From Lentisphaeria bacterium (GTDB lineage: Bacteria > Verrucomicrobiota > Lentisphaeria > JABSQK01), in NCBI GenBank assembly GCA_013215875.1, contig JABSQK010000021.1:477-64476 (forward strand): a stretch of 64,000 bases of DNA, written 5' to 3'. The notes beneath the pieces were generated by a model. The model did no database searches. It saw only the letters and a list, made by a program, of their open reading frames with translations, and had not been told where the DNA came from. The position numbers were made by a program, and so were the translations under genes. Of this stretch, positions 1 to 64,000 are shown piece after piece (within the stretch, counting starts at the first letter, position 1; each line of letters opens with the position of its first letter).

Positions 1-1612
1 GATCCTGCCTGGCACTCAGCTTTTGGATAACGGAACTGTAGTCATGTTCTTGATAGAGCTGTTCTATATGAGTTGCGGCAACGCTGTTGGCGCTTAAAAA
101 GAGAAAGCAAATGAGCATCAGCGGTTTCATCAAATGCAGCAATGTTTCTTTTTTCAACGTTTTATTTTGGTATATTTGCCGGTCAATTCCCTCAAGTTTT
201 TGGCGCAATTCATCATCTGGAATCGCAGCGATATCCGACCCCGGTGGTAGATCAAAATGTTGATTTAGTTTTTGCTGTAAATCCACCAGCGAGCTGACAG
301 CATCAGATGCATCGTGATAGAACTGCTGCAAAATTAATTTCAGTTGAAGCTTCACATCATTTCGCTTTTTCTCCATGGATCGTTGGAAGCTGATCAAGCC
401 CATGGCTATAAGGATTAGCATTAGGGATAAAGTACGTTTATCTCTTTCTGCAAACGAGCGGTCGAGATTTATCCAAGCGGCGATTTCAGGAGAATGGCGG
501 CGGCTTAAAAAACTCATATTTGCGGTAAGTTCTTTGCTAATCCAGCGTTTTTCTTTTGCCGAGAACCAGCAAATTTTCAGTGGTTTTATGCTGGCGCTGT
601 GCGACTTGGCAACGGCATCCCAGCGCAGGATCAGGCTGTTGTTAGCCTTCAGCTCTATTGCCTTATAAAGCTCGATCTCGGTTGCAGATAATTCGGGAAT
701 TTTAATTTGGCTAAAATCGGCATTTCCCTCGATGCTTAATTCTGTGCTAAATACGGATTTCACCTGTGCGTGTTCCGGGTGCATAAGCCGGATATTTAAG
801 TCTCCAGTGAGGCCCAGGTCTTGATAGCCCCGGGGTTTATCGGGACGTGCTAAAATGACAACAGGGGGAATATTCAGCTCGAAGGATTCCCAAATTTCGG
901 TCTTCTTATTTTCAAAGAATGGGGAAAACTTTTCAGCAGATTTTTTGAGAAACGGGAAGCGAAATGAGAGTGCCGCAGACATGGGTGATTTGTCCGGAAA
1001 AATACTGAAGCTGTAGTAAATTACATGATAAAGTTTACCATAGGCTGTTTCTCTTTTTTCATCGTATTGAACAAAGGGACTCAGATTGCCATTGCTCCTT
1101 TTTAAGTGACAGTTTTTCATTGTTATCTTTGGTAAGAGGTGATCTTCAAAATTATCGGCGATCTTTAATTTGGGATGAATAAAGACCTTAACCTGCAGCT
1201 TAAGTTCGGCGGATTGATAGAGGCTTTCGGGGGGGCTGCTCAAGCCATCATAATAAATTTCAGCAAAGAGATATTTCTGTGATTCCAGGCCATCGGATTG
1301 AAAGGCATTTTTCACGGTGAAGTGCAGGGCGAGTTGAACAATTTCGTAATCTCCTGCTTTATTCACAATGAAGGGATAAGCACGAATCCGTTTGGAACCG
1401 CTGCGAAAACGACTCGATTGGATCAATGTGGGTTTCTTGCTGAGCCACTGAAGATTTTTAATGTCTGGTAATTGCAGAAGCTTTTGTTTATCGGGTACGA
1501 TGAGCCAGGCTTTTTCACCCGTCAGCAACGGGTTTGGTTGAATCTGAAATTCTTGAGCGTGAAGCTTGAAGAGCGATACGATGCAAAACAGTATCTTACC
1601 AGTGAACGTCAT
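1..1612 (-). CDS. BatD-like oxygen-tolerance family protein, truncated at its C-terminus by the window edge
   Basis: My own minus-strand translation. ATG at 1612 overlaps the stop of the upstream VWA gene (ATGACGTTCACTGGTAA). N-terminus MTFTGKILFCIVSLFKLHAQEF looks like a signal peptide. The frame stays open down to base 1, so it is absent from the ORF track (no stop in window). A late TM segment (LSLMLILIAMGLISF) and the position after a BatB-like gene fit BatD architecture. Confidence 0.5.
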   Translation of the reverse strand, partial: MTFTGKILFCIVSLFKLHAQEFQIQPNPLLTGEKAWLIVPDKQKLLQLPDIKNLQWLSKKPTLIQSSRFRSGSKRIRAYPFIVNKAGDYEIVQLALHFTVKNAFQSDGLESQKYLFAEIYYDGLSSPPESLYQSAELKLQVKVFIHPKLKIADNFEDHLLPKITMKNCHLKRSNGNLSPFVQYDEKRETAYGKLYHVIYYSFSIFPDKSPMSAALSFRFPFLKKSAEKFSPFFENKKTEIWESFELNIPPVVILARPDKPRGYQDLGLTGDLNIRLMHPEHAQVKSVFSTELSIEGNADFSQIKIPELSATEIELYKAIELKANNSLILRWDAVAKSHSASIKPLKICWFSAKEKRWISKELTANMSFLSRRHSPEIAAWINLDRSFAERDKRTLSLMLILIAMGLISFQRSMEKKRNDVKLQLKLILQQFYHDASDAVSSLVDLQQKLNQHFDLPPGSDIAAIPDDELRQKLEGIDRQIYQNKTLKKETLLHLMKPLMLICFLFLSANSVAATHIEQLYQEHDYSSVIQKLSARQD

Positions 1613-3290
1613 CATTCGCATCGTAATGTTCCTTGGTTTTATTGATTTTTGCTTTTTCTGCTTCTTTCTCCTGATGAATCCTCAGGAGGCTTTTTACAGC
1701 TTTCGCACGCTCCTTCTTTGTTTGCGGCTTGGACGTCTTGGGTGGCTTGGGATCTTCAGAGTTTTTATCATCCAATCGTCCGCCCAATTTCAAATAAGCG
1801 TCTTTTATCAGTTTGTCGGTTGCGGCTTTGGCTGATATAAATTTCGTGAGCTCTGCTTCCTTTGCTTTCTGAAGAATCGCCTCTGCGAGAAGCTTTCGAG
1901 CGCGTGTATAATCAAACTGCTTTAAGTCTTTAAAAAGGTCTGTATGTGCTCGCAGGCTTTGTTCGATTGACCGCAAGCTTGCCAAAATGACCGCTGCTTC
2001 TTCATCGATGTGGCTCTTTAACTTTATTTGCCGGCGCCAGGTTAATCGAAGCGATTCGCGCTGCAGTTCAATTAGGGCCTGGCTGCGTTTCAACTTTTCA
2101 CGGCGTTTCACGTACGTTTTCTGTTTGGTGCTGATGCTCTGGAGGTTTTCAGCAACCTTGGGCACCCCACCATGGCGAATGGATTCCTTAAAGTAGTCCT
2201 CGGACTTTTTCAGTAAATCAATCGCCAGGTCAATGCCTGTATCATCGAGTGATTTCGCTTCCTGGTAATAAAGTATGGCGGCATTGTTATATGCCAGAGC
2301 TTTCTCTTCTTTGCTGCTGTGAACAGACTGGATTTGTTTCTCGTAATCAGCTATGAGCGATTTTGACTCCGCCGAAAACACCGGGAATGTGCATAGAAAA
2401 AGGGCGGTTGCCAAGGCGCGGATTTTTGCCCGGCCTGTCAGGAGCGATAGACTGCAGAGAAATGCCAGCAGGAGAATACAGATGAGCACGCTATAATTTT
2501 TAGTTCCGGCAATGGATCCACTGCTGTACTTGCTTAGCTCCATCATCAGTTCTGCTTCTGTTTCTTTAAGGTTTTTCGCATGGATATAACGCCCATTGCT
2601 TTCTGAGGCAATTCGTTTCAGCAAGGCCACATTTTGCCAGGAACGTACTGCCTTGCCATCTTTCTTAATCAACGTTCCATCTTCATTTTGCAATAAACTA
2701 CCTTGTATAGGATCGCCAAGCCCGATTGTGACGATCGGCCAGGGATAATTGCTAAAATCCATATCGGATTCTCCAATAGACTCGCCATCGCTTAAAAAAA
2801 GTACCAGACGTTCCTTGGATTCCCACTGAGACATTCGATTCTCTATTTGCTGGAAGGCATCAGAAATCTTTGATCCTCCAACGGGTATACTTGAGCTGCT
2901 TAAATTGTTTATGACAAGCCTTAGCCCGCTTTTATTAGAACTCAAGGGGCTTAAAAGCTCGGTTTTTCCCGCAAATCCGAAAATGGCAAAATTATTATCT
3001 GTTTTTATAAGTTTATTCAATAAACGCCGGGAAAAGTCCATGCGGCTTATTTGCAAGTCTTTGCCCAGCATGCTCTTAGATAGATCAAGTAAAACGACAA
3101 TATCCACTGTTTGACGGGATATTTCACTGGCAGCACGATGATATGGCATCATTACTGCGAAGACCAACAAGGTTAATATAAAGCCGTAACGAAGCTTTCG
3201 GCTTAGTGCAATTCTGCTCCTATATAGAATAAATGCCCAAACAGGGAGCAAAAGCAGTAACCAGGCAAATGTTGGGTTGTCAAAATTCAT
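1596..3290 (-). CDS. VWA-domain membrane protein with TPR/coiled-coil C-terminal region (BatB/BatC-like)
   Basis: 564-aa ORF with N-terminal TM helices and a MIDAS-like motif (VVLLDLSKSM). An internal TM segment and TPR-like helices (ALAYNNAAILYYQEAK) follow, then a Lys/Glu-rich tail. Its 3' end overlaps the BatD-like gene. Confidence 0.7.
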   Translation of the reverse strand: MNFDNPTFAWLLLLLPVWAFILYRSRIALSRKLRYGFILTLLVFAVMMPYHRAASEISRQTVDIVVLLDLSKSMLGKDLQISRMDFSRRLLNKLIKTDNNFAIFGFAGKTELLSPLSSNKSGLRLVINNLSSSSIPVGGSKISDAFQQIENRMSQWESKERLVLFLSDGESIGESDMDFSNYPWPIVTIGLGDPIQGSLLQNEDGTLIKKDGKAVRSWQNVALLKRIASESNGRYIHAKNLKETEAELMMELSKYSSGSIAGTKNYSVLICILLLAFLCSLSLLTGRAKIRALATALFLCTFPVFSAESKSLIADYEKQIQSVHSSKEEKALAYNNAAILYYQEAKSLDDTGIDLAIDLLKKSEDYFKESIRHGGVPKVAENLQSISTKQKTYVKRREKLKRSQALIELQRESLRLTWRRQIKLKSHIDEEAAVILASLRSIEQSLRAHTDLFKDLKQFDYTRARKLLAEAILQKAKEAELTKFISAKAATDKLIKDAYLKLGGRLDDKNSEDPKPPKTSKPQTKKERAKAVKSLLRIHQEKEAEKAKINKTKEHYDANDDVHW

Positions 3291-3456
3291 CTCAACTCAT
3301 TATAAAGATTTTATATTGTTACTACACTAATCACATTTTTATAAATGTCTGTTTATGCGGGTCTATTTTAGTTGATATTGTTGCATAAAGCCAATCCTTA
3401 CATATATTGGCTGGTTTGAGCTTAATTTAAATATATTTTAAAGGATTTTGACAGGA

Positions 3457-4335
3457 ATGTCAAAGATCAAACATTACATAAAGTTAACAAAGCCTAGCAT
3501 CATGCTATTGGTCATTGTTACAGGTGCTGCCGGGCTGGTTGTCGACGGTAAGTTGCTGGACAAACCTATAGACTTTTTTTTGGTGCTCATATCCCTCTTT
3601 TTAACGGGTGGCTCAGCGAATGCATTGAACCAATATCTTGAACGTGATATCGATGCAAAAATGACCCGCACAGCCAAGCGCCGGCCCTTGCCATCAGGTG
3701 AGATCTCCCCACTTTCAGCGCTTATTTTCTCCATCTCAATTGGTGTGATCGGCTGCGTGATTTTCTGGCTCCGCTTTAATCCTCTCAGCGCATTGCTGGC
3801 CTTGGGTACCATTCTGTTTTACGCCCTTTTCTACACGCTTTATCTCAAGCCCAATACCCCTCAGAACATTGTCATAGGCGGAATTGCAGGAGCAATGGCG
3901 CCGATTATCGCGTGTGCTGCCGCTGCTGGCGCCGTAAGTATTTCCGCCCTTTTAATGTTTGCGATAATCTTCTTTTGGACACCGCCACATTTTTGGGCCC
4001 TGGCATTGTACCTCAAAGATGATTATGAAAAAGTCGATCTGCCCATGATGCCAAAGGTGAAAGGCGAAAAGCATACCATCACCTTAATGATTATTTATAC
4101 CTTTATTATGGTTGCCTGCAGTCTGTTGCTCTATCGCTTCGATGCCGGCCTGGTTTACTTCATTGCCGCCTCCGTTCTCGGTTTCACTTTTATTGTAAAA
4201 TCCATCGGTTTGCGTAAAGATTCGTCTCGAAATGCCGAAATGAAATTATTCAGGTTTTCTATTATTTATGTCTTAGTTTTGTTCATGGTAATCATCGTTG
4301 AGGGCATTTATTTTCACGCTCAGTTTAATACCTGA
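3457..4335 (+). CDS. ctaB: protoheme IX farnesyltransferase (heme O synthase)
   Basis: UbiA-family motifs NALNQYLERDIDAKMTRTAKRRPLPSG and a polytopic membrane profile. ATG at 3457 lies 11 nt after AAGGA. The ORF-track start at 3448 is TTG only 2 nt after that SD. Confidence 0.9.
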   Translation: MSKIKHYIKLTKPSIMLLVIVTGAAGLVVDGKLLDKPIDFFLVLISLFLTGGSANALNQYLERDIDAKMTRTAKRRPLPSGEISPLSALIFSISIGVIGCVIFWLRFNPLSALLALGTILFYALFYTLYLKPNTPQNIVIGGIAGAMAPIIACAAAAGAVSISALLMFAIIFFWTPPHFWALALYLKDDYEKVDLPMMPKVKGEKHTITLMIIYTFIMVACSLLLYRFDAGLVYFIAASVLGFTFIVKSIGLRKDSSRNAEMKLFRFSIIYVLVLFMVIIVEGIYFHAQFNT

Positions 4336-4450
4336 GCAAATTTCATTAAAAGATCTTAAATGAACTTGCATGAACTAACGAAGAGTTTATAGTTTTTCGG
4401 TTTTATAGAAGTGCAATTTTGTGTTTAAATTATAAGGAAAGGCAAAGCCA

Positions 4451-5170
4451 GTGGCACAAATTTTTCCTAAATGGATGAATCTTGTTCCCTTCGTCGCAGC
4501 AGTTGGCGGTGGAGGAACAGCTGTAACAGTTATTTTATGTATTTGGTGGTTCGGATCGCCGGAGTTTACAGACGTTGGTTACCGTCCAGAACAGCCTATT
4601 CCATTCAGCCATAAACTCCATGCGGGCGAGCTCGGAATGGACTGTCGCTACTGCCACAGCAATATCGAAAAATCCCAGGAAGCAAATATCCCGGCAGCAT
4701 CCACCTGTATGAATTGCCATCGCAAAGTGAAAATGGGCAGTAAGAAACTGGACCCACTCTACAACATGTTTGAGCATAAACGTGACAAACCAACTGAGCA
4801 GGACCCGCAAGGTAAAGTAACAGAAGTGGATTTTAATAAACCCAAGAATGAAAATGCGATTGAATGGGTGCGTGTACACAAGCTGCCCGATTATGCTTAC
4901 TTTGACCATTCCGTGCATTTAAAAGCGGGTGTGGGATGTACGAGTTGTCACGGTCGTATAGACGGAATGGAAGTTGTTTATCAGGCAAAACCTTTAAGCA
5001 TGGGCTGGTGTCTGGATTGCCATCGTAAGCCACAGGCACATATCCGCCCCGATTCCGTGAAAGTGACCGATATGAACTGGCTGCAAAAGATGAGCAAGAA
5101 AGAATCAAATGCACTTATTGAGAAACGCGGGCTGAAGCCGCCGGAGGATTGTTCTGCATGTCACAGGTAG
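4451..5170 (+). CDS. actA: Alternative Complex III subunit ActA, pentaheme cytochrome c
   Basis: Five CXXCH motifs (CRYCH, CMNCH, CTSCH, CLDCH, CSACH) and an N-terminal TM anchor. GTG start preceded by AAGGAAAGG. Sits directly upstream of actB. Confidence 0.85.
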   Translation: MAQIFPKWMNLVPFVAAVGGGGTAVTVILCIWWFGSPEFTDVGYRPEQPIPFSHKLHAGELGMDCRYCHSNIEKSQEANIPAASTCMNCHRKVKMGSKKLDPLYNMFEHKRDKPTEQDPQGKVTEVDFNKPKNENAIEWVRVHKLPDYAYFDHSVHLKAGVGCTSCHGRIDGMEVVYQAKPLSMGWCLDCHRKPQAHIRPDSVKVTDMNWLQKMSKKESNALIEKRGLKPPEDCSACHR

Positions 5171-5181
5171 ACGCTTAAATT

Positions 5182-8100
5182 ATGAATAAACGTTATTACA
5201 GAAGCAATGATCAGTTAGAGGAAACACCACAATTCCAGGAATTTCTTGATCGCGAATTTCCCTATCTAAATGATGGTTTGGACCAGCTTGGCATGTCACG
5301 CCGTGGCTTTCTCTCATTGATGGGTGCGTCGATTGCAATGACGGGTTTGACGGGTTGCCGCCGGCCGGTTGAAAACATTTTACCCTATGCAAAACAACCC
5401 GAGCAGATTATTCCCGGTAATGATCTTTATTATGCCAGCAGCTTCCCATTTGGTGAGGAGAACATTGGTATCGTCGTTGAAAGCCATGAAGGCCGCCCAA
5501 CAAAAATTGATGGTAACAAGTTGCACCCTGCAAGCACAGGTTCCAGCAGCGCATTTATGCAAGCATCGATCCTCGACCTCTACGATCCTGACCGCATCGG
5601 TATATTAACAGCCAAGGAAAAAGAAGGGCGCAACCCCAACGCAAAAGATGTACAAGGCACCGCATGGTTGGACCAAAAACGCAAAACACTCGCTGACTTC
5701 ACTGCTGCCTATAAAACTCTGCATGAAACGTTTTCAAAAAATCAAGGCGAAGGCCTGGTCGTCATCTCTACTGCGATTGCATCGCCAACATTAAATCGTT
5801 TGGCCTTGGAATTTGAAGAGGCCTTTCCGAAAGCAAAATGGGCAACGTGGGAAGCGGTAAACAACGAAGCATTGTATAGCTCCATTGAAAAAGCAAGCGG
5901 CGAAGAGCTCCGGCCAATCTACCACTTTGATAAATCCATGGTCACTGTTTCATTTGATTCCGATTTCATGCTGACAGAAACAGATAGTATTCGCAACGCG
6001 AAAAATTATGCGAAAAACCGTAAATATGCAGATAAAACCAGTGCGCTGTCCCGTTTGTATGTCACTGAAACTGCTTATACCTGCACAGGCGCCATGGCCG
6101 ATCATCGGGTTGCAGTAAAAGCCAGTATGATAAAAGAAATTTTGAATGGCGTAATAAAAGAACTGCGCAAGAAAGGCCTGAAAATTGGCGTTGATGTCAG
6201 TGCTGTTTTGCCAAGTGGTGTTGAAGAAACAGTTAAAGCGATGGCCAACGATTTATTTGACCATAAGGGAAAAAGCCTTGTTGTTGCAGGCCGACGTCAA
6301 AGCAAAGATGTGCATGCGCTCGTTTTAGCCTTAAATAATGCTCTGGGAAATATTGGCAAGACTGTGGACTATGTGGAAATCAGCCATAGTCGCCTATCCA
6401 ATAGTGAGTCCCTTAAAATTGCACTTACCGGCAAAGCGGATACCGTCGTCATTCTTGGTGGTAATCCAGTCTACGATGCCCCTGTAGATTTCACTATCAA
6501 AGAAACGCTTGAGAAAGCCAAACACGTGATCCGTCTTGGCTATTATTTTGACGAAAGTTCATCCGCGGCCGAGTGGCACATACCCGAAAGCCATTACCTC
6601 GAAGCCTGGTCCGATGCGGTATCTATTGATGGTACACAATCTGTAATTCAGCCATTAATCCAGCCTTTATACGGGACAATCAGCAAAATAGAAATGCTCT
6701 CTTTGTTGATTAGTGGAGAGCTGCACGAAAAAAGTGCCGGCTTTGGCGAAGTAAAGAAAACCTGGGATAATATCGTCTCATCCGACAGGCAATTTAAGCA
6801 GGTTCTGCACGATGGATTACTCAGTGGCACTGCCGGCAAAGCGAAAAAGCTCAGCATAAACGATTCTGCAATCGAAGCACTCTATAAGAGCCGTACACGT
6901 ACTAAGGTGGGGGGTCTTGAAATGACCTTTTCTGTTTCTCCCGCTGTCTATGATGGGCGCTATTCAAACAATGGCTGGCTGCAGGAAATGCCCGACCCCG
7001 TTTCTAAATTGACCTGGGACAATGCGATTTTGATGAATCCCGAAACGGCAAAGAAACATGGCTTCCGGACGATTCTAGGCGAACAGAAAGGCAACAATGA
7101 GGGTCGCGGGAATGCCGATCTTGCTACAGTCAGATACGATGGCCGTGAAGTCACCGCCCCTGTTCTGGCAATGCCTGGACATGCTAAAGATTGTATGACA
7201 TTAGAACTTGGTTTTGGGCGCAATGATTTCAAAGGGCGTATTGGCGGTTTAAGCGATGAAGAGTTCCGTAAGGCAAAGCCAACAGATAAGTTAATGGGCT
7301 ATAATCCTGAATACCGTACACAAGCACCTGGTGCCAATGCTTATGCACTTAAGGGTACCGAGGAATATGGCCCCGTTACGATTACAGCAACGAATGACAC
7401 ATACCTTCTGGCAATTACGCAAGACCATCACAGTATGGAAATGCGTGCCCTGGTTCGTGAAGCCAACCTGAATGATTATAAAGCCGGGCATCCACTTGAG
7501 CCAATCGCCCATGCTGCTCCTCATACTGCAAACATCTGGGGCGAGCAACATACGTATAATACGGGATACCAATGGGGCATGGCAATTGATTTATCAACGT
7601 GTATAGGATGTAATGCCTGTGTCATCGCCTGCCAAAGCGAAAATAATATTCCCATCGTTGGCAAAGAGCAGGTTTCCCGTGCCCGTGAGCTACACTGGAT
7701 TCGCATTGACCGTTATTTCTCTGACTCGTTAATTCCTAACGATAAACATAAAGATGTATTTAACTTTACTGGAAATGAAAAACGTGAGAACGCGCACGCT
7801 TATGATGCAATCGTAGATGAAGAACCACAGCTCGTATTTCAACCTGTTCCATGCCAGCATTGCGAAATGGCGCCCTGCGAGCAGGTCTGTCCGGTCGCTG
7901 CTACTACGCATGACGAAGAGGGGCTCAATGTCATGGTGTACAACCGCTGCATTGGTACACGCTACTGCTCTGACAACTGTCCTTATAAGGTACGCCGTTT
8001 TAATTACTTCAACTTTACAAAAGACACGGTCGAATCCCAGAAAATGGGAAATAACCCGGATGTGACCATTCGTTTCCGCGGTGTGATGGAAAAATGTACC

Positions 8101-8499
8101 TACTGCGTTCAACGTATCAGCGCCGGTCGTATTCATGCAAAAGTGGAAGGGCGTAAAATAAAAACAAATGAAATTATCACCGCTTGTCAGCAGGCCTGCC
8201 CGGTTGAAGCAATTAGTTTTGGCGACATTAATAATCCTGACAGCCAGGTCGTCAAGGAAAAAGCACTGGACCGCAATTACAATATTTTGGAAGATCTCAA
8301 TACACGTCCGCGAACATCTTATCTCGGTCGTATTCGCAATCCAAATACACATCTTATTGCCGATAAAAAAGAAGCGCCGCCGCATCATGGTTCAGGACAT
8401 GAAGAGACAGGACATGGTGCCGAGAAGGAACACAGTGACAAAGCCGGGCACGGTGCAGAGAAAGAACATGCCCATGAAGATGAGAAAAAAGGACATTAA
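5182..8499 (+). CDS. actB: ACIII subunit ActB (molybdopterin-oxidoreductase-like domain fused to a 4Fe-4S ferredoxin domain)
   Basis: 1105 aa with TAT signal SRRGFLSLMGASIAMTGLTGC. Several Cys clusters: CIGCNACVIAC, CQHCEMAPCEQVCP, CIGTRYCSDNCP, CTYC, ACQQACP. C-terminal His/Glu/Lys-rich repeat (GHGAEKEH x2). Confidence 0.9.
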   Translation: MNKRYYRSNDQLEETPQFQEFLDREFPYLNDGLDQLGMSRRGFLSLMGASIAMTGLTGCRRPVENILPYAKQPEQIIPGNDLYYASSFPFGEENIGIVVESHEGRPTKIDGNKLHPASTGSSSAFMQASILDLYDPDRIGILTAKEKEGRNPNAKDVQGTAWLDQKRKTLADFTAAYKTLHETFSKNQGEGLVVISTAIASPTLNRLALEFEEAFPKAKWATWEAVNNEALYSSIEKASGEELRPIYHFDKSMVTVSFDSDFMLTETDSIRNAKNYAKNRKYADKTSALSRLYVTETAYTCTGAMADHRVAVKASMIKEILNGVIKELRKKGLKIGVDVSAVLPSGVEETVKAMANDLFDHKGKSLVVAGRRQSKDVHALVLALNNALGNIGKTVDYVEISHSRLSNSESLKIALTGKADTVVILGGNPVYDAPVDFTIKETLEKAKHVIRLGYYFDESSSAAEWHIPESHYLEAWSDAVSIDGTQSVIQPLIQPLYGTISKIEMLSLLISGELHEKSAGFGEVKKTWDNIVSSDRQFKQVLHDGLLSGTAGKAKKLSINDSAIEALYKSRTRTKVGGLEMTFSVSPAVYDGRYSNNGWLQEMPDPVSKLTWDNAILMNPETAKKHGFRTILGEQKGNNEGRGNADLATVRYDGREVTAPVLAMPGHAKDCMTLELGFGRNDFKGRIGGLSDEEFRKAKPTDKLMGYNPEYRTQAPGANAYALKGTEEYGPVTITATNDTYLLAITQDHHSMEMRALVREANLNDYKAGHPLEPIAHAAPHTANIWGEQHTYNTGYQWGMAIDLSTCIGCNACVIACQSENNIPIVGKEQVSRARELHWIRIDRYFSDSLIPNDKHKDVFNFTGNEKRENAHAYDAIVDEEPQLVFQPVPCQHCEMAPCEQVCPVAATTHDEEGLNVMVYNRCIGTRYCSDNCPYKVRRFNYFNFTKDTVESQKMGNNPDVTIRFRGVMEKCTYCVQRISAGRIHAKVEGRKIKTNEIITACQQACPVEAISFGDINNPDSQVVKEKALDRNYNILEDLNTRPRTSYLGRIRNPNTHLIADKKEAPPHHGSGHEETGHGAEKEHSDKAGHGAEKEHAHEDEKKGH

Positions 8500-8505
8500 T
8501 AAGAA

Positions 8506-9900
8506 ATGAGCGCAACTCCAGAAGAAATGGAAATTTTAGGTGAAGAGCCATTGGTTCAAGGTGGTATGGACTACCATGATCTCACCGAAGCAATTTCAGG
8601 CGTCACAGAAACTGTCCTTCCGCCTAAGATGTGGATCTTGGTCTTTCCAGTGGTCGCAACGCTTGCCGGCGTGATGACCGCCTTAATTGGCTGGCTCTTC
8701 TTTGAGGGTACTGGTGTATGGGGACTGCAAAATCCTACTGGTTGGGGTTGGGCAATTGTCAACTTTGTATTCTGGGTGGGTATTGGCCATGCGGGAACAT
8801 TAATTTCTGCGATTCTCTTTTTATTCCGCCAAAAGTGGCGCACAGCCATTAACCGTTTTGCTGAGGCGATGACTATTTTTGCGGTCATTTGTGCGGGTAC
8901 ATTTCCCGGTATTCACATTGGCCGTCCGTGGTTGCCATATTGGATGTTTCCACTGCCAAACCAAATGGGCATGTGGCCCAACTTCCGCAGTCCGCTCTTG
9001 TGGGATGTATTTGCTGTAGGTACGTATTTCACAGTTTCATGTTTGTTCTGGTATGTCGGTCTTATTCCCGATTTGGCGACTGTACGCGACCGGGCAAAAA
9101 ACAAATTCCGCAAGCTGGCATATAGTGGCTTGTCCATGGGTTGGCGTTTTGGTAATCGCCAGTGGCAGCACTACGAAAAAGCCTACCTTATCCTGGCAGG
9201 TATTTCCACACCACTGGTTTTATCTGTACATACCATCGTGAGTTTCGACTTTGCTGTAAGTATCGTGCCGGGTTGGCATACAACGATCTTCCCGCCTTAC
9301 TTTGTTGCAGGTGCCATCTTCTCTGGTTTTGCAATGGTAATTACTCTGGCCATTCCGGCTCGCCACATGTACAATATGCAGGATATTATCACCACGCGAC
9401 ATCTGGAAAACATGGCAAAAGTCATCCTTCTTACAGGCACACTTGTGGGCTATGCATATGCCTGTGAATTCTTTATCGCCTGGTACAGCGGTGTTCTTGC
9501 CGAAAAAGCTATCTTTATAAAACGCGCTATGGGCCCTTATGCCTGGGCCTATTGGACGATGGTTTCTTGCAATGTCATATTTCCGCAGATTTTCTGGTGG
9601 CGCTGGGCACGACGCAACGAGTGGATGCTGATGATTGTTTGTGTATTGGTGAATGTGGGTATGTGGTTTGAGCGCTTTGTAATTGTTGTAACATCCCTTT
9701 CAAATGACTTTATGCCATCGAGCTGGGATTATTATTCGCCCACTCTCATTGATATAGGTATTTTTATAGGATCATTCGGGACATTTACCACCTTGTTCCT
9801 TTTATTCCTGAAATTTTTACCAATGGTTGCACTATTTGAAGTGAAGAATGTATTGCCGGAAGCAGATCCACACCATGGACATGATGATGATGACCATTAA
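8506..9900 (+). CDS. actC: ACIII subunit ActC (NrfD/PsrC-like polytopic quinol-interacting membrane subunit)
   Basis: 464 aa, about 10 TM helices with an NrfD-like profile. Starts 6 nt after actB. Ends in HHGHDDDDH. Confidence 0.85.
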
Positions 9901-9906
9901 GGAATT

Positions 9907-10536
9907 ATGATGCAAGAAGATATACAAAACGAAATAAATAAGCACATAGACAATTTTAAGCACGAGCTTGAAGTGAGCGGCCTTGGTATCGCTGATGAGC
10001 CCGGTAAAATTGTCGGTATTATCGGTGAGTTCGAAAACCCGGGCGCTCTCATGGCCGCTGCTACGAAAGTTCGTGATGCGGGCTATGCAAACTGGGACTG
10101 CCATTCACCATTTCCCATTCATGGTATGGATGATGCCATGGGGCTTAAGCATTCCATCCTGGGTGTTGTTGTTTTCTGTGCCGGTACCGTTGGCTGTATG
10201 ACCGGTTTGCTCATGCAGTGGTGGATGAACGCGGTAGACTACCCAATGAATATTTCGGGTAAACCATTCTTCCCATTACCTGCCCTGATTCCAATTACAT
10301 TTGAATTAACAATCTTATTCTCTGCCTTCGCAGCTGTCTTTGGTATGTTCATTATAAATAAACTGCCGCGATTGCACCATCCCCTGTTTTATTCTGAAAA
10401 CTTTGGCAAAGTCAGTGATGATGCATTTTTTGTGAGCATCGAAGCAGTTGATAATGTTTTCGACCCGAATCGCAGCTGGGCCTTTCTTGAATCAATTGGT
10501 GCAACAAATGTGGAGTTTTTACAAGTCGATGAATAA
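9907..10536 (+). CDS. actD: ACIII subunit ActD (DUF3341-type)
   Basis: 209 aa with a soluble N-terminal domain followed by two TM helices. Position between actC and the monoheme actE. Confidence 0.75.
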   Translation: MMQEDIQNEINKHIDNFKHELEVSGLGIADEPGKIVGIIGEFENPGALMAAATKVRDAGYANWDCHSPFPIHGMDDAMGLKHSILGVVVFCAGTVGCMTGLLMQWWMNAVDYPMNISGKPFFPLPALIPITFELTILFSAFAAVFGMFIINKLPRLHHPLFYSENFGKVSDDAFFVSIEAVDNVFDPNRSWAFLESIGATNVEFLQVDE

Positions 10537-11224
10537 TTTCAAAAAACTATATATCGCGCTAAGCCTGTTGGCCCTTATGACGGCTTGTAGTCGTGGTCGC
10601 CGAACCTCCAAGACACCGATTCACCCAAATCCAAATATGGATAAGCAAGAGAAATTTAAGGCCCAGGATAAAACGCCTTTTTATGCGGATGGCCGGACTA
10701 TGCGTCTACCCGTTGAACATGCTGTGGCCCGTGGCGATCTGCGTGAGGATTCACACCAGGCTGTACATAGTGTCCGCTTTAATCAAACGATCGCTCAAAA
10801 AGATATTTACAGTTATTATACTGGCACAATTGAGGGTCAAGGGTCTGTAGAAAAACCGGCCTATGTCGACTATTCTCCGGTGACATTTTCAAAAGATGTA
10901 CTCCTGCGTGGAAAACAGCGTTACAATATCTACTGCACCCCGTGCCATGGAGCAACTGCTGAAGGTGGAACGCATGGTATGGTCATGAAAAACAATCGCT
11001 TTTCTCCACTACCACCCAATTTTCAAAAAGCCCCATTCATGCGCGACAAATTTCCCGATGGCAAAGTTTTTTATACGATAACAAATGGTTCATTAAATAA
11101 AAATATGCCTTCGTACGCGTCACAGATTACTGTAGAAGACCGTTGGGCAATCGTTGGGTACTTACGCGTTTTGCAGCGCTCTGCAAAAGCCAGTCGAAAA
11201 GAATATAGCGAGAGTAATAAATAA
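10529..11224 (+). CDS. actE: ACIII subunit ActE, monoheme cytochrome c lipoprotein
   Basis: I moved the start to ATG 10529 (MNNFKKLYIALSLLALMTACS, lipobox LMTAC). This overlaps the actD stop in ATGAATAA. Single CTPCHG heme motif. The ORF-track start at 10448 lies inside actD. Confidence 0.8.
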   Translation: MNNFKKLYIALSLLALMTACSRGRRTSKTPIHPNPNMDKQEKFKAQDKTPFYADGRTMRLPVEHAVARGDLREDSHQAVHSVRFNQTIAQKDIYSYYTGTIEGQGSVEKPAYVDYSPVTFSKDVLLRGKQRYNIYCTPCHGATAEGGTHGMVMKNNRFSPLPPNFQKAPFMRDKFPDGKVFYTITNGSLNKNMPSYASQITVEDRWAIVGYLRVLQRSAKASRKEYSESNK

Positions 11225-11448
11225 TGATTGAATTTCTAGTCGCTTTAGTCGTTATTTGTGTCGGGCTCTCATTGATTAGTATACGCATACTAATGGTCCC
11301 TGGCGGTCAATTTGCCGGTACATGCAGCAGCAATAACCCCTTGATGAGAAAAGACGATGGTTCATGTTCGATTTGTGGACAGAAGCCTGGCGGATCTTGC
11401 CAGGATGAAACACCAGACACTGAATTAGTTGAAAAAGAGACGACTTAA
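11224..11448 (+). CDS. nqrM: small membrane Cys-rich protein, candidate (Na+)-NQR maturation factor NqrM (DUF539-like)
   Basis: 74 aa with one N-terminal TM helix, then GTCSS ... GSCSICGQKPGGSC. This resembles the NqrM pattern of a TM helix plus conserved Cys residues. TAATG overlap with actE, and the stop lies 2 nt before nqrA. Confidence 0.45.
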   Translation: MIEFLVALVVICVGLSLISIRILMVPGGQFAGTCSSNNPLMRKDDGSCSICGQKPGGSCQDETPDTELVEKETT

Positions 11449-11450
11449 GA

Positions 11451-12806
11451 ATGGCTGAATATAATTTAAAAAGAGGTTTTGATATTAAGCTGGTTGGCGA
11501 AGCTGAATCTGTCATCGATGATGGATTCAGGCCTGAAACAATTGCACTTAATACCGGCTCCCTACGTGGTGTCAAATTAAAGCCGCTTGTAAAACCTGGC
11601 GATACAGTAAAAATTGGCAGCCCGCTTTGCCAGAGCAAAGAAAACGATGCATGGGTTTTTACATCGCCTAACAGTGGTACTGTTAAAGAGGTCATCAGAG
11701 GCGCACGTCGTGTTCTTGAAAGTTTTGTCATCCAGGTGGACAATGAGTATGAGTCTATTCTGTTTGATCATTTTAAGCAATCTGACCTGAGCACAGTCAT
11801 GCGGGAAGATGCGATGGAGTTGCTTCTTATGAGTGGTCAGTTAGCAAACTTCCGCGAACGCCCCTTTGATTACACTGCAAATCCTGAGCATATGCCAAGG
11901 GATATATTTGTATCAACTTTCGATACCGCCCCATTGGCTGCAGACCCCAACATGATTGTAGAAGGTAACGAGGTCTATTTCCAGGCCGGTCTTGATATCT
12001 GTTCCGTATTAACAAGCGGAAAAGTACACCTTGGAATTGACAGTGACCGTAAAGATATCTCCGAAGCCTTTGCCCATGCCCGCAATGTGCAGGTAAACCG
12101 CTTTTCTGGACCGCACCCTGCCGGACTTGTTGGTGTCCAAATTCACCATGTTGCCCCAATCAACGGGCGTGAAGATTATGTCTGGACAATTTCTGTACAT
12201 GGCTTAATTCAAATCGGTCGCTTATTCACCACAGGGAATATTTCCCCCGATATGATTGTTGCAGTCGCTGGTGCAGGTGCATCAAACCGTAAACATTTCC
12301 GTACTGTGCTCGGCGCCCCGATCGACTCGTTGGTCGAACTCGAAGAAGGCGAGCAGCGCATCATTTCAGGAAATGTTCTTACGGGTAAAAAAGTCGACCC
12401 TGAAAATTATATTGGTTTTTATGACAACTTAATTACCGTCATTCCTGAAGTTACCAGTCCTGAGTTTATTGGCTGGATGCTGCCGGGTGGCGAAAAGCAG
12501 AGTTATTTCAAAGCATTCCTCTCTCATATGTTCCCAGGTAAAAAGTTCAATCAAAATACCTGTATGAATGGGGGCGATCGGGCCTTTGTCTCCACGGGTC
12601 TATATGAAGACGTGCTGCCAATGGACATCTATCCACTTTACCTTGTTAAAAGTATTCGGGCCGGGGATATCGATGAAATGGAGCAACTGGGTATTTATGA
12701 AGTCAGCGAAGAAGAACTCGCACTCTGCGAATATATCTGTCCATCGAAAGGGACATTTATGAAAGATATTCGTAACGGTTTAGATTTAATAGAAAAGGAA
12801 GGCTAA
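11451..12806 (+). CDS. nqrA: Na+-translocating NADH:quinone oxidoreductase subunit A
   Basis: 451 aa with an NqrA-like N-terminus (YNLKRGFDIKLVGEAE), soluble profile, first gene of the nqr order A-B-C-D-E-F. Confidence 0.9.
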   Translation: MAEYNLKRGFDIKLVGEAESVIDDGFRPETIALNTGSLRGVKLKPLVKPGDTVKIGSPLCQSKENDAWVFTSPNSGTVKEVIRGARRVLESFVIQVDNEYESILFDHFKQSDLSTVMREDAMELLLMSGQLANFRERPFDYTANPEHMPRDIFVSTFDTAPLAADPNMIVEGNEVYFQAGLDICSVLTSGKVHLGIDSDRKDISEAFAHARNVQVNRFSGPHPAGLVGVQIHHVAPINGREDYVWTISVHGLIQIGRLFTTGNISPDMIVAVAGAGASNRKHFRTVLGAPIDSLVELEEGEQRIISGNVLTGKKVDPENYIGFYDNLITVIPEVTSPEFIGWMLPGGEKQSYFKAFLSHMFPGKKFNQNTCMNGGDRAFVSTGLYEDVLPMDIYPLYLVKSIRAGDIDEMEQLGIYEVSEEELALCEYICPSKGTFMKDIRNGLDLIEKEG

Positions 12807-12816
12807 CTGATTTTTT

Positions 12817-14937
12817 ATGAAGTTCTTAGAAAAAATATTTGATAAAAAGCGCGCGGACTTTGAAAAAGGTGGAAAACTTGAGTTTTTCTATCCGCTTTTT
12901 GAAGCAAAGGAAACGTTTCTTTTTGTCCTTGGCCGACGCACCAAAGATGGTGGTGTTCACATCCGTGACAACATGGATTCAAAACGCCTCATGTCGATTG
13001 TTGTTCAGGCGTTAATCCCCTGTCTGCTCTTTGGTATATACAATGCGGGTTATCAGTTTTATGCGGGACAAGGAACAGAAGCGAGCATATTAGAGTGCTT
13101 TGCCAAAGGTTTATGGTATGGTCCAGAGCATAAATTTCAGGGTGTATTACCCATTCTTATTACGAGCTATGCAGTCGGCGGAGTCTGTGAATTGATATTT
13201 GCACTGATCCGCAAACATGAAATTAACGAAGGATTTTTAGTAACCGGAATGCTCTTGCCGCTCACCCTGCCACCAACGATTCCTATTTGGATGGTTGCCC
13301 TGGGTGTTATTTTTGGTGTGGTCATCGGTAAAGAAATATTTGGCGGAACGGGAATGAATATCTTCAATCCGGCCCTCACTGCCCGCGCCTTTCTCTTCTT
13401 CGCCTACGCACCTCAAATGTCCGGTGATGCACCGTGGATAATGACAGGCGCCGAGAGCTTTGTTGACGGGTTCACCAGTGCAACACCTCTGGCTCTCGTT
13501 TATGCACATGCAACAGATGCCGCAGCGTCTACCGGCATCGTTGAAGCCTTAACTAATTCTCATTACACCTGGACCAGCATGTTCCTGGGTCGAATCCCAG
13601 GCTCTATTGGCGAAACCTCAACCCTGCTCTGTTTTCTCGGTGCTGGATTGCTGATTGCCACAGGCATCGGTAGCTGGCGTGTAATGCTTGCCACCTTAAT
13701 TGGATGTGTCGGAATGGCATCCCTTATGAATATTTGTTCAAGCTCAGATATGAGCATGCTCAGCATTCCAGCGCACTATCATATTGTCATGGGTGGTTTT
13801 GCTTTCGGCATGGTTTATATGGCGACTGATCCAGTATCAGCGGCTCAAACGAACGCGGGTAAATGGGTCTATGGTATCCTAATAGGCTGTCTCCTGGTTA
13901 TCATTCGTGTGATAAATCCTGCATACCCGGAAGGCATGATGCTGTCCATTCTCTTTTTGAATGCATTTGCACCCTTAATTGATTATTGCGTCCTGCAATT
14001 ACACATCGCAAAACGGGCAAACCGTGTCACAAAAGCTCACCATAGTAATACGGAAATTGTTATTATTGTTGCCGTCCTAGCTGTCGTATGTGCATTTGCC
14101 CTTTCTATTGTCAGTAGTTCACTGCGTGATAAGGTTGCCGAAAATAAAAAGTATGATGTGCAAAAAAGTATCCTCGATTCCTTTAAGCTTATTGGTGAAG
14201 GCGAGGAAGAACTTGGCCCGGAAGAAAAACTGGTGAAAGGTGAAATCCTCGCATTTATTGGCGAACGCCTGGGCGTCATCGTTGTAAATACAAAAGGCGA
14301 TATACTTTCTAAAGAGGAACTGGCAGGATTCCTGAAAGCTCAGAAAGTCTCATTAGATGAAAAAATTAAAGACGAAGTGGAGCAAAAAAAAGCAGCCATT
14401 GATGAAGCAGTTTTGCGACAGAAACTAAAAAATGATCATAAAGCATTCAAAAACGAAACAGTTAAAGATATGTCCTTGCCTGTTTTCATCCTTTATAAAA
14501 AAGGGTCCGATAAAAGCATCATCGATGCGTATGCGATTCCTGTTTGGGGCAAGGGACTTTGGGGACCGATTCGCGGGTATTTATCCATCGAGCCAGATGG
14601 ACGGACAGTTCGCTATTTAACCATGCTCGGTGATCATAGTGAAACCCCTGGTCTCGGTAAGGAAATGGAACGGAAATGGTTTCGCGGAAATTTCACTGGC
14701 AAGAAAACCCATGATGATACTGGCAAGCTAGTTGCGATAACTGTTGTGAAAGGTAAAGCGCCCGCCGACGCAAAGCATAAAGTAACCGGCTTGAGTGGGG
14801 CAACAATCACCTCAGTTGGTATTACCAAGATGACAAAAAAATGCCTGGGTCTTTATGAAAAGTATTTCGATAATGTTGCAAAAAATGCTGCTAAAGATGC
14901 AGGGAAAAAGCCTGATACTAATGGAGGCACCAAATAA
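12817..14937 (+). CDS. nqrBC: Na+-NQR subunits B and C encoded as one fused polypeptide
   Basis: 706 aa. Residues 1 to about 400 are a polytopic NqrB with flavinylation-type motif DGFTSAT. The ORF then continues without a stop (…LQLHIAKRANRVTKAHHSNTEIVIIVAVLAVVCAFALSIVSS…) into an NqrC-like TM anchor and FMN domain with GLSGATITS. Confidence 0.85.
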   Translation: MKFLEKIFDKKRADFEKGGKLEFFYPLFEAKETFLFVLGRRTKDGGVHIRDNMDSKRLMSIVVQALIPCLLFGIYNAGYQFYAGQGTEASILECFAKGLWYGPEHKFQGVLPILITSYAVGGVCELIFALIRKHEINEGFLVTGMLLPLTLPPTIPIWMVALGVIFGVVIGKEIFGGTGMNIFNPALTARAFLFFAYAPQMSGDAPWIMTGAESFVDGFTSATPLALVYAHATDAAASTGIVEALTNSHYTWTSMFLGRIPGSIGETSTLLCFLGAGLLIATGIGSWRVMLATLIGCVGMASLMNICSSSDMSMLSIPAHYHIVMGGFAFGMVYMATDPVSAAQTNAGKWVYGILIGCLLVIIRVINPAYPEGMMLSILFLNAFAPLIDYCVLQLHIAKRANRVTKAHHSNTEIVIIVAVLAVVCAFALSIVSSSLRDKVAENKKYDVQKSILDSFKLIGEGEEELGPEEKLVKGEILAFIGERLGVIVVNTKGDILSKEELAGFLKAQKVSLDEKIKDEVEQKKAAIDEAVLRQKLKNDHKAFKNETVKDMSLPVFILYKKGSDKSIIDAYAIPVWGKGLWGPIRGYLSIEPDGRTVRYLTMLGDHSETPGLGKEMERKWFRGNFTGKKTHDDTGKLVAITVVKGKAPADAKHKVTGLSGATITSVGITKMTKKCLGLYEKYFDNVAKNAAKDAGKKPDTNGGTK

Positions 14938-15560
14938 TGGATGGAAAACTATTAAAAGATCCGATGCTGTCAAGCAATCCAGTGACCATTTTAGCTTTAG
15001 GCATTTGTTCTGCCTTGGCTGTAACTGGCCAAATGATGCCGTCGATGACTATGGGCATTGCTGTAACTGTTGTTATTGTTGTTTCAAGTACTGTGGTCTC
15101 GGCCATAAAAAATTACATCCCTGCCCGTGTCAGTATTATTTGCCAGATGACTGTAATTGCAACATTAGTTATCCTTGTCGACCAGGTCCTAAAGGCATAC
15201 CAGTATGAGACATCCAAGCAGCTTTCGGTTTTTGTTGGCTTGATTATCACCAACTGTATCGTTATGGGGCGCACAGAGGGTTTTGCCATGGGAAATAAAC
15301 CGGGTGCATCTATGCTGGATGGACTTGGCAATGGCTTAGCCTACGCAATTATATTAATCATCATTTCCTTCGTACGAGAATTGTTTGGCTCCGGCACACT
15401 GTTTGGAGCAAAAATGATTCCTCAATCGTTTTATGACGCGGGTTATGTCGACAATGGCTTGCTGGTTTTGCCCCCGGCAGCTTTCTTTATTCTTGGTTTT
15501 ATTATTTGGGCACAGAAAGAATGGATGGGACGAAAAGACCCATCTGTATTTGAGGAGTAA
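14937..15560 (+). CDS. nqrD: Na+-NQR subunit D
   Basis: 207 aa, NqrD/RnfE-type membrane protein (NPVTILALGICSALAVT). TAATG overlap with nqrBC. Confidence 0.9.
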   Translation: MDGKLLKDPMLSSNPVTILALGICSALAVTGQMMPSMTMGIAVTVVIVVSSTVVSAIKNYIPARVSIICQMTVIATLVILVDQVLKAYQYETSKQLSVFVGLIITNCIVMGRTEGFAMGNKPGASMLDGLGNGLAYAIILIIISFVRELFGSGTLFGAKMIPQSFYDAGYVDNGLLVLPPAAFFILGFIIWAQKEWMGRKDPSVFEE

Positions 15561-15562
15561 TT

Positions 15563-16186
15563 ATGGCCGACCATATAAATTTAGCTTTAAATTCGATATT
15601 CGTAGAAAACATTCTGCTGGCATACTTCCTGGGCATGTGTTCATTCCTTGCTTGTTCTAACAAAGTGAAGACTGCCTTTGGTCTTGGCCTGGCAGTGGTC
15701 TTCGTATTAGCAATTACCGCACCTGCAAACTGGGCCTTGAATGAGTACGTTCTGAAAGCGGGCGCTCTGCAATGGACCGGCAACGATACACTTGCTGCCA
15801 TGGATTTAAGCTACCTCAGCTTTATCTCCTTTATTGCTGTGATCGCCGCAATGGTGCAGCTCGTGGAGATGTTTATCGAAAAGACCTCCGATAGTTTATA
15901 TAATTCGCTGGGTATCTTTCTACCACTCATCACTGTGAACTGCTCGATTCTGGGTACATCACTCTTCCTGGTTGATCGTGAATACGGTTTAGCTCAGTCT
16001 GTGAATTTTGGTATCAGCTCTGGAGTGGGCTGGTTTTTAGCCATCATTTGTATGGCGGCAATTCGTCATAAGATTCGTTACTCCAATGTACCACGCGGAC
16101 TTCGCGGACTTGGCATTACAATGATGGTCACAGGGTTAATTGCATTTGGCTTTATGGCCTTTGCAGGTATCGATCTCAAATCTTAA
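15563..16186 (+). CDS. nqrE: Na+-NQR subunit E
   Basis: 207 aa, NqrE/RnfA-type (SIFVENILLAYFLGMCSFLA). Starts 2 nt after nqrD. Confidence 0.9.
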   Translation: MADHINLALNSIFVENILLAYFLGMCSFLACSNKVKTAFGLGLAVVFVLAITAPANWALNEYVLKAGALQWTGNDTLAAMDLSYLSFISFIAVIAAMVQLVEMFIEKTSDSLYNSLGIFLPLITVNCSILGTSLFLVDREYGLAQSVNFGISSGVGWFLAIICMAAIRHKIRYSNVPRGLRGLGITMMVTGLIAFGFMAFAGIDLKS

Positions 16187-16211
16187 ATTATAGCATAGGA
16201 TTCAATACGAC

Positions 16212-17480
16212 ATGTTTATAGCAGAGTTCACCATCGACGGGCCTTATATTATCACAAGCTTAGTTTACTTTATTTTACTGCTTGTTATTTTATCTATTGG
16301 CTTAATTTTTGCATTTTCAAAACTCGGGACTACAGGCAAGGTCACATTATCTATCAATGGTGAAAAAGAGATCTCTGTCGACGCCGGGCAAACCTTACTC
16401 GGAACGCTTTCAAACAATGGTATTCTGCTGCCCTCTGCTTGTGGCGGAGGCGGTACTTGTGGTGTTTGCCGTTGCCGTGTTTTAGAAGGCGGTGGTGATA
16501 TTGGCCCGACGGAAATCGGCCATATATCGCGCGGTGAAGCGAAAGAAAACTGGCGTCTGTCATGCCAGCTAAAAGTAAAGGGCGACATGGTTATCGAAGT
16601 GCCTGAAGAAGTCTTTGGTATCAACGAATGGGAATGCGAAGTCGTTTCCAATGAAAATGTCGCAACTTTTATTAAAGAATTTGTCATGCGTTTGCCGCCC
16701 GGTGAAAACCTTAATTTCCAATCCGGCGGTTACATTCAAATTGAAATTCCACCCTTTGAAATTGATTACAAAAATTTTATTGTCGAAGACGAATACCGTT
16801 CTGACTGGGATAAATTCGATGCCTGGCAGTTCAAAGCAGTCAACAAGGAAACAGTTATACGTGCCTATTCCATGGCCAATCACCCCGCAGAAGGTGATAT
16901 TGTCATGCTCAATATTCGCATCGCAACTCCACCGCCAGACCGCAGTCATCCGTCGGGCTGGGCACAAGTGCCTCCTGGAATTGCCACCTCCTATATTTTT
17001 GATCAAAAACCAGGTGATAAATGTAAAATCTCCGGGCCATATGGTGAATTTTACATAAAAGACACAGACAAAGAAATGATTTATATCGGTGGCGGTGCTG
17101 GCATGGCACCCTTACGCTCGCACATTTTCCACTTATTTCATACCCTAAAGACTGGCCGTAAGGTCTGCTATTGGTATGGGGCTCGTACACGCAGGGAAAT
17201 TTTCTATGAGGACCATTTCCGTAAAATAGAAGAAGAGTTTGATAACTTCTCTTTCCACATCGCTTTAGATAACCCGCTTCCCGAAGATAACTGGGAAGGC
17301 CATAAGGGCTATATTCATAATGTTGTACATGACGAATTCCTTGTACATCATGAATCCCCTGAAGATTGTGAATATTACCTTTGCGGGCCTCCGATTATGG
17401 CCACATCTGTAATAACAATGCTAGATAGTCTCGGTGTCGATGAAGAGACCAGTATCTTCAAAGACGACTTCGGCGGCTAA
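16212..17480 (+). CDS. nqrF: Na+-NQR subunit F (TM anchor, 2Fe-2S ferredoxin, FAD/NADH domain)
   Basis: 422 aa with N-terminal TM helix, [14 protein letters not shown], the RAYSMAN FAD motif and GGGAGMAPL. Confidence 0.95.
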
Positions 17481-17495
17481 GAACAAAACAATTTC

Positions 17496-17525
17496 AAAGC
17501 CCTTCATTTATGAAGGGCTTTTTTC
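17496..17525. terminator. bidirectional Rho-independent terminator between convergent nqrF and a small minus-strand ORF
   Basis: Perfect 11-bp stem AAAGCCCTTCA / TGAAGGGCTTT (17496-17506 and 17511-17521) with loop TTTA. Flanked by an A-run and a T-run. Confidence 0.8.
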
Positions 17526-17852
17526 GTTTAAAGATTCGTGGATATTATCATCTGTCGGCTCTATCTCAACTGTGTCATCAGTCGCAGACATGGCACTTGG
17601 GAGAACATCAATCTTGTAACGCTGCCCAAGTTTGATGACTGCAAATACGAGAATCGTGCCCGCCGGCAAAGCTATCAGTGCGCCAAGGCCGACAAGTTTA
17701 AGAATGTCCTGGAACTGTTTGAGCGCTGCATCTTTTTCTGCATCGTCAATTTTATCGCGCTTGGCAATACGCAGCAAGACAAACAGCATGTCCTTTGTTT
17801 CGCTGCTTTCTTCCGCAAGTATTTCTTTGAGACGTATTAATTTCTTTTTCAT
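17508..17852 (-). CDS. hypothetical small membrane protein
   Basis: 114-aa ORF with a charged N-terminal helix, one TM segment (LVGLGALIALPAGTILVFAVI) and an acidic tail. Its 3' end runs into the terminator hairpin. Confidence 0.45.
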   Translation of the reverse strand: MKKKLIRLKEILAEESSETKDMLFVLLRIAKRDKIDDAEKDAALKQFQDILKLVGLGALIALPAGTILVFAVIKLGQRYKIDVLPSAMSATDDTVEIEPTDDNIHESLNEKSPS

Positions 17853-17984
17853 AAGAACTGGCCTGATTGATGCTGGAAACTATCTTTTATATACTATTCA
17901 TCCAAAAGTGTGAGAATCAAATGGCAAAATCAGTTCCTGCAAAAGATGCAACTTTAACGAAAAGATACGTTTGGAGAAAATAAG

Positions 17985-18920
17985 GTGTCTGAAATACAGT
18001 ATCAGGGCATAAGATATCAGCTTCCCCCCGGCTCTGACCTCTTGTCAGCACTACTTGAGCAGGATTTACGCATTCCCAACAGCTGCCGGCAGGGGCTCTG
18101 CCATGCCTGCAAAATGATCGCCGATGAAGGCGCTATTCCATCCGAGGCACAAAGCGGGCTGACAGATGCCGAATGCATTCAAAATCAATTTCTGTCATGC
18201 CAATGTTATCCCATATCTGATATGTCCGTACGTTTACCCGATGATGCTGGAAAACGCCTGACTGCAAAGATTCTCTCAAAGACATTGGCGAATGGCCTTA
18301 TTAGTCTCAAAATCGAAAAAGTCATTGATTATCTACCTGGGCAATTTCTGACCCTGTGGAAAGATGATATAAACGGGCGTTGTTATTCCATTGCCTCCTG
18401 CAGTGACGACGCGTTTCTTGAGTTTCACATCAAGCATGTATCCGATGGCGAGTTCAGCGATTGGCTCGCTCACGATGAAATTGCCACGATTGATGTTTCC
18501 AATTTAGCTGGTGACTGCTGTTACCAAACCGCGAGTGACCGCGATATGGTATTAATTGGTTTGGGCACTGGAATGGCACCCTTGTGGGGCATTTTGCGCG
18601 AGGCCCTGATGAAAGGGCATAAAGGTCGTATCATCGTTTACAATGCTGCCCGGGAAAGCAAGAATCTTTATTTATATGATCAATTAAAAGACATCTCCGG
18701 AATCGAATGCAATTTCTCCGTGCGAGAGCACAATAGCGAGCGCCAGGTGGACGTGATTGATATCGATGAGATGATCGATGCCATACTGGAACAAGCAGCA
18801 GAAATGGACTTTTATATCTGTGGATCCGAAAACATGGTGAAGCGTCTAAGGCGCAAAATCTTCATGGCTGGAGCAATGTTATCAAACATCCACTCCGATG
18901 CCTTCATTGCTGCGATATAG
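17985..18920 (+). CDS. soluble 2Fe-2S ferredoxin / FNR-type FAD-NAD(P)H oxidoreductase (NqrF-like fold without TM anchor)
   Basis: 311 aa, GTG start. Plant-type ferredoxin cysteines CRQGLCHACK…SCQC, RCYSIAS (RxYS) and GLGTGMAPL. Confidence 0.75.
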   Translation: MSEIQYQGIRYQLPPGSDLLSALLEQDLRIPNSCRQGLCHACKMIADEGAIPSEAQSGLTDAECIQNQFLSCQCYPISDMSVRLPDDAGKRLTAKILSKTLANGLISLKIEKVIDYLPGQFLTLWKDDINGRCYSIASCSDDAFLEFHIKHVSDGEFSDWLAHDEIATIDVSNLAGDCCYQTASDRDMVLIGLGTGMAPLWGILREALMKGHKGRIIVYNAARESKNLYLYDQLKDISGIECNFSVREHNSERQVDVIDIDEMIDAILEQAAEMDFYICGSENMVKRLRRKIFMAGAMLSNIHSDAFIAAI

Positions 18921-18921
18921 C

Positions 18922-19245
18922 TTATACCTGGTGCTTTCGCTCAGCCAGAAAGCCAAGTAAAACAAAGGTTCCGATCATGGCAACAATCATTGTTATTGTT
19001 GGCATAGAACCGTAAAACTGTATGAGCACTTTTGTCAGCAAAACAGTTGCCAATCCATATCCAAATGCGGCAACCAGTATAAATATGAGCAAGCGCATGT
19101 AAAAGGGATGCTGGCTTATGTGTCTTTTGAGCACATTGTTTATTTCATTGCCATATATGACCAGGATTGTGGCTATAATTGCCATGCATAAATCGGGCAT
19201 TTGGCCCCGCATCCATGAATTGATACTGCCTATAATTTCATTCAT
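18922..19245 (-). CDS. hypothetical 3-TM membrane protein
   Basis: 107-aa hydrophobic ORF, convergent with the previous gene. Confidence 0.5.
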   Translation of the reverse strand: MNEIIGSINSWMRGQMPDLCMAIIATILVIYGNEINNVLKRHISQHPFYMRLLIFILVAAFGYGLATVLLTKVLIQFYGSMPTITMIVAMIGTFVLLGFLAERKHQV

Positions 19246-19350
19246 TTGCTAATTATCCTTTATTATTAACTGCAATTTAAATCGTCAGTAGTCCAGCGCT
19301 AGCGCTGATGGTAATTTACAGTATTTACCAGTAGATTTATTGCAAGTGGT

Positions 19351-20403
19351 TCAGACGCTGACTTCTTTACCTTCATCCTGACTGCGGTATATGCCATCGA
19401 GAATACGCTGGACTTTCAAGGAATCTTCGGGCGGTACCGGGGATGCTTCACCTTTGGACATTGCTTCGGCGAAGGCCACACATTCTTGTGCATGCGGTTC
19501 GCGTATATTGTCGGTTATTTTTAGCTCCCGGTTGTAATGCTGCTGGGTATCGTAATTGCTCGAGTACAGCTCACAACTCGGCCAGTGTGAACCTGATTGG
19601 GTTCCATAAAGCCACATCTGCATATCCTCAACTTTCTCAGAATAATGATGCAAGAGCCAACTCACCTCAAGAATCAGTGTTGCGCCATTATCGAAACGAA
19701 CAAACGCAGAAGCAAAATCTTCCACATCGAAGTTACGAGGGATCGCTCCGCCCCAACAACTAAATGAGCCTTCTTGTTTGGCGATTTCATTGCGTGCCAC
19801 ACCGGTGACAGAGATCGGTTCAGGATTGCCCATAAACCACAAAGTAAGGTCAAGAATGTGCACGCCAATATCAATACACGGGCCGCCACCACTATTTTTC
19901 TTTAAGATAAAACTTTCGCGAACCGCGGCGGCATTTCGCCTTAGCATCCAACTGCGGGCATGATATATCTCGCCCATGCAACCCGTATCAATTTCTGCTT
20001 TCATGGCCATGCTGGTTCCCTGGAAACGAAAGTGCTGCGCAGTCATGAGTTGTTTGCCGGATTTATCCCGGGCTTCTATCATCGTACGGATTTCATCGGG
20101 CGTTGGTGCCAAAGGTTTTTCGCATATGACATGTTTGCCGGCCGCTAGGGCATCGAGGACAATTTGTGTATGGTAATTGCTTGGGGTGCAAACATCGATG
20201 ATATCAATAGACGGGTCATCAAGCAGATCTTTATAATCGGCAGAAATTTTTGTGACATCGTGATCTTTCGCAAATTTGTTCAGGCTGGTTTCATCAAGGT
20301 CCGCGCCGCCGACAAGTTCGGCATATTCTGTATCTTTCCATCCCGCTATATGTGTTCGGGCAATTCCGCCCACACCAATGATTGCAACATTCATTTTACT
20401 CAT
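19351..20403 (-). CDS. Gfo/Idh/MocA-family NAD(P)-dependent oxidoreductase
   Basis: 350 aa with Rossmann N-terminus MNVAIIGVGGIARTH and the EKP motif (VICEKPLA). Confidence 0.85.
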   Translation of the reverse strand: MSKMNVAIIGVGGIARTHIAGWKDTEYAELVGGADLDETSLNKFAKDHDVTKISADYKDLLDDPSIDIIDVCTPSNYHTQIVLDALAAGKHVICEKPLAPTPDEIRTMIEARDKSGKQLMTAQHFRFQGTSMAMKAEIDTGCMGEIYHARSWMLRRNAAAVRESFILKKNSGGGPCIDIGVHILDLTLWFMGNPEPISVTGVARNEIAKQEGSFSCWGGAIPRNFDVEDFASAFVRFDNGATLILEVSWLLHHYSEKVEDMQMWLYGTQSGSHWPSCELYSSNYDTQQHYNRELKITDNIREPHAQECVAFAEAMSKGEASPVPPEDSLKVQRILDGIYRSQDEGKEVSV

Positions 20404-20528
20404 AAGACTCTCCTTTAAGTGATTATCTAGAACTAATCAGTTAAAGCAAAGAAGTCAAATTCAACGTGTCGAATTACTGGTTTAATTATGGTTTTGCTGA
20501 TCCGGAGTTGCCATTCATGATGAGAATG

Positions 20529-21050
20529 TCAATCAAGTTCAATGAGTGCATCGATGCGGGTATCGCCCAGTTTTGCTCGGCCATTTAGAAACTTCAGTTC
20601 CATCAGAAAGCAGAATGCTTTCACATGTCCACCAATGGTTTCTACTAGTTTTACCGCCGCTTCCGCCGTACCCCCGGTGGCTAATACATCATCTATTAGG
20701 AGGACTTGGTCACCATTTGCCACAGCATCCTTGTGCAGCTCCAATTCACTTGAGCCATATTCCAGATCGTAGCTCACCTTGACTGTTTCCCAGGGCAATT
20801 TGCCTTTCTTGCGCATCATGCTTAAGCCAATACCCATTTTATATGCCAGGGCAGAGCCAAAAATGAACCCGCGAGCATCAATAGCGATAATTTTATTGAT
20901 CTCGTCTTTTTCATATTTTTGGGCCATGAGGTCGATCGTGCGCTTGAATAATACCGGGTCTTCGAGGATCGGAGAAATGTCTTTGAAAATGACTCCCTCG
21001 CTTGGGAAGTCTTTTACATCCCGCATGGCGTTTAATATTTTATCAGGCAT
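20529..21050 (-). CDS. apt: adenine phosphoribosyltransferase
   Basis: 173 aa with PRPP-binding motif VLLIDDVLATGGTA and typical Apt length and N-terminus. Confidence 0.9.
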   Translation of the reverse strand: MPDKILNAMRDVKDFPSEGVIFKDISPILEDPVLFKRTIDLMAQKYEKDEINKIIAIDARGFIFGSALAYKMGIGLSMMRKKGKLPWETVKVSYDLEYGSSELELHKDAVANGDQVLLIDDVLATGGTAEAAVKLVETIGGHVKAFCFLMELKFLNGRAKLGDTRIDALIELD

Positions 21051-21064
21051 AACGATTCCTTTCT

Positions 21065-21547
21065 TTATTTTGCTGCATTCGAGCTGATCCCTCCAGCGAT
21101 AAATCGTATATCCTGCACTTCATCGCCGGCAATCGCCTTCACCCGCTCCAGAATATCAGCCTTTAAAGGCTCAAGCTTAAAGCGAATAAGTGAATTAAAG
21201 ATTTCGACATTCAGCAGTTTATTTTCGAGAGATCTTGGGCTGGCATATTTACTGAATTCAATACCGACTACTTTGTCCCATTCACTGACGAGTTTGCGCA
21301 AGGTGACTTTATCATCCATATTCCATTTTTGAAACAGGGTATCGAGGACCTCGTTGACGGATTTTTCTTTTGATTGTTTTGCCTCGATTTCGAGGTAACC
21401 ATTGTCACCATACCAACTCTTCATCAGTCGCTCGCGAGCATTTTCCTCTGAACTGCGTACACGATAGCCGTGCGATTTCTTGTGGTGATCTTTTGGAGCC
21501 ATCCACCCTGAATCTTTTTTCTCGTCTTCTTTCATGCTATTAACCAT
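21065..21547 (-). CDS. DUF721/DciA-like protein
   Basis: 160 aa. The C-terminal half (WDKVVG…A.P.SLENKLLNVEI.NS…L…IL) resembles DUF721. Confidence 0.5.
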   Translation of the reverse strand: MVNSMKEDEKKDSGWMAPKDHHKKSHGYRVRSSEENARERLMKSWYGDNGYLEIEAKQSKEKSVNEVLDTLFQKWNMDDKVTLRKLVSEWDKVVGIEFSKYASPRSLENKLLNVEIFNSLIRFKLEPLKADILERVKAIAGDEVQDIRFIAGGISSNAAK

Positions 21548-21673
21548 ATGATAAATAAAAGCCGATACAACAGTAAGACAAAAAAATCGAGGCGCTATTT
21601 GTGTGTGTTTCTGCGCTCATTTATTGCCATTCCATCTCTGCCCTGTACAGTATTTACTTCAAAGGGAATCCAT

Positions 21674-22354
21674 ATGATACGCGAAAATATAAATAAAATT
21701 CAAGATGAAATAAAGGCTTCATTGCTGGCATCCGTTTTGAAGCAGGATCTAAAGTTGATTGCTGTGAGTAAATACCATACGACAACTGCGATTCTCGAGG
21801 CGCATGCTGCCGGGCAGCGCTGCTTTGGCGAAAGCCGTGTTCAGGAGCTCCTGGAAAAAAAGAGCGGTCTTCCAGATGATATTGAATGGCATATGATTGG
21901 CCACCTGCAGGGCAATAAGGTGAAAGATGCGATCGCATGCAGCGACTATATTCATGGCGTGGATTCTCTGAAGTTGCTAAAACGTATTGATCTATTGGCC
22001 AGCGAATCAGGTACAATCCAGAACTGTTTGTTGCAGGTAAATATATCCGGCGAAGATGCTAAAAGTGGCTTTTCTGCCGATGAACTAAGGCAAGCAGTAG
22101 AGCAAATTCTCGCCTTAAAGTCTGTTAATCCCTGTGGATTAATGACCATGGCACCAATCACAGCAGATGAGACGGAACTCTCAGAAATCTTTTCCTCGAC
22201 TCGTATTCTGCGCGATTCCCTTGAGGAATCAGGCATGTGCCTGCCAGAATTATCAATGGGTATGAGCCGCGATTATAAATCTGCAATTAAACAAGGTGCT
22301 ACCATGGTTCGTATCGGTACAGCACTATTTGGGCCCGCAGAAAAGACCCATTGA
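21674..22354 (+). CDS. yggS: YggS-family pyridoxal-phosphate homeostasis protein
   Basis: Start moved to ATG 21674 (MIRENINKIQDEI). Motifs LIAVSKYHT (PLP Lys), HMIGHLQGNK, LSMGMSRDY. The 42 upstream codons in the ORF track look non-coding. Confidence 0.85.
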   Translation: MIRENINKIQDEIKASLLASVLKQDLKLIAVSKYHTTTAILEAHAAGQRCFGESRVQELLEKKSGLPDDIEWHMIGHLQGNKVKDAIACSDYIHGVDSLKLLKRIDLLASESGTIQNCLLQVNISGEDAKSGFSADELRQAVEQILALKSVNPCGLMTMAPITADETELSEIFSSTRILRDSLEESGMCLPELSMGMSRDYKSAIKQGATMVRIGTALFGPAEKTH

Positions 22355-22479
22355 TTCTAGCCTGCATAATTCATTTTATTCATAAAATCTAAAGAGAATT
22401 ACTCAAAGTGAGTATGAACTTTATACACTTTGTATATAGTAAGTATAATGTATTAAAAAATACACGGTTCTGTGGTCAA

Positions 22480-23676
22480 ATGAATGGTAACTTACTAATA
22501 CATCTGGATTATTGCTTAACGCCAATGACGCGTCTAAACAATGCTGCCATTGTGATTGAAGACGGTATGATTCAGTCTGTCGGAGGGTTTTCTGCCTTTG
22601 TAAACCTTGAAGATTACGACATTATCGAGATGCCTGGCTGTTATGCAATTCCCGGCTTTCTTGATTCGCGACTCTATGGTGCAGCTAAATTTGACTGTAT
22701 GCATGCGGATAAGTCAGAAAAAATTAATGAAATGTCCACCGCCCTGGCAACACACGGTGTTACATCTTTTTTACCCACCACACAATCGTGTCCCCATGAA
22801 CAGCTTTTATCAGTAGTGGAAGCTTTGTCATATCGGGTCGATGACGAAAAGCTACCCGGAGCTGTGCCCTGTGGTATTCATATAGAGGGTCCCTACCTCT
22901 CAGAAGAAAAACGCGGCGCACACCCGGCTGAATATTTACAGCCTATCGACATTGCAAAAGCAAAAGAAATTATTGCAGCCGGCAGAGGAAAAATTAAGCT
23001 CTTCACATTTGCCCCGGAGCTCGACCTCAGTTTGGAATTAATCGATCTTTTAGTGGAACACGAAATTGTCCCTTGCATGGGGCATACGATGGCGGGTCAA
23101 GCCTCAATAATGAGAGCGATCGATGCGGGTGCTATTCGCTGTTCGCATCTCTATAATGGTATGGGCGCACTCGAGCAACGAAATGTCGGGCTCGCGGCAA
23201 TTGCCATGACAGATGACCGTATCTGGGTAGAGCTAATTCCAGATGGTGTGCATTTTCACTGGGGAATGCTGGAGCTTGCTTGTAGATCAATTCGCAAGGA
23301 TCGCATAATTGCCGTATCGAATTCCACCGAAGCAGCAGGCCTGGCGGATGGGGATTACCATTTAGGCGACAGAGATATTACTGTTAGGTATGGTAAAGCA
23401 ACACTCGAGGATGGTACCATTGCGGGTTCGACAAACTTCCTCGCGCAAAATTATCGTAATCTCATGGAACATAGCAATCTCAGTCATGAAGAAGCATCTG
23501 CCGCCTTTTCATTAAATCCTGCTTTAAGCATCGGTGCTCGAAATCGTGGAAAAATTAAGCCCGGTAAGCGTGCCGACATTACCATCCTGGATGACAATAA
23601 CAGAGTGAAAATGACGATTGTTGAAGGGCGCATTGTTTATCAAAATGAGAATTATCTTGCTGTGGCAAATACCTAA
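22480..23676 (+). CDS. nagA: N-acetylglucosamine-6-phosphate deacetylase
   Basis: Motifs PGFLDSRLYG, HIEGPYLSEEKRGAHP, FTFAPEL, CMGHT, HLYNGM, ELIPDGVHF. Start taken at ATG 22480 (MNGNLLIH). The last 4 codons (…ANT*) come from repeat-derived sequence. Confidence 0.85.
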   Translation: MNGNLLIHLDYCLTPMTRLNNAAIVIEDGMIQSVGGFSAFVNLEDYDIIEMPGCYAIPGFLDSRLYGAAKFDCMHADKSEKINEMSTALATHGVTSFLPTTQSCPHEQLLSVVEALSYRVDDEKLPGAVPCGIHIEGPYLSEEKRGAHPAEYLQPIDIAKAKEIIAAGRGKIKLFTFAPELDLSLELIDLLVEHEIVPCMGHTMAGQASIMRAIDAGAIRCSHLYNGMGALEQRNVGLAAIAMTDDRIWVELIPDGVHFHWGMLELACRSIRKDRIIAVSNSTEAAGLADGDYHLGDRDITVRYGKATLEDGTIAGSTNFLAQNYRNLMEHSNLSHEEASAAFSLNPALSIGARNRGKIKPGKRADITILDDNNRVKMTIVEGRIVYQNENYLAVANT

Positions 23677-23724
23677 TCATCAAGTTAGGTATTCTGATAT
23701 TATCATCCGGGATGACAATAACAG
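23604..23724. repeat. 121-bp repeat unit, copy 1 (last 60 nt of nagA coding sequence + 46-nt hairpin-containing segment + 15 nt GGATGACAATAACAG)
   Basis: Nearly identical to 27306-27426, with one T/G difference that I saw. Contains the 9-bp inverted repeat AATACCTAA / TTAGGTATT. Confidence 0.9.
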
Positions 23725-24670
23725 CAGTTTTGGCGATCTTAAATAAAAGAGATTTCTTATCAGAAATTTCTCTTACACTTCCTGCCATTTCTTTAGCAAC
23801 TTTACGTTCAGCTTTTACTTGTATCTTATGGACAATCTGGATCAATAAATTTGTTAATCCGTCAATAACCCCTTCACGTCTCTCCATACAAAATGCTGCC
23901 AAAAGTGGATGCCGTATATAATCAGGATGACGGCGTAATTCCCGTACTGGTTCACGCATTGTTCGAGTGTAGTATTGGTTTCGTATTTTATACCATTTAA
24001 TTGAAAATAAGTCTGAGGGTAAATCCAAATCATTCACAATTTTCAACTTCGACAACTCAATTAATATGCTACTTAGACAAGGCTTTCCTGGATCATTCTT
24101 CAAAAGAACTAAAGAAGCTGATGTATCATCGTTATGTATTTGTAAAAGCTGATCGAGAGCATATCCATTTTCACTGCTAAGTTTCTGAGAAATAGATTGA
24201 TACCGGAACTCTTCAAGCCTGGTACTAACCGAGTTAATTATTCTTTCTTCTCGTAAATATGTTGGCCGTTCAATCTTATTATTCTTAAACCATTCTTTTA
24301 AAGAATCTTCTAAGTTAATTTCGATCCAAACTTCTTTTAACGATATCTTGGTCAGCTCCGATTGGGCTATTTCCAAATCCGTTGATGACGCTGTTCTGAA
24401 ACGCAGAAACTCCCGCACATCGTGTCGCATGCGTTTGCCTGTACGGTCCAGGTAATCATAAGATAAATCAACGAGGTCATCAGATATTTTTAGCAAAGAA
24501 GATAAACTCTTCCGTATAATATCGGGGATATGCCCAAAACTTTCAGGGAAGCGGCTCTCTATTTGGAAATGCTTAAGAAGAACTGCACATTTCAAACGGT
24601 TTTCTTTGCGGTAATTGCTGATAAAAGCAGATTCAGGTTTGGATAAATCGTACAAATAAAATTTTGGCAT
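23725..24670 (-). pseudogene. tnpA: Tn3-family transposase, N-terminal fragment (about aa 1-315, DUF4158 region)
   Basis: MPKFYLYDLS…RFPESFGHIP…LRRHPDYIRHPLLAAFCMERREGVIDGLTNLLIQIVHKI matches the Tn3 TnpA N-terminal layout. The ORF-track extension to 23579 is the antisense of the nagA repeat. Confidence 0.8.
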
Positions 24671-25328
24671 GCTGAAAATCTCCTGTGTATTAGAATACTC
24701 AAGGATTATTCATAGCACGTTTGGCCCCATATGACAGCTACGCTCACTTTACCCCTTATAACAATAAACCAGCGAAAGATTCGTTACATGCCCTGTATAC
24801 TTTATGTTTTTATACAGTCATTATTAATTCATTGTAAAGAACTTATAAAGTCTCGGATTAATTTAGAAAAATGTTTTAATTGTCGGATCTTATCAGTAAA
24901 ATTAGACTCTAATAGACACACACACAAAACACAAAATAGAAAGTACCAAGGGATGACACGGCAGGAAATTCTACAAGATACGGGGAAAATGTTCATTTCA
25001 TTTCTCCCATTATGGCGATAGGTTTCTGACAAACCATGTAGAACCAAATTCATCCTATAGTTCTGGATATGCTAATAATAATGGTGCGTATGTCGGTTAT
25101 GGCTATAAGCCAGATGGTCAAGGAATCGTCTATGGTGACGGTCATGGTGAATTTAAAGGCAATACTTATTATAGAGACAGAATAGCGGTCAATAGTCCAT
25201 CTGTAATGGGTGTGGCAAATACTCCTGGAAGTGGTTTGTTTTTCTACTGGGAAGGATCGCCAAGATAACCTTTTAGATAAAAGATGCACCAAAGTAATAA
25301 CCAACAAAAAATAAAAAAAGGAAAGAAA

Positions 25329-25799
25329 ATGAAAAACATCTACAAAGTAATGGTTTTAATAGCCATGTCATGCCTGAGTTTAAATGCACAAGAAAAAGAA
25401 ACTAAGGTTGATCCAGACATCGCATGTGCGACTGCATCGATTAAAGCATATCGGGCACTCAAGCTTAATAAGGAACTTCAAGATCCAGTAAGAAGCAAAT
25501 GGGATATTTATCACAAAGAGGCAGAAGCCAGTTTTAATGATGCCTATGAAATACTCGGTAAAGCTGTAAATGAAGAGCAGGCAAAAAAGAAGGAAGAAAT
25601 AGACAAGGAATTCATAAAAGAAGCAAATGAGCGTAAAGCAAAAATGTATAGGAAATGGCATACGGAATTTGTAAAAAAAGAATATATCATTTGGCAATCC
25701 GAACGTACTGAAATAATCAAGAAATATACAGCGCTTAATTATTATTTTGAATACCTTAAAAATATGAAACATACACCAAAGAAGCAGATATGGATATGA
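25329..25799 (+). CDS. hypothetical secreted Lys/Glu-rich protein (island cargo)
   Basis: ATG at 25329 preceded by AAGGAAAG. Signal peptide MKNIYKVMVLIAMSCLSLNAQE. 156 aa with a coiled-coil-like composition. Confidence 0.5.
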   Translation: MKNIYKVMVLIAMSCLSLNAQEKETKVDPDIACATASIKAYRALKLNKELQDPVRSKWDIYHKEAEASFNDAYEILGKAVNEEQAKKKEEIDKEFIKEANERKAKMYRKWHTEFVKKEYIIWQSERTEIIKKYTALNYYFEYLKNMKHTPKKQIWI

Positions 25800-26255
25800 G
25801 CAAGGTTGCTGTTTTATATATAGAAATTGCTACCAGCTCCAAAAAACAATCAGATGCATTCAAAAAAGTCATTGCTAAAATGAAAGCTAAATCTGTAGAA
25901 ATGAGTGAAGTAAAAAAGGATGCTAAAATGTGGGTCGATATTCACTTTGGCAGAAATAAAGATCAATGAAATATTTATTTTTCGTATGCATGTCCAATAA
26001 TGGGTATCCTTACATAAAGGTACGTAACGCGACATAGGATATTTTAAGCCTCTACAGATCTTATTTTGGAGGCAATATCCTGCGTTATGATCTATGTAAT
26101 GGAGACCCATTTTTCACTGGTGTCTAAGGTATTTTGAGCTCAATTATGTCCTTGATTCAGCGAATCTGAGTAATCATGGCCTTTCTATACAGTTTTTCTG
26201 CCAATTGTAAATTGATGAATAAATTAGTTTTATCTAGCTTCTAGGGTATTTGGGT

Positions 26256-27305
26256 TTACATTGCATTCAACGCGATCCACAGCTCTCCCCAAACCTGAGA
26301 TTGCCTAACCTGGAGCGTCGCATTAACTACTTTAGCTATCGCTGCTTTTAAACTCGGTTTATGGATATACCGCTCTTTTACATAGCGCAATTCATCTTGT
26401 GTAACTTCTTCCCCACCTGCTAAAACTCGTTTTATACCAGTATTGGTCCCAAGAGCATACAGACACAACAGTAAGCGCTTTTGAAGAACATCGCGTGTTA
26501 AGATTTCCCTATCGCCATAGCTTTTCAAAATGCTTGTAAAATCAATCTGGTAATCAGCCTCTTTAAGAATATCCAGTAGGCTGGTCATCGGCCATTGCAC
26601 CATGACCTTTGATTTTAAATGTTTTAAAAATGAAGGTTCCACTTGTGGTACTAGTGGCGAAACTTTAATTAGGTTTTTACCATGTTGCCGAATCGATACG
26701 TCATTATTTTTAGACAACCCTGTATCTAGTGTGCGTAAAGCTATTTCCATACGGGACTGTAGATTCTGAATGAAATCCTCCGAGTTTTCTGGAAGCTTAA
26801 GCTCATCATAGTATGTGTTTCTTTTTTCTTCAAAATCTTCTGGAATATCTTCATCCGGATTGCGATATCGACGTGCTCCTTTAACCCATATTTCACGACA
26901 CCTCAAGCCATTTCTTAGTGCTTTCAATACACAAATTTCATAGCTTATACGGTTTATTTTCTCATCCTCAATAAGAAGCAGTTGCAATGACTTGGGCACA
27001 ATACCTTCAACGGGTAAATTATCTACTGACAAGATTCTTTGGTTAGAATCGAGAGATTTCAAAGTATTTACAGCATTAATAATAGGGCGATGATGTTGAT
27101 TATTACAGCGAAATATTAAAGCATTAATTAGTGGGGACATCATTCGTCGGTAATGGCTTTTAAACGAATTGCGGGCTACGTGCTGGACCTGCTCTATATA
27201 AGATGGGCTGCTAGCTTCAAATTCTCTAACCAGATCTCTGAATATGCTTTCGCTGACGACTGGATAAAGTGCATCTCGGATTTTCGAATCAGGATTCTCC
27301 AATAC
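26256..27305 (-). pseudogene. tnpA: Tn3-family transposase, middle fragment (about aa 316-675), truncated before the DDE catalytic domain
   Basis: LENPDSKIRDALYPVV…YRRMMSPLINALIFRCNN…ISYEICVLKALRNGLRCREIWVKGARRYRNPDEDIP…LYALGTNTGI…QVWGE. It then diverges and stops where Tn3 TnpA has WGGGEVASADG. Confidence 0.8.
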
Positions 27306-27486
27306 AGTGAAAATGACGATTGTGGAAGGGCGCATTGTTTATCAAAATGAGAATTATCTTGCTGTGGCAAATACCTAATCATCAAGTTAGGTATTCTGAT
27401 ATTATCATCCGGGATGACAATAACAGAGTGAAAATGACGATTGTGGAAGGGCGCATTGTTTATCAAAATGAGAATTACCTTGCTGT
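27306..27486. repeat. 121-bp repeat copy 2 (27306-27426) plus partial copy 3 (27427-27486), which runs into a probable ancestral nagA end (…NENYLAVTS*)
   Basis: Direct sequence comparison with 23604-23724. Copy 3 diverges after CTTGCTGT into AACAAGTTAA. Confidence 0.9.
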
Positions 27487-27500
27487 AACAAGTTAAGTAC

Positions 27501-28733
27501 TCAGGTACGATATTCCGCATTAATTTTCACATACTCATAACTTAAGTCACAGGTCCATGCAGTGTATTCACCGTCGACCAGGCCAAGGTCAACCTCGAGA
27601 AAAATTTCATCCCTGTTGATTAGTTTGTACATCTCGTCTTCTGATAGCCCCGCATCCTGCCCTGATTTTACCACCTGTACGCCCGAGTAATACAGATTGA
27701 ATTCACCCGTATTTATATTAACTCCCGAGTAGCCCGCGGCATCGAGGATCCGCCCCCAATTGGGGTCTGCACCAAACCAGGCCGTTTTACATAGCAGTGA
27801 ATTGGCAATTGCTTTTGCACAGGTTTCAGCATCCCCATCATTTTCTGCGCCGACGACTTTTACCTCCACAAATCGTGTCGCTCCCTCAGCATCAAGGATC
27901 AACATCCGGGCCAGTTCGGCGGCCACATAGTTAAAGGCTTCTTGAAATTTTGCCGCTTCGGCGGACCCTCTACGAATCATTGAATTACCTGCTAAGCCAT
28001 TGGCCATACAAATAAAACTGTCGTTGGTACTGGTATCGCCATCTATGGTTATACGATTAAAGGATTGATTCAGTGATTGATCAAGTATCTCCGATAAGAG
28101 GCCCTCTTCGAGAAGCACATCCGTAGTGATATAGGCCAGCATTGTTGCCTCTTTTTCTGCTGTCTTCATCTTTGGAGCGATCATCCCGGCCCCTTTAGAC
28201 ATGCCGCCTATAATTACATCGGTTCCATCAATATCAATTTTAACTGCAATGGATTTTGCTACTGTGTCCGTGGTCATTATCGCTTCTGCAGCTTTTGCTC
28301 CACCCGTCGCATTTCTGGCCTCGCAGCATTTTTTAATCCCGGCTTTTACAATTTCCATTGGCAAAGGCACGCCGATTCTACCCGTTGAAAAAACAAGTAC
28401 TTCTGATGGATCTATATTTAAAAGGTCGGCTGTATCTGCAGCCATATGCGAGGCATTTGTCCAGCCCTGGCGACCTGTACAGGCGTTGGCATTGCCACTA
28501 TTTATAATGCAGGCATGGATGGTCTTTGAATTTTTATGCACCTGTTTGCAATAGACGACCGGAGCTGCAGCAAATGCATTCTGGGTATATGAGCCCGCAA
28601 ACTGACAGGCAGTGGCCGAATAAATTACAGCCATATCTTCTTTGCCGCTTTCTTTCAGTCCAGCAATGATTCCCGCTGCTTCAAAACCCTGGGCTGAACA
28701 AACGGTTCCATTTTCTAATTTTTCATAATGCAT
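27501..28733 (-). CDS. argJ: bifunctional glutamate N-acetyltransferase / amino-acid acetyltransferase
   Basis: 410 aa with the autoprocessing site context KEATMLAYITTD. The rest of the sequence is ArgJ-like throughout. Confidence 0.9.
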   Translation of the reverse strand: MHYEKLENGTVCSAQGFEAAGIIAGLKESGKEDMAVIYSATACQFAGSYTQNAFAAAPVVYCKQVHKNSKTIHACIINSGNANACTGRQGWTNASHMAADTADLLNIDPSEVLVFSTGRIGVPLPMEIVKAGIKKCCEARNATGGAKAAEAIMTTDTVAKSIAVKIDIDGTDVIIGGMSKGAGMIAPKMKTAEKEATMLAYITTDVLLEEGLLSEILDQSLNQSFNRITIDGDTSTNDSFICMANGLAGNSMIRRGSAEAAKFQEAFNYVAAELARMLILDAEGATRFVEVKVVGAENDGDAETCAKAIANSLLCKTAWFGADPNWGRILDAAGYSGVNINTGEFNLYYSGVQVVKSGQDAGLSEDEMYKLINRDEIFLEVDLGLVDGEYTAWTCDLSYEYVKINAEYRT

Positions 28734-29058
28734 CTTCTAAATTACCTCTAAGCTGCCAATTCATAAACCATGTGAGACGGACTAATATAATTTTATTTCA
28801 GCACATTTCGAAAAAAAATGAATAATATACCCCCGCCATTTACCAGATTCGTTTTTTATGGCTAATATTTGCAGTTCTGCCTCTTGAGGAAACTATCCTG
28901 GATAATTCATAAACCATCTACTACAAGCGCGAACTGCTGCAGTATTAGCAGTTTTATAACTGACGATGATTTTGAAGTGCTTCAGCCTGAGCCTCAGTTG
29001 AACTGCTTGAATAATAGCTGATTGCGTCTATCTTTGGCCCTTCAACGAGATGATTTAG

Positions 29059-29115
29059 ATGACGTTTATAAGCAATTATTTTTATTACTGGTTTAGCCGC
29101 AGGAGGAATTCCTGA
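29059..29115 (+). CDS. candidate attenuation leader peptide MTFISNYFYYWFSRRRNS
   Basis: 18-codon ORF that I translated myself. Seven of 18 residues are aromatic (3 Phe, 3 Tyr, 1 Trp), six of them consecutive (codons 7-12). The stop lies inside and adjacent to the antiterminator arm. Located 82 nt upstream of the DAHP synthase start. Confidence 0.6.
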   Translation: MTFISNYFYYWFSRRRNS

Positions 29116-29172
29116 GTCGGTAACGATGACTTTATTCCTCCTCTGAAACATTCGTTTCAGGGGATTTTTTTT
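29101..29172 (+). promoter_or_regulatory. mutually exclusive antiterminator / terminator structures upstream of DAHP synthase
   Basis: Antiterminator: AGGAGGAAT (29101-29109) pairs with ATTCCTCCT (29134-29142). Terminator: CCTCTGAAAC (29140-29149) pairs with GTTTCAGGGG (29154-29163), loop ATTC, followed by T8 (29165-29172). The two structures share 29140-29142. Confidence 0.6.
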
Positions 29173-29196
29173 ATATTTATTACAAAAGGACAGTAC

Positions 29197-30237
29197 GTGG
29201 AAACTACACAAGATTTGCATATAAAAAGCATCCGGAAGCTGATTACTCCGGCGGAATTAAAACAACAAATTCCAATGACTGAAGCCGCCAATGATACCGT
29301 GGTCACTGCACGCAAAACCGTGAAAAAAATTATGGCCGGCGGCGATGATCGTTTCATTGTTATTACCGGTCCTTGCTCAATACATGACCCTGAAATTGCC
29401 TACGACTATGCCCGCCGACTGAAGCCCCTCATCGACAAATATGCCGATAAACTTGTGATCTTGATGCGCGTTTATTTTGAAAAACCACGCACCACTGTTG
29501 GCTGGCGTGGATTGATTAATGACCCGGGCCTTGATGGTACACGGGATGTTGAAAAAGGCATTGCCTTGGGACGTGAAATTCTCATGAAAATCAATGAAAT
29601 GGGGGTCGCAGTCGCAAGTGAAGTACTCGACCCGGTGACGCCTCAATACATGGCCGACCTCATCAGCTGGTCAGCTATTGGCGCCCGTACTACGGAATCT
29701 CAAACCCATCGCGAAATGACCAGTGGGCTCTCCATGCCAGTGGGATTTAAAAATAGTACCGAAGGCAACTTGCAGGTTGCGATCGATGCGATGATCTCTG
29801 CTATGCATGAGCACAGTTTTCTTGGAATCGACCAAAATGGCAATACATCAATTGTTGAAACCATGGGAAATAAATGGTCGCATATCGTTCTTCGTGGTGG
29901 TCGCAGTGGTGTAAACTTTCATGCAGAAAATATAAAAGAGACTGAGATTGCCATGGAAAAAGCAGGTGTAAAGCCATTGATCATGGTGGATTGCAGTCAT
30001 GCAAATTCCAATAAACGTTTCGATTTGCAGCCCGAAGTTTACCGTGATGTACTTGCTCAGCGGGCAAGTGGTACGCGTTCGATTATCGGCGTGATGCTCG
30101 AATCCAATATAAATGAAGGCAAACAAAGTATTCCGGACGATTTGTCAAAATTGCAATACGGTGTATCAGTGACAGATGGATGCATCAGTTGGGAAGCAAC
30201 TGAAGAGCTACTCCAGGAATCATACGACCAGTTATAA
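29197..30237 (+). CDS. aroG: 3-deoxy-7-phosphoheptulonate (DAHP) synthase, class I
   Basis: 346 aa, GTG start 7 nt after AAGGA. Motifs FIVITGPCSIHD, KPRTTVGWRGLINDP, VDCSHANS. The isozyme (Phe/Tyr/Trp-sensitive) cannot be assigned. Confidence 0.9.
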   Translation: METTQDLHIKSIRKLITPAELKQQIPMTEAANDTVVTARKTVKKIMAGGDDRFIVITGPCSIHDPEIAYDYARRLKPLIDKYADKLVILMRVYFEKPRTTVGWRGLINDPGLDGTRDVEKGIALGREILMKINEMGVAVASEVLDPVTPQYMADLISWSAIGARTTESQTHREMTSGLSMPVGFKNSTEGNLQVAIDAMISAMHEHSFLGIDQNGNTSIVETMGNKWSHIVLRGGRSGVNFHAENIKETEIAMEKAGVKPLIMVDCSHANSNKRFDLQPEVYRDVLAQRASGTRSIIGVMLESNINEGKQSIPDDLSKLQYGVSVTDGCISWEATEELLQESYDQL

Positions 30238-30251
30238 TCAAGGAGATTGAA

Positions 30252-30827
30252 ATGCCAAGACCACCGATATTGCCTATACCTGACAGAGAAGCAATTTTTA
30301 ATAGCGGCACAAGCTGGGATGACTGGCTGGCAAATCCAGATGAAGCAAGCCAGGGTGCAAGCCTCAAGGAATTTTACGAATCATACGAACTAAGCGATGC
30401 AACAAAGGCCAGCCTGCAAGCACTCGATGGCAAGGTAAATATCATCGCCATAGCCGAAACATGGTGCGGCGATGTGATTCGTCATACGCCCCTACTGATT
30501 AAAATGGTGGAAGCTGCTGGTGATAAGGCAGACATTCGTTTCGTTACCCGAGCGCAGAATACAGACTTTTTTACACGCTTTGTTACCAATGGCGGCGAAG
30601 CAATTCCAAAATTTGTTTTTTGCAGCCGCGAGTTTGTTGAGGTCGGTAATTGGGGCCCTATGTCAACGACGCCTCGCAAATGGATAGCCCAGGGAAAAGC
30701 CGCTGGCGATGTCGGCGCTGCCCGGAAAAAGGTCGGGGAATTCTACACGAATGACAACGAAGTGGAAGCGACTAAAGATTTTCTCGAGCTATTTGAAACT
30801 GCGACCTTAACAAGCTTCCCGGAATAA
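30252..30827 (+). CDS. thioredoxin-fold family protein
   Basis: 191 aa with AETWCGD (single-Cys Trx-like motif). SD AAGGAG upstream. Confidence 0.6.
   Translation: MPRPPILPIPDREAIFNSGTSWDDWLANPDEASQGASLKEFYESYELSDATKASLQALDGKVNIIAIAETWCGDVIRHTPLLIKMVEAAGDKADIRFVTRAQNTDFFTRFVTNGGEAIPKFVFCSREFVEVGNWGPMSTTPRKWIAQGKAAGDVGAARKKVGEFYTNDNEVEATKDFLELFETATLTSFPE
30784..30827. repeat. 44-bp direct repeat, copy 1 (the 3' end of the thioredoxin-like CDS)
   Basis: TCGAGCTATTTGAAACTGCGACCTTAACAAGCTTCCCGGAATAA recurs at 32959-33002 with one C/T change. Confidence 0.9.
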
Positions 30828-30948
30828 ACAAACTGAGTTTTTAATTCATAAAGAAAAATGAGAACGTATTCCGGTACATATTTGCTTTGCTAAATGTAAA
30901 TGATTTCATACTCATTGACATACCAGATTCGCATTTCTATATTCTGCC

Positions 30949-32733
30949 ATGCCAATCATCTCAAATCGTGGCAAGGCCCACTTTCACATTAGCCTTCCCC
31001 TGGATCCGAGTGAACAGGAGTGCTATGCCGCCACTCAGTTACAGCACTATTTAAGCAAAGTATCTCAAGCCCAATTCGAGATAAACCGGGAGTCCATACG
31101 AGATTCCAATAGCATCCGACTTCAGTCCTGCAATTCTGGTGACAGCTATCGGATCGGGGTGACAGACAATAACATCACCATTGAGGGCGGGGATCGAGGG
31201 CTACTTTATGGGGTTTATGACTTTCTTGAGCGATTCACGGGATGCCGGGGGTATAGCCCAGAAATCACCGTTGTGCCAAAATGCCGAATGCTGCGCATAG
31301 CAGAAGGCGAATACAGTGCCAGCCCGGCCTTTATCTCACGTGACACCTGCTATTACCATGCAGTGCAGAATCCAGACTGGGCGGCCATGGCCCGTCTGAA
31401 TGGAAACTCCCTGAGACAGCAACGCCCCGAGCATGGCGGCCGCGTTGCCTTTGCCGAGCCCAGCGTACACAACTGCCATTTCCTCGTGTCACGGGATTAC
31501 TTTGATGAACACCCTGAGTATTTTGCCTTGGTCGATGGTGAGCGTAAGGCGCCGGGTTACCACCTGTGTTTCTCCAATCCCGAGGTGATTCGCATCGCCG
31601 CGGAAACTATGATTTCGTGGATGGATGACAATCCAGACTGCGAGGTCTTCGCTGCTGAGCAGGATGATGGCGGCTTCTGTTGCGAATGTGAGAATTGCAA
31701 AGCCATCGAAGAACGGGAAGGAAGCTACGCGGGAACTGTCCTGCACTGGGTAAATGGTGTTGCTGAGATCTGTGCAGAAATACATCCAGATAAATGTCTG
31801 ATGACACTGGCTTACAGCTTTTCACAAATTCCACCAAAGCAGATGAAAGTTCATCCCAATGTTATTATCCGCTTTGCTCACCTTCTGGAACCCAAATGCG
31901 GTGTACATCCCTTCGATGAATGTGATATGAACAACTGGGCTCTTGAGAACCTGGCCTTATGGAAAGGCATTACGGAGAAAGTGTTCGTCTGGCACTACGC
32001 AACCAACTTCTGGAACTACCTGGTGCCCTTTGCTAACTTCGAATCACTACCCGCTGCTTACCGCCACTACCAAGATCTGGGCATAACCCATATCTATACA
32101 CAGGGAAACCGGCAAAGCCCCCATGGGGAGTTTGCTGAACTACGTACCTGGCTGGCAGGCAAACTCATGTGGGACCCGACCCTTGATGCCACGGCCTTGA
32201 TCGATGAATTCCTAAAAGCCTATTACGGCGGTGCCTGGCGGTCGATCCGCAAGTATATCCACTACCTCCATCAGCGAATCAGCAAGGCGAAAACCCATAT
32301 GTACTGTCTGATGCCCTGCGACTCTTATCTGACTTTAAGAACCATCAACGCCGCGTCACGGATTCTTGATAGAGCCTTCGAAAAAGTAGATCAGGACTCC
32401 CCCGAATATGAACGACTCCTGCCGATTAAGCTTTCTGTATTGTTCACCCGGCTGGTCCTTTCCAACCCCGACCTGAATCCCAATCAACATCAACGTTTCA
32501 TTCCACCGGACTCCTGGGACCAGAGAACCCTCGATGCCGCAACTGAGTTTATTGACCTGTGGGAGGTCTTGGATTTTCCTTATGTCACGGAGATGCACTG
32601 GCGCGTTACCGCTTGGCAAAAGCGTATGGCCTCCCTTTACCAGTTTCTCGGCCGTCCCGTGCCCGATGGTGCGACACGCCACTGGCTCGACCAACCTGTT
32701 GACGCTCCGGTGAACAGTGCGGGTGTGATGTAA
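30949..32733 (+). CDS. DUF4838-like putative glycoside hydrolase family protein
   Basis: 594 aa. The N-terminus (…LPLDPSEQECYAATQLQHYLSKVS…) and overall layout resemble DUF4838. Visibly GC-richer than its neighbours in sampled rows. Confidence 0.55.
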   Translation: MPIISNRGKAHFHISLPLDPSEQECYAATQLQHYLSKVSQAQFEINRESIRDSNSIRLQSCNSGDSYRIGVTDNNITIEGGDRGLLYGVYDFLERFTGCRGYSPEITVVPKCRMLRIAEGEYSASPAFISRDTCYYHAVQNPDWAAMARLNGNSLRQQRPEHGGRVAFAEPSVHNCHFLVSRDYFDEHPEYFALVDGERKAPGYHLCFSNPEVIRIAAETMISWMDDNPDCEVFAAEQDDGGFCCECENCKAIEEREGSYAGTVLHWVNGVAEICAEIHPDKCLMTLAYSFSQIPPKQMKVHPNVIIRFAHLLEPKCGVHPFDECDMNNWALENLALWKGITEKVFVWHYATNFWNYLVPFANFESLPAAYRHYQDLGITHIYTQGNRQSPHGEFAELRTWLAGKLMWDPTLDATALIDEFLKAYYGGAWRSIRKYIHYLHQRISKAKTHMYCLMPCDSYLTLRTINAASRILDRAFEKVDQDSPEYERLLPIKLSVLFTRLVLSNPDLNPNQHQRFIPPDSWDQRTLDAATEFIDLWEVLDFPYVTEMHWRVTAWQKRMASLYQFLGRPVPDGATRHWLDQPVDAPVNSAGVM

Positions 32734-32846
32734 AAACGGACAGCATTTTTTGCAGCGCACTCTCAATATTCAGTGGATTGAGTGAATTACGGCCATGAGA
32801 TAACTCCGTTCGTACTGCATTATTAGGTGTTCGATATTCGTTATTG

Positions 32847-32877
32847 CCCAAGCTTTTTACGAAGTAAAAGCTTTGGG
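32847..32877 (+). terminator. hairpin terminator candidate downstream of the DUF4838 gene
   Basis: CCCAAGCTTTT … AAAAGCTTTGGG stem with one bulge and loop TACGAAGT, followed by ATTTTA. Confidence 0.45.
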
Positions 32878-32958
32878 ATTTTACGACTTTGTTTTGGCAC
32901 TTGGTAGCACTTTTACTCGCAAGCTCACTGCTCGTTACCTTATTCGCCGAAGTTTATT

Positions 32959-33002
32959 TCGAGCTATTTGAAACTGTGACCTTAACAAGCTTCCCGGAAT
33001 AA
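32959..33002. repeat. 44-bp direct repeat, copy 2 (orphan duplicate of the thioredoxin-like gene 3' end including its stop)
   Basis: 43/44 identity to 30784-30827. There is no upstream ORF that it could terminate. Confidence 0.9.
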
Positions 33003-33113
33003 TTTAGCTATTATCAGTTACGGGGACACCAAGAAATTCTCCAATTTCCGCCGCATCCGTTTGAATGCGCCTGTGGTTGCCATTGTCAATAATATTCAAT
33101 TCATGTGAATCCA

Positions 33114-35621
33114 TCAATTAATTATTTTTGAAAAGTCCAGAATGTTCTGGCGCAGTGCAAAGACAATTGTATCTAGTGCGATTTCCTTGCTGTAACTAAA
33201 ACGGCTCACCATGTTTTGAATGATCGACTCAACATTGTGCTTGATGCTTTCATTCAATTTATTATACTGCATTTTTGAATTCTGCTTATGGAAAAATCCA
33301 TTTCGTAATTGTTCAGAACTCACACCTTCAATTGCTTTGCGATGCGAAAGCATCGCATTGTATTCATTTGAAAAGCAATCAAGAAAATTATCGTCTCTGG
33401 AACCGACAAGTGTTTTTTCTTCTTCGAGTTTTAATTCGCCACTATCATTCAAATCAAGAAATTTTTGCGCCAGTGTGCTGCGCAAAATTTCATTCATCGA
33501 GTCCGGGTCGATGACACTTTCTACAGAGATCATATAATTTTCATCCGGATGGTCGATCTTTTCCCCATTGTCTTTATCCACATAGGTAAAACGCGGAATG
33601 AGAATATGCGAGAATGCCTTGTTTTCATGGGCTCTAGCGAGCAGTGCATGTTGCAGGTATTTGCGCAGGTCGCTCTCGATGCGCTCAGGATCACGGTCTA
33701 CTGTGGCAATGGTAATTTCATCTTTTATTTTCATATAGTAAAGCGCCTTTACTACTGCAATGAGTCCTTTGAAGTCCCCATAATCACCTTCGCCATCTTT
33801 GAATATAAGTTCGTCGATTTTACGACTCGATATGGTTTTATGGTCTTTATGTTTGGGTGGGGAATCGCTCAACCAGTGATGCACCGACGGACCTTCTGTT
33901 ATAATTCGCTCGAGCTGTGTAAAGAAAAGGTTCACCGTTACTTTTGAACCATCCGACTTTGCAAATGTATTGCGGATAATGTTCTGTAGTTGGCGGATGG
34001 ATAAACCACTACGCCCTTCATTGGGATAATGCTCCTGCAGCAAAAAGCGCATGAATTCATCATCAAGCAGTTTTAACTCATTGTTTGTAAACACATTTGA
34101 TTTCTCAAGTGAAACCGCTTCCGGGTGCGTGACTATTTTATCTCTGTAGAGTTCTGGTTCAAAGATATTTATCCCGACTCTCAGGCATTCATTGCGGAAG
34201 GGATGCCAATGAGGCAGCTGCTTCAGGGTTTGTATTGGGTCCTGCGGCTTAGACGAATAAATAAAGAGCTTTTGCTCAGGGCGGATTTTGTAGAAGAGCG
34301 ATTTCTTCTCACTGCTCCATTTCGAAGGCAACTGCTGTTTGACAGGTGGTTGCAGACGGGTTATCACAGAAAAGTATGCGGCAATACGCAAGAGGTTTGG
34401 ATCCACATCGTAACGCTCTTTTATATTCGCCATATCGCGCTTTAGAATCTCCGTCTCAGAGGTCGTATCGAGCAAATAGTTGATCGGAATTTTTTCGATT
34501 CGGTCGAGTAGTTTTGCTGACGCGAGCTGATTTTCCAGCATATCCATTTCTTCAAGATTGGTCGTAATAACCACCGTATTATCAATCGAGGTTTGGGTAG
34601 ACTCCAGGGCAATTTTGCCCGAGCCAAGCAACATAAGCAGTGGTTTATATTCTTCTTCGCTGGCGCCCTGTCCACCATGAATGCCAAAGGCATCATGCAT
34701 GTGTAGAAGGCCGCGATGCGACGATACCATGGCTCCTTCATAGGTATAAAGATTAAGCCCCGGTAGATGTTCATTGAGGACTTCCTGTTCTGAGTGGCCA
34801 AAATTCATTTGCCGACGGTGCGTTTGCAAATGGCGCATGTCATCGATATTTGCTATGCCTTTGCCCTGCCCTACTGAAAATTCAATTTCTTCAATCATGA
34901 TATATTCATCGAATATTTCATAGAGCGTTTTTCCTTCATTGCGGGGATTATTTTGTAGTGCTTCGATGATATCCTGATTGCGTTTATCCAGTGTGGCATA
35001 ACGATAATATGTTGGAATGGTCAGAGATCTGAACCCGTTTGGACGGTTTTTTAAGTGTTCGAGCATTTCGGAGCGTGGACTCAAAGACTGGCCATCTTCA
35101 TTATGTATGATTGTTGGAAATAAGAGTAAGGGATGATTCATAAAGGGGCAGCGGATCTGTACATTGCGCCCGTCTTTTCCTGGCAGGTTAAAGTAAAATG
35201 AATACAATCGCACCTGGTTTTGTTTTGTATAAACGACAATTGCCCGGCTGATTAAGTCGATCACATTTGTTTTTCCAGAGGCCGGTGGCCCGACGAGCAC
35301 GATACCGCGTTTTGGACCCGCTTCTTTTTCGACAGATTCAATCGCATCGACAATTGCCTTTATACCCAGTTCCTGGCCATATACTGCATTGATTCCATTG
35401 CTGAAGGGATCCTTAAAAATATTATAGCTGAGGATTGGTTCGCCGCTGCGAATGACGATCTCGTAGCCAAAATACTTTATAGCATCCGAGATAATTGTTG
35501 CAGATGTATGCAAATATTTATCCGGTTGATCCAAAAAATTATCTACAAATGTGTTAAAGCTCAATGCTTTCTTGCGCTGGTAGCGCAGGGTATTCTGATA
35601 ATCAAATTGTTTGTCTTCCAT
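33114..35621 (-). CDS. second PrkA-family AAA+ protein (PrkA paralog) at the end of the prkA-yeaH-spoVR operon
   Basis: 835 aa with a canonical Walker A (VLVGPPASGKTNV). The region RGLLHMHDAFG…YKPLLMLLGSGKIALE…NTVVITTNLEEM…LLDRIEKIPINYLL parallels the YeaG/PrkA core. Starts 12 nt after spoVR. Confidence 0.6.
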   Translation of the reverse strand: MEDKQFDYQNTLRYQRKKALSFNTFVDNFLDQPDKYLHTSATIISDAIKYFGYEIVIRSGEPILSYNIFKDPFSNGINAVYGQELGIKAIVDAIESVEKEAGPKRGIVLVGPPASGKTNVIDLISRAIVVYTKQNQVRLYSFYFNLPGKDGRNVQIRCPFMNHPLLLFPTIIHNEDGQSLSPRSEMLEHLKNRPNGFRSLTIPTYYRYATLDKRNQDIIEALQNNPRNEGKTLYEIFDEYIMIEEIEFSVGQGKGIANIDDMRHLQTHRRQMNFGHSEQEVLNEHLPGLNLYTYEGAMVSSHRGLLHMHDAFGIHGGQGASEEEYKPLLMLLGSGKIALESTQTSIDNTVVITTNLEEMDMLENQLASAKLLDRIEKIPINYLLDTTSETEILKRDMANIKERYDVDPNLLRIAAYFSVITRLQPPVKQQLPSKWSSEKKSLFYKIRPEQKLFIYSSKPQDPIQTLKQLPHWHPFRNECLRVGINIFEPELYRDKIVTHPEAVSLEKSNVFTNNELKLLDDEFMRFLLQEHYPNEGRSGLSIRQLQNIIRNTFAKSDGSKVTVNLFFTQLERIITEGPSVHHWLSDSPPKHKDHKTISSRKIDELIFKDGEGDYGDFKGLIAVVKALYYMKIKDEITIATVDRDPERIESDLRKYLQHALLARAHENKAFSHILIPRFTYVDKDNGEKIDHPDENYMISVESVIDPDSMNEILRSTLAQKFLDLNDSGELKLEEEKTLVGSRDDNFLDCFSNEYNAMLSHRKAIEGVSSEQLRNGFFHKQNSKMQYNKLNESIKHNVESIIQNMVSRFSYSKEIALDTIVFALRQNILDFSKIIN

Positions 35622-35633
35622 ATTGTAATGCCC

Positions 35634-37253
35634 CTATAGTCTAAGTGCTTTTTCGCCACTCTGCATGCGTTCGCAAATTTCCTCAAATGTATTTTCTGAA
35701 ATTTGTGATTCCTTGATTGCCCCGCTCTGATAAACATACAAAATGTTATCTGTAACGAGCGATACGGATGACTTCCATATATGATTGAGATTTTTTAGAG
35801 TGGGTTGTATCCAGTCCTTGCGCAGTTTGCGACCATCATTGCGATGAAAGAGCAAGAGCCCGCCATCCATAAAGTCGTCATCTACTAAATAAATTCTTGG
35901 CTGATGAAAGTGCACAAAAAAGTTTAACATCTCGTCGAGAATGGGTTCCGGTTCTAGCCAGATATAATACGGGTCTTCCTTCATCACATCTTCTGCTCGT
36001 ATTCCCAGCTGCTGGGCCTGGCGTTTATGGATACGGTTGAGATGAAATTTCGTAATGAGTTCCGGCGACAGAAAGCGGCGCAAAAATTCGTAATCTGTTA
36101 TGCTCTCCACCAGATGTTCCATGCATTGCATGGGTGTTTTATCGATGGGCTTGTGCCATGTACGTTTCGTTTCAAGATCGATTTCCTCGACATAATCGAG
36201 TGTCACTTTGCCATCTTCATAAAGCTCTTCTATATGTTCCCACATGTGATAGCCCAGGTGATAAGGATTGCGCTGGAACCAGGGCCTGGGAAAACAAACA
36301 CCGGAGACGGATTTGGCATATTCAATAATGCCGGGACATGCTTTTTCACGGAACAAGTCATGCATGATTTTCTTTTCCCAATACATTGCCCAACCCTCAT
36401 TCATGATCTGTGTACGCATGATAAAATCGCGGTTTTTATTTATCGCATACATATACTCAAGGATCGATTGTTCCGGATTGCTGTTGGGAGCAAATTCTCT
36501 CAGGAATCCAAGGATGTCCTGGCAGGGCGCATATAGCTTATAGCCCTTGCGATCCAGAGTCATACGTTCCTCGTAGCGTCGTTCCTCGTGTACGCGCATA
36601 GTCGACTCAGACTCTTTTTTTTCTAAAAGCGTATCAAGCGTGGATGAATATGGCAAGTAGAGTTCCGGCCCACTTTCCACTGGAATTGCTTTCTTGGCCG
36701 CATTCACTTTTGAATCGTATTCGATGGAGTTTTCCAGATTGAATTGCGAATTTGGATGGATCAACCCGCTAACCGACTCGCAAGCATTCCAGAATATTTT
36801 ATAATTTCGCTCACCCATTTGTTTGCGGCCCATATCAATTTGTCGCACCAGGTGCATGACCTGTTCGGTGCGGTCATCATTTGAATCGTGCATCACATTG
36901 AGTTCGCTAAATTCGCAATGGCCAACGACATGGGCCATTACCGATGCCTGCATCATTGCTGAATTTGTTTCGTTGAGATAGCCATATGATGGACGGCCCG
37001 TTTGTACAACTTCATAATACAAACTTGTTTCCTGGCCGCTTTCTACACGTAATCGACGACCCACCATCTCCTTCCCTTCCCATATGTTTACAGGGCTCGT
37101 GGGATAGACGTGTTTGCTCAAAAGCGAGGCAAATTCATTTTCATCGAGAATGAAAAAGCGCATTTCTGGCAATTGGCGTTCGTATACATTGGCATAATGC
37201 AAAACCCGTTCTTCGAGAAAAGCCAATCCTTTGTCTGTGCTAATAGGTCTCAT
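35634..37253 (-). CDS. spoVR: SpoVR-family protein
   Basis: 539 aa with SpoVR-like motifs (…VMAHVVGHCEF…, NEGWAMYWE). ATGA overlap with yeaH. Confidence 0.85.
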   Translation of the reverse strand: MRPISTDKGLAFLEERVLHYANVYERQLPEMRFFILDENEFASLLSKHVYPTSPVNIWEGKEMVGRRLRVESGQETSLYYEVVQTGRPSYGYLNETNSAMMQASVMAHVVGHCEFSELNVMHDSNDDRTEQVMHLVRQIDMGRKQMGERNYKIFWNACESVSGLIHPNSQFNLENSIEYDSKVNAAKKAIPVESGPELYLPYSSTLDTLLEKKESESTMRVHEERRYEERMTLDRKGYKLYAPCQDILGFLREFAPNSNPEQSILEYMYAINKNRDFIMRTQIMNEGWAMYWEKKIMHDLFREKACPGIIEYAKSVSGVCFPRPWFQRNPYHLGYHMWEHIEELYEDGKVTLDYVEEIDLETKRTWHKPIDKTPMQCMEHLVESITDYEFLRRFLSPELITKFHLNRIHKRQAQQLGIRAEDVMKEDPYYIWLEPEPILDEMLNFFVHFHQPRIYLVDDDFMDGGLLLFHRNDGRKLRKDWIQPTLKNLNHIWKSSVSLVTDNILYVYQSGAIKESQISENTFEEICERMQSGEKALRL

Positions 37254-38332
37254 TTTATCAGGTCCGGTTGATGGCTTGCATTCTCACTAAAAAGGGTTTT
37301 TATTATTTCGATAATTGTATTCTTATTTTTCAGCTCGCCGACTTTTATAATTGGGTCGTGGCCAAATTTCTGCACAATCATCTTGCGCAAATGACTGTAA
37401 TGGCTTGGCTTTACTTCCACTACCCCGATGCGGTTAAATATGGACTTCATCTCTTCATCAAGCAGGGTGATAATTTTACTGGCATCCGTTTCAAAGAGCT
37501 CACCATCCCCAAAATAAAATGCATAATAATTTGTCGTCTGTGGGTCGTATTCATTTCTGGCGATCTGATTGACCAGCTCAAATACCCCGGCTGCTTCGGT
37601 GCCGCCAGCATTCGAGACATTGTAGAAATCTTCGGGAAGTACTTCATAGGCTGTGCTATCATGCACAAAAAAACGATGGTCCACATTGTCCTCACCATAA
37701 TTATAATCGAGCCAATAATGAATGAAATTAACCACACGTTTTTCCAGTTCGAGTCGTTCGCCCATTGTGGAGTAGGATATGTCGCCCATGTAAAATACCA
37801 CTGCTCTAAATTTGGGCTTCTCTACCCGCTCGGGTAATTTAAAGCGTTTATCTTTTTTACGAATTTGCACATCGTAGTCACCATTTTCCGGATCATATAT
37901 GCCCAGGCCAACACTTGCCTTTAATGCGCGCTTAAAGGTGCGGCGGCGATCAAGCAATACCCCTGAAGTTCCAAAGGTTTTAAATTCGTAGGAGATTTCT
38001 TTGATTTTCCCGTCGCCCAATTTCAGTAGATTTGGCAAACGAAGGCGTTTTGAAATGGCGTCCATCAGCATTTTAAGCGGCACACTGAATTTTAGTTTGC
38101 CACCGCCCGATCCCGGGCCTTGCCCGGCACCTTGCCCGGCGCCTCCACCCTGGTTTTCATAAACAAAGGTGGGCGGTTTCATTTCATCCATTTCAATAAT
38201 GACATCGCTGCCGCGCTGGTCAATGTCGCCATTGCTGATTATCTCATCAATAAGTTCCGTAAGAGTGTCTTCGATAAATTCATTGAAGGCACCTTCGGAC
38301 TCATTGGAATTTATATCTATATCGGAGCTCAT
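37250..38332 (-). CDS. yeaH: YeaH/YhbH-family protein (DUF444, VWA-like)
   Basis: 360 aa with a Gly-rich stretch GGGAGQGAGQGPGSGGG and a MIDAS-like GDISYS. SD GGAGG upstream. Positioned between prkA and spoVR. Confidence 0.85.
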   Translation of the reverse strand: MSSDIDINSNESEGAFNEFIEDTLTELIDEIISNGDIDQRGSDVIIEMDEMKPPTFVYENQGGGAGQGAGQGPGSGGGKLKFSVPLKMLMDAISKRLRLPNLLKLGDGKIKEISYEFKTFGTSGVLLDRRRTFKRALKASVGLGIYDPENGDYDVQIRKKDKRFKLPERVEKPKFRAVVFYMGDISYSTMGERLELEKRVVNFIHYWLDYNYGEDNVDHRFFVHDSTAYEVLPEDFYNVSNAGGTEAAGVFELVNQIARNEYDPQTTNYYAFYFGDGELFETDASKIITLLDEEMKSIFNRIGVVEVKPSHYSHLRKMIVQKFGHDPIIKVGELKNKNTIIEIIKTLFSENASHQPDLIK

Positions 38333-38345
38333 AGCTGGCCTCCGT

Positions 38346-40565
38346 TTATGAGTCTCTACTAATACTGGATGCGTTCGCCGTTATAGTCAGTGCCTGAAAT
38401 GCACACTTACCACAATAGCCGCGAGTATCCATGAGGTACTTCACCGTTGAATTAAGTTGGTCCTGCTCCTTTGAATGCACATTCGCAGCACTTGTTCCAC
38501 TTTTTATCCAACCAAGAAGTTTCATGTTCTCGCCCGATTTAAACTCGTTTTCAAAAACGTATTTCTTAATGGCATTTTGATAGGATGGTTCATCGCTAAG
38601 AAGTACCGCATAATTCACCGTGGCAATTGCATCGGACAATTCCTTACGAAAAACATCCTTCTCAGGAATACCAAGATATTGCTCGATGGTCTGCATGAAT
38701 TTTTCATCCGGCTTAACATCGGCCTGGGTCACTTCATGTTTTACAGTGGTACTATGAGCGTAGGCGCGCACATGGTCGGTATACTTTTTCCAGGTGCTTT
38801 CGACGATGCTGTCATCACGCAAGATAGCGGAATACACATCGGATGCGATCTGTCCAAAGATCCACGATTTCGCCTGTGGTAGAATTTTTTCTACATATAA
38901 TGAAAGCTTGCTTTTATTATTTGCGAATGATTCTTTAATGTTATTTTCGAGCCGCATGTATAGGTCGAGCGGTGTCACACAGGGGTTCTTCAAGGCAATG
39001 GATGTAAGCATTGCTTCTTCCACTTCATTATTTTTTAACTGTTGAATATTTGCGGCATATTCATTAATTTGAAAATGTTCGGCATTTTCAAATGTGTTTT
39101 GAATGAAGCGCGGATCCAGACCAAATGTTCCCTCCGATGGCTTGATGTAATCAAACTCTTCGATGATTGCTTTCGCCATATTGTTATCCACACCACTGTC
39201 CGAACGTCCGGCATAAATCAGCGCTTTTTGCAGCAATGATAAATTGGGATTGCGTTTTGATTCATATAGGCGCGACATGCAGGCACTCAAACTTAGAAGT
39301 TCGATACTGTGCGGTGCGACATGCGCCAGGTGTTTGCGCTCGTCATGCCAGTTACGCTGCTGGTTCGAATAGGTAAAGGTGTAGATTTTTTCCTCTTCCT
39401 TAAAATTAACGGAGAGCGGCATTTCAATAAAATTGGTTCGTGAACGCAGTGCTTCAAAACTGTTATTGTTTTGGAACATGTTGTATTCATGGAAATTTGT
39501 ATGCCCAATGATGACACCATTGAACGGTATGGGTGGCTGCCCTTCCGGTTTAAAGAAACGATCCTGGGTGGCAAAGAGAAGTTCGTAAAGGAACTTGTCT
39601 GACAACTTGAGAATTTCGTGAATCTCAACCAGGCCATTGGCACCGGCACAAAGCTCTCCCTTGTAATCATGCACCAGTGGATGCGACTCGCTGCCAAATC
39701 GTGGTAGCAAGGAATAGTCCACATTACCAACCAGCGAACCGGCCTCTTGCGATTTTTCATCCCGCGGCGTATAGGACCCTATACCCGTTTTTGTACGCGC
39801 ATCGAAAACCATGCGCTTCACTTTTACATAAGACAAACATTCTTTAAGGTTTATGCCCTTGCTTTGCATAAATTCTTTGAGGACAAGGGTGGCAAATGGC
39901 GAAATTAAACCCTCGATCTTCACTTTAAACTCCTGGTCATAATGGGTATTTTTTTCGAGAAATTCTGCGACTGCTGCTTCATCAAGATTTTTATTTATTT
40001 CATCTGCAAACGCCTCGCGCAGGTCTTCGGGGATAATTTGCAGAGGCCGCTCAAATAGTGGTGCCTGCAGGTAATATATACCATCCTCGGTAAATAGTGC
40101 CCGGTCTTTGAGGCGCTCATCTATCGTTGGCAATAAGAGCGTATAGGTTTTGCCTTCATCCGAATTACTGTATCTGTTGAGGCCCCCTTTAATCCCGTCC
40201 ATGGACCGCGATTTTGCCGAGCCCGGAGGACCCAGTAAAATCCATAAGCGCTTGGATGCTTCCATGCCGCGACTGGCATTATCAATCTTCTCCACCAGAT
40301 TTTGCTTCGCTTTTTGCTGGCCGAAAACGATGTTCTTTTTTACCAAAGACGCATCTTCAAAAAAATTGTATTTATGTATGACCGGCTTACCTGGAATAAT
40401 CGTATGCTCAACACCGGAAGACAACAACATATCATGCAGCAATTGCATCGAGTTGCGGGTGATCCAGGGTTCTTTTTTTACGAGTTCGAGGTAGTCAAGA
40501 AATGTGAGTATTTCGTTATTTTGGGCACTTAAGTCAGTGTCCAGTAGGTCCACTATAGAAGACAT
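38346..40565 (-). CDS. prkA: PrkA/YeaG-family serine protein kinase / AAA+ protein
   Basis: The core matches YeaG (…CAGANGLVEIHEILK…LLFATQDRFF…PFNGVIIGHTNFHEY…EALRSRTNFIEMP). Walker A is the variant GPPGSAKS. Start chosen at ATG 40565, which lies 6 nt after GGGAGG. The ORF-track start at 40604 is 13 codons upstream. Confidence 0.85.
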   Translation of the reverse strand: MSSIVDLLDTDLSAQNNEILTFLDYLELVKKEPWITRNSMQLLHDMLLSSGVEHTIIPGKPVIHKYNFFEDASLVKKNIVFGQQKAKQNLVEKIDNASRGMEASKRLWILLGPPGSAKSRSMDGIKGGLNRYSNSDEGKTYTLLLPTIDERLKDRALFTEDGIYYLQAPLFERPLQIIPEDLREAFADEINKNLDEAAVAEFLEKNTHYDQEFKVKIEGLISPFATLVLKEFMQSKGINLKECLSYVKVKRMVFDARTKTGIGSYTPRDEKSQEAGSLVGNVDYSLLPRFGSESHPLVHDYKGELCAGANGLVEIHEILKLSDKFLYELLFATQDRFFKPEGQPPIPFNGVIIGHTNFHEYNMFQNNNSFEALRSRTNFIEMPLSVNFKEEEKIYTFTYSNQQRNWHDERKHLAHVAPHSIELLSLSACMSRLYESKRNPNLSLLQKALIYAGRSDSGVDNNMAKAIIEEFDYIKPSEGTFGLDPRFIQNTFENAEHFQINEYAANIQQLKNNEVEEAMLTSIALKNPCVTPLDLYMRLENNIKESFANNKSKLSLYVEKILPQAKSWIFGQIASDVYSAILRDDSIVESTWKKYTDHVRAYAHSTTVKHEVTQADVKPDEKFMQTIEQYLGIPEKDVFRKELSDAIATVNYAVLLSDEPSYQNAIKKYVFENEFKSGENMKLLGWIKSGTSAANVHSKEQDQLNSTVKYLMDTRGYCGKCAFQALTITANASSISRDS

Positions 40566-40693
40566 ATTCAGCCTCCCTTCTAAGTTATGAAGTTGCACAC
40601 TCATCTATTTAGATGCGGGAAAGCTACCCAGCGATTCACCGAATCGTGCAATTTCTGTTCCACTTGCAGGCTTTTCAGCTAATGACTTGTTCC

Positions 40694-40709
40694 TGCATAT
40701 TCTGTGCCA
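40694..40709 (-). promoter_or_regulatory. candidate sigma54 (-24/-12) promoter for the prkA operon
   Basis: The minus strand reads TGGCACAGAATATGCA, with GG and GC at the consensus spacing of TGGCAC-N5-TTGCA. About 130 nt upstream of the prkA start. Confidence 0.4.
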
Positions 40710-41091
40710 ACTTAAAATGAAAGCGACTGCTGGCCTCATTTAGACCTGTTTCCATTCCATCAAGTACAGCAAAGACCTATGCCGGACTGCCCACTATTAC
40801 CTATAGCAGGAAATTTTTCAAATGTAAGAATTTTTCAAAAAAAGTCCCCGATTAGCTATATGCCCTTTGCATATAGTATATGAAATTAAGGTCTATAAAT
40901 CAATAAAAAAACGTATCTGTGTGGTCGCAAAGCGCCAATCATCATGCGATTGCGATGACGAAGAAGACTGAGGAAAGAACCTTGCCCCGTATGGGCTTAT
41001 AGAGTACTCGTTCTTAGACAAGAATTTGACTTGTTATTGTTCACGAATAAATTTACGCATAGAGATTTACTAACGGGCACCGAGGAAAGCT

Positions 41092-42108
41092 ATGAAAACC
41101 CAGGTACTTACCCAGATTCGTTCAATGGAAATGCAAGAGCAGGATACACCTGTAATTCAAAAGGCAGATGATGTCTTATTGCAGGTAGACATGGTCGGAG
41201 TTTGCGGCTCTGATATGCATTATTATCGCAATGGCAATATTGGTGCTCAGGTGATGGAATTCCCCTTCGCTCTTGGGCACGAATGCGTCGCGACCGTCTT
41301 AGATGCCGGCGATGCTGTTTCGTTGCGGCCTGGCGATCGTGTCGCTGTCGATCCTGCTGTATCTTGCAGGCAATGCGATCAGTGTTTGTCTGGTCGTGAG
41401 CATACCTGTCGCAATCTGGTTTTTATGGGGTGCCCCGGGCAGCTTCCCGGATGCCTCAGCGAATATTATGTCATGCCTGAGCGCTCGCTATACCAGGTAG
41501 CGGATACAGTAAGTGATGAGGATGCCGCTCTGGTTGAACCCCTGTCTGTGGCCGCATATACCATTCAACAGGCAAGCCTGTCTTCTGGAGATAAAATTGC
41601 TATTCTCGGCGCCGGTCCGATTGGCCTGGCCGTCGCACTTGCTGCCATCGCAGAGGGACATGCCATTGAACTCATCAGCGATCTTCTTGATTACCGGCTT
41701 GAGGTCGCCAAAACTCTTTCTACGCACGCATTAAAAGCGAATGAGCTGGACACTTTTTTCGGTCAATTCGATGTGGTTATCGAATGCTGCGGGCAGCAAT
41801 CTGCTCTGGATGAGGGCTGCAGACTCCTCGCGCCAGGGGGAAAACTGCTGATTGTCGGCATTGTTGAGGACATGCGTATCAGCTTTATGCCGGATATCCT
41901 CCGCCGGCAGGAATTAAGCATCATCAATATTCGCAGGCAAAATAACTGCATGCTACAGGCAATAAGTCTGTTGACAAATGATTCGATTGATTTGGCTATT
42001 TTGAAAACCCATGTATTTGATTTTTCACAAAGCAGAGAAGCCTTCGATTTAGTTGATAATTATGCAGATGGTGTTATTAAAGCTTTTATAAGAGTAGGTG
42101 AACAATGA
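41092..42108 (+). CDS. zinc-dependent medium-chain alcohol/polyol dehydrogenase
   Basis: 338 aa with GVCGSDMHYY, GHECVATV, the structural-Zn cysteines CRQCDQCLSGREHTC and GAGPIGL. Confidence 0.85.
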   Translation: MKTQVLTQIRSMEMQEQDTPVIQKADDVLLQVDMVGVCGSDMHYYRNGNIGAQVMEFPFALGHECVATVLDAGDAVSLRPGDRVAVDPAVSCRQCDQCLSGREHTCRNLVFMGCPGQLPGCLSEYYVMPERSLYQVADTVSDEDAALVEPLSVAAYTIQQASLSSGDKIAILGAGPIGLAVALAAIAEGHAIELISDLLDYRLEVAKTLSTHALKANELDTFFGQFDVVIECCGQQSALDEGCRLLAPGGKLLIVGIVEDMRISFMPDILRRQELSIINIRRQNNCMLQAISLLTNDSIDLAILKTHVFDFSQSREAFDLVDNYADGVIKAFIRVGEQ

Positions 42109-43634
42109 GCGAAGACGAAGACTTTGGTAGCGGAATAAGGCCGGAAAAGCCGCAGAAAATTGACCGCACTGCCAAGATGATCTTTCACGATGAAAAAAAA
42201 GATTACTGGTTTCGGCCTAAAAAACGTGACAAGATAGAAGAAACACATGAAGACTTCGGTGAAGATACCGAAGACATTAAGCTCGACCTATTTCTTGAAG
42301 AAATGGAAGACCTGCTCGATCCGAATACCACTGTTCACATTTCCGATGAACAACCCGACTGGACGGGTACAGTTGAAATTGCCGAACGCAGCCAATTGAC
42401 TGCGCAAAATGAGATCGAGGAAACAAAGGTCCCTGCAAGCGAGCAAAAGACCGAAACAATGAATTTAGCGCAAGCCGCAAAAGGCTTAAAAGAACCGACT
42501 GAGGAAGTTGACAATAAGAGTCGGGACTGGCTGAAACCCGCCAAAAGAAAGGTCACGGCTCTCAAACCTGAAACAGCCACTGCGGCTCCAAAAGACGGCT
42601 TTGACTCGCTGCTCGTTGTAGAGGCCAATGACAACTTTTTAGCCAAGGTTGTTAAACGCGGATTCAATGAATTATCCCACAACAATGTACGGGTTGAGGT
42701 CAGTTATTCATCGCTTAATTTTAAAGATGCACTGGCCATTGCCGGGCAACCCGGTGTAGCAAAATCCTACCCGCATGTGCCGGGTATAGATGCAGTTGGT
42801 ACGATTGTAGAAGCTAGCCATGAAGATTTTAAGAAAGGCGATAAAGTGCTTGTCACCGGCTACGACCTGGGTGTCAAAATATCCGGCGGGCACAGCCAGT
42901 TTGTTTCTGTGCCGGAAGACTGGATTGTGCCTTTGCCAGACGGACTCAGCTTCAAAGAGGCAATGATCTATGGCACTGCAGGACTGACAGCAGGATTATG
43001 CGTAAATGAAATTATTAAACACGGTACATCGATGCATCGCCCCATTCTTATCACGGGTGCCAGCGGTGGTGTGGGCATGCTCTGCACGGCAATACTATCT
43101 AAACTGGGCTACCAGGTAACAGCTGCGAGCCGCAAGGAAAAAGAATTCGAGACCCTCAAAAGCATGGGCGCCCATGAGGTTATTCACAGTGAAGAAATAC
43201 TCTTCGAGTCCCAGTATGCACTCATGCCGCAAAAATGGGGTGCGGCCATCGATACTCTCGGCAGCCTTTACTTGGAAGCAGCTCTGAAGGGAGCAACCTA
43301 TGGCAGTCTGGTCTGCTCATGCGGGCTGGCCTATGATTCGGCCTTAGATATAAATGTATTCCCATTTATTTTACGCTCCGTTACACTCACAGGCATCGAC
43401 TCTGTTCGTACAGATATGGACGTGCGCAAGGCGATCTGGGAAAAATTGGCAACGGATTGGAAACCTGAAACCCTCGATGAAATTTCCACGGAAATTCATT
43501 TAGAGGACGTCCCTGAGTATGCCTATAACATGCTCGAAGGCAAGCTCATGGGTCGCACCGTAATTAACCTCAAACGGTCCGTCTCAGATGCACTACACGA
43601 CTTACTTGATCATGAAGATGATGATGATGCATAA
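42105..43634 (+). CDS. YhdH/AcuI-type MDR quinone/enoyl reductase with an acidic N-terminal extension of about 165 aa
   Basis: 509 aa. The core is VEVSYSSLNFKDALAIAGQPGVAKSYPHVPGIDAVG…ITGASGGVG. ATGA overlap with the ADH gene. C-terminal tail is HEDDDDA. Confidence 0.75.
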   Translation: MSEDEDFGSGIRPEKPQKIDRTAKMIFHDEKKDYWFRPKKRDKIEETHEDFGEDTEDIKLDLFLEEMEDLLDPNTTVHISDEQPDWTGTVEIAERSQLTAQNEIEETKVPASEQKTETMNLAQAAKGLKEPTEEVDNKSRDWLKPAKRKVTALKPETATAAPKDGFDSLLVVEANDNFLAKVVKRGFNELSHNNVRVEVSYSSLNFKDALAIAGQPGVAKSYPHVPGIDAVGTIVEASHEDFKKGDKVLVTGYDLGVKISGGHSQFVSVPEDWIVPLPDGLSFKEAMIYGTAGLTAGLCVNEIIKHGTSMHRPILITGASGGVGMLCTAILSKLGYQVTAASRKEKEFETLKSMGAHEVIHSEEILFESQYALMPQKWGAAIDTLGSLYLEAALKGATYGSLVCSCGLAYDSALDINVFPFILRSVTLTGIDSVRTDMDVRKAIWEKLATDWKPETLDEISTEIHLEDVPEYAYNMLEGKLMGRTVINLKRSVSDALHDLLDHEDDDDA

Positions 43635-43753
43635 GCTCAAAGAAATGGCTACTGAAACAGGCCCTGTGGTTTGCTGAGTTTGAGTCTTTTCTCAAAAAAA
43701 TCGCTCCAAACATAGATTCCAACTAAAAAGGGTCTCTTGATGCGACTCTTGGA

Positions 43754-43826
43754 CGTGCATTTACTTCTAAAACCACTGGCGAGAATGAACCGTGCATTTA
43801 CTTCTAAAACCACTGGCGAGAATGAA
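43754..43826. repeat. 37-bp tandem direct repeat x2 in the gap between the two paralogs
   Basis: CGTGCATTTACTTCTAAAACCACTGGCGAGAATGAA(C) occurs twice back to back. GCTGAGTTTG also occurs on both sides (about 43673 and 43829). Confidence 0.85.
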
Positions 43827-43924
43827 AGCTGAGTTTGGGCGAGATGACTTTTAATTTTTTTGGCATATAATTTGCGCAAAGAATTGGACGAAATAACAAA
43901 AGTTAACTGGATAATTATAAAGCA

Positions 43925-45340
43925 GTGAAAGCAGAAGAGAACAGTGACAAGACAAAAACTGTACCTATAAACTTGACATCCAAGATGCTTTTTCAAGAGG
44001 ACGGATCAGACTTTTGGTCGAGGCCTAATGATAAACGCCAAAAACCTAACGAGTCATTTGACCAGGGGACCATAGAAATGGGTATGGCTGAGTTTCGCAA
44101 GGAACAAAGCCCCGATCACGACCCGATTGCAGAGCTTGAATCAACCGTTGAAGGGTCTGAAACTCAACGTAACCGGGTATCCACAACCATTGAAATTGCC
44201 GAGCGCCAGCATTCTTCAACAAGCGATATTGGCGATGAGACGATTCAGTATGCCGAATCGAGACACTCGAAACAAAATACTGAACCAACTTTGGAAATTG
44301 ATTTTTCAAAAATTGATGGCTGGATGCAGTCTGAGAAGAAAAAAACTGGCGACTCATCGGATCAATTCAAATCCTTGCTTGTGGTCGAAGAAAAAGAGCA
44401 TTTTCTGGCTCAAGTTGTTAGCCGCGACATGGATGAATTGCCCGTTAACAATGTACGAATCAAGGTTGAATATTCCTCATTAAATTATAAAGATGCGTTG
44501 GCGATTGCCGGACAACCCGGTGTTGCAAAGTCCTATCCACATGTGCCTGGAATCGATGCTGCCGGAGTGGTGGAGGACGACCCTAACGGAAATTTTCAAA
44601 AAGGAGATCGGGTCATTGTTACTGGCTTCGACCTGGGTGTGGGAATCTCTGGCGGGCTCAGTGAGTATATCTGTGTACCTGAAGACTGGGTTGTGCCAAT
44701 GCCTGAAAAAATGACCAGTCGAGATGCCATGATGTATGGCACTGCGGGGCTTACCGCTGGCTTGTGTGTCGACCTGATTATTAAACATGGTGTATCGAAG
44801 CATCATCCCATCCTTGTTACTGGTGCCAGTGGTGGTGTCGGCATGCTTAGCATAACGATATTGAGTAAACTGGGCTACAAAGTGACTGCTGCCAGCCGCA
44901 AAGAAAACGAGTTCGACTATTTAATAGAAATGGGTGCTTCAGAAACCGTGCACAGCGACCGAATTCTTCTCGATTCCCAATATGCCTTGATGCAACAACA
45001 ATGGGGCGCGGTCATCGATACCCTCGGCGGCGTATTTCTGGAAGCAGCCATCAAGGGCACGAACTACGGCGGTCTGGTTTGTTCATGCGGCCTGGCATAT
45101 GATTCCGGCTTAAATATAAATGTCTTTCCATTTATTCTGCGGGCTGTTTTGCTGCAAGGGATTGATACCGTGCGAACCGATATGAAACTGCGCAAACGAA
45201 TCTGGAAAAAACTGGCAAATAAGTGGAAGCCCGACAATCTGGAAGAGATGGTCCGGGAAATAGAATTAAGCGATGTACCCCATGCAGCCTTTGACATGCT
45301 CGAAGGCAAACACAAAGGGCGTACAATCGTCGCCCTATAA
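43925..45340 (+). CDS. YhdH/AcuI-type MDR reductase paralog with a related N-terminal extension
   Basis: 471 aa, GTG start. The alternative ATG at 43985 would remove the conserved TSKM context. The core is about 70-80% identical by eye to the upstream paralog (IKVEYSSLNYKDALAIAGQPGVAKSYPHVPGIDAAG). Confidence 0.75.
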   Translation: MKAEENSDKTKTVPINLTSKMLFQEDGSDFWSRPNDKRQKPNESFDQGTIEMGMAEFRKEQSPDHDPIAELESTVEGSETQRNRVSTTIEIAERQHSSTSDIGDETIQYAESRHSKQNTEPTLEIDFSKIDGWMQSEKKKTGDSSDQFKSLLVVEEKEHFLAQVVSRDMDELPVNNVRIKVEYSSLNYKDALAIAGQPGVAKSYPHVPGIDAAGVVEDDPNGNFQKGDRVIVTGFDLGVGISGGLSEYICVPEDWVVPMPEKMTSRDAMMYGTAGLTAGLCVDLIIKHGVSKHHPILVTGASGGVGMLSITILSKLGYKVTAASRKENEFDYLIEMGASETVHSDRILLDSQYALMQQQWGAVIDTLGGVFLEAAIKGTNYGGLVCSCGLAYDSGLNINVFPFILRAVLLQGIDTVRTDMKLRKRIWKKLANKWKPDNLEEMVREIELSDVPHAAFDMLEGKHKGRTIVAL

Positions 45341-45436
45341 GACCATCACGTCCCCCCTGAATCTGATTCGTAAACCCATTTCATAAAATCAACGAATAAA
45401 CTTGGCAAGATGCCTATAAACAAATAGATTAGCTGC

Positions 45437-46003
45437 ATGACATATTTACACAGACTCTTTTTTTTAGCGGCCCTTCTTTGCTGCGTAAACGGCAGTGCCG
45501 GTACACATCAATTGCGCATCGAAACAGTCGACAATAAGACAATTGAAGGGCTTTACCTGAATTATACGAAAGACAAGGCTTACCTCATCAAAGTAGGTAA
45601 GCACATCACCAAAATTCCTCTGAACAAAATCAAGCAAATTAAATACCTAAGCTACTCGAATAAAAATGTCGTCTTTTTAAGTACTCAAAAAAGTACGAAC
45701 TACTGGGAACTTGCAATTAAGCTGGCCCGAGAGGATATAAAAAATAACCGCTCTAAAAACAATATGATCAACGACGACGCTCAGAATAAGATCCTTGATC
45801 TCGCCCTAAAAAATAAAGCCTTGCAGGAAATACTTGAAGATCCCGAAATCGTCAAGGCTATGGAAGAAGAGAATTATTTAAAATTGTTGACCAATCCCAA
45901 ATTATTGAAACTCGCAAAAGATCCTGACTTTCAGAAGTTGATGGGCGATATACTCAGCGGCAAATACAAAAAGAAGAAAGACGAAAATGAAACTCCGAAA
46001 TAG
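45437..46003 (+). CDS. hypothetical secreted protein with helical DP/STI1-like repeats at the C-terminus
   Basis: 188 aa with signal peptide LFFLAALLCCVNGSAG. A small beta-rich N-domain is followed by repeated ..DPE/NPK..L motifs and a Lys-rich tail. Confidence 0.5.
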   Translation: MTYLHRLFFLAALLCCVNGSAGTHQLRIETVDNKTIEGLYLNYTKDKAYLIKVGKHITKIPLNKIKQIKYLSYSNKNVVFLSTQKSTNYWELAIKLAREDIKNNRSKNNMINDDAQNKILDLALKNKALQEILEDPEIVKAMEEENYLKLLTNPKLLKLAKDPDFQKLMGDILSGKYKKKKDENETPK

Positions 46004-47078
46004 TCACCTGGCCTATTGCCAGAATGTGCATAAGTCCGCAAGTTTAGACGATGTGTTAAACAACATCCGCAATTATACCGTGCCCATACGTCAGCAGATA
46101 AATAGCAGCGACGCATTTGGCCTGGGTCTGTGGTTCCCGCACAGTTGTATTGACGAGCTCAAGAATTCCGCCGATGCCCTCACCGAGCTCTGTGCCAAAG
46201 AAAACATGTACCTCTTCACCATCAATGGCTTTCCCTATGGGCCATTCCATGAACTCTCTGTAAAAGAAAAAGTGTATACCCCCGACTGGGGCGACGATGC
46301 CCGACTCGACTACACAAAAAGCCTCATGGATATTCTCGTCCAATGCCTGCCCGATGGCATTGAAGGCTCCATCAGCACTGTGCCGGTTACCTATCAAAAG
46401 CGGCAACCCGAAAATGCCATCGCAAACCTCTTGTCCGTGGCGCGCTATGCCGCAGAGCTCGAAGCTCAGTTTGGTAAAACGATAAAAATTGCCCTTGAGC
46501 CGGAGCCGGATTGTTTTCTCGAAAATACCGAGGAAAGCATCGCATTTTTCAAAAAACTCAAGCGCGTCGATTCCCAATTAACAAAATATCTCGGTATCTG
46601 TTACGATACCTGCCACCTCTCTTTGCAAAATGAAAACCTTGCGGATGCCTATGAAAAACTAAAAGATGCCGGCATCGACGTACCCAAGATACAAATTTCC
46701 GCAGCCATCGATTTAAACAATACCGGCACCGAAGCAAAACATTTTCTCACGGCCTATGATGAGCCCGTCTATCTGCATCAGACACGTATTTATGTGGGCG
46801 ATATTTGCATCGCAAATTATCCGGACCTCGGCCCGGCGCTAGAGGCAAATCTCAACGGCCGCTGGCTGGTTCATTTTCATGTACCACTGCCCTTCGAAGG
46901 CAACGATGAAATGCGCTCAACAAGTCACTACATAACAGATAAATTTCTAGATCTTATTTTTGAGCACAGCCCGAACATTGAAATAGAGACCTATACATTC
47001 GACGTACTGCCAGACCCAAAACCCGAACTCATCGATTCTATTTGCAGTGAGTACAAATGGGTCATGGAGCGACTTTAA
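45987..47078 (+). CDS. xylose-isomerase-like TIM-barrel protein, EboE-like
   Basis: 363 aa. HLAYCQNVH, LYLFTINGFPYGPFH, VKEKVYTPDW and GSISTVPVTY resemble the EboE family. Overlaps the upstream gene by 17 nt and the downstream gene in TAATG. Confidence 0.55.
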   Translation: MKLRNSHLAYCQNVHKSASLDDVLNNIRNYTVPIRQQINSSDAFGLGLWFPHSCIDELKNSADALTELCAKENMYLFTINGFPYGPFHELSVKEKVYTPDWGDDARLDYTKSLMDILVQCLPDGIEGSISTVPVTYQKRQPENAIANLLSVARYAAELEAQFGKTIKIALEPEPDCFLENTEESIAFFKKLKRVDSQLTKYLGICYDTCHLSLQNENLADAYEKLKDAGIDVPKIQISAAIDLNNTGTEAKHFLTAYDEPVYLHQTRIYVGDICIANYPDLGPALEANLNGRWLVHFHVPLPFEGNDEMRSTSHYITDKFLDLIFEHSPNIEIETYTFDVLPDPKPELIDSICSEYKWVMERL

Positions 47079-48550
47079 TGGCAAAGAAGGCAGTTGATAC
47101 CCGCAAGTATATGGAAATGGCCATCGATGCCATGCAGCAGTCCATCCAGGAACCGCGCAATGATAAAACCAGTCCGAAGGTGGGCGCAATTCTCCTCAAA
47201 GCAAATGGCAAATTCGATACAGGTTCGCGTGGCGAATTGCGCGATGGCGACCATGCAGAATTCATTGTGATAGAACGAAAGAATGCCTCTGAAAACCTTG
47301 AAGGCGCACTTTTATTTACCACCCTTGAGCCAAGTGCACCGGGTCAGCGAAAAAATAATCAGCCCGGATCCGCAGAACTTATTGTTAACGCACGCATAAG
47401 CCAGGTCTGGGTCGGCGTTGAAGATCCAGACCCTATGGCAGATCTAAAAGGCATCAATTATTTATTGGATAATGGTGTGGACGTTCACATGTTCGATGCC
47501 GATCTGCAAGCTGAAATCTGGGATGCAAATAAGGCCTTCCAAAGCGAAGCAGAGGAACGGGCCAAACGCGTCCGCGACGACGATCCTGAAAATCTGCTCA
47601 GCATAAAAGAAAAAGCCGAGAAAAAAGCCTCGCTTGATGATTTATCTGAACCCGATGTAAACTGGTTTCTCGATACTGCCGGGCTCGATGCACCCTATGG
47701 TTCTAAAACATTTCTACGGACATTCATGAAGCTCGGTTTACTTGCAGATACGGGGAATGGCATCGCACCTACAGGCATCGGCATTCTCCTCTTTGGGACA
47801 GAACCCCAGCTCATTTATCACAATGCTGTGATACGTGCAACATTGCAGGTCAATGGGCGCGAAGAAATCGAAACCTTTGACGGACCGCTCATTCGCCAGC
47901 CGGAAAAGCTCATTTCCTGGTTTGAGCAGCATATTGGCCACCAGATCAACCGGGAACAGGCTCAACGTGAGCGTAAATACGACTTTCCTTTGCTTGTATT
48001 CCGTGAAGCCCTCATAAATGCCATTGTACACCGCGATTACGATATAGAGGGCGCACCTATCTATTTTACCATTACAGACGATGAGATCACCATAAAAAGC
48101 CCTGGAGAGCCCGTTCCTCCCCTCACCCTCGATGATATAAGAACACTTAATGCACCCTCATTGAGCCGAAATCCTAAAATTATGTACATTTTCGACCAAC
48201 TCCGCCTCGTTGAGCAACGCGGGCTCGGATTTCAGACAATTAAGGAACTTCCAGAAAAATACGACCTCCCCCTGCCTCAAATCACCTATGAAGCCCCCTA
48301 TATTTGCCTCAAGTTCCCACGCTCAATAGATGCAATTACCGGGCCAGAAGGCACAGATTTGAACGCGGAAGAGCTAAAAGGCCTCGATTGGATACGCCTC
48401 AATGGACCCGTGTCCAAAAAAGCCTATGCCGAGCAATTCGGTTTCAACGAAAAAAAGGCCCAAAGACAGCTCGTCAGCCTCAAAGAAGCCGGGGTAATCA
48501 CCCAAAGAGGTGGCGGAAGATCCATCAAATACCACTATTCCGGACACTAA
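47078..48550 (+). CDS. fusion of a RibD/CDA-like deaminase-fold domain (Zn-binding Cys residues replaced) with an HATPase_c_4 / wHTH putative DNA-binding module
   Basis: The N-domain keeps DHAEF, but TLEPS…GS replaces the TLEPC…PC motif. The C-half has FREALINAIVHRDY…SRNPKIMYIFDQLRLVEQRGLGF, typical of Schlafen-AlbA_2-associated HATPase_c_4 regulators, plus a terminal wHTH-like segment. Start set at ATG 47078. Confidence 0.6.
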   Translation: MAKKAVDTRKYMEMAIDAMQQSIQEPRNDKTSPKVGAILLKANGKFDTGSRGELRDGDHAEFIVIERKNASENLEGALLFTTLEPSAPGQRKNNQPGSAELIVNARISQVWVGVEDPDPMADLKGINYLLDNGVDVHMFDADLQAEIWDANKAFQSEAEERAKRVRDDDPENLLSIKEKAEKKASLDDLSEPDVNWFLDTAGLDAPYGSKTFLRTFMKLGLLADTGNGIAPTGIGILLFGTEPQLIYHNAVIRATLQVNGREEIETFDGPLIRQPEKLISWFEQHIGHQINREQAQRERKYDFPLLVFREALINAIVHRDYDIEGAPIYFTITDDEITIKSPGEPVPPLTLDDIRTLNAPSLSRNPKIMYIFDQLRLVEQRGLGFQTIKELPEKYDLPLPQITYEAPYICLKFPRSIDAITGPEGTDLNAEELKGLDWIRLNGPVSKKAYAEQFGFNEKKAQRQLVSLKEAGVITQRGGGRSIKYHYSGH

Positions 48551-48635
48551 ACTGGACAGAATGTCCAGTTTAGCACTATTCCTGCACATTTCAGCATTTA
48601 TTCTGGACATTAATATGGACAAACGTGTCCAGAAT
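48549..48635. promoter_or_regulatory. cluster of three TGGACA/TGTCCA palindromes
   Basis: AAACTGGACA-GAA-TGTCCAGTTT (48549-48571). ATTCTGGACA (48600-48609) paired with TGTCCAGAAT (48626-48635). Nested TGGACA-AACG-TGTCCA (48616-48631). The first could also act as a terminator hairpin. Confidence 0.5.
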
Positions 48636-48746
48636 AGCCTCAATAATTCATTATTAGGGATAAACTAAAGGTAGGGTCTCGTGACCGCTCGCAAATCGTT
48701 TGCTCTCTGATGGTGGACTGATCAGCGCTCAGTATTCTATACTATA

Positions 48747-48770
48747 AAATACATTAAATATTATGTATTT
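48747..48770. promoter_or_regulatory. 8-N8-8 inverted repeat, candidate HipB operator
   Basis: AAATACAT-TAAATATT-ATGTATTT, about 40 nt upstream of the hipB ATG in an AT-rich region that looks like a promoter. Confidence 0.4.
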
Positions 48771-48810
48771 TATTGATAAATTGCATATTTTACCTATTAT
48801 TATATGTATT

Positions 48811-49041
48811 ATGGCTAACTATTTATCAGAATTGTCTTTAGCATTGCGAAAAGCACGGAAACAAACAGGGGACACCCAGGCAATGGCCGCTGCCCGTGTG
48901 GGTGTGTCACGTGAATCGTATCGTAAGCTGGAAGCCGGTGAACCTGGTGTAGCAGTTAGCAGCTGGATTCGGGTGATAGAGCTTTATGGTCGACCAGAGA
49001 ATTTGCAATTCCTTTTTTCAAAATCCTTATTTGACGATTAA
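48811..49041 (+). CDS. hipB: XRE-family HTH antitoxin (HipB-like)
   Basis: 76 aa from ATG 48811 (MANYLSELSLALRKARKQTGDTQAMAAARVGVSRESYRKLEAGE). The stop lies 2 nt before hipA. Confidence 0.75.
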   Translation: MANYLSELSLALRKARKQTGDTQAMAAARVGVSRESYRKLEAGEPGVAVSSWIRVIELYGRPENLQFLFSKSLFDD

Positions 49042-49043
49042 TT

Positions 49044-50261
49044 ATGGCTACAATCTATGTATGGTTTCGTGATGCGAATGGCTCTGTTATGCGAGCAGGC
49101 GAGCTCCGCTTTGCAGAAGAGGCAGGACCCAAAGGAACACGTTTAGTTTCTGAATTCCGCTATGATGAAGCCTATCTGGAAAACAATTTTGCGATTGCGT
49201 TAAATCCTGCAAGCATGCCATTGGAAACTAAACCATTTTCAAGTTCTACAGAAAGTGGACTACATGGCGTTTTTGAAGATTCGCTTCCAGATGCCTGGGG
49301 CCGTCGCCTACTGTGCAAAAAATTAAAGCTGCCCTTAAGTCTAGATATATGGCCACAGTTATTATTGCATCTAAATACGAATTGCCTTGGCGCCTTAGCG
49401 TATACAGAAAATAAACGATGGCGTAAGACAGCAGAAAGGCGATCCATTTTAGAATTGGATGATTTAGTCAATGCAGCGCAGAGTTTTGAGAACGACCCAA
49501 ATGGTATTAAAGAAAGCTTTGCAGCTCTCTTACAAGCAGGTTCATCACCGGGAGGTGCGCGTCCTAAAGCAATCATTATAGATGAAGCAGGGATTGAATG
49601 GATTGCAAAATTTCCGTCAATACATGATCAATATGATATTTGCGGACTTGAAGCAACTGCTATGCAACTGTGTAAAGACTGTGATATTAATACTGCAGAA
49701 TTTAAGATTATTGATTTAGCTGCTGATAAGCGTGTCTTTCTAAGTAAACGTTTTGATATCAGTGATGGTGGACGTTATCATGTGATTAGTGCTCAGACTT
49801 TGATGAATTTAAGCGGCTATTATAATAGTACCTATCTTGAGCTCTTACGTCATATTCAACAATACAGCAATGACCCGGAAAAAACTGTATTGCAATTCCT
49901 AAAGCAAAGTTGCTTTAATTTTTTAATTGGCAACACGGATGATCATTTAAAGAATTATTCATTCTATCATGGGCCCTCTGGCTGGGATCTGACACCGGCA
50001 TATGATATTTTACCAAATGTACTAAACAATCAGGAACATGCTTTGCAGCTTAGTTATCTATATGACAGACCAGGTAAAAAAGCAATCTTGAGTCTGTTTA
50101 AAGAATCGGGGATTTCTCAAAGGAAAGCCAGTAAAATAATAACAGAGATTGTCAGTCAACTTAGACGCTTCAAGGACCTTGCCAAAGCTTATGATGTTCC
50201 TGAAAATCAAATCTTACATTTTGATAAACAGATTCAAAGACGCTTGAATTCATGGCAGTAA
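49044..50261 (+). CDS. hipA: HipA-family serine/threonine kinase toxin
   Basis: 405 aa with HipA N-domain features (FEDSLPDAWGRRLL), GSSPGGARPKA and catalytic GNTDDHLKNYSF. Confidence 0.85.
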   Translation: MATIYVWFRDANGSVMRAGELRFAEEAGPKGTRLVSEFRYDEAYLENNFAIALNPASMPLETKPFSSSTESGLHGVFEDSLPDAWGRRLLCKKLKLPLSLDIWPQLLLHLNTNCLGALAYTENKRWRKTAERRSILELDDLVNAAQSFENDPNGIKESFAALLQAGSSPGGARPKAIIIDEAGIEWIAKFPSIHDQYDICGLEATAMQLCKDCDINTAEFKIIDLAADKRVFLSKRFDISDGGRYHVISAQTLMNLSGYYNSTYLELLRHIQQYSNDPEKTVLQFLKQSCFNFLIGNTDDHLKNYSFYHGPSGWDLTPAYDILPNVLNNQEHALQLSYLYDRPGKKAILSLFKESGISQRKASKIITEIVSQLRRFKDLAKAYDVPENQILHFDKQIQRRLNSWQ

Positions 50262-50348
50262 AATATAGCTAACGGGCTCATCCCTGAATCGATTCTGAGC
50301 TCAACATGTGAGTCGCACCGATGACTTCTCAGAACCTCTCAATGCGAC

Positions 50349-50720
50349 TTATTTCTTCCTGCGCAGCACATCTAGGATGTTGACATAAACCAGAAAGACA
50401 CCGAGAATGCCGACAAGTCCTGACACAATCCATTTACCACTAAGCTTATAGGCGATGATAATGATCCCGGGTAAGCGGATAGATCCGATACCACCACTTT
50501 CCAGCAAGTAGAACAGATAATATAGGCCAGCGCCGAGGCCGATCAGGAAGAGACCAGCAAATATACCCGCTATTGGATTTTCGCCTTGGGTACTTTTCGG
50601 CATTGATTGGTCGGTCGATGGCTTGCATTTCATGCATTGACCTTCATTTCGGTCGGCCGTTGCGATGAGAATGCCAGCGCCGCAACTCGTACAGGGGACT
50701 CGCTTAGCGTCGTCACTCAT
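50349..50720 (-). CDS. zinc-ribbon membrane protein, hypothetical
   Basis: 123 aa with CTSCG…CMKC followed by two or three TM helices. The start overlaps the upstream small ORF in ATGAGTGA. Confidence 0.55.
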   Translation of the reverse strand: MSDDAKRVPCTSCGAGILIATADRNEGQCMKCKPSTDQSMPKSTQGENPIAGIFAGLFLIGLGAGLYYLFYLLESGGIGSIRLPGIIIIAYKLSGKWIVSGLVGILGVFLVYVNILDVLRRKK

Positions 50721-50958
50721 GTGCCATCTCCTGCCTTCTATTTATGTCATTTTGATTTAGATCAAGTCTACTTTTGTCTTCATTTAGGCAAGACTTATAA
50801 GTTGAAATTGGATCGTGCTCATAATTTGCGAGAGTATTAATATTATCATTTCCTAAGTTATTTGCTTCGTTATCCAGGTAACGTTTGCCAGTGCTGTAGT
50901 CTGTTGTCTTTGCTGGACTACCACCGTTAATTGCCAATAATGGATCGTCTTTGCTCAT
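50713..50958 (-). CDS. hypothetical 81-aa Asn/Asp-rich protein
   Basis: ATG at 50958 overlaps the propeller gene stop (ATGA), and its own stop overlaps the next start. Coupling on both sides argues that it is translated. The ORF-track start at 50991 lies inside the upstream gene. Confidence 0.4.
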   Translation of the reverse strand: MSKDDPLLAINGGSPAKTTDYSTGKRYLDNEANNLGNDNINTLANYEHDPISTYKSCLNEDKSRLDLNQNDINRRQEMAHE

Positions 50959-51899
50959 TGTCCAAAATCCGTCGGTAGACTTAAGCACCATACTTCATTC
51001 GACAGCGGTAGAGCATGGCCGGCCCCAAGGAATAATTTATTATCAAATACCCAGGTGCTTACTTCATGACGTTCGGAAAAAATCGTCTCACTTTTTAGTT
51101 CCTGCCAGTGAATGCCGTCTTTCGAAAACCAGACATCGTTACGAACATTTGCGCTGCGTCCATTTAATACTTCATCGCCAGCAAGTACCCATATATGATC
51201 GCGGTAAACTTCGACACCATGCCAGATGCGCGGTGAGAATGCTGCACTGTCCTGGATGCAGGCCCAATTTACGCCATCCTCAGATCGCCATACATCATTG
51301 TTGATGTTGCCTTCCCAGGCACCTCCCCCAATAAGATATAATGCATTATTAAATTCCACAGCTTTATGATAAGCGCGGGCCGACCACGGTGCTGATTCGC
51401 TTTCACAGCTCCAATTGATACCATCCGGACTGGACCAGATATCATTCATTAAAGTTTCATCTGTGTATTCATAAAAGCTTGCAGTACCACCAAAGAGCCA
51501 AAGCTTACCGTTGAATTCGATTGCTGCCCCACCGAGGCGCGGGCGCCATCCCGCATCATGCGTCAAGCAGTTCCAGTTCGCACCATCGGTTGTGGCATAG
51601 ACTTCGTTGCTGCATTCAGTTCCGGGCAAACTGCGTCCACCCATGTGAATCATTTGATTTTGAAAAACACAAAAAGCCGGTAAGTCACTCTTTTCCCAGG
51701 GCGCTTCCTGGCAGACCTTTTCCCAGTCTTTACCGTTTGGGGATTTCCACACATCACGGGGATTTGGTTCTAGTCGGTCAAACCAGCCACCCATGATCCA
51801 CATATGATTATCAAATACATATTCAGCGCAGGAATCACGTGGTTCCCAGTTTGCTGCTTCTGTTTCAAGTTTCCAATTGGGTCCAATAATTTGTGGCAT
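50955..51899 (-). CDS. beta-propeller protein with Asp-box-like (S/T-x-D-G-x-x-W) repeats
   Basis: 314 aa with five spaced repeats: DVWKSPNGKDW, EVYATTDGANW, DIWSSPDGINW, DVWRSEDGVNW, DVWFSKDGIHW. I see no obvious signal peptide. Confidence 0.6.
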   Translation of the reverse strand: MPQIIGPNWKLETEAANWEPRDSCAEYVFDNHMWIMGGWFDRLEPNPRDVWKSPNGKDWEKVCQEAPWEKSDLPAFCVFQNQMIHMGGRSLPGTECSNEVYATTDGANWNCLTHDAGWRPRLGGAAIEFNGKLWLFGGTASFYEYTDETLMNDIWSSPDGINWSCESESAPWSARAYHKAVEFNNALYLIGGGAWEGNINNDVWRSEDGVNWACIQDSAAFSPRIWHGVEVYRDHIWVLAGDEVLNGRSANVRNDVWFSKDGIHWQELKSETIFSERHEVSTWVFDNKLFLGAGHALPLSNEVWCLSLPTDFGQ

Positions 51900-52268
51900 T
51901 CTAATTTCCTAATTTTAGGATGATTTTATTCGGCAATCCAGAATTGCAGGATTTTTTGGGCATTCCTTCCTGTAATTTCGACTAAAGTTTAACCCGCTTT
52001 TGTATGACTATATCACAATCTCACCCATGATCCACCCCTATAAGTTGCTCCGCTCCACGGTGCTGATGCTGGAAAGCTCACTATTCTTTTTGGTGGTTTA
52101 AGGCATGCTAAATCCTCTATTGGCTGTGGCCCTTTTCTTGACTATTAAATCCTTCTGCTAGTTAATACTCTATGCTTGCCGCAATTGTGCTGACTCAGCC
52201 ATAGCACTTGCATATTTTCGATTATTTGCTAGCTTATCATTTCAAAAATCAAACAGTGGGAAGAACAT

Positions 52269-55229
52269 ATGAGCGCAGAAGAACAGATCCAAGAAGACGA
52301 ACAGACCCCAGAGGATATCCAGGCCCAACTCCTAAATCAATTTCCAAACATGAAACCCATTGGCATGTCGCCCTTAATGTTTACACTGAATGGTTGCGGT
52401 TTATCTGTGGTCTTTTCATACGACCATCAGCAGGGAACTTATGTTAAGCTTTATTGCTTAACATTCATTTTTATTCCTCTGTTTTGCTTTGCTTCTTACC
52501 GTGTGGCTGATGACGAAGATTCCGGTATGTTAAGTAGAAGCTGGTATTTTCTTGGCAAAGAGAAAGTGCCTATCATGATTAAATTTCTTAATGCCGGCAT
52601 CATTTTCTGTCTTCTGTGGTTTTTCATGGGCATTGCTTTTGTGGGCTTCAAAAACGGTGACTGGAATGTCAAACGTAAGGATTTTTCCAGGGCTGCTGAA
52701 CGCTTGGAAAAGAAAGAATATCTGGCGGCTGTAAATATTTATCATAAGTATCTAAATGGAAGTCATAAAGACGATGCGACCGAAAAGCTCAGGGAAATCT
52801 ACTCGACGCATGTGACCGTAGAAAATGCTGAGAGTTATGATCTCTTGAAGTTGGCAAATCGCTCGCCTCTCTTAAAAAAGATATTGCCTGATTTATATCC
52901 CACATGCAAAAAACTTCTTAATGATTGCTTAAGCTCGAATCCGAAAAATGGCCTGAATATATATAAACTATGTTATCAACTTAAGCCAACTGACAAGGAC
53001 CTTCCCGCTCTAAAAAATAAATTAACTAAAGCCTGGTATGATAAAGACCCGAAAAATATGGATGCTTGTATTGCCTATGCAGGGCTCCTGGAAAAACAAC
53101 AGAAATATAAAAAATGTGTTGCCATTCTTTTGCCACATAAAAAAGCTTTAAAAAATACCGATGGCACACGGGTACTTGGCCTGGCACTCATTTCTTTAAA
53201 CCGTAAACAGGAAGCGCATGATATCTTAAAACCTTATGTATTCGGTCGTATGAAAAACTACAGCAAAAAAGAAAAAGAGTATGGTGACTATTATAGCAAA
53301 CTGGCAGACAAGTACTGGAATAATTTAACCAAGAAACAACAACCTAGAAGTGTATACAATCAAATGGTCAAAGAGACTGATGATAATCTTAGACAGCAAA
53401 TATGGTTGAAATATTTTCAAGGTGTACAAAAATCAGACCCGGGTCTAAGCCGTTTGACTCAGGAAATAATCGACCTGGAAAATACCATCCCTGTGGGATT
53501 TGAACTTGGCATACTGCAAATCGATCTTGCCCATGCTCAAGAGAATAAAGCCAAGGAGAAAAAAGGTCTTCAGGAAGCGGAAAAAACCTTATTAATGGTC
53601 TCGGGTGCTTCTAAGGGAAACAGCCAATATAAATTATATCTTGGCAAGGTTTATTTTTGGTTGGGGAAATACAAAGCAGGCGAAAAGCTCTTCGCAGAAC
53701 TTTTGAAAAAGACAAACCGCCACTTTATGGTATTAACTGAGCTGGCAACAATCTACAGGCGCCTGGGCGAAATAGGCAAAGCCAAAAAGATGATCCATGA
53801 AGCCTATAACAAAGCCTCAAAAAAAGATGAAAAGCAGTATGCTGCACGTATTTCAGCGGTGATTGCAAGTGATCTCGATGAGATGATCAAATGGACAAAA
53901 CGCACGGATCTAACGAGCGACTATAACAAGGCATCTCTATTCAATTTGCAGGGCCAGAAAAGCCTGGTTGATAACAAGGAAAAAGCCGCGCTCACATTTT
54001 TTACCAAAGCAATCGATACCTACAATAAGCTTCCGGAATCGTCAACAACTCTCAACAACTCCGCCTTAAGTTATCGCAACCGTTTTAACCTGACAAACGA
54101 TATGGCTGATTTTCAAAAAATGGTCCAGATGTTGATAAAAGCATATAAGCTGTCTCCGCGCAACAGTATTCAAATTAGTAATACCCAGGATGCATTAATT
54201 AGCAGTGCAGTCATTGATTATCTGTCATCAAAGATTGATCTAAAAGCAACTAAAGCGGATTATTCCACGGAAACATTGTCTCACTTTTATTCAAATGAAA
54301 AAGAATACCAGAGCGTGCATAAGCACATATTAAATCACGATATGTATAAAGAGGCCGTTGATTTAATGTATAAGTCGCTGCTTATAGCACCCAAACGAAA
54401 AGCCACTTATACAGCATTGGTCGATCATGCTGAAATCACGCGAGATATCAAGATATACAAGAAAATTTATGATCGCATAAAACCTGTAAAGTTCGACAGC
54501 AGTGAACAAGAGAAAGCCCTGGCAGAATTCTACAGTGGAAAGAAATTCCCGGAATACCTCAAAACGATTAAAGAGACGATCAAGGATAATCAAAAACGAT
54601 TAATAAAAGTTGATAAAAAAGACAAACTTTCTATGGCGTACTTACTTTCTCAATATGTAACTAATTGTATGACTCGTGCGGTGTACAAAGATTTTCCTGA
54701 TGCCAAGGAGTTAAAGCCATATGCGGAAAAAGCTTATAAACTTGCTCCATCATCTGCCACTTTTCGTAATCTCCTTAGGGTAAATGTGTATCAACTATCT
54801 CAGCTTATGGCAGCAAAAGAGTCCTCATTTAACAAGTCCTATAAACGTTTGCGCTCGGCGATGAATGATCTGCCTATTCTTCTTTACTATATGAATAAAT
54901 ATGAAAGCTTCAGGAAAAAGGTTTTGAAAGAAGAGCTCTTCAAAACAATTATATCGATGCACCGCGAGCGCGTAAAGAATTTTCCTACAGCGATGATTGC
55001 CGATGACTGGGTGCTGGCAAATACATATGATACAAAGCTCGCAGCTAAAATAAAAACCTTTATCAAGACAGATGAAATTGAACTGATTGATCGAAAAATT
55101 CAACTCCGCCTGGAAAGCCATACTGCTAGTTCCCAAATGACTGAATACTTTTATCAGCGCATGAATGGCAATGCTAATGCCAAAAAGGTTTTATCCAACG
55201 CCAAGAAAAAAGGCCTGCCAATGCCTTAA
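52269..55229 (+). CDS. large membrane-anchored TPR/helical-repeat protein, hypothetical
   Basis: 986 aa with an acidic N-terminus, 2-3 TM helices (aa about 60-130) and then a long all-helical Lys-rich region with TPR-like periodicity. Confidence 0.55.
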   Translation: MSAEEQIQEDEQTPEDIQAQLLNQFPNMKPIGMSPLMFTLNGCGLSVVFSYDHQQGTYVKLYCLTFIFIPLFCFASYRVADDEDSGMLSRSWYFLGKEKVPIMIKFLNAGIIFCLLWFFMGIAFVGFKNGDWNVKRKDFSRAAERLEKKEYLAAVNIYHKYLNGSHKDDATEKLREIYSTHVTVENAESYDLLKLANRSPLLKKILPDLYPTCKKLLNDCLSSNPKNGLNIYKLCYQLKPTDKDLPALKNKLTKAWYDKDPKNMDACIAYAGLLEKQQKYKKCVAILLPHKKALKNTDGTRVLGLALISLNRKQEAHDILKPYVFGRMKNYSKKEKEYGDYYSKLADKYWNNLTKKQQPRSVYNQMVKETDDNLRQQIWLKYFQGVQKSDPGLSRLTQEIIDLENTIPVGFELGILQIDLAHAQENKAKEKKGLQEAEKTLLMVSGASKGNSQYKLYLGKVYFWLGKYKAGEKLFAELLKKTNRHFMVLTELATIYRRLGEIGKAKKMIHEAYNKASKKDEKQYAARISAVIASDLDEMIKWTKRTDLTSDYNKASLFNLQGQKSLVDNKEKAALTFFTKAIDTYNKLPESSTTLNNSALSYRNRFNLTNDMADFQKMVQMLIKAYKLSPRNSIQISNTQDALISSAVIDYLSSKIDLKATKADYSTETLSHFYSNEKEYQSVHKHILNHDMYKEAVDLMYKSLLIAPKRKATYTALVDHAEITRDIKIYKKIYDRIKPVKFDSSEQEKALAEFYSGKKFPEYLKTIKETIKDNQKRLIKVDKKDKLSMAYLLSQYVTNCMTRAVYKDFPDAKELKPYAEKAYKLAPSSATFRNLLRVNVYQLSQLMAAKESSFNKSYKRLRSAMNDLPILLYYMNKYESFRKKVLKEELFKTIISMHRERVKNFPTAMIADDWVLANTYDTKLAAKIKTFIKTDEIELIDRKIQLRLESHTASSQMTEYFYQRMNGNANAKKVLSNAKKKGLPMP

Positions 55230-56761
55230 AGGCTGCTTTTTTTACGAGACAGTTTTTCCGTTTCAGACGGGTCAAGTTGCAGGTTAAGTTTGTGCAGCTC
55301 ATCGTAGCTCATCGCATTGTTTGCAAGCTTTTCATGCCAGTCATCGCCACCATGACGTGACAGTGTCGTATAGAACTGATGTGTCGTATCTGCATCCTGG
55401 TAAACATCCGCTCGAACGCTTGAATCCCCCAGCTCCAGGTTTTCCGCACAAACATTGTAGAGTAAGGCATTTTTTCCTGCAGTTAATCCATGGATTCTTG
55501 AGTTAATGATCAGGGCATTTTCGCAGCTCACATCATGCAGTACTGAATTAATTACAATCGAGTTTTTTATCGTCGAATTTTTAATTTTTGACGATAAACA
55601 AATGCTGTTTGTGATACGTATATCATCAATATCCATAGTCGTTAAGTTCTCGATTCCAAAGAAATCGCGCATCGCCTTGGCTTCTGCATCGTCATCTAAA
55701 AGTTTCAGATTAAATTCATGATATTTTGGAAGTAGTCCGTAGTCCCACCAGTAGGCCGTTTCGCCAATATCAATACCACTAAAACAACCCAGTGATGCAT
55801 CGAGACGTGCCTTTAAATTTTGCATGCGTTGATAATGAACATCGACAAATGTTTCATCGCTATTTTTGCTTTTCATGATCTGCCGATAGGTCTCCAGGTC
55901 AAGTGTCATGGGCATCCAGAAGTGAGGGTCAGTATCCAGCTTACCGGATTTCTTTTCCAGTTCCTCAGCAAATTCATTTAACAATTCCCTCAGCAAATTT
56001 TCTGAAATGCTGAATGAACCAATACTGGCCCCGATGCCGCCTTCGACGGCAATTTTGTTTTCAGTAATTAAATCACTGGCTTGCTGGTGGCTGATTTTTT
56101 CCACCTGGCTGGATTCGCCTGTAGGGGAAATGGCAATGAGCCCATATTTATCGAGCCCTTTTTCATCCCAGCCAATTGCATCGGGCATGGTCATTTTTTT
56201 GCAGAGGATATCCGCATGAAAGCGTGCATCGTAATCAACAGATACAGATGGAATAAAAATTTGGTCGCCCCAAAATACCGAAAGCCGCCCTTTGCGGCTT
56301 GGGGCATAAATTGCAGTTTGTTTAATGACTGCTTCGAGAATCGTCAGTTCTTTTTCCTCGCCACCGATTTGTATCAGGGATGGCAGTTTAACAGCGGGTT
56401 TATTATTGCATTCGCTGCCCGGCAATGGGGCCAGTCGGGTTCCTTTTCCCGCAGTATGATACAAGGCGACGGATGCTCCATCGGCTTGCATTTTAAGCAC
56501 ATCTATTGAATATAAACCCTGTGCTTTTTCGGCTGCTTTTTTTATGGCGTATAAGGTCCCAAGCCCATTGCCTGCGCCACCAGGCCAATCTTCAAATACC
56601 ACAAGGACTAGAGCACCTTCTTTGCAAATGCCATTACCGGCTTCCAGACGCTGCTGCCAATAGGCTGCCTGTAATTCGGAATTGGTCGATACAATAATTA
56701 CATCCATACCGATCTGCAGATCGGCGATCTTTTCTAAATTTTCTTTACTATGATTCGTCAT
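55226..56761 (-). CDS. sugar-1-phosphate nucleotidyltransferase-like protein (fucokinase/GDP-fucose pyrophosphorylase-type N-domain + left-handed beta-helix)
   Basis: 511 aa. DVIIVSTNSELQAAYWQQRL, GGAGNGLGTL and HTAGKGTRLAP resemble FPGT/fucokinase N-domains. Hexapeptide-like NSxI repeats lie near aa 390-450. Confidence 0.45.
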   Translation of the reverse strand: MTNHSKENLEKIADLQIGMDVIIVSTNSELQAAYWQQRLEAGNGICKEGALVLVVFEDWPGGAGNGLGTLYAIKKAAEKAQGLYSIDVLKMQADGASVALYHTAGKGTRLAPLPGSECNNKPAVKLPSLIQIGGEEKELTILEAVIKQTAIYAPSRKGRLSVFWGDQIFIPSVSVDYDARFHADILCKKMTMPDAIGWDEKGLDKYGLIAISPTGESSQVEKISHQQASDLITENKIAVEGGIGASIGSFSISENLLRELLNEFAEELEKKSGKLDTDPHFWMPMTLDLETYRQIMKSKNSDETFVDVHYQRMQNLKARLDASLGCFSGIDIGETAYWWDYGLLPKYHEFNLKLLDDDAEAKAMRDFFGIENLTTMDIDDIRITNSICLSSKIKNSTIKNSIVINSVLHDVSCENALIINSRIHGLTAGKNALLYNVCAENLELGDSSVRADVYQDADTTHQFYTTLSRHGGDDWHEKLANNAMSYDELHKLNLQLDPSETEKLSRKKSSL

Positions 56762-56899
56762 TGTACTCCAGGAATTATGTATGGACTTAAGGTAGCAATT
56801 CAGCGCCGGCCTTCAAGTAGTCTGTGTTGATTCGTTCAGCGGATGCGTTTGAAATGAGACGAGAACATTTTGCGTGTAAGAGCGGTTGAGCGAGTATTC

Positions 56900-57790
56900 T
56901 TATTTGCGTTTTACCCAGGTTGCTGAGGCATTGTTGCGACTGGAGCCGCCAATGATTTTGCCTTTTTCAATCAAAACAATGTGCGCACTATTTAGTGATG
57001 GTACGAGGCCGTTTTCACGACACTTCCGGGCCCACATACGCCAGAACATTTCGCAGACCATATCGCGCTTATCAGCTTGCTTGATACGCATGATTACTGA
57101 CGTGACCTGTATATAACAGACCACATGGTTACCCTGCTGCTTAGCCCAGATTTTTTTTACAAGTTTACCACCAACACGCCGTCCCTGCATGTCCAGCCAC
57201 ACGGCAAATTGTGTGAGTACAGCTCCAAGGTGTTTGGGTGTTTTTGCCTCCGAAATGTCATAGCCATTAAACCTGTCTGTCTTTACTTTAACCTGAATTG
57301 TCTCTTTAGGCTCAGTCTTCGGTTCCGTTTTAGGCTCAGTTTTGGGTTCCGCTTTGGGCTCAGTCTTAGGTTCCGTTTTAGGCTCGGTTTTGGGTTCCGC
57401 TTTGGGCGTTGCTTTCTTCGCTTCCTTTTTCTTTTTAGGGAGAATTTTCTCGTACTCCAAATCCAGTCGTTTCATCGCCATTTGATGGGCATATTTCTTC
57501 GGGAAGAGGTAGCGAAATGTTTTACCTTTAAGTTGCCGCGGGCTGATGTTTACCTGCCTGGATTCATCCACCTCGAAGATTGCGTTATATCGAGTTAAAA
57601 CTGTTAATCGGCCAACGAAGTCTTTACCATTTCTCATGTAGACTTTCATATCTTTTCCGGCCCGCGGTTTTTTAAGTTTGGCAAGTTCTTCAGCGTACAT
57701 CTTTTTGAAAAGAGCTGCAAACTTTTTCTGGGTGCTCTGCTCTGCATTCAAAAACAGGGTAGACAGTGTTAGTAATAAGATATATTTCAT
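56900..57790 (-). CDS. secreted protein of an unknown family (paralog A) with a (T/A)EPK tandem-repeat linker
   Basis: 296 aa with signal peptide MKYILLLTLSTLFLNAEQ. The C-terminal domain of about 120 aa is shared with the neighbouring gene (WLDMQ.RR…IWAKQQG…VCY…VC.M.WRMW…AHIVL…GGSS.N.AS.WVK). Confidence 0.6.
   Translation of the reverse strand: MKYILLLTLSTLFLNAEQSTQKKFAALFKKMYAEELAKLKKPRAGKDMKVYMRNGKDFVGRLTVLTRYNAIFEVDESRQVNISPRQLKGKTFRYLFPKKYAHQMAMKRLDLEYEKILPKKKKEAKKATPKAEPKTEPKTEPKTEPKAEPKTEPKTEPKTEPKETIQVKVKTDRFNGYDISEAKTPKHLGAVLTQFAVWLDMQGRRVGGKLVKKIWAKQQGNHVVCYIQVTSVIMRIKQADKRDMVCEMFWRMWARKCRENGLVPSLNSAHIVLIEKGKIIGGSSRNNASATWVKRK
57309..57404. repeat. two 48-bp tandem units, each made of 4 x 12-bp subrepeats, encoding (T/A)EPK repeats
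   Basis: GGCTCAGTCTTCGGTTCCGTTTTAGGCTCAGTTTTGGGTTCCGCTTTG is followed by a near-identical copy. Lies inside CDS 56900-57790. Confidence 0.85.
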
Positions 57791-57870
57791 TGAAATCGTC
57801 CTGATTAAAAGTTTATTTGGCGCACTCCATGATGGGAGTTACTCTTGCGGCGTATATATCAAAAGATCGT

Positions 57871-58947
57871 TTACTTCACCCAAACATTGGAAGCTTTGTT
57901 TTTTGACGAGCCACCAACGATATTATTCGATTTATCTAGAAGAACAATATGGGCACGTTTGGTGGACGAAACTTTGCGCTCAGATCGTGCTCTGTAAGAC
58001 CACATGCGCCAATACATATCACAAACGGTCACGCGTTTATCTCTATCTACTTTGTTCCAAATATTACCCATAGTCATGTAGCAAACAATATATTTGCCTT
58101 GTTGCTTTGCCCATATCTTTGTGACAATTCCAACACCTGATCGGCGGTTTTGCATGTCGAGCCATAATTTGAATTGCTTCAACACATTTAAAAGGTGCTT
58201 AGGCGTCTTTGCCGGAGATGCATCATAGCCAGCAAATGGCGCGTACGGATTCGCTTTGCGCCTCGGAGTTGGAGTGCCGGTTTTTCGTGTCTGTGTTCTA
58301 ACGACTGCCACAGGCTCCTCAGGTGGATACAATTTTTCCACCTCCCTATCATAACGCTGGTTGGCAATTTCTTTTGCAATCGCTTTTGGAAATAGCTTTT
58401 TCTTGGATTTCTGTGTCAGCTGCTTAGGCTCTAGAACCCTGTCTCCCTTGGCGCTTGTAAATATGGCACGCGATGAGGTGATCATGATCAATGTACCAAT
58501 AAACCGTTCGCCACTTTTTAGTTCCAGTGTATAAATCTTCTTGATACGGACTTTGCGACATTTGGCCAGTTCTTCTTTAAGAAATTGTTTATGGAGTTTT
58601 TCCAGATGGGCGGCTTCTTTTGCTTGTTTTTCGGCGGCTAATTTCCTGGCTGTTTTCCCCTCATCTTCAGGCGGTGCCACAGGGATTGCTTTCTCCGGTT
58701 TTGCAGAACCCGCATTCTGGCTTTTAGGAGCTGTCGTCTGTTTGGCAGTTTCGCCTTGGGTAATGGTAGGGGTTCGTGTCGTAAGGACTGCCACATCGTC
58801 GAAGGATTTTTGTTCTGTCTTGCTGAGGGCGCTTATCCACCCTTTTTTTGGTCCAACAAATTCTGCTGCTGCTGCTAAAACTAAGACACCCGCAATGGCC
58901 CAGAGAAAAACCAAACCGCCGCCACCTTTACTTGATTTGTTTGACAT
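57871..58947 (-). CDS. membrane-anchored protein of the same unknown family (paralog B)
   Basis: 358 aa with N-terminal TM anchor GGGLVFLWAIAGVLVLAAAA and a low-complexity linker. The middle and C-terminal domains align with paralog A. Confidence 0.6.
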   Translation of the reverse strand: MSNKSSKGGGGLVFLWAIAGVLVLAAAAEFVGPKKGWISALSKTEQKSFDDVAVLTTRTPTITQGETAKQTTAPKSQNAGSAKPEKAIPVAPPEDEGKTARKLAAEKQAKEAAHLEKLHKQFLKEELAKCRKVRIKKIYTLELKSGERFIGTLIMITSSRAIFTSAKGDRVLEPKQLTQKSKKKLFPKAIAKEIANQRYDREVEKLYPPEEPVAVVRTQTRKTGTPTPRRKANPYAPFAGYDASPAKTPKHLLNVLKQFKLWLDMQNRRSGVGIVTKIWAKQQGKYIVCYMTMGNIWNKVDRDKRVTVCDMYWRMWSYRARSERKVSSTKRAHIVLLDKSNNIVGGSSKNKASNVWVK

Positions 58948-58980
58948 TGACTTTATCCCTGGTTAATCGTGAACTAGAAA

Positions 58981-58996
58981 GGAGACCGTAGTCTCC
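58981..58996 (-). terminator. hairpin downstream of the small basic ORF
   Basis: GGAGAC-CGTA-GTCTCC. On the minus strand it is followed by TTTCT. Confidence 0.45.
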
Positions 58997-59004
58997 CGCG
59001 AAAA

Positions 59005-59097
59005 CTATTTTTTTGTTTTTTGGCGCATTGATTTTAAACGCTTGCGACGCTTATGCTTCGAAATCTTTTTCCGACGCTTTTTTTTCAGGTTTCCCAT
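59005..59097 (-). CDS. 30-aa highly basic peptide MGNLKKKRRKKISKHKRRKRLKSMRQKTKK, bS22-like (AURKAIP1/COX24-type) small ribosomal protein candidate
   Basis: I translated it myself; it is too short for the ORF track. Composition and the MG..KKRR.K..KHK.RKRLK pattern match the bS22 family known from mycobacterial and Bacteroidetes ribosomes. It has its own terminator hairpin. Confidence 0.55.
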   Translation of the reverse strand: MGNLKKKRRKKISKHKRRKRLKSMRQKTKK

Positions 59098-59321
59098 ATA
59101 AGGTCCTTTTGTAGTTTTTTATAAATCTTTATAAAATCTTGCTCTTTTATGAGCTTTCAATATAGCTTTAGATCGGCCTTAAACAAGATCTTTGCAAAAT
59201 TTTTTTTTTGTCGTAAAAACGGGTCATTCCTTCCTCAAAATAATTGAGGATTGTGCAGCTCTGCTGTTTTCGACCATTGAGATTGCCTTGTGGATTATTC
59301 AGGTTAATATCTATTTCAGAT

Positions 59322-60137
59322 ATGGCAGAGATAAAAAAAATAGGCTTAATTGCCGGACGCAGTCGCTATCCCTTGCTTTTTGCAGAATTGGCAAAGCAGC
59401 AAGGCTATGAATTGACCGTGGTGGCTTATCATGGCGAGACGGATAAGTCGATTGAAGAAATCGCCGACCATGTGCACTGGTTCTATGTAGGGCAACTGGA
59501 TAAAACATCAAAGGCGTTTCAGAAACATGATGTGAAGGAAATCGTCTGCGCCGGTCAAATTAAACCTGGAAAGCTGTTCAAAGGGATGCGGCCGGATTTT
59601 CGTACTGTAAAAGTACTGGCCACCACAAAAGAGAAAAATGCCGCGACGCTTTTCAATGCAATCGGAGCCGAATTTGAAAAAGACGGCTTAACTGTGCTAC
59701 CCGCAACCACTCTGCTCGAAAGCCAACTGGCGGATTCTGGGCAAATGGGTAAGGTCAAAATTAAACAGGATCGCCTCGAAGAGATTGAATTTGGCCTCAA
59801 AATTGTACGTGAATCGAGTCGTTTGAACATTGGCCAAACCGTCGTCGTAAAAAATGGCACTGTACTCGCTGTAGAAGCATTTGAAGGTACGGATAGGGCC
59901 ATTATTCGTGGGGGCGAATTGGGTCATGGCGATGTGACAGTTGTAAAGATTGCCAAACCCGGCCACGATATGCGTTTTGACGTCCCTTGTATTGGCCTGA
60001 AAACGGTCGAAAGTCTGAAAGAGGCGAAAGCGAAAACACTGGCTGTGCAGGCAGGAAAAACGCTTTTTATCGACAAATCCGTCGTTTTAGACGAATTAAA
60101 TAAGAGTAAAATTGCAGTTTATGGAATCGACCTGTAA
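59322..60137 (+). CDS. lpxI: UDP-2,3-diacylglucosamine diphosphatase LpxI (DUF1009)
   Basis: Start at ATG 59322 (MAEIKKIGLIAGRSRYPLLFA). LpxI-like motifs QTVVVKNGTVLAVEAFEGTD and RFDVPCIG. Confidence 0.75.
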   Translation: MAEIKKIGLIAGRSRYPLLFAELAKQQGYELTVVAYHGETDKSIEEIADHVHWFYVGQLDKTSKAFQKHDVKEIVCAGQIKPGKLFKGMRPDFRTVKVLATTKEKNAATLFNAIGAEFEKDGLTVLPATTLLESQLADSGQMGKVKIKQDRLEEIEFGLKIVRESSRLNIGQTVVVKNGTVLAVEAFEGTDRAIIRGGELGHGDVTVVKIAKPGHDMRFDVPCIGLKTVESLKEAKAKTLAVQAGKTLFIDKSVVLDELNKSKIAVYGIDL

Positions 60138-61061
60138 ATGAACCAGATAAAACAAGAAAAGCGGCGCTTTCCCGACTGGATACGCACGCAGATCAATACG
60201 GGTAAAAACCGCAAGGATGTTCACAATCTGGTAGAGGACCTAGGCCTCAATACGGTCTGCCAAAGTGCCAAGTGCCCCAACATAAATGAATGCTGGCAGG
60301 AAAAGTCCGCCACCCTGATGATTCTTGGCGATCGCTGCACCCGAAAATGCGGTTTTTGTGCGGTAAAATCCTTTAATCCGCTCAAAGCAGATGCCGGGGA
60401 ACCAGAAAAAGTCGCTATTGCCTGCGAAAAGATGGGCTTAAACTACATCGTTCTTACCAGTGTCGATCGTGATGACATGCCTGATAAAGGGGCCGCTCAC
60501 TGGGTGAAAACAATCCAGGCGGTAAAAAAGCGCTGCCCTCAGTCCGGTATCGAAATATTGACACCCGATTTTAAGGGCAAGGAAGAGCTTATCCAGATTG
60601 TAGCCGAGCAATATCCGGTGGTATTCAACCACAATATGGAAACTTGCGAACGCCTCACCAAGGAAATTCGCAGTGGCAACCGCTACCTGCGTTCATTGGG
60701 CGTATTGAGCCTGGCAAAGCAGTTTACCAAACAAAAAGTGGCGATAAAGTCCGGTATTATGGTGGGCCTCGGTGAGCGTGATGATGAAGTCGTACAAACG
60801 ATGAAAGACATGTGCAATGCCGGCGTCGAAATACTCACTATTGGCCAATATCTCCAACCATCGAAGGATCACTGGGAGCTCGATCGCTACGTGCACCCTG
60901 ACCAGTTCGCTGAGTGGGAAGCCCTGGCCTATGAAATAGGCTTTAAGGCTGTTGCCAGTTCACCCATGGTGCGAAGTTCTTATAAGGCCGAAGCTCTGGC
61001 TAGAAAAGCGCTTAATTATGAAGGCAGTGACTGGTCCGACAAGGCTCGCCAGATCGGCTAA
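60138..61061 (+). CDS. lipA: lipoyl synthase
   Basis: 307 aa with the auxiliary cluster CQSAKCPNINEC and radical-SAM CTRKCGFC. Starts directly after the lpxI stop. Confidence 0.95.
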   Translation: MNQIKQEKRRFPDWIRTQINTGKNRKDVHNLVEDLGLNTVCQSAKCPNINECWQEKSATLMILGDRCTRKCGFCAVKSFNPLKADAGEPEKVAIACEKMGLNYIVLTSVDRDDMPDKGAAHWVKTIQAVKKRCPQSGIEILTPDFKGKEELIQIVAEQYPVVFNHNMETCERLTKEIRSGNRYLRSLGVLSLAKQFTKQKVAIKSGIMVGLGERDDEVVQTMKDMCNAGVEILTIGQYLQPSKDHWELDRYVHPDQFAEWEALAYEIGFKAVASSPMVRSSYKAEALARKALNYEGSDWSDKARQIG

Positions 61062-61477
61062 TCCTCTTTTTTCCATTTCAGTGAAAAGGTGCCTTTTTCC
61101 TGATAATACGTATTCTCATTTGCATTCAAAAAGTTGGAAAAGTACTTAAATCTTGGGCCCTCATCTGTTTTACCGATATAGGTAATTTTACGATAACCAA
61201 ATGGTTCCTTATATTCACGCCCTTGCCCAATTGTTAAATCATGCTGGCCTTGTGCATTGCCACTGAGTTTATAGTGAAGCGATATGCCGTTTGGTGTTTC
61301 AATGATCTGCACATATTTCTTATTAAAGTAGCCAATAAGCCACTTTTCCTGGGTGTTGTTGGGGATGATCTTCAATTTCGCTTCTGTCTGACACCCTGTG
61401 CTCATGAGTAATATGCCCATGCATAAAAACGTCATATATGTAGCTGCTTTATTTTGCCGTATTGCTCTCTTCATCAT
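61058..61477 (-). CDS. hypothetical lipoprotein
   Basis: 139 aa with lipobox LLMSTGC. Convergent with lipA, with a 4-nt overlap. Confidence 0.55.
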   Translation of the reverse strand: MMKRAIRQNKAATYMTFLCMGILLMSTGCQTEAKLKIIPNNTQEKWLIGYFNKKYVQIIETPNGISLHYKLSGNAQGQHDLTIGQGREYKEPFGYRKITYIGKTDEGPRFKYFSNFLNANENTYYQEKGTFSLKWKKED

Positions 61478-62054
61478 TTATCCCTTTTGGTCCTTTCCTG
61501 AAAGCTAAAATCGCTTCGCTCAATTACAATCTATTTAGCCAATTTTATTAAAAACACATGAAAGCAACAACTGCTTCCCCGTCGCCGAGAATACAGTCGT
61601 TATTCAAGTTATCAACAGCCTGTCAATAAGTTCCCTGGCGCCTTGTTGATAAGCTTTGAATTTGCTGCCTGAAATCCACTTCCTAGCAGATTCAGTGGAA
61701 ATATTTTATGAGCAAAAATCCTTGGGCGAAAAAAGGGGGGATTTTTTCATATTTTCACGATAGCCATAAGATGCTTAATATCAGGTATTTATAGAATTTA
61801 ATTCGTTTCTTGAAATATTTTTTCAGAAATATTTTACCCTTTTGCTTGAACAATTCCTTGCTTTGGATTAGGATGACTAAGTGTTGCAGCATTGGAGGAT
61901 GCTGTGATAACTTTTATACTGTTTCATTTGGATTAGCAGTGTTCACCATAAATTGCTAACAGCTTGTTAACAGTTTCTTTAAATGGAGGCTTCGCAAATT
62001 CAAATGACCCTGTATAGAACCAAGTCTTATTGCTCTACATCAGTGCAGTGAGAA

Positions 62055-63374
62055 ATGGAGGCAAAAGTATTAGTATTGGGTTTGGGCATAAGCGGAGAGT
62101 CCGTTGCAAAGCGCGCTCTTCAAAATGCAGACAAACCAACAATACTGGACAGTAGAGTTTCTCCTGATCTCGAAGCGAAAGCGGCGTATTTCAGGGAACG
62201 AGGAGTAAAGGTCGAACTGGGTTATGCCTCAGACAATTTGCAAGAATTGTTTGATTTGGCAGTTATTAGCCCTGGAATCAGCCATGAAAGTCCATTAGGA
62301 CAACTCGCCAAAAACTTAGACTGTCCGGTTATCAGCGAAATTGAATTCGCTGCTCGCTTAATAAGTTCGCCTGTCATCGCAGTAACTGGAACCAATGGAA
62401 AAACAACCACAGTTGAATTACTTGTGCACTGTTTGAAAAGCGCGGGTTTTACTGCAGAGGCAGCCGGAAACATTGGAGTTCCGCTCACTGAATTTGTAGA
62501 TAAAAAGCCGGATTTCATCGTTGCAGAAATTAGTTCCTTTCAGCTGGAGGCTGTTGCCGAGTTTCGGCCAATGATTGCGGTGTGCACGAATATCAGTGAT
62601 GATCACTTAGATCGTTACGATAGTTTTGACAGTTATAAAAATACCAAATTGAAGGTATTTAATGGTCTTGACAGCCAGTATTGCATTTTGCAAAAAAAGC
62701 TAGAGCCCGCCTATGAGTCATGTTTTGCTCAGCAGGCAGTAACTTTTTCAGTAGATGAGGCAGCTGACTATTATGTGGATGACCGGTATATTTACCACGC
62801 TGATGAAAAACTTCTCGATACGAGGACTTTTTCATTGCAAGGTTCACATAATATAGAAAACACAATGATTGTGGCAGCCGTTTGCAGCAAATTGCAGGTA
62901 TCAATGGCCGATGTTCAAAAAGCAATGGAGTCTTTCCAGCTTCCAGAACATCGCCAGGAAATAGTCGCCGAGTGGAATCAGATAACATTTGTAAATGATT
63001 CCAAGGCAACAAACCCAGATGCACTGATACAGGCCATCAAGCGATTTGGGCAGGCAGAAAATATTATTTTGCTTGCAGGAGGATTGGACAAGTCGATGGA
63101 TTTCACGGCGACGATTCCCTGGGTTCAGCAGCACGTAAAGGACGTATTGCTGATCGGGAAGAATCAGGAGAAACTGGAATCTATCTGGTGTCCATATAAG
63201 CGTACAGGGCGCTTAGATTCACTGGAAGAGGCAGTAAACAAAGCAATAGATATTGCTAAATCCGGTGATTGTGTGTTACTATCTCCAGGCTCAGCGAGCC
63301 AGGATATGTTCACAAATTATATTGAGAGAGGCGAACAATTCCGCAATGCGGTAAAAAGGAGGCTACGAAAATGA
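62055..63374 (+). CDS. murD: UDP-N-acetylmuramoyl-L-alanine--D-glutamate ligase
   Basis: 439 aa with N-terminal Rossmann VLVLGLGISG, P-loop GTNGKTTT and a Mur ligase C-terminal domain. Confidence 0.9.
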   Translation: MEAKVLVLGLGISGESVAKRALQNADKPTILDSRVSPDLEAKAAYFRERGVKVELGYASDNLQELFDLAVISPGISHESPLGQLAKNLDCPVISEIEFAARLISSPVIAVTGTNGKTTTVELLVHCLKSAGFTAEAAGNIGVPLTEFVDKKPDFIVAEISSFQLEAVAEFRPMIAVCTNISDDHLDRYDSFDSYKNTKLKVFNGLDSQYCILQKKLEPAYESCFAQQAVTFSVDEAADYYVDDRYIYHADEKLLDTRTFSLQGSHNIENTMIVAAVCSKLQVSMADVQKAMESFQLPEHRQEIVAEWNQITFVNDSKATNPDALIQAIKRFGQAENIILLAGGLDKSMDFTATIPWVQQHVKDVLLIGKNQEKLESIWCPYKRTGRLDSLEEAVNKAIDIAKSGDCVLLSPGSASQDMFTNYIERGEQFRNAVKRRLRK

Positions 63375-64000
63375 GAGAGGCAAAGAAAATAGGAAAGCTG
63401 ATTCTGGGAGGACTGATTGGTTCAGTAATTCTCAGTTCATGCACAACAAATCAAAAAGTAATACGTCAAAGTAACCTGGTGCCTGCACCATATGCAAATA
63501 AAGGGAAGCATGAAGTTATCGAGGTAAAAGCTCCCCCGGTTATGGGAAAAAGAAGCGTTACGACTGGGCCAAAAATAAGTCGGCCAGACGATCGCTTAGG
63601 CTTGCTGTCCAGGCACAGTAAAGATAAAGGTTTTAGTGTTAAATCACTTAAGCCAAGAAGTCCAAAAAGGACGAGCAAGAATTACACTGTGAAGAAAGGT
63701 GATTCGCTATCGAAGATTGCCAAAATGTTCAGCACAACTGTTAGCAAATTAAAAAAGAATAATAAGTTGAAAAGTGATACTGTGCTTATAGGACAGACCC
63801 TTAGAGTTCCCAACAGTTCTTCATTAGGTCGCATCTCTTTGATGAAGCCAACGACTAAAAGTTATCCAAAGCCTTATACGGTGAAAAAGAATGATACCTT
63901 GTCTCAAATTGCTCATAAAAAGATGAAGCTTAAAACGTTCTTGGCGGTTAATGGCATCAATGCCCGCACACGGATTCATCCAGGTGATGTACTGGTATTC
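63371..64000 (+). CDS. LysM-repeat lipoprotein, truncated at its C-terminus by the window edge
   Basis: I translated it myself. ATGA overlap with murD. MREAKKIGKLILGGLIGSVILSSC (lipobox) and at least two LysM-like modules (YTVKKGDSLSKIAKMF…, YTVKKNDTLSQIAHK…). Open to base 64000. Confidence 0.7.
   Translation, partial: MREAKKIGKLILGGLIGSVILSSCTTNQKVIRQSNLVPAPYANKGKHEVIEVKAPPVMGKRSVTTGPKISRPDDRLGLLSRHSKDKGFSVKSLKPRSPKRTSKNYTVKKGDSLSKIAKMFSTTVSKLKKNNKLKSDTVLIGQTLRVPNSSSLGRISLMKPTTKSYPKPYTVKKNDTLSQIAHKKMKLKTFLAVNGINARTRIHPGDVLVF

Follow-up and report, generated by a model that had tools for sequence, protein, structure and literature searches.

The window analyzed here, a 64,000-nt stretch of DNA from a Lentisphaeria bacterium MAG (876 contigs, 5% contamination), carries two convergent genes, nagA and argJ. 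nagA, which codes for N-acetylglucosamine-6-phosphate deacetylase (TIGR00221, 3.7e-80), occupies positions 22480–23676 of the plus strand; its likely start, MNGNLLIHLDY, was placed by reference to P0001, which is 95% identical. The argJ gene (PF01960, 3.3e-139; NF003802) is intact and lies on the minus strand at 27501–28733. A tandem array of 121-nt units covers the nagA 3′ end and extends toward argJ, and it is interrupted by a 3.58-kb insert with two fragments of a Tn3-family transposase gene, tnpA. The positions of the repeats and of both tnpA fragments were all confirmed as given by an earlier, sequence-only reading of the window.

Unit A (23575–23695, plus strand, as are all units) consists of the functional nagA tail (89 nt) and a 32-nt spacer, GGCAAATACCTAATCATCAAGTTAGGTATTCT. 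The first copy of the spacer (23664–23695) has 9-bp hairpin arms at 23668–23676 and 23685–23693, and the present nagA stop codon, TAA at 23674–23676, lies within the left arm. The first 29 nt of unit B (B′, 23696–23724) end at the insert junction J1, while the remainder (B″, 27308–27397, with spacer copy 2 at 27366–27397) follows junction J2. Unit C (27398–27496) is what is left of the ancestral 3′ end of nagA (…NENYLAVTS*), now displaced and decaying. The sequence-only reading had divided the unit into 60 nt of coding sequence, a 46-nt non-coding segment and a further 15 nt, which left 75 nt of nagA-derived sequence. Since 14 nt of the supposed non-coding segment are diverged nagA codons, the nagA-derived part is actually 89 nt long (GAYATTAYCATCC...CTTGCTGT, starting at 23575), and the unit is better parsed as this tail plus the spacer. 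The location of the insert exactly at a unit boundary, also claimed earlier, depends on the phase chosen; the natural phase puts the insert 29 nt into unit B.

In the closest relative (L019/L020), nagA directly abuts argJ, with the two stop codons 1 nt apart and with neither array nor insert. Gene order is the same and the nagA tail of the relative is orthologous to unit C, so that C, as had been suggested, is the ancestral nagA end beside convergent argJ and is now decaying. The repeats of the array are 98–99% identical to each other. Compared to L019, unit A has one derived substitution and unit C has four, along with a 1-nt indel. Unit B has no private substitution: it equals C at positions 1–79 and A at positions 48–121, B′ matches C positions 1–29 exactly, and at unit position 47 B″ shares the derived G of C, whereas A keeps the ancestral T. 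By this pattern of substitutions, unit B is a recent C/A recombinant. The 121-bp unit and its spacer are confined to this single locus in the 5.49-Mb MAG, both being absent elsewhere even with six mismatches allowed, and a dispersed repeat was rejected. A diversity-generating retroelement was also rejected, as the differences between copies (C/T, T/G and T/C) are not confined to template adenines and there is no RT gene. An integron attC reading fits neither the substitution pattern nor the site, and RT and integrase genes are absent. A scan of public metagenomes with a 20-mer from the unit retrieved ten chance matches, none of them homologous to the window.

The earlier reading took the unit for a 75-bp duplication enclosing a 46-bp hairpin insert. 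Instead, it is the native nagA-stop/argJ-stop region, bounded by GATATT, that appears to be duplicated. The 3′ half of the spacer is similar to this native sequence over a short stretch (12 of 14 positions, p = 0.006), and GATATT marks both boundaries, opening the unit and recurring behind the native stop region; a microhomology tandem duplication fits because of these two features. The unit thus appears to consist of the native stop region, duplicated in tandem, and ~10–15 nt of quasi-palindromic filler. In an old first step, ~111 nt would have been duplicated between the 6-nt GATATT microhomologies, from the 29 codons at the end of nagA through its stop codon to the stop region of argJ, the joint gaining the filler, presumably an inverted copy of the adjoining TTAGGTATT. 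The filler would have created the hairpin and a new nagA stop, by virtue of which upstream copy A would have become the working tail (...AVANT*), and native tail C would then have begun to decay. In a second, recent step, unequal crossover or slippage between C and A would have given rise to the third unit, B.

Known cases of microhomology-mediated (RecA-independent) tandem duplication with unequal crossing-over share with this locus the head-to-tail copies and the 6-nt boundary identity, as well as a single copy in the closest relative and a recombinant middle unit. Unlike in such cases, the joint here has an inverted filler that gives a new stop and a perfect 9-bp hairpin, and the duplication covers the stops of two convergent genes. 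The spacer hairpin has a predicted stability of −10.9 kcal/mol (z −1.65). It was rejected as a terminator, since this stability is modest and a T-run is absent, and the sole match in an RNA-family search was a sub-threshold chance miRNA.

Both tnpA fragments are on the minus strand and stand in permuted order. The N-terminal fragment (23725–24670) covers residues 1–316 and contains DUF4158 (PF13700; NF033527 positions 10–316 of 954), and the middle fragment (26283–27307) covers residues ~317–659 of 972 (NF033527 positions 324–658). The two NF033527 matches abut, which bears out the earlier proposal that the fragments are adjacent parts of one TnpA. When joined, they form 666 codons in a single frame, whose product is aligned with 972-aa relatives in one local alignment at 99% coverage and 65–66% identity. 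The join is colinear in all 13 full-length relatives tested, with one surplus residue; the breakpoints coincide to within 3 nt, and the ratio of N-terminal to middle fragment identity is that seen among the relatives. The middle fragment terminates at a conserved WGE (26283–26285), where the alignment ends ahead of the DDE residues. Since TnpA homology ends at this point, the internal joint of the insert was placed near 26282/26283 and not at the ORF stop.

A 38-bp terminal inverted repeat of the Tn3 type, GGGGTAAAGTGAGCG... on the minus strand, is located at 24719–24756, with its outer end at 24755/24756. Homology with an intact element in GCA_018399685.1 (L023) begins exactly at this outer end; the second inverted repeat of the intact element was not found within the 13 kb examined. 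The adjoining ~1.5 kb (24757–26282) is outside the transposon's inverted repeat and is therefore donor-site flank, not cargo, so the insert is not simply a dead transposon. The flank contains the C-terminal remnant of a prepilin-type protein (about 25013–25270) and two small ORFs (25329–25799 and 25790–25969), all on the plus strand. Paralogues with 68–75% identity are present on contigs C18 and C835 of the MAG, and a protein-collection search with the 156-aa ORF gave only the window's own copy. Neither an intact transposon nor the donor locus was found in the MAG by DNA search or tblastn, and the only other Tn3 sequence found there was a second copy of the inverted repeat on contig C534, 35 of 38 positions identical, beside a tyrosine recombinase.

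The insert resembles Tn3-family transposons such as the L023 element in its DUF4158 and Tn3-transposase domains and in the GGGG-type 38-bp terminal repeat ~50 nt upstream of the tnpA start. It differs from them in having one inverted repeat, a TnpA cut at residue 659 and junctions inside the gene. A product of Tn3 transposition was rejected on several grounds: the single inverted repeat is internal to the insert, both junctions are within tnpA, the junction sequences have no 5-bp target duplication, and the DDE catalytic domain is absent, homology stopping at residue 659 of 972. With this domain missing and both junctions away from the inverted repeat, the transposase played no part. By its sequence, the insert is a passive fragment.

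J1, at the end of B′ (23724), reads ...CAATAACAG followed by CAGTTTT..., and J2, before 27308, reads ...CCAATACAG followed by TGAAAATG.... As had been noticed earlier, the junctions share a microhomology, and CAATA(A)CAG is indeed present at both. B′ (29 nt) and B″ (90 nt) restore one 121-nt unit minus AG at most, i.e., the target was split at a single point and the full unit is restored to within 2 nt. The exchange was not perfectly reciprocal: either 1–3 nt (CAG) stand at both insert ends, as judged from relatives, or 2 nt of the target were lost. No integrase or resolvase domains were found between nagA and argJ. Integration by an integrase between att sites (attL/attR) was rejected because a recombinase gene is absent and the units are tandem (L022), not only flanks of the element. 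The permutation has the topology expected from single-crossover integration of a circle, in line with the model put forward from the sequence.

We consider it probable that a circle was integrated by Campbell-type illegitimate recombination at CAATA(A)CAG, and that the region between nagA and argJ records three successive accidents. In the third, recent step, a circular DNA of ~3.58 kb would have entered unit B by a single illegitimate crossover at an 8/9-nt match, CAATA(A)CAG. The circle, which we infer, would have contained tnpA codons 1–659, the adjacent transposon inverted repeat and ~1.5 kb of flank from the former site; tnpA would appear circularly permuted because the crossover lay inside it. 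The colinear circle joint in tnpA would read ...CCAATACAG(CAG)TTTTGGCG..., and the insert-free allele would run AATAACAG straight into AGTGAAAATG. tnpA may have lost its DDE domain before or after integration, both orders fitting equally well. None of the three accidents disrupts a gene. Searches recovered neither the circle in free form nor a contig containing its joint, and neither a donor locus nor an intact copy.

The same structure was recovered in other assemblies. An exact-protein look-up of a 59-aa ORF led to an NCBI assembly, GCA_022969115.1 (L034), which differs from window positions 17790–33969 by 3 mismatches in 16,180 bases, with no gaps and with both junctions included. J2 and the internal joint are also covered independently, by an ENA contig, L021. 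The occupied form of J1 was seen only in the two NCBI assemblies, which possibly have samples or methods in common. In a third assembly, unit A on ENA contig L022 runs directly into another unit, with no interruption at the J1 site, and the insert therefore looks polymorphic; alleles with and without it seem to occur together in the same environment. ENA contigs L022 and L018 have inner units at their ends that diverge by 7–16% from B, while the flanks are 99.9% identical, and this divergence is left unexplained by the simple three-step history. Exact-protein look-up with the J1-spanning ORF, and with a Lys/Glu-rich ORF in two versions, gave no match, and no literature on the sample or the assemblies was found.

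The same crossover might have involved a whole replicon, e.g., a plasmid with an intact Tn3-family element; the DDE domain and what else remained of the replicon would then have been lost later, in a deletion between tnpA codon 659 and ~26282. The internal joint could in fact have formed after integration rather than before. The topology would be identical to that left by a circle and the internal joint is uninformative on timing. tnpA relatives occur in plasmid-like contexts (the L023 locus has a RepC-like protein, ParE and a resolvase), and the Tn3-type inverted repeat on C534, next to a tyrosine recombinase, is a further one in the MAG. We nevertheless regard this course of events as unlikely, since a longer insert is seen in no strain, L034 and L021 have the same internal joint, and the number of events equals that of the circle model, which means that nothing is gained in simplicity. 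It is improbable that the array comprised only A and C and that the 3.58-kb insert arrived through “insertion with long target duplication”, B never having been intact. The 121 nt copied would then be A positions 30–121 plus C positions 1–29, which agrees with the exact identity of B′ to the latter, and the window does contain an insertion of this kind, a DUF4838 gene with ~46 bp from the end of a thioredoxin-like gene repeated on either side. However, B″ has the C-type G47 where A has T and is thus not a copy of A positions 30–121 unless it was converted later, and a circular or permuted donor would still be required.

Template switching during replication (FoSTeS/MMBIR type) would do without a circle if two stretches of a linear donor were copied in the wrong order. 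All joints have short homology at most and the short inverted filler of the spacer is a typical template-switch product, but independent switches are not expected to hit the same tnpA nucleotide within 3 nt, nor to return to the target within 2 nt of where they left it, which makes this explanation hard to credit. An assembly artefact, in which a short-read metagenome assembler put an unrelated contig between repeat copies, might be suspected given an 876-contig MAG with 5% contamination, repeats that are 98–99% identical and the splitting of the locus at the array, into three contigs, by a different assembler. Yet the junctions share just 4–9 nt, far less than the k-mer of any assembler, which means that the reads must contain J1 and J2; the same structure, with three SNP differences, is present in L034, and J2 and the internal joint are found in L021. 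We consider an artefact very improbable.

Campbell-type integration by illegitimate short-homology recombination is known from laboratory bacteria, in which non-replicating plasmids integrate in this way. The integration of a circle that we favor at nagA–argJ is like these cases in its permuted colinear donor, target split at a single point, homology of a few nucleotides and lack of a recombinase gene. It differs from them in being natural, in an uncultured bacterium, with the circle inferred from sequence, and in that the circle would be a random piece, one transposon end plus flank, without recognizable replication function. A circularly permuted insert has been taken as the mark of a circular intermediate before, in the case of a 17-kb segment that wine yeast acquired horizontally (PMC3053389). 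The nagA–argJ locus is an ordinary recombination scar, not a new kind of mobile element, and reveals no new mechanism or function. It provides a clear natural, nucleotide-resolved example of gene-sized DNA entering a bacterial chromosome without a mobility enzyme. It also calls for caution in annotation, as the two “transposase” ORFs of ~360 aa each are chimeric read-throughs of one dead gene, and DNA between transposase fragments is not necessarily transposon cargo.

Insertion with long target duplication (Nobusato et al. 2000, cited by Furuta et al. 2010, PMC2853133) is defined by a target duplication that is longer than 30 bp, produced by the insertion and single-copy in the comparator. The nagA insert is similar in being integrase-free DNA between >30-bp direct repeats at gene 3′ ends that are single-copy in L019. 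It differs in that the tandem array also exists insert-free, that G47 argues against insertion-made copies, and that restriction-modification genes are not involved. The DUF4838 gene insertion, flanked by ~46-bp copies of the thioredoxin-like gene's end and absent in L019, agrees with the definition and fits the category better than the nagA insert. The two insertions are <10 kb apart, and the relative has neither. We view with much doubt the idea that duplicated gene ends at convergent junctions are recurrent landing pads for integrase-free capture of circularized DNA in this lineage. If it were true, the hairpin would be repeatedly broken and repaired, with the hypervariable inner units as a by-product, and the two insertions would represent a systematic route of gene gain rather than two accidents.

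Reading of the sequence between positions 23300 and 27700, together with a repeat finder and copy-by-copy comparison, bore out the sequence-only reading that the 3′ end of nagA (TIGR00221 match, 3.7e-80) is present in three copies. They form a tandem array of unit A (23575-23695, 121 nt), unit B (23696-23724, then 27308-27397), which is interrupted by the 3.58-kb insert, and unit C (27398-27496), whose last TAA lies 4 bases from the stop codon of convergent argJ (PF01960 match, 3.3e-139). A full unit consists of 89 nt derived from nagA (GAYATTAYCATCC...CTTGCTGT) and a 32-nt spacer, GGCAAATACCTAATCATCAAGTTAGGTATTCT, with 9-bp hairpin arms at 23668-23676 and 23685-23693, the left of which includes the present nagA stop codon. 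The hairpin is of moderate stability and lacks a T-run, and we do not claim it as a terminator. The earlier division of the unit into 60, 46 and 15 nt hides 14 nt of diverged nagA codons within the part called non-coding, and the insert lies exactly at a unit boundary, as stated there, only in the phase then chosen; in the natural phase, B is interrupted after 23724. No further occurrence of either the unit or the spacer was found in the 5.49-Mb, 876-contig MAG outside the array, which argues against a dispersed repeat unrelated to nagA.

In the closest relative (NagA 95% identical, DNA ca. 89% identical; L019, a JGI metagenome contig, and L020, a Logan assembly), the gene order is the same, apt-dciA-yggS-nagA followed by convergent argJ, the nagA stop is one base from that of argJ, and there is neither array nor insert. 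Copy C has its ortholog in the relative's nagA tail, ...CTTGCTGAACAAGCTAATTAACTTAGGTTCGATATTCC, from which a 1-nt indel separates it; C is therefore the ancestral nagA end beside argJ, as had been suspected. When L019 was used as the outgroup for polarizing substitutions among the copies, A had one derived substitution and C had four plus a frameshift, which is what one would expect if A is the working copy and C a relic in decay. B has no substitution of its own, being identical to C over positions 1-79 and to A over positions 48-121, a pattern that would result if C and A had recently undergone unequal crossing-over.

The 3′ half of the spacer, CAAGTTAGGTATTC, agrees in 12 of 14 positions (p = 0.006, shuffles) with CAAGTTAAGTACTC, the native sequence just past the end of the ancestral coding region, and occupies the colinear position, and the relative's ACTTAGGTTCGATATT is similar to the spacer's AGTTAGGTATTCTGATATT. 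GATATT occurs both at the unit start, in nagA, and directly after the native stop region, within the last argJ codons. These short alignments suggest that the unit arose as a tandem duplication of ca. 111 nt between the two GATATT microhomologies, rather than, as formerly proposed, a 75-bp duplication around a 46-bp hairpin insert. The remaining 10-15 nt (GGCAAATACCTAATCAT) include AATACCTAA, an exact inverted copy of neighboring TTAGGTATT; judged from this equally short match, they may be template-switch filler gained at the joint, which by chance would have supplied the new nagA stop and the hairpin.

The insert carries two minus-strand pieces of a Tn3-family transposase gene in permuted order: an N-terminal fragment (ORF 24670-23725; positions 10-316 of model NF033527) and a middle fragment (ORF 27305-26256; positions 324-658 of 954). 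Joined in silico, they give 666 codons in one frame that align to full-length 972-aa relatives in one local alignment over 99% of the joined sequence at 65-66% identity, as anticipated for fragments contiguous in one transposase. Conservation is lower in the N-terminal than in the middle part, by the ratio that also holds among the relatives themselves; both fragments therefore come from one gene, and the two ~360-aa ORFs are chimeric read-throughs of one dead gene. Homology extends no further than the WGE conserved at residue 659 of 972, ahead of the catalytic DDE residues, and no other Tn3-family coding sequence was found in the MAG. Since all 13 relatives examined have exactly one residue fewer at the join, the tnpA breakpoints at the left and right junctions with B (J1 and J2) lie no more than 3 nt apart, and the CAG found at each end of the insert is a small duplication.

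Thus, target and donor were each split at one point, and the order is permuted. At the break, 8 of 9 nt are identical between nagA (ACAATAACAG) and tnpA (CCAATACAG); the junctions have no inverted repeat and no 5-bp duplication, and there is no recombinase or DDE domain. A single illegitimate crossover of the chromosome with a circular molecule at this match would yield the permuted insert and explains all of these facts; a circular intermediate has been deduced from permutation before, in yeast (PMC3053389). Independent template switches would have had to leave and re-enter each partner at one and the same nucleotide, which is not expected. The Campbell-type circle broken inside tnpA that was first envisaged is thus the most probable account, and its other element, loss of the DDE domain before integration, fits no better than later loss: the circle may already have been the 3.58-kb piece, or it may have been a larger replicon that was shortened afterwards by a deletion starting at codon 659. 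The 121-nt repeat may also have been made by the insertion itself, as an "insertion with long target duplication" (PMC2853133); that position 47 in the right part of B is a G, as in C, favors a pre-existing B.

Mis-assembly of the locus is unlikely: the sequence shared at the junctions is much shorter than any assembly k-mer, and three assemblies concur over the parts each covers. A second NCBI assembly (GCA_022969115.1) matches 17790-33969, including A, both parts of B, J1, the insert, J2 and C, with three mismatches and no gaps. In the third (ENA ERZ23488602, BioSample SAMN09765692), the locus is spread over three contigs that break at the array. L021 spans 26010-27373, with the joint near 26282/26283 and J2, at 99.93% identity; L022 matches 12414-23728 at 99.94% identity, and its unit A is followed by another unit, ...AATAACAGAGTAAAAATG..., that is unbroken and lacks tnpA where J1 would be; L018 covers 27345-31433, with a more divergent unit tail, ...NKNYLALSNTK*, before C. 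Since J2 is present, this sample holds the insert, and it also seems to hold an unoccupied-site allele. The inner units in the last 85 nt of L022 and the first 86 nt of L018 differ by 7-16% from unit B, in flanking kilobases 99.5-99.9% identical to the window; this could reflect hypervariability, the co-occurrence of several haplotypes, or contig tips chimeric between strains.

Upstream of the tnpA start, similarity to the intact related element in GCA_018399685.1 extends only from GGGGTAAAGTGAGCGTAGCTGT inward, the boundary at which a Tn3-type terminal inverted repeat lies (24719-24756). The DNA from 24757 to ~26282 is therefore outside the transposon, a flank from its former site rather than cargo. 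Within this flank lie the final ~85 codons for a prepilin-type protein, of which an intact paralogue is encoded on MAG contig C18, and two small ORFs whose paralogues on C835 are 68% identical. Prepilin-type proteins of this sort are typical of the PVC group. This content points to a Lentisphaerota-like donor genome; the donor locus was not found in the MAG or the protein collection. A second 38-bp Tn3-type inverted repeat, 35/38 identical to the first, lies on contig C534 (2396-2433), 330 nt downstream of a tyrosine-recombinase gene (1029-2066; PF00589, 1.2e-19); this contig has no transposase gene, and the repeat may mark the opposite end of the window's element or of a sister element.

The nagA frame is complete, with a new five-residue tail, and argJ is intact; NagA tails vary widely among relatives. 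The insert, placed in a relic stretch flanked by convergent genes, is probably neutral. The locus is thus a well-resolved scar of recombination that adds an example of known processes, not a new system.

The relative has ~650 nt more than the window between the genes for argJ and DAHP synthase (L019 4643-5479 versus window 28819-29002), including a 173-aa ORF with no Pfam match and no counterpart in the window. The window's argJ-aroG spacer contains (28893-28986) a ~95-nt member of a dispersed repeat family, of which the MAG contigs carry >40 copies at 74-92% identity; a repeated 14-mer upstream of argJ partly lies within this member. L019 has a copy elsewhere, between yggS and nagA. Farther along, a DUF4838 gene (30827-32956; GC 0.495 versus ~0.44 in the flanks) lies between ~46-bp copies (30781-30826 and 32957-33002) of the 3′ end, stop included, of a thioredoxin-like gene. 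L019 has one copy, and its thioredoxin-like gene is followed directly by a PrkA-like gene. The DUF4838 gene with its flanking copies fits the criteria published for an "insertion with long target duplication" (PMC2853133).

Follow-up and report, generated by a model that had tools for sequence, protein, structure and literature searches.

A putative ribosome-mediated attenuator with a mixed Tyr/Phe/Trp leader upstream of a class I DAHP synthase gene in an uncultured Lentisphaerota bacterium

The DAHP synthase locus and its leader region

The 64-kb stretch of DNA analysed here (the window) carries a class I (AroF/G/H-type) DAHP synthase gene on its plus strand (29197-30237), with a GTG start and AAGGA 7 nt upstream. 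The first-pass annotation had named the enzyme from its sequence, and profile searches agree: the product scores above cutoff for NCBIfam TIGR00034 aroFGH (E 1.5e-146) and NF009395 and matches Pfam PF00793, and it falls below the cutoffs of the AroG and AroH isozyme-specific models. A Thioredoxin_9-family gene (trx9; PF14595) starts 14 nt after the DAHP synthase gene on the same strand (30252-30827) and is probably co-transcribed with it. The upstream neighbour, argJ (27501-28733), lies divergently on the opposite strand. An Nqr operon is also present in the window. We considered an 88-codon minus-strand ORF at 28954-29220 as a further gene and found no support for it.

Nearly all of the closest named ArgJ homologues come from Lentisphaeria/Lentisphaerae MAGs (52-56% identity), and the best genomic matches of the DAHP synthase are likewise Lentisphaeria MAGs (56-57% identity); genome and metagenome scans for DAHP synthase relatives returned none above 57% identity. 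Judged by these matches, the source belongs to the Lentisphaerota (PVC group), is uncultured and has no close relative among sequenced genomes. In the protein database, we found a single 96%-identity DAHP synthase cluster (P0001), with three members and two leader haplotypes. The locus recurs identically on an ENA metagenome contig (L162), and a sister lineage within the same cluster is represented by two contigs from independent samples, L161 (Logan SRR7467837) and L167 (JGI 3300022707). All three contigs share the gene order argJ ... aroG-trx9.

Between argJ and aroG lies an AT-rich intergenic region (37% GC) that contains an 18-codon ORF with its stop on the plus strand, MTFISNYFYYWFSRRRNS (29059-29115; ATG at 29059, TGA at 29113-29115). 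Reading of the sequence and a script both confirm the composition first noted for this leader peptide, MTFISNYFYYWFSRRRNS: three Phe, three Tyr and one Trp make 7 of its 18 codons aromatic, and six of these form an unbroken run, TAT TTT TAT TAC TGG TTT (YFYYWF; 29077-29094, leader codons 7-12). Among 1921 short ORFs of 6-45 codons, taken from both strands of the whole 64-kb window, the leader ORF alone has six consecutive F/Y/W codons, the next best having 4. Its stop lies 81 nt from the GTG of the DAHP synthase gene, rather than the 82 nt originally counted.

A weak Shine-Dalgarno-like sequence, GAGATGAT (29047-29054, plus strand), matches GAGGTGAT of the Shine-Dalgarno (SD) consensus at 7 of 8 positions. 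It stands 4-9 nt before the leader ATG and is invariant in L161 and L167; the signals of the neighbouring genes are AAGGA and AAGGAGA. With this signal, the leader ORF would be translated from the ATG at 29059. We rejected an alternative use of AGGAGG at 29101 as the SD of a downstream mini-ORF (ATG at 29126, 6 codons), for which the spacing is 19 nt.

Transcription probably starts near 29041-29043, upstream of the leader ATG, from a sigma-70-like candidate promoter at 29007-29034. The candidate -35 element, TTGAAT (29007-29012, plus strand), matches TTGACA at 4 of 6 positions and is separated by a 16-nt spacer from a candidate -10 element, TATCTT (29029-29034, plus strand); together, TTGAAT-N16-TATCTT matches 8 of 12 consensus positions, below our scan threshold of 9/12. 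Nevertheless, a block of the form GCTTGA-T N16 TCTATYT is kept with identical 16-nt spacing in four loci, namely the window, L161 and the Lentisphaeria loci L001 and L002, whose DAHP synthases are 56-57% identical to that of the window and which share only this promoter-like block with it. Homology between the window and the sister lineage also begins at 29003, 4 nt upstream of the candidate -35 element. The conserved block and this homology boundary both argue for a transcription start near 29042.

Alternative RNA folds and a proposed mechanism

Downstream of the leader ORF, a terminator scan identified an intrinsic terminator on the plus strand (29139-29164), TCCTCTGAAAC-ATTC-GTTTCAGGGGA, with a 4-nt loop and 11 pairs including one G-U (-15.3 kcal/mol). 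A U-tract (T8; 29165-29172, plus strand) follows directly and ends 24 nt before the GTG. The canonical terminator and T8 recognized in the first-pass annotation thus stand with small corrections: the stem given there as 10 bp can be drawn as 11 bp, and the T-run is 24 rather than 25 nt from the start codon. As argJ is divergent, the hairpin at 29139-29164 cannot belong to the 3' end of a preceding gene, and there is no upstream plus-strand gene that it could serve.

The end of the leader ORF encodes a potential antiterminator. Its 5' arm, AGGAGGAAT (29101-29109, plus strand; leader codons 15-17), is a perfect 9-bp complement of the 3' arm, ATTCCTCCT (29134-29142, plus strand), as had been proposed. 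The 5' arm was correctly placed in the last leader codons and does not extend into the stop, which begins 4 nt after it; the 3' arm shares four nucleotides (29139-29142) with the terminator 5' arm, not the three at 29140-29142. To gauge chance pairing, we left the terminator as it is and randomized the 70 nt before it by dinucleotide-preserving shuffling; 8 of 5000 shuffles gave a perfect helix of 9 bp or more that shared 3 nt or more with the terminator 5' arm (p ~0.0016).

Folding recovered both structures that the first-pass annotation had suggested comparing in 29040-29200. The minimum free energy (MFE) fold of that segment combines the 9-bp helix with a terminator stem shortened to 7 bp (z = -2.2) and contains a small inner hairpin, GUCG-GUAA-CGAU (29116-29127, plus strand), in the antiterminator loop. 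For the expected transcript, 29042-29172, there are two isoenergetic folds of -33.7 kcal/mol each, one with the antiterminator and the other with the complete terminator and, around the palindrome AGGAATTCCT (29096-29121, plus strand), a local hairpin. This local hairpin, a member of the lowest-energy fold with the full terminator, also makes up the MFE fold of the growing transcript up to 29138 and may act as an anti-antiterminator or as a pause element. When MFE folds are computed step by step along the transcript, it forms first and the antiterminator takes over once 29142 is transcribed.

The antiterminator removes just four basal terminator pairs (29139-29142 with 29161-29164), those adjoining the U-tract, and the remaining 7-bp hairpin then ends 5 nt from the U-run. 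Termination should be strongly reduced when an intrinsic terminator hairpin is set back from its U-run. In these models, the two structures exclude each other only in part, and the RNA without ribosomes is bistable; given the 4-nt overlap and the equal energies, the switch would depend on kinetics.

We then modelled the ribosome by blocking the nucleotides under its footprint and folding the rest at equilibrium. With the A site stalled at Y7, F8, Y9, Y10 or W11, the 9-bp helix was kept and the basal terminator pairs formed with probabilities of 0.17-0.45. With the A site at F12 or at the stop codon, the full terminator formed (basal pairs P 0.87-1.0), such that a stall at F12 is predicted by the equilibrium model not to antiterminate. 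The switch between a stalled and a finishing ribosome, as first postulated for all the aromatic codons, is therefore reproduced for Y7-W11 and the stop and not for F12.

These results suggest a course of events in which we infer the transcription start, leader translation, its coupling to transcription and the physiological response. Transcription would start near 29042, and a first ribosome would translate the 18-codon leader while RNA polymerase proceeds through 29134-29172. With Tyr-, Phe- and Trp-tRNAs charged, the ribosome would reach the last codons or the UGA (29113) and cover AGGAGGAAU (29101-29109), which would leave AUUCCUCCU free, allow the full 11-bp terminator to form against U8 and end transcription before aroG. 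Under a shortage of charged aromatic tRNA, the ribosome would instead stall in Y7-W11, some 12-24 nt upstream of the antiterminator arm; AGGAGGAAU could then pair with AUUCCUCCU once the latter is made, and the four basal terminator pairs would be lost. With the 7-bp hairpin lying 5 nt from the U-run, polymerase would read through into aroG and probably also into the thioredoxin-like gene. Three-way sensing of Tyr, Phe and Trp is plausible in this model, because effective codons exist for each (Tyr at codons 7, 9 and 10, Phe at 8 and Trp at 11); it is also uncertain, because there is only one Trp codon and the F12 stall is predicted to be ineffective. Separately, we rejected the idea that AUUCCUCCU acts on the ribosome-binding site of aroG as an anti-SD, since just 4 bases are complementary.

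A real attenuator could also be set by something other than a ribosome, such as an RNA-binding protein, an uncharged tRNA or a small ligand, with the short ORF incidental. The RNA is bistable on its own, the leader ribosome-binding signal is weak, and the segment 29116-29133 with its inner hairpin, conserved in the sister lineage, could serve as a binding site. A cmscan search of 28000-30500 against Rfam (E up to 10), however, matched no T-box, riboswitch or leader family, Phe_leader and Trp_leader included. It returned only three sub-threshold, unrelated matches, one of which, NsiR1 (18.1 bits), falls on the terminator and reflects just its hairpin. An incidental ORF also sits poorly with an aromatic run that is unique in the window, with the restoration of its frame after a 2-nt insertion and the retention of an aromatic residue at the one changed run codon in the sister lineage, and it leaves the recurrence of non-homologous aromatic short ORFs in other phyla (described below) unexplained. 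We consider a non-ribosomal signal unlikely and continue with ribosome-mediated attenuation.

Conservation in a sister lineage

Comparison with L161 and L167 allowed us to ask what has been kept at the leader. ArgJ and the thioredoxin-like protein of the sister lineage are 95% identical to those of the window, and at the fourfold-degenerate sites of argJ, aroG and trx9 identity drops to 62-75%. Across the 194-nt promoter-leader-terminator block (29003-29196), identity is ~96%, with 6 substitutions and 2 indel events. Upstream of 29003, the window and L161/L167 are unrelated, and an extra 173-codon ORF is found there in L161/L167. As L161 and L167 are identical in this region and come from independent samples, an assembly artefact is excluded.

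The few differences are distributed in a telling manner. One (29021 A>T) lies within the promoter spacer. A 2-nt insertion before 29059 together with 29060 T>A destroys the ATG, and a new in-frame ATG appears three bases upstream, giving the sister-lineage leader peptide MKTCRSNFFYYWFSRRRNS. Changes at 29066 and 29069 alter codons 3 and 4 (F3C, I4R), and a change at 29078 converts Tyr7 to Phe, such that the run reads FFYYWF and is still all aromatic. In the RNA, 29116 G>A in L161 turns a G-U pair of the small inner hairpin into A-U, and above an invariant stem the terminator loop reads TTCG in L161/L167 in place of ATTC. Both antiterminator arms (29101-29109 and 29134-29142) and the U-tract are unchanged in L161/L167, and the region 29116-29133 is conserved along with the inner hairpin. 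The two leader haplotypes available show no two-sided covariation in their stems. The overall pattern is that expected of a leader whose translation matters and whose peptide sequence does not: frame, aromatic character, both helices and the U-tract are kept, and N-terminal residues and loops are free to vary.

The same comparison bears on the idea that the ~130-nt terminated transcript or the 18-residue peptide acts in trans, besides or instead of attenuation in cis. The leader RNA rnTrpL and leader peptide peTrpL of Sinorhizobium are reportedly precedents for such trans-acting products, and in the sister lineage the C-terminal SRRRNS of the leader peptide and the RNA arms are fully conserved. 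Yet the C-terminal codons that are conserved are those that form the antiterminator arm, and constraint on the RNA accounts for their conservation; the N-terminal residues change freely (F3C, I4R), and no target is known. A trans-acting product is, in our estimate, highly improbable.

Aromatic leaders in other phyla and known attenuators

Conservation of the ORF and its pairing segments in related genomes, suggested at the outset as a check, holds for L161/L167 and does not extend to relatives at 60% identity or less. The nearest other loci (L163-L166, ~60% identity) have short intergenic regions with no leader, and the Lentisphaeria loci L001, L002 and L062 have no aromatic ORF upstream of DAHP synthase. 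Among the sequences compared, the element is lineage-specific.

In a wider survey, we scanned the 450 nt that precede each of 160 homologous DAHP synthase genes; counts refer to 126 unique upstream regions. Aromatic short ORFs occurred on the sense strand in 27 of 126 regions, compared with 2 in the antisense control and 3 in the further-upstream control. Aromatic short ORFs combined with a terminator were found in 14 of 126 sense regions and in neither control (0 in both).

This enrichment helps to weigh a plainer account, in which the terminator is constitutively leaky or the 5' UTR merely structured, nothing is sensed, and the ORF and its 9-bp complement are by-products of AT-rich sequence. 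At 37% GC, TTT and TAT codons are common, and the closest relatives, at 60% identity, do without the leader. Chance composition of this kind is hard to reconcile with the shuffle result (8/5000) and the window-wide short-ORF test, with ~96% conservation of the block against 62-75% at neutral sites, or with 14 cases upstream of homologous genes versus 0 and 0 in the antisense and distal controls. We regard an element that senses nothing as very unlikely, and ribosome-mediated attenuation remains our preferred reading of the element.

Leaders with aromatic runs lie upstream of DAHP synthase in Chloroflexota (L003, L005 and L043; MKQNYFTYYYYF...) and in three sets of Desulfobacterota loci (L041 and L059, ...YFWYYFY...; L050 and L055, ...YYYYYYY...; L118, L134 and L136, ...YYWFYFY...). 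The aromatic-run short ORFs from the survey include MKQNYFTYYYYFMKEGACSRV and MRQRKFTYYFYYGNEWVNLHL in Chloroflexota/Dehalococcoidia, MSRFFADVYFWYYFYITRPPGVS, MSNFSGSANRYYYYYYYTCGLPAAG and MTLHTGNWSTYFSFYFYFYGPGLPGVR in Desulfobacterota, and MTDHFADRYLYYWFYFYRTCLPVLR on metagenome contigs without a phylum label. A strong terminator follows the stop by 19-33 nt in all other-phyla leaders except L009 (70 nt); in the window the distance is 23 nt. When nascent RNA was folded up to the terminator loop with the ribosome in the run, the terminator 5' arm paired with the last leader codons at 10 of 11 loci, the pairing segment lying between -21 and 0 from the stop codon. L009 is the exception, and the layout of the window is alike. 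Equilibrium folding with a ribosome block gave no switch for the very stable Desulfobacterota terminators, and the folds of the nascent RNA told us more about these leaders.

The Chloroflexota and Desulfobacterota leaders resemble that of the window in architecture, with an aromatic run, a GC-richer ORF tail pairing with the 5' arm of the terminator, and the terminator itself, and they precede an enzyme of the same family (50-56% identity). Their peptides and RNAs, in contrast, cannot be aligned with those of the window, and several have much stronger or tandem terminators. As the leaders are not alignable across phyla, they probably originated independently; the absence of the leader from relatives at ~60% identity and from other Lentisphaeria likewise points to fast turnover and probably several origins.

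Taking the locus, sister lineage and survey together, the best explanation, in our view, is that the DAHP synthase gene is under ribosome-mediated transcription attenuation, with a probability of roughly three in four. All computational tests run support this reading, which had been the first-pass proposal; what the analysis shows are the sequence elements, the statistics and conservation that back them, and folding energies that make a switch plausible.

Classical leader-peptide attenuation is that of trp, pheA and pheST. The window element follows the logic of E. coli pheL-pheA and trpL-trpEDCBA (PMC11802643): cognate codons in a leader ORF, a terminator with a competing antiterminator, and a stop codon from which a ribosome would mask the antiterminator arm. 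It differs from the E. coli systems in its presumed target, the pathway entry enzyme rather than a terminal branch, in mixing codons for three amino acids, in an antiterminator that competes just for 4 basal terminator pairs, and in having no clear separate 1:2 hairpin, only the local hairpin at 29096-29121.

A closer parallel is aroR of Corynebacterium glutamicum, a leader peptide with Phe-Tyr-Phe predicted from RNA-seq upstream of the DAHP synthase gene aroF (PMC4046766), and the sole precedent that our literature search for DAHP synthase leader-peptide attenuators returned. As cited in PMC11802643, Neshat et al. (2014) found transcription raised under Phe limitation and Tyr availability without effect; aroR has since been removed by engineers to deregulate aroF (PMC7356990). 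Both aroR-aroF and the window place a short mixed-aromatic leader ORF directly before a DAHP synthase gene, with ribosome stalling and transcription attenuation as the mechanism, proposed in the case of the window, although aroR belongs to Actinomycetota and the window to Lentisphaerota. Compared by description only, the window peptide shows no evident kinship with that of aroR; it is longer and has a six-codon run that includes Trp (YFYYWF versus F-Y-F). The design, initially thought unusual, is thus unusual relative to E. coli and not in general, given aroR-aroF and the further cases surveyed here. For leaders of this kind in Lentisphaerota, Chloroflexota and Desulfobacterota, we found no description in a search of the openly accessible literature; neither Naville & Gautheret 2010 nor Seliverstov 2005 mentions aro genes.

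What is new here is the first example from the PVC group and the evidence for a common, convergent design; the mechanism itself is textbook. No concept is overturned, and the window element would be a lineage-specific case of a known mechanism with a DAHP synthase precedent. We advance a broader view only tentatively: mixed Tyr/Phe/Trp attenuators on class I DAHP synthase genes may be widespread in uncultured phyla (Lentisphaerota, Chloroflexota and Desulfobacterota) as a form of shikimate-entry control that has arisen repeatedly and gone largely undescribed, with the window element a true three-amino-acid integrator for perhaps the organism's only DAHP synthase, replacing the isozyme-plus-repressor scheme of E. 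coli. Should the window element work as proposed, one 115-nt RNA element would report aromatic tRNA charging directly to the committed step of aromatic biosynthesis in a PVC-group bacterium. The design's presence at about 11-21% of sampled homologous loci suggests that it is common, and its apparent repeated independent evolution would help in metagenome annotation and in research on the origin of attenuators. Such elements could also serve metabolic engineers as small, transferable sensors of aromatic amino acids, a use to which aroR has already been put in Corynebacterium.

Aromatic leaders and other arrangements upstream of DAHP synthase

In several Desulfobacterota-type loci, two tandem intrinsic terminators separate an aromatic leader from the homologous DAHP synthase gene (L041, 2901-2969; L059, 2890-2960; L118, 990-1059; L136, 1405-1472). 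Tyr-rich short ORFs also precede DAHP synthase in gammaproteobacterial loci (L065 from Colwellia sp., 2799-2846; L121 and L122, 1307-1354; L126, L129 and L130, 1330-1377), reading MYNLQYRYYYLPYFN, MHILQDLYYYLPYFI and MPVQQNRYYYNPFFC. Downstream of these ORFs we found only weak hairpin and T-run candidates, exemplified in L126 by CTAAGTCACTCTTAG TTCTTTT; such loci may represent weaker attenuators in culturable bacteria.

Two Lentisphaeria MAGs (L001, 2905-2965; L002, 2905-2960) have the window's promoter-like block upstream of aroG, the class I DAHP synthase gene, and a leader ORF is absent from this upstream region in both. Short inverted repeats flank the -10 element, GAGTC...GACTC in L001 and ATGAGAC...GTCTCAT in L002, and may form a repressor operator. 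If so, the same gene would have a different regulatory solution.

Differences from the sister lineage on the argJ side of the locus

Between argJ, the divergent upstream gene, and the aroG promoter, both sister-lineage contigs carry a 173-codon ORF on the minus strand (L161 2117-2638; L167 1117-1638) without a Pfam match. The window lacks this ORF at the equivalent place (~28820-29002), and homology to the sister lineage restarts exactly 4 nt upstream of the candidate -35 element (TTGAAT, 29007-29012).

A 126-nt direct repeat (23599-23724 and 27301-27426; 98% identical, with a third degenerate copy at 27422-27547) brackets a 3.7-kb segment containing a truncated Tn3-family transposase ORF (PF01526; 26256-27335, minus strand). 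In L161 the amidohydrolase gene directly adjoins argJ, so the segment appears to have been inserted in the lineage of the window.

Other genes of the window

A Thioredoxin_9-family gene with its own strong SD (30252-30827, plus strand) begins 14 nt after aroG, and this pairing is kept in both sister-lineage contigs and in L162, a metagenome contig with an identical locus. The putative attenuator would then serve both this gene and one of the shikimate pathway.

Within the Nqr operon, a 706-residue ORF (12817-14937, plus strand) is an apparent NqrB-NqrC fusion: it has an NQR2/RnfD/RnfE domain and, at its C-terminus, an FMN_bind domain.
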